A stretch of DNA of 36,591 nucleotides from positions 25,029-61,619 of the forward strand of contig JAQGDQ010001118.1 of NCBI GenBank assembly GCA_030141605.1. The letters run 5' to 3'. Source of the DNA: Tubiluchus corallicola. Lineage: Eukaryota > Animalia > Priapulida. A program made the translations under genes and the position numbers. Positions 1-36,591 of the stretch are shown in pieces; position 1 is the stretch's first letter; each line of letters begins with the position of its first letter. Under the pieces are notes generated by a model, which searched no databases, was not told the DNA's origin, and saw only the letters and a list, made by a program, of their open reading frames with translations.

Positions 1-2
1 TA

Positions 3-505
3 TCTTAATATATAAGATTCGAGGCTACAGCCCGGACGAGGGCACCATTTGCGGCGATCTATATATCAAACGAAAGGTCTCGATCTAGTGTCGTGCCATT
101 GATGGTTTATTTTTCGAATGGGGCCCACCGGGAGGAACGAGGGGGAGGCGAAAAACCTCCAAAAATGGCCATTTTTCGGCCGTTTTTTGCAAAAGTTATA
201 CGGCTGAGATCTGAAGAACGGGAACGGGCCATAGGTGGCGCTGGCTATGGATAGATAGCCCGTTCAGCGGTGGGTGTAGTAGGCATATTTAGAATTCCCG
301 AGAGGGCCACGGCGTCCCGTAACGGGCGTTTTCCCGGACCCAACTCGCGACTTTTTCGAAATTTTAACCAAACAGCATGCGGGAAAAACGTTCTAGCATC
401 GCCTGGTGGGACTCTCGGAAGGAGATATAGAGTTCTTTAGAAAGAGGAAGAATGGGGCTACACGATGATGTGGGCTAGATTTTAGCACGTCTACCGAGAA
501 AAGTT
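3..505 (+). mobile_element. Non-autonomous Helitron-like element, 5' part (3' truncated)
   Basis: Starts a|TCTTAATATATAAGATTCGAGGCTACAG and aligns over about 480 bp with the copy at 7292-8037, which has the Helitron 3' hairpin and CTAG. Confidence 0.65.
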
Positions 506-646
506 AAATATCTGCGATTAGTCGAAATTATCAATTAAATCCGACAGTGACACATGTAGCAGCATAAAGAATGGTGCAATACCCAAAGCGCATTAGTTGT
601 GAATCAAATTCTGTATTTTGTGTACTTCCATTTTTTTAAATAAGTA

Positions 647-1030
647 CAGTCATACCTCCGTTGTCGAACGTCTCCGTACTCGACCAACCGCCAAACACGT
701 GATGAGCGCATGTGCTCTGCAAGAGTCATGTACAACATTTGAATTGCCTAACATCGCAAAGTGCTTTTCATGCAGGAACAATCATGTTTTTCTTTCACTG
801 TAATTCTATTATGTTTTTCTTATCAATTATATCATGTATCTACTGTTTGAATAAACATTTTTGCATTATTATATTTTGTTTTAGTAATACTTTACAGTTC
901 ATTTGGTGCTTGAGAATGGATTATTTGCTTTTACATTATTTCTTATGAGAATAAATGATTCGGTTCTCAACGAAATGGATTGCAAACACTTTTTAGGAAC
1001 GAATTATGGTTGAAAACAGAGGTTTGACTG
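647..1030. mobile_element. Tc1/mariner (pogo/Tigger-like) MITE
   Basis: Imperfect TIRs CAGTCATACCTCCGTTGTCGAAC (647-) and GGTTGAAAACAGAGGTTTGACTG (-1030), each flanked by TA (645-646, 1031-1032). Confidence 0.75.
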
Positions 1031-1099
1031 TAGAAGAAAAAACGAGTTACTATTAGTTTTGTATTATTACTTTATTATTAGTTATTATTACTTTGCCAA

Positions 1100-1519
1100 G
1101 AAAATGATTTGTCACACAGGTCACATTTGTATGGTTTCATTCCAGTTTATTATGCTGTGGCACCTGTAACATGTTGACTCACATGTTGTAATGTTTATGT
1201 TGACACATTTCTCGGTTTGAGTGTTCATGTGCTTGAGAAGATTACCTCGCTGAGAAAATGATTTGTCACATTAGTCACATTTGTGAGGCTTCATTCCAGT
1301 ATGTGCGTTCATGTGACTGAGAAGATGACCTCGCTGAGAAAATGATTTGTCACAGTCACATTTGTGGGGTTTCATTCCACTATGTGTGTTCATGTGACTG
1401 AGAAGGTGACCTCGCTGAGAAAATGATTTGTCACATTAGTCACATTTGCGAGGTTTCATTCCACTATGTGTGTTCATGTGCCTGAGAAGACTACCTCGCT
1501 GAGAAAATGATTTGTCACA
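1100..1519 (-). pseudogene. Decayed C2H2 zinc-finger 84-bp units downstream of the stop codon
   Basis: Same repeat unit as the ORF, but with TTA>TAA stops (near 1271 and 1436), a small deletion near 1354 and a scrambled unit at 1100-1215. Confidence 0.8.
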
Positions 1520-2625
1520 TTAGTCACATTTGCGAGGTTTCATTCCACTATGTGTGTTCATGTGCCTGAGAAGACTACCTCGCTGAGAAAATGATTTGTC
1601 ACATAAGTCACATTTGTGGGGTTTCATTTCAGAGTGAGTGTTCAAGTGACTGAGAAGATTACCTTGCTGAGAAAATGATTTGTCACATAAGTCACATTTG
1701 TGAGGCTTCATTCCAATGTGTGTGTTCATGTGCCTGAGAAGACTACATCGCAGAGAAAATGATTTGTTACATAAGTCACATTTGTGGGGCTTCATTCCAG
1801 TGTGAGTGTTCATGTGCATGACAAGACTACCTCGCTGAGAAAATGATTTCTCACATAAGTCACATTTGTGGGATTTCATTCCAGTATGAGTGTTCATGTG
1901 CATGAGAAGACTACCTTGCTGAGAAAATGATTTGTCACACAAGTCACATTTGTGAGGTTTCATTCCAGTATGAATGTTCATGTGACTGAGAAGATGACCT
2001 CGCTGAAAAAATGATTTGTCACATAAGTCACATTTGTGGGGTTTCATTCCAGTATGTGCGTTCATGTGCCTGAGAAGATGACCTCGCTGAGAAAATGATT
2101 TGTCACATAAATCACATTTGTGGGGTTTCATTCCTGTGTGAGTGTTCATGTGCCTGAAAAGATTACCTCGCTCAGAAAATGATTTGTCACATAAGTCACA
2201 TTTGTGGGGTTTCATTCCAGTGTGAGTGTTCATGTGCTTGAGAAGATTACCTCGCTCAGAAAATGACCTGTCACACGAGTCACATTTGTGAGGTTTCATT
2301 CGAGTATGAATGTTCATGTGCTTCAGAAGATTACCTCGCTCAGAAAATGATTTGCCACATAAGTCACATTTGTGGGGTTTCATTCCAGTATGAGTGTTCA
2401 TGTGCGTGAGAAGATAATCACGGCGAGAAAATGATTTGCCACACAAGTCACATTTGTGAGGTTTCATTCCAGTATGAGTGTTCATGTGACTGAGAAGATT
2501 ACCTCGCCGAGAAAATGATTTGTCACATAAGTTACATTTGAGGGGTTTCATTGCAGTATGAGTGTTCATGTGACTGAGAAGATGACCTCGCACAGAAAAT
2601 GATTTGTCACATAAGGAGGAGACAC
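1520..2625 (-). CDS. Tandem C2H2 zinc-finger protein, last exon (12 complete fingers plus 1 partial, TGMKP linkers)
   Basis: Repeats of KCDLCDKSFSxRGxLLxHMNTHTGMKP at 84-bp spacing. The frame stays open upstream of the GTG called by the track (VSSLCDKSFSVRGH), up to a polypyrimidine-CAG acceptor at 2626-2628 (-). Upstream exon(s) not identified. Confidence 0.85.
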
Positions 2626-2919
2626 CTGTATCAAAAAGAAAGGAAAACTAAAATTTACAGTTAAAAATGCAATATCCTTATTGAATATCATTATTAAGAC
2701 TATGTAACAGGTTTACGATTTAAGAACACCATCTAGAAACATTAGTTTATTGACACAAAAGCAATTTGCGATTACAAATATCTACGTATAGAATCTACAA
2801 TTCTACATTTTTGAATGTTAGTAAGTAAAAACAGAGCAAATAGCTAAGAAATAATTTCATTTTCTGACCATTTTTGCTCATTTACCTTTCCTTATTTCTT
2901 CCTATTTTTGTACTGCTTG

Positions 2920-3597
2920 TACAAAGTCATGTGCTTACAATAATGCAAGTGTGGCAATTGTCCCTCTGCCTCCCTCACCCCCTGTTACACAAACTCGGTG
3001 TGCTTACAATAATGCAAGGGTGGCAATTGTCCCTCTGCCTCCCTCACCCCCTGTTATACAAAGTCGGTGTGCTTACAATAATGCAAGGGTGGCAATTGTC
3101 CCTCTGCCTCCCTCACCCCCTGTTATACAAACTCGGTGTGCTTACAATAATGCAAGGGTAGCAATTGTCCCTCTGCCTCCCCACCTCCTGTTACACAAAG
3201 TCGGTGTGCTTACAATAATGCAAGGGTGGCAATTGTCCCTCAGCATCCCCCACCCCCTGTTATACAAAGTCGGTGTGCTTACAATAATGCAAGGGTAGCA
3301 ATTGTCCCTCTGCATCACCACTGTTACACAAAGTCGGTGTGCTTACAATAATGCAAGGGTGGCAATTGTCCCTCTGCCTCCCCTCCTCCTGTTACACAAA
3401 CTCGGTGTGCTTACAATAATGCAAGGGTGGCAAATGTCCCTCTGCCTCCCCCACCCCCTGTTATACAAAGTCGGTGTGCTTACAATAATGCAAGGGTGGC
3501 AATTGTCCCTCTGCCTCCCTCACCCCCTGTTACACAAACTCGGTGTGCTTACAATAATGCAAGGGTGGCAATTGTCCCTCTGCCTCTCCCACCCCAT
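2920..3597. repeat. 69-bp minisatellite, about 10 copies
   Basis: Unit acaaagtcggtgtgcttacaataatgcaagggtggcaattgtccctctgcctccctcaccccctgttat; gives a 23-aa periodicity in spurious ORFs. Confidence 0.95.
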
Positions 3598-3616
3598 TAT
3601 CAATTTAACATATTGT

Positions 3617-3995
3617 CAGGGCATATTCACCAATAGGCTTACTAAGCTATAGCCTAGGGCACCAAAGTTTCAGGGCATCACTTTTAGAAAAAATTCTTAT
3701 TCTCCTCGGAAAATGTGTATACTTTCATATTCATGTAAAGGGCATATTTCATAACACACCACAGTTACTGAGCGCAGATTTTATATAAGTGCCACATAAC
3801 GAACAAGTGCAACGTATTACACAACAAGCAGTTGCGCAATATGCTTCAATATAAGTAGCAATAGTACGAAATAAAAGAATAAAAAAGAATAGTAATAACA
3901 AGCGCTATGCAAATACATGTAACTAATAATGATCTCGTAGAAACTAGCTTAATAGTGTTTCTAACACACCACAAGTAATTGTTTAATATGCTCAA
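3617..3995 (+). repeat. Dispersed repeat (probable DNA-transposon remnant), family also at 15131-15445 and 29228-29540
   Basis: Shared CAGGG(G)CATATT...CTATAGCCTAGG start and internal blocks (ggaaaatgtgtatactttca, aagtgccacataacgaaca, tatgcaaatacatgtaa). Confidence 0.7.
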
Positions 3996-4734
3996 TACAT
4001 AAACATAAATTCAAGTTTTCAAATACAGTTTTCAATATACAACATCTATGTTATATTTACTCAGCATTACGCTTAGCTGTTTGAAAGACTTAAAGGACAA
4101 TAAAAGGGGCACCTGAAGTAGATTTCAGAAAAAATGCCTTGAAAAATTATATTACTTTACGGGCACGTTTATGCACATCGTGTTTGTGTTGAATGCAATT
4201 TTCGTTTGTTTGCATTTCAAATCTCCCGCAATACTGTTCCGACGACGCCATTACATGATGTCACTACACCACGTAAATCAGGGGAAGAAAAGGCAATGTT
4301 AAATTATGACCCAAAAAACTTTCCGTGCAAATCTATATTACTTAGCATTACTGGTGTAAAGACTTATGTAACTAAAATAATAATTTAAAATGTTTGTGCC
4401 AATTGGTAAATGTCGCTGACTCACTCTCCAGGGTGCACCACTCACTGACCAAAAACGTATTTTTAATCTTATTGACAAGATACAGTAATTTAAAATTTTA
4501 CTTAGTTAGCAACGTTTATGCCACCAATGCTCTGATTATTTTTTCAAACTTAATTTAATGTTATTAAAACTTTTTCCACAAGACCTACCATTAAAATGGC
4601 TGCGTCTAACGGTCATCGCGGGAGTTTAAATTTACACGTTTTATACAGCGTTACTGCCGATGCAAGCCATGCATATAAAAAGGTACTATGTAAGTGGTAG
4701 AAAATTTCGAGACAAATTTTTTAAGCTTTATGTA

Positions 4735-5504
4735 AGTGGAGGGTTTTCTTGTGCTTTAAGTAACTGGGAAAGAAAATTCCTAATAATTTAAAATGTTGGA
4801 GCCAACTGGTAAAACAGCAGTGCACATAGATTCACCAAAAAACATATTTTTAATCTCACTGTACACGCCTACTGTACACAGGGATGAAAATGACAAATTG
4901 CAAAAAACTCTGAAACAGGCCGGGGGTTTGCAGTCTACCCCATGGAGGTTCAAGGGGAGCTAGCAACAAATAGCAATTTTGTGACCATAAAGAACCTCTA
5001 AGTGGACTTAAAATATCAATTACCTTGTTTCATGCATAATTTAAAATACCCAACTATCAAGGATACATGATGGCTAATTGTCTCAAAAACGCCTAAGTAC
5101 TGGCCGCTCCTATGCAAAAGTATATAAAAACTGTCTGCAATTGACTCAAATAACTCCGCACAATTGATTCTATATTTTTATACATAGAGATATACACGTG
5201 GTTACACTGATGTACGTGACGTAAACAAAGTGACGGCCTGCCAACTAGCGGTCGGCTTGTGAAATAATGTACTGGGTCCATAAAAATTTGTCAACGAATT
5301 TACAAGATTTATAAAAATGACACTACTGGTCTTCCAAAAACTCGGAATTCTGAGTATCCGCGGAAAATTCTCATCACTGAGTGGAGGGTTTTCTTGTGTT
5401 TTAAGTAACTGGAACAGAAAATTCCTAATAATTTAAAATATTGGAGCCAACTGGTAAAACAGCAGTAAACAAACATTCACCAGAAAACACATTTTTAATT
5501 TCAC
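4735..5504 (+). repeat. About 125-bp direct repeat pair (4735-4860, 5380-5504) flanking a MITE
   Basis: agtggagggttttcttgtg...tttttaat(c/t)tcact occurs twice, with a weaker third copy near 4380-4470. Confidence 0.8.
4879..5379 (+). mobile_element. About 500-bp MITE with short CAGGGATGAGA-type TIRs (family B)
   Basis: Ends cagggatgaaaat / attctcatcactg; homologous copies at 16516-17034 and 27703-28221. No TSD seen. Confidence 0.7.
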
Positions 5505-5629
5505 TAACAGATTTACAGCCTTTCACTAAGTGTGCCATTTTTTTATTTTGCCACCTTTACCTACTTTTCCATTTGGGCCACAAAGAAAAGATAAAGACAA
5601 GGTCCTGTGTTGGGTGGCTGGTTGTCCTG

Positions 5630-5702
5630 CGTTAGGCAGCCGAGTGGTTTAGATATCGGACTGCAAGCACGCAGTCTTGAGTTCGATACTAGCGCCTGCC
5701 AG
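5630..5702 (+). pseudogene. tRNA-derived sequence (SINE head or tRNA pseudogene)
   Basis: A-box-like CAGCCGAGTGG and B-box-like GAGTTCGATAC at tRNA spacing; acceptor and T stems pair poorly, so not a functional tRNA. Confidence 0.5.
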
Positions 5703-6480
5703 GGCCAACGGAATATACCCTGCATGTTATTTGTTATACGTGTGTTGTAAATGTAAGTTACGAAATTTACGTGTGCTAATGTTGTCTGTTAAATTTTGTC
5801 TTTGTCACTGAAAATACATGTTTGAAAATCGGCCCCACTAATATAATAAACTTAACATTTTTGAAATCCAACTTTTCAAATTTTTGCTTTTAAAACTCCA
5901 TACTATTGTTGCAACCCCTCCCCCTCGCAAATTACAGCTCCTAGACCATCACCGGGACGCCAACTTACGTTACTTGAAGCATTCAAAGAGTTTCCACTTC
6001 TGTTATTAGTAGTCGGTTTCCGTGCTGACACTTCTGTGACCAGTTTAGTACTTTAATTAAACAACAGTACCACCACTTACTAGCCAAGTTCTCAAAAAAG
6101 TGAAACGCGGCCAAAAAGAAAAGGCTCCTAGTGCTAATCAGTCTACTAGAACTGAATCACTTTCTGCTTCTAGACGCAGCCATGATCGCGGAAAGAACCG
6201 CTACTTGAGACGCACCAATCAATTCCGTTCAGTTCACTTTATTTCACCATCAAATGTTTTCGATGTAAACTAGATACATTTTAGCAAATACAATAATAAT
6301 TATTATACAAAAAATTAAATATGGCAGACTAAATAAGATGTTCCAATAGCAAATAATACACAGGTGCAGCTACTACTGCACTGAGATACAAAAGCCGATA
6401 TCAACATAGAAATAAGAGACACAAAATTTGATTGACAGATATATTAAAAACCCTGTGGCAGAGGACTTACGTATTATTAT

Positions 6481-7291
6481 CTAGAAAGAGGAAGAACAGG
6501 GCTACACGAAGATGTGGGCTATATGTTAGGATAGGTCCACCAAGAAGATTGACGATGAGTTAATTACATGTTCTATTTTCAGCAATTTTCGCTTAGAAAA
6601 CTGCTGACGCAAAGCCATTGTTGTGATGTCATCCATTGTACTTTGTCTATAACCTTATAGCAGGGGTGTGCAAATTACCTGACTAGCACGACCACATTAA
6701 ACTTTCCCGCAATTCCTGTGGGCCACGAGCAGTTTAATCAAGGAGCCAAGTACAGTAGGACCTAATAACGATTTTTTTGCATCCGACCTGCGTACATCAT
6801 TACTACTACACTCAAGAAACTATTTTAGAGGTTATTAAAATTTATATTACAAACCATATATTTCTACTTTGAGGACAGATAGTGGTAATTTCATTACAAT
6901 GCATATTAGTAATGTGTATCACGCAGTCTGTGTAGTACAGTGACATTAATGTACAACCGTCTTGTAAGGGTTAATGGCATCCGACTTAGTAGAAAAAACT
7001 AACCGCACTATCTTTTGGATCGTGGCACGGACTTCAGCTGGATACAGTCAATTAATCGCTCAGGCCGCACTTTCATTAGGTTGACAAATCTCTTCGCCGG
7101 CCGCACAAATTCTCTTGGCGGGCCACAAGTGGCCCACGGGCCGCAATTTGCACACCCCTGCCTTATAGCTTTAATTCAGCAAAAAGCTGCTGCTGGCTTT
7201 GCGTGATAAAAACGAGGACTAGATAGTATGTTCTCATGGTATTGATTATACGTGTGTTTATACGCAAAATTTTTTGTGGGGCTTTTGCTAG
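6481..7291 (+). mobile_element. Helitron-like element, 3' part, interrupted by a hAT MITE
   Basis: Homologous to 7740-8037; 3' hairpin CGCAAAA-TT-TTTTGTG (7263-7278) lies 9 nt before the terminal CTAG (7288-7291), followed by T. Confidence 0.7.
6661..7160. mobile_element. hAT-superfamily (Charlie-like) MITE, 500 bp
   Basis: Perfect 16-bp TIRs CAGGGGTGTGCAAATT / AATTTGCACACCCCTG and a perfect 8-bp TSD CCTTATAG (6653-6660, 7161-7168). Confidence 0.95.
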
Positions 7292-8037
7292 TCTATATAT
7301 TAATTCTCTTGGTATGTTATATATATATAAGATTCGAGGCTACAGCTTCGACGACGGCACCATTTGCGGCGATCTATACATCAAATGAAAGGCCTCGATC
7401 TAGTGTCATGCCATTGGAGGTTTATTTTTCGAATCGGGCCCACCGGGACGAACGGGGGGTGAGAAACCTCCATTTCTCGGCCGTTTTTTGCAAAAGTTAT
7501 ATACCTGAGATCTGAAGAACGGGAATGGGCCACAGGAGGTGCTGGCTATGGATAGATAGCCCTTTCAGTGATGGGTGTCATAAACATATTTAGAATTCGC
7601 GAGAGGGCCACGACGTCCCGTAACGGGCATTTTCCCTGACCCAACTCGCGAGTTTTTCGAAATTTTGGCCTAACAGCCTGCAGAAAAAACGTTCTAGCCG
7701 CGCCTGGTGGGACTCTCGGAAGGAGATATATAGCTCTTCAGAAAGAAAGAGAACAGGGCTACATGATGATGTGAGCTGTATTTTCAGACACGTACAGCAA
7801 GAGGAGTATCGACGAGTTAATTAGATGTTCTATTTTCGGCAATTTTCACTTAGAAAACTGCTGATGCAAAGCCATTGTTCTGACGTCATCCATTATACTC
7901 TGCATATAACTTTAATTCAGTAAAAGCTGCTGCTGGCTTTGTGTTAGGTAAGTAAACGAACACTAGGTAGGATGTTCGCGTATTTTTGATTATACGTGTA
8001 AATTTATACACTAAATTTTTTGCGGGGCCTTTGCTAG
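7292..8037 (+). mobile_element. Non-autonomous Helitron-like element, apparently complete
   Basis: 5' TCTATATAT..., 3' degenerate hairpin plus GGGGCCTTTG-CTAG (8034-8037) followed by T; no TIR or TSD. Confidence 0.7.
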
Positions 8038-8329
8038 TCTATATTATTATAGTCTGCATTTGGAACTTTGAGCTGATAAGCTTACTGATATTTACTGATA
8101 CCAAGAGGTTTACATTAGGTATAGGTAGCTAAATGCTTCATAAATAACTTGAACTTTATCCGTTGAAACTGATGTGTGCGTATATTGTGTGCACAAGATA
8201 TTTCATATGTTATATAAATCCCAGGATTAAACAGTGACTCATAGTCAGATGTGTCCCTTTATGCAATATTGGTAGAAAAAGTGATGCATGTTGAAAGGTG
8301 ATAGAAGTTGCTGTCTGTGTTGAAAATTT

Positions 8330-8738
8330 AATAATGACAGCACATTTTGTTGCGTGTTATTATAGTCTAAGGCGTAAAATGATAGCACATTTTGTAACAT
8401 GTTATTACAGCTCTAAGGCGTAAAATGACAGCGCATTTTGTAGTGTGTTATTATAGCTGTAAGGCGTAAAATGACAGCGCATTTTGTAGTGTGTTATTAT
8501 AGCTGTAAGGCATAAAATGACAGCGCATTTTGTAGTGTGTTATTATAGCTGTAAGGCATAAAATTATAGCACATTTGTAGTGTGTTATTACAGCTCTAAG
8601 GCCTAAAATGACAGCGCATTTTGTAGTGTGTTATTATAGCTGCAAGGCATAAAATTATAGCACATTTTGTAGTGTGTTATTATAGCTGTAAGGTGTAAAA
8701 CGGGAGCCCATTTGTAGTGTGTTATTGCAGCTCTAAGG
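8330..8738. repeat. 46-bp minisatellite, about 9 copies
   Basis: Unit taaaatgacagcgcattttgtagtgtgttattatagctgtaaggcg. Confidence 0.95.
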
Positions 8739-9415
8739 GTTTTGTGAAGTGCCTGTACTGATTTACTGTGTCTGTAAAATTGCTGTTCTAGTTCCCCCTT
8801 TTCAGAATAAAAAACAAAAATAGAAAACCCCCGATTGCCTTTTTGGGAAGGAAAGTCTTTCATCGTTAATTTTTTTATTTACCATGACCTGATAATTATT
8901 TTTCATTTTTAGGTACAAATTTCTATTACGTACATCCAGATTGAAGCGGAAAAAGCTGACAAATTTCCTTTGGTTTAAGTCACTGGAACATGTCGTACAA
9001 ACTGGGTGGTAGTCGTAAAGGTTTCCGCCACTGTTTTGGCGGTAGTTGATAAAAGTGTTTTTCGGAATATTTTATTTTATCGGATAGTGTTTAAATAAAG
9101 TTTAAAACATTACTTTAATTGTACTAGCTTTCTAGTTAATACAATAACATTATAATTACAGTGACATCCAGTGACAAAAATGGTACAGTTCAGAGTAACA
9201 TTTTTACACATACTTAGTAAAATAGACAAAGATACGACAGGACTTAAGGAAGGAATTAGAAGAGGAAAGAAAAAATGAGAAGAGCAGAAGGGAACAGAGG
9301 TGTTTTCAGTATAATTAGCCAATCTTTATAGGGGCTAACAAGTAAATATAGGGCGGAAAAATTTCCGTTACTTCATAACTGTGTTTTCTCTCCTGGTAAA
9401 CAGGTGTAGATATGA

Positions 9416-12319
9416 ATGAGCAATCAACTAAAAATGGACAGAGAGGACAGCGAAGCAGATGACAGTGACACAGAAGATGAATTCAATGAAAAGAAAGAGC
9501 AAGGATGGACTGCACTTCACGAATCTGTTTATGAGAACGACGTTAGCGCAGTGCGCCATCTACTGGCAGAAGGACATTCTGTTGGAGGACAATCTGGCAT
9601 TCTGTCAAAGCGAACACCTCTCATGATAGCATCAGCCAAGGGGTATATGAGTATAGTGCAGTTGTTATTGGAGCATGAAAATAAACTTTCAAGTTGTGAA
9701 GAGAGACAAATAAACTGCAAGGATTATGATGGACGAACACCCTTACACCATGCAGCACAGCACGACTGTGCAATTGCAGTATTTTTATTAAACCATGGAG
9801 CACCGCTAGATGTTAAAGATAATTATGGTTATTCGCCCCTTCATCTTGCGGTTGAAAGTGGACACGTCGACATTGTTCACTTGTTACTAAATCGTGGAGC
9901 TCAAGTTGACTGCGCAAACAACGAAGGCGAAACACCTCTACACACGGCTGCTGAAGAAGGGCACGTTGACGTAGTCGAGATGCTACTGAAACACGGTGCG
10001 GCAGCTGACAGACGAACAAAACGGCAAGGATTCACACCGCTTCATAAAGCAGCTGGCAAAGGATATGATAAAATAGTCGAGATACTACTGGACAGTGGAA
10101 TACAAATTGACTGTGCAGATGATGGTGGAAATACTCCTCTCCATGATGCAGCTGATTTTCAACACGCTGATATAGTCAAGATGTTACTAGATCGTGGAGC
10201 ACAAATAAATGTTAGAAATACCGGTGGAAGTACCGCGTTACACCGGGCAGCAATAATGAACAGCCGTTGCGATATTGTCAAGTTGTTATTAGACCGGAGC
10301 AGTGGAGCTTTAGTTGAATGCCGTGACGACGACGGCAACACGGCTTTGCATCGTACAGCAACTTACAGTCTTTGTCCTGACATAGCAAAGGTGCTATTAG
10401 ATTTTAAAGCAACAATTGGATGCAGAAACAAAGACGGAGAGACGCCTTTACATTTAGCGTGTGCGTACGATCGCACAGAGCTGATCAGGTTTCTTGTGGA
10501 TGCTGGAGCTGATGTAGATGCCATCAATGATAAAGGTCAAATGCCTCTTCATCTTGCAGTTAGTTATTCTCGTTCACTCGACATTATTAAACTTCTGTTG
10601 AGCAAAACGAAAACTATAAACCAGACTGATGATTGTGGTATGACACCTTTGCACTACATTTACAATCGACCTACAGTTATTTTAAACATTGATGTGGTAA
10701 GGGATTTCATTCGTCTTGGAGCCAACACAGACATAGTCAGTAATGATGGTCAGACCATTAAAGACCAGCTAGTCGAACGTGGAAATTTTGGCAAAGACAA
10801 TAACAAAGTCGTCCGGCGAGTTATAGGTCAGCTTTATCAACATCAGTATTTTAAAACCTGCAAAACATTCTCAGTAGCGTCAGCTGATCAAGATGCGTTC
10901 AAATTTGACTGCATTAATTCACTCCTCGGCGGCAGAGATAATCATATAACCAACCTGCTGCTTGTTGGTAACTTAGTAGAACCGGAAGAGTGTGATAAAA
11001 TTAAAAACTCTGTTGATTCACTGATAAGGAATGTTTGCAGTAGGATCAAAGGGTTAGAACCAGAGCTTGAAGGTGAAGCTATGTTGATTGGAAGCAGCTC
11101 ATGTGGGATAAAGTGCTGGTTACCGGACGAATTCGATTACTTCTTTGTGTTAACAACATTGAGTGAAAAAGTTACAATTGAAGCAAACAAGGACGGATAT
11201 GCGAAAGTAAGAGTGAACGATGATTTGTGCAAAAGTATGAAAAACTATGTTAGCGACGGATATCTTCAAATCCAAATAAAAGATATGTTTGCTGACGTGC
11301 TCTGCAGAGCCATGTCTGAAGCTTACCAGTCGACAATCAATCAAAGATCTCAATCTGACACATCGCTTTCAGACTTTGAACTTTTCCCAGTGCAGGATTC
11401 CATAATAGAGTGGAACAAGGTTTGCACCACATTCAACGTAATTGTTCAAGGCTCCTTCTACAAACAGCTGAAAATATCTGTCGATGTCTCGCCAGCTTTA
11501 AGGGTATCTGGTGGACCGCCAGGAGCAATATTGTCACGTCTTTCTCAAATATCGAATTTGGAATATCATGTAGTGCCAAAACCGGCGGAAGACGCTAGCA
11601 TTCAAAAACTTTCAGAGGAGTGGACGACAACTTCGACGATAAGCACCAGTTCTCCTGAAAGCAAAGTCATTCAACTGACTTCCCAGCGTAGCAAAGACGT
11701 AATGATAATACTGAAAACTTTGATGAAAGAGTACGTGTACAACGTCAAGTTGCCAAAAGCCGTTGCCAACTCGTGGATGGAAGAGCAAAAGAAGCAGCTG
11801 GAGGAGAAGAAAGATCGAGAGTCGGAATCGGGAATAGATATGCCCTATAAGTTGTTTTTAATGGCGAAACGTTACCCAGGCGATATGATAGACTCCTATA
11901 CCATAAAGACGGCATTCCTTCAAGAACTCTGGAGAAGCGGTGAGCCAAAGGACGAAGCAGAAATTGAAGAAAGAGTGCAGAGCATACTAGGGTACATCTC
12001 GTCATGCTGCAGGAATCGTTACATGCCTCATTACTTACTTAATGATTTTAACATATTAGAAAGCTTGAATGATAAATTAATCCAAAGTCAACCGCTGCCA
12101 TTCCTCATGGAAAAATGTGCGGCTGCTATTAAGCAGCATATAACCACTGATGGAGTGCCTACACACAAGTGCTTGATGAGCATAGATGCAGACGATGTGT
12201 ACGCAAACATGGAGCTAGCCCGACGCGAGCGAGACATATTTTATTGGAGTGAAACAATTGCTAACAAAAAAATATGGCAGGAGCTAGAGAAAGGTTGGCA
12301 AGAAGAGTTCAGTGAGTGA
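9416..12319 (+). CDS. Ankyrin-repeat / Mab21-cGAS-like nucleotidyltransferase (ANK-cGLR) fusion protein, 967 aa
   Basis: 12 ankyrin repeats (G-x-T-P/A-L-H motifs, aa about 30-440). Then LIGSSSCGIKCWLPDEFDY (G559-S560, E572, D574), ISVDVSPAL (D690), YHVVPK, STSSPESKVI, IDSYTIKTAFL and MPHYLLNDFNIL, matching cGAS/Mab21 motifs in order. In-frame stops just upstream fix the ATG; CAG acceptor at 9401-9403. Confidence 0.92.
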   Translation: MSNQLKMDREDSEADDSDTEDEFNEKKEQGWTALHESVYENDVSAVRHLLAEGHSVGGQSGILSKRTPLMIASAKGYMSIVQLLLEHENKLSSCEERQINCKDYDGRTPLHHAAQHDCAIAVFLLNHGAPLDVKDNYGYSPLHLAVESGHVDIVHLLLNRGAQVDCANNEGETPLHTAAEEGHVDVVEMLLKHGAAADRRTKRQGFTPLHKAAGKGYDKIVEILLDSGIQIDCADDGGNTPLHDAADFQHADIVKMLLDRGAQINVRNTGGSTALHRAAIMNSRCDIVKLLLDRSSGALVECRDDDGNTALHRTATYSLCPDIAKVLLDFKATIGCRNKDGETPLHLACAYDRTELIRFLVDAGADVDAINDKGQMPLHLAVSYSRSLDIIKLLLSKTKTINQTDDCGMTPLHYIYNRPTVILNIDVVRDFIRLGANTDIVSNDGQTIKDQLVERGNFGKDNNKVVRRVIGQLYQHQYFKTCKTFSVASADQDAFKFDCINSLLGGRDNHITNLLLVGNLVEPEECDKIKNSVDSLIRNVCSRIKGLEPELEGEAMLIGSSSCGIKCWLPDEFDYFFVLTTLSEKVTIEANKDGYAKVRVNDDLCKSMKNYVSDGYLQIQIKDMFADVLCRAMSEAYQSTINQRSQSDTSLSDFELFPVQDSIIEWNKVCTTFNVIVQGSFYKQLKISVDVSPALRVSGGPPGAILSRLSQISNLEYHVVPKPAEDASIQKLSEEWTTTSTISTSSPESKVIQLTSQRSKDVMIILKTLMKEYVYNVKLPKAVANSWMEEQKKQLEEKKDRESESGIDMPYKLFLMAKRYPGDMIDSYTIKTAFLQELWRSGEPKDEAEIEERVQSILGYISSCCRNRYMPHYLLNDFNILESLNDKLIQSQPLPFLMEKCAAAIKQHITTDGVPTHKCLMSIDADDVYANMELARRERDIFYWSETIANKKIWQELEKGWQEEFSE

Positions 12320-12476
12320 TCTAACAGTTGCAGGTCAAAGACTTTAATTGATATTGCTGCAATTTGACAGAACTGCAAATACAAATATATCAGAGCTTGT
12401 ATTACTCTTTGACTCAATTTACAAACTCGCTGAAGTTGCTAATGAAGCTGATTTCTTACAAGGATGTCGCCAGGTA

Positions 12477-14168
12477 AGACACTCTATTAATGCCTCCTTG
12501 AGTCTATTGAAAACCAGAGATTTATTTTGATGAGAGGTGCTCAACAACTCTGGAGAAGTCGTGAGAGTCATAGGAGATTCATATAGAGTCATACTATGAG
12601 AGTCATGATTTTGGCATTAATAGCTGTGAAGTGGTTACAAAGAGTCAGTTGTCCCAAAACATGCATATATCAAATAAATGCAGTATGACTGAATCTTAGA
12701 AACTAAATGGCAAGAGAGTCCACAGACACTATTACAGTTTTCCCTTTCAAGGAAGTAGTGTGATCAGTTGCGGCTCATAGCTAAAATTACCGAGGGTGCT
12801 GCTTCACACAGACACTATTACAGTTTTCCCTTTCAAGGAAGTAGTGTGATCAGTTGCGGCTCATAGCTGAAATTACCGAGGGTGCTGCTTCACACAGACA
12901 CTATTATAGTTCTCTCTTTCAAGGAAGTAGTGCGATCAGTTTCGGCTCATAGCTAAAATTACTGAGGGTGCTGCTTCACACAGACACTATTATAGTTCTC
13001 TCTTTCAAGGAAGTAGGGCGATCAGTGGCGCCTCATAGCTAAAATTACCGAAGGTGCTGCTTCACACAGACACTATTATAGTTCTCTCTTTCAAGGAAGT
13101 AGTGCGATCAGTTTCGGCTCATAGCTAAAATTACTGAGGGTGCTGCTTCACACAGACACTATTATAGTTCTCTCTTTCAAGGAAGTAGTGCGATCAGTTT
13201 CGGCTCATAGCTAAAATTACTGAGGGTGCTGCTTCACACAGACACTATTATAGTTTTCTCTTTCAAGGAAGTAGTGTGATCAGTGGCGCCTCGTAGCTAA
13301 AATTACCGGGGGTGCTGCTTCAGAAATTTTTTAGCCAAAGTTGTTTAATACTGTGTAAAACGAAACAAACATATCAAATTTTAATGTTGCAATTGTAATT
13401 TTAAACAAACCAATATGTGAAAGTATATACGTAAACTTGATAAAATCCTAATCACAAAAAAGTATTTTTTCCACACTAATAGCCTAAATTGTTGCAGTTC
13501 AATCTTGATCCATTCACAGTAAGCACGTGACAACTGACAACAAACTGTGTGAGCGAGAGTACTTTTTCTACCTGGGATCAGACATGTGCGCATGACCGCA
13601 AACGCACAACTGTTACAGCCAAACACCTCGTTGCTGGAGCGCAATGTGCTGAGCTATGAAGCAAACACCACTGCCCTCACATGCTCTGGTTTTGTACAGG
13701 TATAAGGAAAGAACTAAAGAAAAGACTCGTTATAGTTGTGAATATTATCAATAATACTGAGTGAAAATATGCAAAGACACTGGTAAAGACATTGATCACA
13801 CTTGTTGCTTTAGAATAAGTTGCAGTGTAACATAAAACTTTGTTACGTCAATACAAATAATAATTCCTCTCTATAAACACATACGTTTATAAGTGCAAAT
13901 GCACTGCAAATGTAATATTCTCTGTGGACTCTCTTACCATTTAGTATCTAAGATTCATTCATACTGCATTTATTTGATGTATAGATTTTTTGGGACAACT
14001 GACTCTTTGTAACCACTTCAGCTATTAATGCCAAAATCATGACTCTCATAGTACGACTCTATATGAGTCTCATATGACTTTCATGACTTCTCTAGAGTTG
14101 TTGAGCACCTCTCAGCAAAATAAATCTCTGCTTTTCGATAGACTCAAGGAGGCAGTGATAGAGTGTCT
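12477..14168. mobile_element. Non-autonomous long-TIR (foldback-like) DNA element with TA flanks
   Basis: About 260-bp inverted termini (12477-12736 vs 13911-14168), ends TA|AGACACTC...GAGTGTCT|TA; internal 86-bp tandem array; no transposase ORF. Confidence 0.8.
12721..13322. repeat. 86-bp minisatellite, 7 copies
   Basis: Units start at 12721, 12807, 12893 and so on (cacagacactatta...gggtgctgcttca). Confidence 0.95.
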
Positions 14169-14304
14169 TATAGACAGGTTTGTTGAAACTTAGTAGTCAT
14201 TCAACTAGTGCAATATCATTGGATCGCTGTTCTATAAGCTTTCGAACTATTTGTTTGGCACTATGATGATACAGCTTGCTCTGTATTGCTCTAAAATTAA
14301 GTTT

Positions 14305-14578
14305 GACCAGACGGTTTAGTCTAGTGGTAACGCGTCCACTTTCCGTCTGGGAGGTTGTGAGTTTGAACCAGCGGCCGGGTCATACCAAAGACTTTAAAAA
14401 TGGTACCCGCTGTTGCCCTGCCCGACGCGTAGTATTTAGGGTAAAAGTGGGGTAATAATAGTCTCTGTTGTGTAGTTGTAGGTTGTTATTTACAGTCGGC
14501 GATAATAGCTCTTTGAGCTAATGTTAATTGTTGACCCAAAAGCCGACTTTAAATAAAGATTATCATTATTATTATTAA
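14305..14578 (+). mobile_element. tRNA-derived SINE with a MetaSINE-like central domain and (ATT)n tail
   Basis: A box TAGTCTAGTGG, B box GAGTTTGAACC, core GGGTCATACCAAAGACTTTAAAAATGGTACC (resembles the Meta domain as I recall it), tail aataaagattatcattattattatt. Confidence 0.75.
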
Positions 14579-15010
14579 TAAGTTATATTTATTAATTACG
14601 TTGTTAAGATGAATACTCGGTAACTCATAGCTGTACGTTGTAATCATAGCACTTTTGAGAATTAATAAGTTATTTTTATTAATTATGTTGTTAAGATGAA
14701 TACTCGGTAACTCATGGCTGTATGTTGTAATCATAGCACTTTTGAGAATTAATAAGTTATTTTTATTAATTATGTTGTTAAGATGAATACTCGGTAACTC
14801 ATGGCTGTACGTTGTAATCATAGCACTTTTGAGAATTAATAAGTTATTTTTATTAATTATGTTGTTAAGATGAATACTCGGTAACTCATGGCTGTATGTT
14901 GTAATCATAGCACTTTTGAGAATTAATAAGTTATTTTTATTAATTATGTTGTTAAGATGAATACTCGGTAACTCATGGCTGTATGTTGTAATCATAGCAC
15001 TTTTGAGAAT
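14575..15010. repeat. 87-bp minisatellite, about 5 copies
   Basis: 29-aa periodic spurious ORF MITTYSHELPSIHL...; mirror array at 29649-30848. Confidence 0.95.
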
Positions 15011-15760
15011 TTAAATTATTTACATAATAAGAAACTTGTGTTAAATGATTTTATTGAAATGTGACATTGAGTGAAGCCTTGTAACAGTAAAGAAACTTCA
15101 CAGTTTCACAAATGTTTTAGATGTCGCTATCAGGGGCATATTAACTAATAGACTAACTAGAGTCTAGACTATAGCCTAGGCCCCCAAAGTTTGAGAATTA
15201 GAAATTTTTTTATTCTGCTCGGAAAATGTGTATACTTTCATTTTCATATTCATGTGAAGGGTGCATTTTATAACACACCATAGGCAGTTACTGAGGCCTG
15301 CTCCTATATAAGTGCCACATAACGAACAGGTGCAAGGCATTATACGACTAGCATGCACTATGCAAATACATGTAATTGATAATGACCAGGTTAATAGTGT
15401 TTCTAATACACCACAAGTAATTATTTAATGCACTCATTACATAAATAACACAATAGAGATATGCGGGACAGAACTATTGACCAAAGGCATTATAAAGTCT
15501 TGATATGTCCCTGGTCACAGAATTGCAAATGTTGTTCTCTTCTCTACATGGGATGTTGTTACATTTGAAATGAAATTTGATAACAGATCATAAATTCATA
15601 ATAGCAACATAATGTGGCCATTTAAAAACATAGCCGAGAGGATTGTGCTACTCTCAAATACTGCGCTACAGAGCACATCAATATTTCTGATCAACAAACC
15701 AATTACAATGTCCAAACCATCTGATCCTCCAATGACCATTCGCCTTACACAGCAACATTG

Positions 15761-15878
15761 GAGTAATCATTATTTCTATGTAGTAATCATTATTTCTATG
15801 GAGTAATCATTATTTCTATGTAGTAATCATTATTTCTATGGAGTAATCATTATTTCTATGTAGTAGTCATTATTTCAT
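15761..15878. repeat. 20-bp minisatellite, about 6 copies
   Basis: (g/t)agtaatcattatttctatg; only 2 copies at the mirror site near 28855-28895. Confidence 0.9.
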
Positions 15879-15915
15879 TGTTGCTACTCATTGGCTATAT
15901 GTGTGCTTGACAAAC

Positions 15916-16498
15916 CAAAACTGTCCATAAGTGGGCATAGTTAAAACAATGTTATGATGTTTCAAAGTACAATGCACCAAAAAGTTGGTCAAATGTCACC
16001 TTTTTCTCTTTTATAAAAACAAATGCTAAATATATTGGACTTTTACAATCTAGCATGAAATTATCAAGAAAATGTTCAAAAAACACTAAAAATCCAATTT
16101 TATAACTCCTTACTCAGTTTTCTGGCTAGAAACTAGTGCTGCAATTGTAAAAAACTTGTTTTTTTAAACTCCGCTAGAAGCTCATGGAAGCAGTCATTTT
16201 ATTTCGGGTTTTTAGTGTTGACAAACCCAGATCTTTGCCAGGAACAGCCATCTACTGGATATAACATTATTTAAATGTGTTCTTGCAAAGTCCGTAACAA
16301 CCAACATTCGTGCGGTTGCTAACTGTTTTATAGAAACACGACAAAAAACAATGGCTGACTTTAACAGCGATTTTCTCAAGATTATGTTTTTCTGTGCGCA
16401 GCCTGCACCTCAACTTCAATGTGGATTACCTCAGCTTAGAAATAAAATACGGCGATGACTTTGGTATCAAAATGATTGCCGACTTATGGACAATTTTG
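15916..16498 (+). mobile_element. MITE family A (TIR CAAAAyyGTCCATAAGT)
   Basis: Ends caaaactgtccataagt / acttatggacaattttg; related copies at 19202-19849, 24283-24929 and 28239-28819, and a fragment near 23200-23290. TSD not evident. Confidence 0.75.
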
Positions 16499-16515
16499 CT
16501 ATGAAGCACACATTT

Positions 16516-17034
16516 AGGGATGAGAATGACAAACTGCAAGAAACTCTGAAACAGGCCGGGGTTTTTGGGGCCACCTAGGCCCCATTGGGGTTGAGGGGCA
16601 AAGTCCCCTTGGAGCCAGCAACAAATTGCAATTTTGTGACCATAGAGAGCCTGTAAGTGGACTTAAAATATCAATTACCTTGTTTCATGCATAATATAAA
16701 ATACCCAACTATCAAGGATACGTGATACCTAATTGTCTCAAAAACGCCTAAGTACTGGCCGCTCCTATGCAAAAGTTTATAAAAACTGTCTGCAATTGAC
16801 TCAAATAACTCCACACAATTGATTCTATATTTTTATACATAGAGATCTACACGTGGTTACACTGATGTACATGATGTAAACAAAATGAAGGCCTGCCATC
16901 TAGCGGTCAGCTTGTGAAATAATGTACTGGGTCCGTAAAAATTTTCTCAACGAATTTACGCGATTTACAAAAATGGCACTACTGGTCTTCCAAAAACTCG
17001 GAACTCCGCGTATCCGCGGAAAACTCTCATCCCT
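16516..17034 (+). mobile_element. MITE family B
   Basis: TIR agggatgaga / tctcatccct; homologous to 4879-5379. Confidence 0.75.
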
Positions 17035-17244
17035 TTGTAAACAACAAAACAAATTACAATGTCAAAAACATCTGATCCATTCATCTTACTAAGCAACAAT
17101 GGAGTAGTCATTATTTCTATGTTACTACTCAATGGCTAGATGCTAATACTATGAAATAATAATAACCAGTGCTCCAAAAAAGCACCTGTTAAATGTGCTT
17201 GATAAAATCTCATCTTGAATCACTAGGCTGTGAATTTATACTTG

Positions 17245-19035
17245 TTAAGTATTTCTTGAGTGTTTTAACCTATGTTTCCTTAGGTAGCTTTGCCTAGCGA
17301 AATTAGCTCCACATAGACTGCATAAGTATGGCTTGATTCCAGTGTGAACCGTGATGTGTTCCTTTAAGTACCGTAGCTCGCTGAAGGCAACACCGCAATG
17401 CTGACACGAATGAGGTCGAGGCTGCCCCGTATGTTTCAATCTATGGCTCTTCAACGATGAAAGATTAGAGAACGAAGCTTCACACTGCGAACAAGAATAA
17501 GGTTTTTCTCCTGTGTGAGTCATTAAATGCCTTTTCAGTAGGTACGATCGAGTAAAACTTGCCCCGCACCACGCACACGTGTGCGGTCTCTCCCCGGTAT
17601 GACCCCTCAGATGTTGTTTTAAGCTACCGGGTTCGGTAAACGAAGCGTCGCACAGGTGACAGCCGTGCGGTCTTCCACCTTGGTGCCTCTTCAAGTGCCG
17701 CTGTAGTGTTCCTGACTGGGAAAAAGCTTTGCCACATAGCTCACATTTGTAAGGTTTTTCACCGCTGTGAGTCAACAGATGGCGCGTCAGCAAGCACTGC
17801 TGTCCAAAAGCCGCTCCGCAAAAATTGCAAAGATGAGGTTTGTCGCCCGAATGCGACAGCTGGTGTCGATTTAAGTTACCCGCACAGCTAAAAGTTGCAG
17901 CGCAGTGGGTGCAGATGTAAGGCTTCTGTTTTGAATGCGTTTCTATGTGCATTTTCAAGCTGCTCATATAATAACATGCATAGCCACACTGATCGCACTT
18001 GTAAAGCTTTTCAGTCTTGTGATTCATCAAATGTCTGCTTAAATTTCTGGAATTTTTGAAAGCGAGTTTGCAGTAGTCACACTTAAATGGCAGTGGTGCA
18101 GGGTGGACATTAGGTTTGGCACCATTTTTGTCCAGTGAAGACTCGCATTGACCACTGGCTTGACAGTTTTTGATTTTGCTAACATGAGAAGTAAGATGTT
18201 TGTTGTAATGACCCAACCTGGCAAACGAGGCAGTACACTGTGAACACTGAAAAGGTTTTTCATTCGAATGTTTAAGCAAATGCTGCTTCAAATGACTTGG
18301 CCATACGAATGCGGCGTCGCACTGAGTACATTTGTGAGGCTTTGTTCCAGAGTGTTCCATCAAATGCTTCTTCAAATAACTGCTGCTGGAAAAAGTGCCG
18401 CCGCACTTAACGCACGTGAATGGTTTCACGCCGGTATGTGTGAACAGATGGCGTTTCAAGTGACTCGGACTAGTAAAGGCACCTTCACAATGCTGACATT
18501 TATATGGCCGTCCCTGACTCGCAGATTTGATTAATGGCGTATCTCCTGCAGAGCTCAGAGATGCTTCACTTACTACAATGTGCTCTGAAGAATCGCGGCT
18601 GTTGTCACATTGTTCAACAGTGTCATTGTTTTTCACACATTGTTTAACAGTGTCATTGTTTTCCACAGAATAACAACCTACATTTGATTGGGAGTTAGTA
18701 ACATTTAAATCAAGCCTAGCACTTGCACTATTGGCAGCATCAGCAACTGTCGATTTTCTATTAATAAAGTTACCAAAACAAGACCCGTTTTTGGAATTGC
18801 CGTTTGCATCAGCACCATCTTTCGCTTCTGATTCAACTTTTACGACAACTGCATCTACATCAGTCTGAGCGACAATTTCGCTGGATGAACGAGGAAGTCT
18901 TTGTAGACCTTGTTCTTCTGACGTATCTGCTGGTTTCAGTATTTTAATGTCGTACATTTCGCTCCCGTGATGGGATGCTTCAACCGGCAAAGAAGGCGGC
19001 TCTGATTTTACTAATGGACTCTCATCTTCATCCAT
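17245..19035 (-). CDS. C2H2 zinc-finger protein, 14 fingers (4+10), left paralog, main exon
   Basis: CxxC...HxxxH fingers with TGEKP-like linkers; low-complexity N-terminus with psi-KxE motifs (VKSE, VKVE); splice acceptors at 19056-19058 (CAG) and 19037-19039 (TAG) on the - strand. Confidence 0.93.
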   Translation of the reverse strand: MDEDESPLVKSEPPSLPVEASHHGSEMYDIKILKPADTSEEQGLQRLPRSSSEIVAQTDVDAVVVKVESEAKDGADANGNSKNGSCFGNFINRKSTVADAANSASARLDLNVTNSQSNVGCYSVENNDTVKQCVKNNDTVEQCDNSRDSSEHIVVSEASLSSAGDTPLIKSASQGRPYKCQHCEGAFTSPSHLKRHLFTHTGVKPFTCVKCGGTFSSSSYLKKHLMEHSGTKPHKCTQCDAAFVWPSHLKQHLLKHSNEKPFQCSQCTASFARLGHYNKHLTSHVSKIKNCQASGQCESSLDKNGAKPNVHPAPLPFKCDYCKLAFKNSRNLSRHLMNHKTEKLYKCDQCGYACYYMSSLKMHIETHSKQKPYICTHCAATFSCAGNLNRHQLSHSGDKPHLCNFCGAAFGQQCLLTRHLLTHSGEKPYKCELCGKAFSQSGTLQRHLKRHQGGRPHGCHLCDASFTEPGSLKQHLRGHTGERPHTCAWCGASFTRSYLLKRHLMTHTGEKPYSCSQCEASFSNLSSLKSHRLKHTGQPRPHSCQHCGVAFSELRYLKEHITVHTGIKPYLCSLCGANFARQSYLRKHRLKHSRNT

Positions 19036-19201
19036 CCTAGAATGTATTGAAAACTCTGCAAAGCAAGAAATGTAGTTAACTACTTTAATTTAACTGGATG
19101 TCAGACACTGTAATTACCTGTTGCATTAAATTGTCAAAACAATTTAAAACAATGTTCACACTGGTGTCATTTGCTGATAATTAAATGTCAAATTAAAACA
19201 G

Positions 19202-19849
19202 CAAAATCGTCCATAAGTAGGCAGTTAAGCTTTTTATTATTCAAATATCCCGAATTTCCATTTCCTGGGGATCATTTTAATACCAAGCTCATTACTCTAT
19301 GTTATTTCTAAGCTGAGATAATCTACGTTGAAATTAAGGTGCAGGCTGTGCAGTGAAAAACTTAATGTTTAGAAAATTACCTTTATAGTTAGCCATTGTT
19401 TTCTGTCGCGTTTCTACAAAAACTTAGCAACCGTACAACTGTTGGTTGCCAAGGACTTTGAAAGAACGCGTTGAAGTCTGTTTAAATCCAGCAGATGGCT
19501 CTTCCAGACAAAGATCTGGGCTTGGCACCAGAAAAAACCCAAAGCAAAACGAACTACAAAAGCAAAATGACTGCTTCCAGGAGCTATTATCGGAGTGTGA
19601 ATATACAATTTTTCACAATTGCAGCACTAGTTTCTAGCCAGAAAAGTGGGTAGGGGGTTAAAAAATTAGATTTCTAGTATTTTTTAAACATTTTTTTTTG
19701 ATAATTTCATGCTAGAATATAAAAGCCCAATATATTTAGCATTTGGTTTTATAAAAAACAAAAAATTAACATTTGACCAAATTCTTTGTGCATTCTAGTT
19801 TGAAGCATCATAACATAGTTTTAACTATGCCGACTTATGGACGGTTTTG
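19202..19849 (-). mobile_element. MITE family A, intronic
   Basis: caaaatcgtccataagt ... acttatggacggttttg. Confidence 0.75.
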
Positions 19850-22239
19850 GTTTGCAAGCAACACAAATAAGCTTCTACAACTTAAAATCTTACTCTTATT
19901 ATGTATATTCATTTTATAACATATTGGCTGGGTTATAATTATCATTGTTTTGCTTTTTGTCTATCGTTTTGTTATATATATATAAATATATATAAATATA
20001 TTTAACTGCATTTTCACCACACGGTTATTTAAGATTATATAGAGAAATTTTTAACTAATGATCAGCCAGATTTAAACAGATCAATTTGCTCAGTAAAACA
20101 GTAATAACATAATTTATTCTCAGTTCTAGTCGTGAGTTAAATATTGCTTATATATATAGTGTCATCCCAGTATCGCTTTTATCTACTGAAGGATAGCTCT
20201 ATTGGTTGACCAATATTGTCTTTCACCAACCTATTTTGCAGTAAATAATAAAGAAATACGCTTATTTGTTTTATTTATATCATGAACGTGAAAATAAATT
20301 CACGTTTGAATTTAACTGAATTGAAATTGCAGCAAGTAACAGAAAGTTCGTCAAATATATTCTCTACAACATAGAATTGTTCTAATACAAAAATTCACAC
20401 GAACACATAACTTCCCTCGTACAGGTGCTAGCAGAAGTCATCTTGAACAATATCAAATCTGTATTATTGTAGACATTCAGTGTTCTCTTAAATATCAAAG
20501 TCCCAACATCTGGACTTTTATTCCCCAAGAAATTAAAAACAAATTAACTTATTAACATATCAATAACTCTTCGTAGATCTGTGATATGCTAAAAGTAGAG
20601 TAATTTTTGCTAAACTAACCGTAATTCGTAACTACTATTTTCCTTACTTCCACTGTACTTGAGGTAACTCTATTATTTCCAGCGGGTTTTTCTATTAAGT
20701 GTAAATTAAATTCACTAATAACGTCAACTTATGCTATTTAAGTTGATATTGCATTTAGTTTTTTTAAATACTAGGTAAAAGAAAATTAGCAATGCACAAT
20801 TCACACTGAATCCGGTTATTACAAGGCTTTAATTAATAAAATATTAATAAGATTATTTCTGTCGTACTGCACAAATCCTATGCATTATAGCTCAAATGTA
20901 TGTTACGAAGGCAAGGTACTCCTTATGTATAATTTATATTTATTATTTTTGTAATCGCTAATGCTCAATTTTTTGCTCATCCTAAAGAATTTCAAGATAC
21001 ATTTGCTTTCAACTTTTTCTTTCGTGACTCAACAAACATGTTTACCCACTTTTGCTAGCTACAAGCGAAAAAATTATTTTTTCTTTCTATAGTTCTAAGT
21101 CCTAACCATAATAATAATTTTGGATACATAAAATAATCAAAGTTTAACGTGATACATATTTTAAAGATTGAACAGAAACTAACACCTTTGTGTTATAAAT
21201 TAATCGACAATTGTCTTAAATGCAATCTGATAATTCTTAACTACTTGGTACTTGCCATTAATTACATACATATCTAATAATTCTGAGAGGGTGGCTGACC
21301 TCGATAACTTATAGTTCCTTCACCACTAATCAGTAATCACTTTTCTCATTGTCATATTGTCGTATGTTGTACAGAATTATAGATCACTTAGTTATGTATT
21401 TTGCTATTGTAAAAAAATGGTGATAAACTAGTAAACTTACTTACTTATATTCCTTTGTGTCTCAATGCTGTTATTACAATCAATTATTTTCGCCCTGACT
21501 GCTTTTATTGATGGTAATTTATATAGCATTGTTGTCAGTTATTTTAATTTTGGATAAGTATTTTAGAGTTAAAATATTTGGTTGTGCGCCTATAGCTGTG
21601 TCCCTTTTTGGAAAAACCAAGGCTACTAAAACGTAATATCTTTGTCGTGCAGAAATAACGTGAAAAGAGAAAAGTTTTTGGGTGCCACTGTTTCTTGAAA
21701 GTATCCCCATATTGCAAGACGCTGTACCAATTTTCACTAAGTTGATTTAGATTTTTCTAGATTTTACTTTCTTTTTCTCTCTTTTGAGTAATACGGTTCG
21801 GTATATATAACTGAATGTAGAATTCACGTACAGTTGAACATAACAGGCTTAATTTTTGTAAGAAGACCGAAAAGATTTGTGAAAGCGTTGTTGCAAATTT
21901 ACTTAAAAAGATATAATAATTATTTACTTAACTAATGTTCTCGTAAGCTGTGTTTGGACTGGAGTGAGAGAAAAACACGAGTTACTATCGATAAAAATTT
22001 TACCGTACTTTTTCTGATAGTAGCTGTGAGATCATTTACCGTTTACTGTGAATGCTCTCAGCACTTTTTATGGAGAACTCGCAGCAGTTCCGGCGCTATT
22101 ACACTTTCGCACCGCCTAGCTTTTTATAGGTTATTACTCGTTTTTAGGCTCGTAAGTCATCATTCTATTATTCTTACGTCATCAGTGAATGTTTCCGCTA
22201 ATCTAATTGTAATTTAATCTTATTTAGGCATAATTACGC

Positions 22240-22650
22240 TGTATTCACAGTTCGACACAGTATCGCCATCTTGTTTGTGTGTGTGGTCACGTGACGAATT
22301 TCGTACTAGTTTATGCATTATCAGGGCCTAGCTTAAAAGGCACGTGACACACTTTCATCTTCACCGCATTTACGAAATAAAGAAAAAACCTTTACTTTTT
22401 TATAACCTAATAGTGATAATACTACAGTAATAAATAAAATTAATGATAAATAACTGTAGTGGTCTAAAATAATTTCCCGCGATACGATACAAACTCCCGT
22501 AGCTGCAACCCTAATAATCATAAATTATGCGAAAAAACTAAAAATACAGGTTAAGGCCCACTACGTCACTGCGCGAGAGCGATTGCGCAGCAGTGATGTA
22601 AACACGGTTATTCACGTGCAGCTTTTAATGGCGGCAGTAGGTAAGTAATG
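22240..22650. promoter_or_regulatory. Probable bidirectional promoter of the two ZNF paralogs
   Basis: Outward-facing YY1-like ATGGCG motifs (CAAGATGGCG on - at 22264-22273; TAATGGCGGC on + at 22626-22635); three CACGTG E-boxes including the palindrome GTCACGTGAC (22286-22295); local CpG enrichment; AG|GTAAGT donor at 22641. Confidence 0.65.
22628..22640 (+). CDS. Predicted 13-nt coding first exon (MAAV-) of the right ZNF gene
   Basis: ATG GCG GCA GTA G|GTAAGT splices in frame (phase 1) to tttcttgctttgcag|AGTTTTCA at 25076, giving MAAVEFSIHSRMDEDESP. Confidence 0.65.
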
Positions 22651-24282
22651 CATGATTTTAATCTGATTTTAATCTGTACTTATAAAGCGTACGCAGCAAT
22701 AATATTATGGGAATATGGTGTATATTACGCCTGTTGGTCTGCTTTCTGGCCTGTAGGCGTGAAAACAACCAATAGGCCAGGAAAAGCTAGACGGTGCGAA
22801 AGTGTAATAGCGCCGCAGTTCCTTATTTCTGTAGAGACAAACAGCTGTCAAAATTCGAGATGCAAAATCTTTCACAAGGTTTGCTTGCAGTTACTGTTGG
22901 TTAATACTCAGCAGTTTTTCGGCAAGAAAACTCTAGTCAGAATACGCCATAAACTTTTTCTTGTCCAGGCCAACAATAAAAATACCTTTTCTGTTTTTCT
23001 ATTTTTTATCGCACACCCAGCTGGGAATTTTATAAGTTCGTATAAGTGATTCATATATGACTTATTTGACACTGTCATATAAAAGCATATTTATTTCTTT
23101 AATTACAATGTAAAACCCAATAATTATTATAACATGGTTCTTTAGGGGATGCAAGACTCGGCCATGTTTTACCATGGCTAACTTTCGGCTGGGGTTGCCA
23201 TCCGTAAGTTGGCAATTAAGCATTTCTAGTTATTCACATATCCCGAATCTTCATTTCATGAGGATCATTTTGATACCAAACTCATTGGCTTTTAACACAT
23301 TTGTGTGATTACACAAAGAATTCACAATTATTATTAAACAAAACAAACTTGTGAATTAAATAATTTTCTGGCGAATTTCGAATGTGTGCATTGCTGTAAA
23401 CATCGCCATGTTTCGCATCTTTGGCACGAATGAGCAAGAACTGCGTATGAGATACTAAAAGCGTTTTTGGCTACTAATGTTTGTTTAGCAATCTCTAATG
23501 ACCTCTTGACTGTACTCGTAACATCATTCGTCTTGTTCAACAAAAAAATGGCAGTTCTTCAAACTTAATATCTCTAATAATAATATAATTTCCACAAATA
23601 TAATTTACTTGTCTGTTAGTTAAAACTCTTAAAGTGAAAGAAATATATGACATGTATTGTCTTCATTTCATGTATCAGTATCATAATTGACTACTTCCAC
23701 CAGCTTTTCAGTCATACTTTAGTCCAGTTTCAAATCAACATGATCATTACACAAGATATTCAGTCGAAAGCTATGTACTCCCTCTTCCAAAAACAAATAT
23801 AACGAAACAGTCATCAAAATACAATGCTATTAAAATATGGTCATCAATTCCGCGTTAAATGAAAACTCTTAATCTTTATCAATTTAAAAAAGCATCAAAG
23901 AATTACCTACTGCAATGGTATAATTAACTCACAATTTTACTCATCCTGATCTTAAGTTACTAACAAAACTTATTTTGTTCTAATGTACGTTATAACTGAT
24001 GAAAATGTAATGTTAATTGTCAATTGTTTCACTTATCTGGAAGAGGACTCGAAATCTCAAGGCTCCTTCCTCCTCCTCACAGTAACTCGCATAGTTTATT
24101 TACGTTTTTTTCAATGTAATATCAACTTGTATGTATGTTTGAGTTGCTGTGGAATAAATTCATAATTCAAAAATAATTCAATAATCAAGTGATACAAAAT
24201 CAAAGGAAACAAGTTTTAGAGTAAGTTTATAATAAAATAAAATGATTTTAAGTTGTAGAAGCTTATATGTGTGCTTGCAAAC

Positions 24283-24929
24283 CAAAACCGTCCATAAGTC
24301 GGCATAGTTAAAACTATGTTATGATGCTTCAAACTAGAATGCACAAAGAATTTGGTCAAATGTTAATTTTTTGTTTTTTATAAAACCAAATGCTAAATAT
24401 ATTGGGCTTTTATATTCTAGCATGAAATTATCAAAAAAAATGTTTAAAAAATACTAGAAATCTAATTTTTTAACCCCCTACCCACTTTTCTGGCTAGAAA
24501 CTAGTGCTGCAATTGTGAAAAATTGTATATTCACACTCCGATAATAGCTCCTGGAAGCAGTCATTTTGCTTTTGTAGTTCGTTTTGCTTTGGGTTTTTTC
24601 TGGTGCCAAGCCCAGATCTTTGTCTGGAAGAGCCATCTGCTGGATTTAAACAGACTTCAACGCGTTCTTTCAAAGTCCTTGGCAACCAACATTTGTACGG
24701 TTGCTAAGTTTTTGTAGAAACGCGACAGAAAACAATGGCTAACTATAACAGCGATTTTCTAAACATTAAGTTTTTCACTGCACAGCCTGCACCTTAATTT
24801 CAACGTAGATTATCTCAGCTTAGAAATAACATAGAGTAATGAGCTTGGTATTAAAATGATCCCCAGGAAATGGAAATTCGGGATATTTGAATAATAAAAA
24901 GCTTAACTGCCTACTTATGGACGATTTTG
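24283..24929 (+). mobile_element. MITE family A, intronic (mirror of 19202-19849)
   Basis: Same TIRs; almost identical to its mirror copy. Confidence 0.75.
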
Positions 24930-25075
24930 CTGTTTTAATTTGACATTTAATTATCAGCAAATGACACCAGTGTGAACATTGTTTTAAATTGTTTTGACAA
25001 TTTAATGCAACAGGTAATTACAGTGTCTGACATCCAGTTAAATTAAAGTAGTTAACTACATTTCTTGCTTTGCAG

Positions 25076-26925
25076 AGTTTTCAATACATTCTAGGATGGA
25101 TGAAGATGAGAGTCCATTAGTAAAATCAGAGCCGCCTTCTTTGCCGGTTGAAGCATCCCATCACGGGAGCGAAACGTACGACATTAAAATACTGAAACCA
25201 GCAGATTCGTCAGAAGAACAAGGTCTACAAAGACTTCCTCGTTCATCCAGTGAAATTGTCTCTCAGACTGATGTAGATGCAGTTGTCGTAAAAGTTGAAT
25301 CAGAAGCGAAAGATGGTGCTGATGCAAACGGCAATTCCAAAAACGGGTCTTGTTTTGGTAACTTTATTAATAGAAAATCGACAGTTGCTGATGCTGCCAA
25401 TAGTGCAAGTTCTAGGCTTGATTTAAATGTTACTAACTCCCAATCAAATGTAGGTTGTTATTCTGTGGAAAACAATGACACTGTTAAACAATGTGTGAAA
25501 AACAATGACACTGTTAAACAATGTGTGAAAAACAATGACACTGTTGAACAATGTGACAACAGCCGCGATTCTTCAGACCATGTTGTAGTAAGTGAAGCAT
25601 CTCTGAGCTCTGCAGGAGATACGCCATTAATCAAATCTGCGAGTCAGGGACGGCCATATAAATGTCAGCATTGTGAAGGTGCCTTTACTAGTCCGAGTCA
25701 CTTGAAACGCCATCTGTTCACACATACCGGCGTGAAACCATTCACGTGCGTTAAGTGCGGCGGCACTTTTTCCAGCAGCAGTTATTTGAAGAAGCATTTG
25801 ATGGAACACTCTGGAACAAAGCCTCACAAATGTACTCAGTGCGACGCCGCATTCGTATGGCCAAGTCATTTGAAGCAGCATTTGCTTAAACATTCGAATG
25901 AAAAACCTTTTCAGTGTTCACAGTGTACGGCCTCTTTTGCCAGGTTGGGTCATTACAACAAACATCTTACCTCTCATGTTAGCAAAATCAAAAACTGTCA
26001 AGCCAGTGGTCAATGCGAGTCTACACTGGACAAAAATGGTGCCGAACCTAATGTCCACCCTGCACCACTGCCATTTAAGTGTGACTACTGCAAACTCGCT
26101 TTCAAAAATTCCAGAAATTTAAGCAGACATTTGATGAATCATAAGACTGAAAAGCTTTACAAGTGTGATCAGTGTGGCTATGCATGCTATTATATGAGCA
26201 GCTTGAAAATGCACATAGAAACGCATTCAAAACAGAAGCCTTACATCTGCACCCACTGCGCTGCAACTTTTAGCTGTGCGGGTAACTTAAATCGACACCA
26301 GTTGTCGCATTCGGGCGACAAACCTCATCTTTGCAATTTTTGCGGAGCGGCTTTTGGACAGCAGTGCTTGCTGACGCGCCATCTGTTGACTCACAGCGGT
26401 GAAAAACCTTACAAATGTGAGCTATGTGGCAAAGCTTTTTCCCAGTCAGGAACACTACAGCGGCACTTGAAGAGGCACCAAGGTGGAAGACCGCACGGCT
26501 GTCACCTGTGCGACGCTTCGTTTACGGAACCCGGTAGCTTAAAACAACATCTGAGGGGTCACACCGGGGAGAGACCGCACACGTGTGCATGGTGCGGGGC
26601 AAGTTTTACTCGATCGTACCTACTGAAAAGGCATTTAATGACTCACACGGGAGAAAAACCTTATTCTTGTTCGCAGTGTGAAGCTTCGTTCTCTAATCTT
26701 TCATCGTTGAAGAGCCATAGATTGAAACATACGGGGCACCCTCGGCCTCATTCGTGTCAACATTGCGGTGCTGCCTTCAGCGAGCTACGATACTTAAAGG
26801 AACACATCACGGTTCACACTGGAATCAAGCCATACTTATGCAGTCTATGTGGAGCTAATTTTGCTAGGCAAAGCTACTTAAGGAAACATAGGTTAAAACA
26901 CTCAAGAAATACTTTACAAGTATAA
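25076..26925 (+). CDS. C2H2 zinc-finger protein, 14 fingers (4+10), right paralog, main exon
   Basis: 609-aa ORF from 25096, in frame back to the acceptor at 25075/25076. Differs from the left paralog by about 10 substitutions, one extra NNDTVKQCVK repeat and a 3-aa C-terminal extension. Confidence 0.93.
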
Positions 26926-26993
26926 ATTCACAGCCTAGTGATTCAAAATGAGATTTTATCAAGCACATTTAACAGGTGCTTTCTTGGAGTACT

Positions 26994-27560
26994 AAGATAA
27001 GATAAGATAAGATAAGATAATATTTATTTTCATCGGTATGATATAAAACAGTACATATTTGTAAAACATGAGCTTAAAGCTCGTAAACCGATATCAAACA
27101 TAATGTATATGAGCGATAACATACATGGTAATAATATGTACTTCTTAAAATCTTTTGGATGTCACCAGAGGTATTGGTGCTAGAAAAATTTATAACTACA
27201 TGAAGACAGTAAAAATTTTAGGCAGTAACATTTTCAGAAATTTACACAAAAAGCTATGTAGGTCAATAAAAAATTTTCCAGCCAACATATTCAGCATTTA
27301 ATTACGACTTGACAAAATTGGGAAGTTCGCTGAATTTACAAATGGCACATTTACATGATACACCAGTCCATGAGTTAATTAGACGTTTAAATTCCCCAAG
27401 ATTTTCAGCCATTCGGAGACAGTTTGGTAATTCATTCCACAATGTGGCTCCATAATAGGAGAAACTTTTCTTGTCATTGTAACACCATCATATGTAGGGT
27501 GTTCTGCAATGTTCATTTTTCTGAGGAAGTAGCAAGAAACAAGTTTATTAAAAATAAAAA
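26994..27560 (-). mobile_element. 5'-truncated CR1-group LINE 3' fragment, right arm only
   Basis: Minus strand encodes KKSFSYYGATLWNELPNCLR...FKRLINSWTGVSCKCAIC (typical CR1/L2-group ORF2 C-terminus), then AATAAA and a (TCTTA)n tail; absent at the mirror site near 17170. Confidence 0.8.
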
Positions 27561-27702
27561 CTGGTTCTTATTTGACAGTATTAGCATCTAGCCAATGAGT
27601 AGTAACATAGAAATAATGATTACTCCATTGTTGCTTAGTAAGATGAATGCTCATTGGTGGATCAGATGTTTTTGACATCGTAATTTGTTTTGTTGTTTAC
27701 AA

Positions 27703-28221
27703 AGGGATGAGAATTTTTCGCGGATACGTGGAATTCCGAGTTTTTGGAAGACCAGTAGTGCCATTTTTGTAAATCGCGTAAATTCATTGAGAAAATTTTT
27801 ACGGACCCAGTACATTATTTCACTAGCTGACCGCTAGATGGCAGGCCGTCACTTTGTTTACATCACGTACATCGGTGTAGCCAAGTGTATATCTCTATGA
27901 ATAAAAATATAGAATCAATTGTGCAGAGTTATTTGAGTCAATTGCAGACAGTTTTTATATACTTTTGCATATGAGCGGCCAGTACTTAGGTGTTTTTGAA
28001 ACAATTAGGTATCATATATCCTTGATAGTTGGGTATTTTAAATTTTGCATGAAACAAGGTAATTGATATTTTAAGTCCACTTAGAGGTTCTCTATGGTAA
28101 CAAAATTGCAAGTTGTTGCTGGCTCCAAGGGGGATTTGCCCCTCAACCCCAATGGGGGCCTAGGTGGCCCAAAATCCCCGGCCTGTTTCAGAGTTTCTTG
28201 CAGTTTGTCATTCTCATCCCT
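27703..28221 (-). mobile_element. MITE family B (mirror of 16516-17034)
   Basis: agggatgaga ... tctcatccct. Confidence 0.75.
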
Positions 28222-28238
28222 AAATGTGTGCTTCATAG

Positions 28239-28819
28239 CAAAATTGTCCATAAGTCGGCAATCCTTTTTATACCAAAGTCATCGCCGTATTTTATTGCTA
28301 AGCTGAGATAATCCACATTGAAGTTGAGGTGCAGGTTGCACACAGAAAAACATAATCTTGAGAAAATCACTGTTAAAGTCAGCCACTGTTTTTGTCGTGT
28401 TTCTACAAAACACTTAACAACCGCACAAATGTTGGTTGCTATGGACTTTGCAAGAACACATTGGTGTTATGTTTAAATCCAGTAGATGGCTGTTCCTGGC
28501 AAAGATCTGGGTTTGTCAACACTAAAAACCCGAAATAAAATGACTGCTTCCATGAGCTTCTAGCGGAGTTGAAAAATTAAGTTTTTTACAATTGCAGCAC
28601 TAGTTTCTAACCAGAAAAATGGATACTCAGTTATAAAATTTGATTTCCCTATTTGTTGGACATTTTCTTGATAATTTGATGCTAGAATGTAAAAGTTCAA
28701 TATATTTAGCATTTGTTTTTATAAAAGACAAAAAGGTGACATTTGACCAACTTTTTGGTGCTTTCTACTTTGAAACATCATAACATTGTTTTAACTATGC
28801 CCACTTATGGACGGTTTTG
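28239..28819 (-). mobile_element. MITE family A (mirror of 15916-16498)
   Basis: caaaattgtccataagt ... acttatggacggttttg. Confidence 0.75.
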
Positions 28820-29648
28820 GTTTTTCAAGCACACATATGTGCCAATGAGTAGCAACATAGAAATAATGATTACTACATAGAAATAATGACTACTCCAATG
28901 CTGCTGTGTAAGGTGAATGGTCATTGGTGGATCAGATGTTTTTGACATCATAATTTGTTTGCTGTTTAGAAATATTGATGTGCTCTGTAGTGCACTATTT
29001 GAGAGTAGCAACATCCTCTCAGCTATGTTTTTAAATGGCCACATTATGTTGCTATTATGAATTTATGATCTGTTATCAAATTTCATTTCAAATGTAACAA
29101 CATCCCATGTAGAGAAGAGAACGACATTTGCAATTCTTTGACCAGTGGCCAGGGTCATATCAAGACTTTACAATGCCTTTGGTTGATAGTTCTGTCGCAC
29201 CAATCTCTACTGTGTTATTTATGTATGTGCATTAAATAATTACTTGTGGTGTATTAGAAACACTATTAACCTGGTCATTATTAATTACATGTATTTGCAT
29301 AGTGCTTGCTAATTGTATAATACCTTGCACCTGTTCGTTATGTGGCACTTATATAGGAGCAGGCCTCAGTAACTGCCTATGGTGTGTTATAAAATGCATC
29401 CTTCACGTGAATATGAAAATGAAAGTATACACATTTTCCGAGCAGAATAAATTTTTTTTCTAAAATGTGACATTCTCAAACTTTGGGGGCCTAGGCTATA
29501 GTCTAGACTCTAGTTAGTCCATTAGTTAATATGCCCCTGGTAGCGACATCTAAAGAAAATTGTGAAGTTTCTTTACTGTTACAAGGCTTCACTCAATGTC
29601 ACATTTTAATAAAATCATTTAATACAAGTTTCTTATGTAAATAATTTT

Positions 29649-30848
29649 AATTCTCAAAACTGCTATGATTACAACGTACAGCCATGAGTTACCGAGTATT
29701 CATCTTAACAACATAATTAATAAACATAACTTATTAATTCTCAAAAGTGCTATGATTACAACATACAGCCATGAGTTACCGAGTATTCATCTTAACATAA
29801 TTAATAAAAACAACTTATTAGTTCTCAAAAGTGGTATGATTACAACGTACAGCCATGAGTTACCGAGTATTCATCTTAACATAATTAATAAATATAACTT
29901 ATTAATTCTCAAAAGTGTTATGATTACAACGTACAGCCATGAGTTACCGAGTATTCATCTTAACAACATAATTAATAAACATAACTTATTAATTCTCAAA
30001 AGTGCCATGATTACAACGTACAGGCATGAGTTACCGAGTATTCATCTTAACAACATAATTAATAAACATAACTTATTAATTCTCAAAAGTGCTATGATTA
30101 CAACGTACAGCCATGAGTGACCGAGTATTCACCTTAACAACATAATTAATAAACATAACTTATTAATTCTCAAAAGTGCTATGATTACAACGTACAGCCA
30201 TGAGTTACCGAGTATTCACCTTAACAACATAATTAATAAACATAACTTATTAATTCTCAAAAGTGCTATGATTACAACGTACAGCCATGAGTTACCGAGT
30301 ATTCATCTTAACAACATAATTAACAAACATAACTTATTAATTCTCAAAAGTGCTATGATTACAACGTACAGCCATGAGTTACCGAGTATTCACCTTAACA
30401 ACATAATTAATAAACATAACTTATTAATTCTCAAAAGTGCTATGATTACAACGTACAGCCATGAGTTACCGAGTATTCACCTTAACAACATAATTAATAA
30501 ACATAACTTATTAATTCTCAAAAGTGCTATGATTACAATGTACAGCCATGAGTTACCGAGCATTCATCTTAACAACATGATAAAAACAACTTATTAGTTC
30601 TCAAAAGTGGTATGATTACAACGTACAGCCATGAGTTACCGAGTATTCATCTTAACATAATTAATAAATGTAACTTATTAATTCTCAAAAGTGTTATGAT
30701 TACAACGTACAGTCATACCGAGTATACATCTTAACAACATAATTAATAAACATAACTTATTAATTCTCGAAAGTGCTATGACTACAACGTACAGCCATGA
30801 GTTACCGAGTATTCATCTTAACAACACAATTAATAAACATAACTTAAT
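29649..30848. repeat. 87-bp (some 84-bp) minisatellite, about 14 copies
   Basis: Unit atgattacaacgtacagccatgagttaccgagtattcatcttaacaacataattaataaacataacttattaattctcaaaagtgct. Confidence 0.95.
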
Positions 30849-31122
30849 AATAATAATAATGATAATAATCTTTATTTAAAGTCGGCTTTTGGGTCAACAA
30901 TTAACATTAGCTCAAAGAGCTATTATCGCCGACTGTAAATAACAACCTACAACTACATAACAGAGACTATTATTACCCCACTTTTACCCTAAATACCACG
31001 CGTCAGGCAGGGCAACAGCAGGTACCATTTTTAAAGTCTTCGGTATGACCCGACCGCTGGTTCAAACTCACGACCTCCCAGACCGAAAGCAGACGCATTA
31101 CCACTAGACTAAACCGTCTGGT
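30846..31122 (-). mobile_element. tRNA-derived SINE (mirror of 14305-14578)
   Basis: Reverse complement with the same A/B boxes, core and tail. Confidence 0.75.
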
Positions 31123-31258
31123 CAAACTTAATTTTAGAGCAATACAGAGCAAGCTGTATCATCATAGTGCCAAACAAATAGTTCGAAAGCTTATAGAACA
31201 GCGATCCAATGATATTGCACTAGCTGAATGCTACTAAGTTTCAACAAACCTGTCTATA

Positions 31259-32489
31259 AGACACTCTATCAATGCCTCCTTGAGTCTATTGAAATGCTGA
31301 GAGGTGCTCAACAACTCTAGAGAAGTCATGAGAGTCATATGAGACTCATATAGAGTCATACTATGAGAGTCATGATTTTGGCATTAATAGCTGTGAAGTG
31401 GTTACAAAGAGTCAGTTGTCCCAAAAATGCACATATCAAATAAATGCAGTATGACTGAATCTTAGATACTAGATGGTAAGAGAGTCCACAGACACTATTA
31501 CATTTGCAGTGCATTTGTACTTATAAACATATGTGTGTATAGAGAGGAATTATTATTTGTATTGACGTAACAAAGTTTTATGTTACACTGCAACTTATAA
31601 GCAGTAACACATTTGCAGTGCATTTGTACTTATAAACATATGTGTGTATAGAGAGGAATTATTATTTGTATTGACGTAACAAAGTTTTATGTTACACTGC
31701 AACTTATAAGCAGTAACACATTTGCAGTGCATTTGCACTTATAAACGTATGTGTGTTTAGGGAGGAATTATTATTTGTATTGACGTAACAAAGTTTTATG
31801 TTACACTGCAACTTATAAGCAGTAACACATTTGCAGTGCATTTGCACTTATAAACGTATGTGTGTTTAGGGAGGAATTATTATTTGTATTGACGTAACAA
31901 AGTTTTATGTTACACTGCAAGTTATTCTAAAGCAACAAGTGTGATCAATGTCTTTACATATTTTCACTCAGTATTATTGACTATAACGAGTCTTTTCTGT
32001 AGTTCTTTCCTTCTGTCTGTACGAAACCAGAGCATGTGAGGGTAGTACTGTTTGCTTCACAGCCCAGCACAGTACGCTCCAGCAACGTAGTGTTTGTGTG
32101 TTGTCTAAGCCCAGGTAGAAAAAGTACTGTCGCTCACACAGTTTGTTGTCAGTTGCCACGTGCTTACTGTCAATGGATCAAGATTGAACTGCAACAATTT
32201 AGGCTATTAGTGTGCAAAAAATGCTGTTTTGTTTATGATTTTATCAAGTTACGTATATACTTTCATATACACTTACGTATATTGGTTTGTTTAAAATTAC
32301 AATTGCAGCATTAAAATTTGATATGTTCGTTTCGTTTTACACAGCATTAAAACAACTTTGGCTAAAAAATTTCTGAAGCAGCACCCCCGGTAATTTTAGC
32401 TATGAGGCGCCACTGATCACACTACTTCCTTGAAAGAGAAAACTGTAATAGTGTCTGTGTGAAGCAGCATCCTCTGTAGTTTTAGCTAT
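31259..32489. mobile_element. Mirror copy of the foldback element, interrupted by the RTE LINE
   Basis: Starts TA|AGACACTC; continues into the 86-bp array, where the LINE is inserted. Confidence 0.8.
31501..31925. repeat. 109-bp tandem repeat, 4 copies (single copy in left arm near 13815-13915)
   Basis: Units start at 31501, 31610, 31719 and 31828. Confidence 0.92.
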
Positions 32490-32605
32490 ATATATATATT
32501 GGTAGGCCGTCGTCAAACGACGGATCCGGCCCCACAGACAGACACAAAATACAGAGAGATATTACAGTAGGAAATAAAATAAGTGAGTCATGAAAGTCCG
32601 TCGAG

Positions 32606-35600
32606 TCACTGCACATTATTCTTACGCCGACGCCTCTTTTTTTTGAGATCTTCTATTCGTAGATGCTCAAAGTTGATCACTGCTCTCTTGCAGAGCGCTC
32701 TCCACTGAGTTCTGTCACTCGCCAGGGTCTCGAAGTTTTCTGGTTGGATGTTGCATTGATTCAGGGTATCCTTCAGCTGGTCTTTGTAACGCTTAAAGGG
32801 CCTACCGACCCTCCTTGCCCCTACTGCCAACTCACCAAACAGGAGAGTCCGAGGAATACGGTCCTCACCCATCCGGGACACATGACCAGACCAGCGGAGC
32901 CGTGCCGCAAATATGTGGGATTCAATGCCCCAGGCATTACAGCGACCCAAGACTTCAGTGTTAGGCACTCTGTCCTGCCAGCGAATGCCAGCTATCCGAC
33001 GTAAACAGCGCATATGGAAACTGTCAAGCTTCTTGACCTGTTTGCGGTACAGTGTCCAGGTTTCGCAGTTGTAAAGTAGCACCGGTAGAATGGCTGCCTT
33101 GTAAACTGCCATCTTCGTTGCTAGGCGGACATCCCGGGTATTCCACAGTCTTCCTGACAGGCCCCCGAAGGTTGCTGCAGCCTTGCCAATTCTGGTGGTT
33201 ATATCACAATCACTAGAGCAATCATTTGTCACTGTGCCTCCCAGGTAACTGAACCGATCCACGACCTTTAGAGTTTCATCTCCGATCGTTATAGCAGGTG
33301 CTGTAGGAGTTGTACCAGGTCTAGGCTGCACTAAAACTTCTGTCTTCTTCACAGACACAGTCAGACCGAAACGGGTGGCTGATAAAGCGAAGTTGTCCAT
33401 CAAAAATTGTGCATCCTCCATGGAATGACTGGCAAGTGCACAGTCATCAGCATACAGCAGTTCTCTTATCAAGGTGTAACACACCATCGTTCGCGCCTTG
33501 AAGCGGCGCAGGTTGAATACGCCGCCATCGTAACGAAACCTGACCTCGACACCCCGATAGCACTCGTTGTAGGCATCGCGTATTACTGCAGCAATGACTA
33601 TTCCAAAAAGCAGTGGGGCTAGTACACATCCCTGCTTAACACCGTTGTTGACTGCAAACGGAGAGGATTCCTGGTGCCCATCCACAATACGAGCCTGCAT
33701 GCCATCATGAAAAGAGCGTATTATGTTGACAATTTTTGAGGGACATCCTGTCCGACACAGAAGTCTCCAAAGTCCCTCCCTGCTGACTGAATCAAACGCT
33801 TTTGTTAAATCCACGAATATCAAGTAGAGGTCCCGATGTTGCTCCCTACACTTTTCTTGCAACTGCCGCACAGCGAAGATCATGTCAACAGTACCACGGT
33901 TTGCCCTGTATCCACACTGGCTTTCTGGGTGGAATTGCTCAGCGAGAGAACTAATGCGCCGTATAATTACTTGAGCCAGAATCTTTCCAGCAATACTCAA
34001 CAGCGATATTCCCCTGTGGTTGTTGCAATCTGCGCGATCGCCTTTCCGCTTGTATAGATGGATGATCGTAGCATCTTTGAAGTCCTGCGGCACAGTCTCA
34101 GCCTCCCAAATGGTATTGAAAAGCTTGAAAAGCCTTTCCACAAGAAGCGGACCACCATACTTGAAGATTTCAGGGCTAATGCCATCTGCACCAGGGGCTT
34201 TTCCACATTTCATAGCCTTGATCGCAGCTTTCACCTCTTCCAACTGAATCGGCACAGCCAGTTCCTCCATTGTTGGTTGTTGCGGCACGTTAATGATGAC
34301 ATCATTGTCGATGATAGAAGGATGTTTCCAAATCTGCTCGAAATGTTCAGCCCATCTCTGGACAATAGCAGTTGGTTCCGTGAAAAGCGTGTTACCATCT
34401 GTTGACAAAACAGCCATGGATCCATTGAAACTAGGACCATGTGCAGTCTTCAGCTCTTGATAGAAGGCACGAGTATCATGCCGGTCGGCAGCATCCTGAA
34501 GTCTTATGGCTCGATCGACCCACCAAGCATCTTTCATTTTTCTAATCCTCGCCTGTGCAACAGACCTCGCTTGATGGTAGCTGTCTTTCTTTGCTTGGCA
34601 ATTTTTATCATTCACCCAGTCCAGATGTTTCTCGTGCAGATTGGATAGTATGCCATGAATCTCCTGATCGTTGTGGTCAAACCAGTCGTTTTTGTCCCTA
34701 CGACGTTTCCCAAGTGCTGCTGCAGCACTTTCATATGTAGTGGTTTTCAAAAGTTCCCACTCTTCCTCTACATTGCCTGCTATGGTGTCCAGCATCTCAC
34801 TCTGTGCTTGGAATTGCGTGTATATCTTCTGCTCCAACAACATACGATGTGCGGGCAGCTTCAGCTTCGATAAGTCAAGTCGTGGTGCTCTTGCAGACTT
34901 TGCGCGAACCTTTGGGGGAACTTGTAGGGCTGTCTTCACCTTGACCAGCCGGTGGTCAGACCAGGCAGTGGTGCAACGAACCGCTCTAGTGAGGTGCACA
35001 TCACGTCGGTCCCTCTGCCGCACAATCACATAGTCCAAAACATGCCAATGTTTTGATCTGGCATGCATCCAGGTTGTTTTGAAGGCATCCTTCTGCTGAA
35101 ACAATGTGTTTGTGATCACAAGCCTGTGGGCAGCACAGAGACTCAGGAGCAATGTGCCATTCGAATTTTCAGCGCCGATGCCATGATGGCCAATCACATT
35201 CTCCCAGGCAGCAGAGTTTCGTCCTACGCGTGCGTTAAAGTCCCCCAGAAGAAGGATCTTGTCACCTGAGGGGATGGTTGTGATGGTCCTGGACAGCAGA
35301 TCATAGAATTCCTCTTTAGCCACATCCGGGTAAGACATCGTCGGGGCATATACACTGAGTAACGTTGCAAAATGACCATTTGAGAGCCGGACTCGCATTG
35401 TCATAAGCCTTTCAGTGATACCTTTTGGAAGACTGACCAGGTGTTGCATAAGCTTTGTTCGCACAGCAAAGCCGACTCCTGCTTGACGTGGTTGCTCCTG
35501 TGGCCTTCCAATCCAAAAGAAGGTGTAACCTGCCCCATCTTCTGACAGTTGGGACTCTTCCTCAAGACGCGTTTCACTGAGCGCTGCAAAGTCCACACCT

Positions 35601-35725
35601 TGTTCATTGAGAACCCTAGCCACGATTGCCGTTCTTCTCTCAATAGACTGTTCACTATCGATCAGTGTACGGACATTCCATGCTCCAAAAGTGTAACAGT
35701 ATTTTCGTGTTTTTCGACCGCAAGA
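32606..35725 (-). CDS. RTE APE endonuclease / reverse transcriptase ORF
   Basis: Endonuclease motifs TFGAWNVRTL (upstream of the track's GTG), LSETR, GDFNARVG, SDHRLV; RT motifs KAPGADG, DLTKAFD, QGCVLAP, LYADD; uninterrupted. True start codon not identified. Confidence 0.93.
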   Translation of the reverse strand, partial: SCGRKTRKYCYTFGAWNVRTLIDSEQSIERRTAIVARVLNEQGVDFAALSETRLEEESQLSEDGAGYTFFWIGRPQEQPRQAGVGFAVRTKLMQHLVSLPKGITERLMTMRVRLSNGHFATLLSVYAPTMSYPDVAKEEFYDLLSRTITTIPSGDKILLLGDFNARVGRNSAAWENVIGHHGIGAENSNGTLLLSLCAAHRLVITNTLFQQKDAFKTTWMHARSKHWHVLDYVIVRQRDRRDVHLTRAVRCTTAWSDHRLVKVKTALQVPPKVRAKSARAPRLDLSKLKLPAHRMLLEQKIYTQFQAQSEMLDTIAGNVEEEWELLKTTTYESAAAALGKRRRDKNDWFDHNDQEIHGILSNLHEKHLDWVNDKNCQAKKDSYHQARSVAQARIRKMKDAWWVDRAIRLQDAADRHDTRAFYQELKTAHGPSFNGSMAVLSTDGNTLFTEPTAIVQRWAEHFEQIWKHPSIIDNDVIINVPQQPTMEELAVPIQLEEVKAAIKAMKCGKAPGADGISPEIFKYGGPLLVERLFKLFNTIWEAETVPQDFKDATIIHLYKRKGDRADCNNHRGISLLSIAGKILAQVIIRRISSLAEQFHPESQCGYRANRGTVDMIFAVRQLQEKCREQHRDLYLIFVDLTKAFDSVSREGLWRLLCRTGCPSKIVNIIRSFHDGMQARIVDGHQESSPFAVNNGVKQGCVLAPLLFGIVIAAVIRDAYNECYRGVEVRFRYDGGVFNLRRFKARTMVCYTLIRELLYADDCALASHSMEDAQFLMDNFALSATRFGLTVSVKKTEVLVQPRPGTTPTAPAITIGDETLKVVDRFSYLGGTVTNDCSSDCDITTRIGKAAATFGGLSGRLWNTRDVRLATKMAVYKAAILPVLLYNCETWTLYRKQVKKLDSFHMRCLRRIAGIRWQDRVPNTEVLGRCNAWGIESHIFAARLRWSGHVSRMGEDRIPRTLLFGELAVGARRVGRPFKRYKDQLKDTLNQCNIQPENFETLASDRTQWRALCKRAVINFEHLRIEDLKKKRRRRKNNVQ

Positions 35726-36217
35726 TTTGAGTAACCAGCTGACAGCGGCTTGCCAGCAGGTTGAAGAGGGACAAGCTTCTTTAGGTCACCTTTTCCAGAC
35801 CCTTCCCCGAATTGGGGGGAGCTGGCTCTCCGTGAAAACGGCAGCTCCGACGCTCCAGCAGGACCGAACACTGCAGTTGTCCCGGGTCTACAGTGAACGA
35901 CCATCACACTGGTGCCGCCTACGTGTAAGTTTGCTGCTAAGGGCTCCCAGCAATACTCTTTGCCTGCCCCCACCGCCGCACACTCATCGCCGCAGGACTG
36001 GAAGTTTTTGATTGGTTGACTGTGGGACAACCTGCACAGATATGAGAAAGGTGGGTTTGTGCAGCGCCCACCCCACTCTCTCCTTCCGGCACGACATAAT
36101 AGGCAGGTCCCAAATTGAGCACATGTCCATCACGAACCGGAGCGCAGCTGGCCAGCCTGAGGAACTCGATGAAAGTGAGAACCAGCCTGGATTGCCGGTT
36201 GCCAGCAGTGGCCGGGG

Positions 36218-36402
36218 ATTTGGAATCAGAGTTACCTTCTCTTAGGTGGGCTTGTCTAAAGAGACTAAGCGGGCTCCACCTACCCCGGTTTGAAATCAGA
36301 GTCGCCTTCTCCTAGCCTTTGTCTGAGGAGACTTACCCTGCAAGGCAGCAGGGGGATTTGAAATCAGAGTTGCCTTCTCCTAGCCTTTGTCTAAAGAGAC
36401 TT
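36218..36402 (-). repeat. Three approximately 69-nt-spaced repeats in the RTE 5' UTR
   Basis: AGTCTC(TT/CT)xAGACAA...AGGAGAAGGxAACTCTGATTTCAAA occurs three times. Confidence 0.85.
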
Positions 36403-36591
36403 CACCCACAAGGCAGTGGGGCACCCAGATATACCACCGAGCATTTGGTCCCAGAGCCTACATTAGTGATACTAAGCCCCCTTGCCACGACAAGGCTGCA
36501 GGTTGGGTTTCACCATCATGGGGCAGCAGGACCTTATTGGCATTTCCTGTACCCTCAGGATCTCAAGGGAGGGTTTTAGCTATGAGCCACC

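Follow-up and report, generated by a model that had tools for sequence, protein, structure and literature searches.

A predicted ankyrin-repeat cGAS-like receptor of Tubiluchus corallicola and the ankyrin-bearing WNKVC clade to which it belongs

Ankyrin-repeat fusions of cGAS-like receptors (ANK-cGLRs) have already been catalogued. In the accessible part of the census of Li et al. 2023 (PMC9980059) they are mentioned in the text, the figure legends and Fig 1C, and many are tabulated in Table S2, in agreement with a sequence-only reading of the DNA described here, according to which such fusions are on record among invertebrate cGLRs. In the same pages, 87% of cGLRs are reported to carry nothing besides the cGLR domain, and 140 cGLRs were screened, of which 15 were carried forward as active and many seem inactive in vitro. 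The dsDNA and dsRNA sensors have a pI above 8.5, while for the auto-active Pd-cGLR, with a pI of 5.0, a non-nucleic-acid ligand has been proposed (PMC9980059, accessible part). The ligands of the acidic enzymes and of the ankyrin fusions are left open in those pages, which makes an acidic ankyrin fusion a useful case. Nucleic acids are the triggers known for cGLRs; a protein trigger, if true, would extend cGAS-type immunity past DNA and RNA.

For Priapulus, the accessible census tables list two cGLR and five STING genes (PMC9980059). Both of these cGLRs can be assigned by motif to the clade discussed below, whose signature sequence, WNKVC, occurs in two of the Table S1 rows available, both from Priapulus. 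The Priapulus protein XP_014668761.1 (P0006 in this work) is found in Tables S1, S2 and S4 and is absent from Table S3, which gives the screen. Three further P. caudatus accessions of the clade were not found in the accessible table contents (PMC9980059). Five ankyrin or clade motifs were likewise absent from Table S3 as available, and a sixth matched a species name only; as table cells are visible to 400 characters, the screen may have included the domain of an ANK-cGLR cut free of its repeats. A functional study of any ANK-cGLR was not found in the literature searched (most subscription papers lay outside it), as the sequence-only reading had supposed. The ankyrin-cGLR architecture is thus not new, and the protein described here is a further member of the functionally uncharacterised ANK-cGLRs. 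The present analysis adds, from the sequences, a well-supported clade composed entirely of ankyrin fusions with a changed predicted pocket, and an acidic member of it with no zinc ribbon.

The gene lies in a window (the whole stretch of DNA that was analysed) of 36,591 nucleotides from Tubiluchus corallicola. Besides repeats, in which it is rich, this animal DNA contains zinc-finger genes and a LINE element. An open reading frame of 967 aa (P0001), free of stops and frameshifts, occupies positions 9416..12319 of the + strand, on which all the features given below are also located. An in-frame TGA abuts its ATG on the 5´ side, so that no upstream extension of the frame is possible in the genomic sequence. 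The start context is better at M7 (codon at 9434). Frames on the opposite strand across the same interval are open for at most 97 aa. The coding part, as read from the DNA, is a single exon, and a possible polyadenylation signal, the first AATAAA past the stop, is placed by sequence at 12673..12678.

The first half of the protein is an ankyrin solenoid. An acidic N-terminal tail of low AlphaFold2 confidence (aa 1-25, 9416..9490), with a net charge of -9 by residue count, precedes 12 ankyrin repeats (aa 29-437, 9500..10726), which are supported by Pfam, by modelled helix pairs and by Foldseek matches to ankyrin solenoids. The Pfam family Ank_2 covers this half with an E value of 4.9e-91, and 11 of the 12 repeats score with a purpose-built ankyrin HMM, which scored none of 153 shuffled sequences. 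In the full-length AlphaFold2 model (77 sequences; mean pLDDT 88.9, pTM 0.83) the 12 helix pairs run from residue 33 to 433 and are followed by one further pair, a cap at aa 448-478 (10757..10849). This cap is also apparent in the clade alignment, where a pattern N..R...G.L recurs and G471 is kept in at least 90%. Foldseek matches of the full-length model are dominated by ankyrin proteins, and its full-chain pTM suggests a defined arrangement of repeats and catalytic domain. The Pfam search detected no effector domain in the protein, neither a nuclease nor a kinase nor one of another type.

The cap is followed by a cGAS/Mab-21 nucleotidyltransferase domain (aa 511-918, 10946..12169), recognised by Pfam, by its AlphaFold2 model and by fold comparison. 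Mab-21 is matched at residues 565-735 with 25.7 bits and Mab-21_C at 824-889 with 32.3 bits (cut-off 24.1 for both), so the homology covers both the nucleotidyltransferase core and the C-terminal helix bundle; ankyrin, Mab-21 and Mab-21_C, the families for which an HMM search had been recommended, are all found. A profile of the clade matches cGAS over two stretches (E 3.9e-18). The model of the domain alone (pLDDT 84, built from 9 sequences) has a Foldseek match with an E value of 9.5e-16, and superposes on Cv-cGLR1 (8gjw) with Z 27.9 and an rmsd of 2.9 over 319 residues, and on cGAS (4k9b) with Z 27.4 and an rmsd of 3.3 over 321 residues. The predicted structure therefore folds as a cGAS/Mab-21 nucleotidyltransferase. 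Together with the motifs, these results uphold the original identification of an ANK-cGLR with an intact catalytic triad.

The catalytic residues are placed as follows by sequence and alignment. The activation-loop motif G559-S560 (11090..11095) precedes E572-F-D574, which align with the first and second catalytic acids of cGAS (11129..11137), and D690 is the third (11483..11485). The WNKVC loop (aa 666-670, 11411..11425) replaces a G/S-P-A-type loop of other cGLRs. Beyond the triad, K722, T741 (an arginine in most relatives), S743, E748 and K767 (11579..11716) are followed by a charged helical insert of lower model confidence (aa 781-802, 11756..11821) between K767 and the S827-Y828..K831 motif of the helical lobe (11894..11908). 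Extra C-terminal helices, modelled with low confidence, extend past the cGAS-aligned part (aa 925-966, 12188..12313). The number of repeats and every motif position in the sequence-only reading proved correct, including VVPK at 719, STSSPE at 743, SYTIKT at 827, PHY at 871 and FNIL at 878, and the NTP-binding lysines are present. The G[S/G] loop and the [E/D]h[E/D]...[E/D] triad by which Li et al. describe cGLRs are found as G559 S560, E572-F-D574 and V-D690-V. The literal form of their pattern, in the accessible text, has Q or T before GS and 50-90 residues to the third acid, where this protein has I558 and 113 residues. The census member XP_014668761.1 itself has V before GS and a spacer of 97, and 124 of 125 other aligned matches exceed 90, so such details do not seem to have been used as a cut-off by those authors. 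The geometry of the triad is deduced from fold comparison and from the cGAS alignments. The protein is probably functional.

A search with a profile of three domain sequences against 1.84 billion representatives yielded 650 proteins at E<=0.001. Among the best 150 of these 650, which include the two profile members from outside the window, 102 carry at least two ankyrin repeats by the purpose-built HMM. The sequence neighbourhood is therefore rich in ANK-cGLRs, which is not a measure of their share among all cGLRs. Except for the changed pocket of its clade, nothing sets the protein apart from about a hundred similar ANK-cGLRs among those best 150 matches. Named wider relatives include one coral, one jellyfish and two clams, and all named relatives are animal. 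The domain alignment retained 136 of 153 proteins, those at least 280 residues long in which the GS...E/DxE/D pattern occurs; the remaining 17 were fragments or matches without the pattern. The first two catalytic acids belong to this selection pattern and D690 does not, and an aspartate occupies the D690 position in 135 of the 136 domains.

Within this alignment, 11 full-length proteins (P0001-P0003 and P0006-P0013), four of them from P. caudatus, form one branch, with a support of 0.98 in FastTree on 136 rows and of at least 97.6/98 in IQ-TREE on a hand-chosen subset of 36 rows. All 11 have ankyrin repeats; Pfam finds Ank in 11 of 12 rows of the clade, the twelfth being a domain-only fragment. 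P0006 also matches, at 0.98, an Atlas cluster annotated Ank + Mab-21-like with 62 eukaryotic members, and the word-index searches, which are insensitive, gave four matches and one match. The members are about 27-44% identical to the T. corallicola protein. All 11 retain the G, S, E, D and D of the active site, K722, K767, Y828 and K831, and 10 of the 11 retain E748. By HMM count, where available, the repeats number from 2 to 15, against a cap and a catalytic core that persist, which fits a variable binding or sensing module on a conserved enzyme.

The distinctive trait of the clade is its pocket. WNKVC, beside the third aspartate, is present in 11 of 11 members and in none of 142 other proteins, and was not found to be discussed in the literature searched. 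Two residues common elsewhere are largely absent: the arginine of WRLS (1 of 11 members, against 103 of 125 others) and the acid of GSxxE (0 of 11, against 122 of 125). In cGAS the WRLS arginine reads guanine and influences the linkage. These changes point to altered specificity rather than to lost activity, since active cGLRs also occur without the WRLS arginine or the GSxxE glutamate. Such enzymes stand in the visible part of Table S3 of Li et al., and Sp-cGLR1, which has WCYS, makes 3´3´-cUA (PMC9980059).

With respect to the trigger, the charge of the domain is informative. On the scale of Li et al. its pI is 5.19-5.31, with a net charge of -15; the routine used reproduces their value of 8.22 for the P0006 domain. 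The high pI (>8.5) that marks nucleic-acid-sensing cGLRs is thus not seen here. Domain pI spans 5.19-8.51 across the clade, with 5 of 11 members above 7.5, and acidity is therefore not a clade-wide trait. No zinc ribbon is present in the sequence, the segment between E748 and K767 (aa 749-766) being free of Cys and His, and the first long helix of the domain is near neutral (in the clade its net charge lies between +1 and -4). Because the domain is acidic, lacks a zinc ribbon and begins with a near-neutral helix, the trigger of this protein is, with high probability, neither DNA nor RNA. It had been proposed that the repeats sense a protein or other non-nucleic-acid ligand, or autoinhibit the enzyme. 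The acidity and the missing zinc ribbon give indirect backing to the type of trigger, and sensing or autoinhibition by the repeats stays conjectural.

The following mechanism is proposed. The protein would be a one-chain immune receptor, off by default, with a cGAS-like domain behind twelve ankyrin repeats; binding of a protein ligand to the repeats would switch on the synthesis of a cyclic dinucleotide, which would act on STING. The domain is predicted, with good likelihood, to be enzymatically active. It is somewhat more likely than not that the repeats sense the ligand or gate the enzyme, with the conserved capping helices as their link to the first long helix of the domain, and output through STING is probable. 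The product may differ from 2´3´-cGAMP, in view of the altered pocket loop and WRLS arginine, an indication that is weak. The proposal draws on the fold Z scores, the conserved residues, the all-ankyrin clade, the pI and the five STING genes of Priapulus in the accessible tables. Each step past the anatomy is inferred, and the chain as a whole, from ligand to STING, is put forward tentatively, at a little under an even chance. In a bolder extension, the WNKVC clade would be a distinct branch of animal cGLRs made up of protein sensors, NLR-like but with an enzymatic output. A variable solenoid would read proteins of pathogens, or host proteins that have been disturbed, and turn on a remodelled active site whose messenger is not 2´3´-cGAMP. 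This extension is speculative and rather unlikely.

Alternatively, the domain could sense a cationic or other non-nucleic-acid ligand with its own acidic surface, as proposed for Pd-cGLR, and the repeats would only localise or recruit. Its pI of 5.2-5.3 is near the 5.0 of Pd-cGLR, repeat-free close relatives exist in the wider set of matches, and cGLRs mostly stand alone in the accessible census figures; but repeats and a conserved cap accompany the domain in all 11 full-length clade members, among which domain charge differs, and this explanation has a low probability. If the protein were a conventional sensor of dsRNA or dsDNA, tuned or localised by its repeats, it would have the commonest known cGLR trigger (PMC9980059, accessible part), and five clade members do have a domain pI of 7.6-8.5. 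For the protein described here, the charge of -15, the pI, the missing zinc ribbon and the near-neutral first helix speak against it, and it is judged improbable. Ankyrin repeats are protein-binding modules, which would also suit a signalling scaffold acting through protein contacts, for example with a TBK1/IKK-epsilon kinase, and needing no nucleotide product. Three shrimp Mab21 proteins bind IKK-epsilon with no cGAMP detected, but in the accessible part of that report they are said to miss essential nucleotidyltransferase residues, and ankyrin is not mentioned there (PMC12928593). Since each of the 11 clade members, though divergent, retains the triad and the lysines, a scaffold is unlikely. 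Finally, it had been suggested, by analogy with RNase L, that the nucleotide made by the enzyme may be bound by the repeats. A nucleotidyltransferase and repeats do share one chain, but the groove-facing positions of 11 repeats, picked by a DARPin-like scheme, hold 22 D/E against 12 K/R and vary across the clade, and there is no effector domain; these results argue against the suggestion, which is barely credible.

A further explanation would be that the gene is an unexpressed copy, results from misassembly or was recently acquired from a symbiont or a virus. The coding region is intronless, and one X2 contig lacks 1 nt of a C run at 9836; however, the base is kept and the frame intact in X1 and X3 contigs. 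Contigs of X1, X2 and X3 span most of the frame with few differences, no stop among those listed, X1 and X2 being runs of one sample that is possibly the source of the window itself. The GC3 of the gene (0.39) is close to that of the neighbouring zinc-finger gene (0.41), and the named relatives are animal. A pattern scan found no relatives in viral contigs or prokaryote genomes, which does not prove absence, and the viral fold search gave a distant match only (Hyperionvirus, 8% identity, TM 0.42). A silent or foreign copy is accordingly very improbable. X3, whose type is not on record, has pieces between 9160 and 12686, ending 8 nt beyond the AATAAA, with contig depths of up to 26-31 and some pieces at 2-10; in the bins over the neighbouring zinc-finger gene, and in those over unique DNA between genes, depth is about 1.5-12. 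Nothing is drawn from X3 on expression, since intergenic DNA is also covered, no splice joint is listed, it was this gene that led to the run, and genes cannot be ranked by contig depth. X6, RNA by guess, contributes a single piece of 164 nt with 18 differences. Allelic changes number 7 non-synonymous and 3 synonymous in the ankyrin half, against 1 changed codon and 2 synonymous in the domain, numbers too small to reveal selection (p 0.47).

The preferred reading, an ankyrin-gated cGLR, can be set against the known systems. RNase L, a receptor with kinase-like and nuclease domains whose ankyrins bind 2-5A, shares with this protein the ankyrin repeats and a nucleotide-messenger pathway, whereas the T. 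corallicola protein is a predicted synthase with no effector domain. MAB21L1 is a far weaker match than cGAS, by the clade profile (E 5.6e-7 against 3.9e-18) and by TM normalised to the T. corallicola protein (0.47 against 0.55), and Mab21L1/2-like proteins have no predicted functional active site, unlike the intact triad found here. The shrimp LvMab21-1/2/3 are also invertebrate Mab-21 proteins with no demonstrated nucleic-acid sensing, but their essential catalytic residues are reported missing, their action is reported to run via IKK-epsilon, and ankyrin goes unmentioned in the accessible part of the report (PMC12928593).

Among the characterised enzymes, Cv-cGLR1 (8gjw), Sp-cGLR1 (8gjy) and vertebrate cGAS share with this protein the fold, the GS loop, the triad, VPK, S..E, K and SY..K, at 14-20% identity. 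They are basic and activated by nucleic acid, and the characterised constructs are free of ankyrins; cGAS has a zinc ribbon and the T. corallicola protein has none, while the WNKVC loop, the helical insert and the extra C-terminal helices are found only in the latter. The coral Pd-cGLR, auto-active and making 2´3´-cGAMP, resembles it in a pI of about 5 and, by eye, in the strand ahead of the third aspartate and a long spacer. It has neither ankyrins nor WNKVC, and its activity is demonstrated, whereas that of the protein described here is predicted. Acidic, encoded by an intron-free region and confidently modelled, with its catalytic residues kept, the latter is a convenient test case. The nearest likeness in architecture is offered by Priapulus XP_014668761.1 and XP_014666123.1, neither of which is in the accessible screen table of Li et al. 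The former, P0006, is 27% identical over 735 columns (E 9e-67) and differs in repeats counted by HMM (6 against 12), in domain pI (8.1-8.2 against 5.2-5.3) and in the spacer to the third acid (97 against 113). Both Priapulus proteins have the same N-terminal ankyrins, cap, cGLR domain, triad and WNKVC loop as the protein of T. corallicola.

The start of the ankyrin-repeat cGAS-like receptor gene (ANK-cGLR; 967 aa, window 9416..12319, plus strand) shows several features in the interval 9380-9462. A pyrimidine tract followed by CAG lies 12 nt upstream of the ATG, forming a possible splice acceptor at 9403, and a 16-codon, out-of-frame ORF beginning at 9412 overlaps the start. The seventh codon, M7, lies in a better start context than the first ATG.

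Further into the gene, the contigs of X1 and X2, two sets from one sample that is possibly the source of the window, are both interrupted at 11106-11153, the stretch coding for the GS loop to E572/D574. A 164-nt piece at 10963-11124 from X6, a run guessed to be RNA, carries 18 differences. One possible origin of these breaks and differences is a closely related paralog; another is a population that has diverged.

The gene is flanked by minisatellites of 46 bp (8333-8738) and 86 bp (12721-13322); others comprise 87 bp (14574-15011 and 29647-30851) and 109 bp (31500-31925). A C2H2 zinc-finger tandem array (-) occupies 1218-2647, with 16.7 copies of 84-bp units and 89% matches. The arms of a large inverted duplication (13207-19889 and 24244-32489, ~86-99% identity) are separated by a 4.4-kb spacer, on either side of which lies one member of a divergently oriented, near-identical pair of C2H2 zinc-finger genes, at 17245-19089 on the minus strand and at 25042-26925 on the plus strand; the arms carry this pair. 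An open LINE ORF (-) of 1059 aa, with endonuclease and reverse transcriptase, lies at 32606-35785, at the end of the mirror arm; a mirrored ANK-cGLR copy could therefore be located just outside the window's right end.

Among the domain-profile matches, the clam proteins P0015 and P0017 (~2250-2290 aa) appear to contain ankyrin repeats and cGLR domains twice per chain, since ankyrin matches flank the first GS motif on both sides and the best domain match lies further on. Atlas matches of the Priapulus caudatus homologue P0006 (XP_014668761.1) include several unnamed clusters, with low shared-feature counts, in which ankyrin repeats are fused to an MTPAP-like nucleotidyltransferase domain, providing a lead to a second ankyrin-nucleotidyltransferase architecture.
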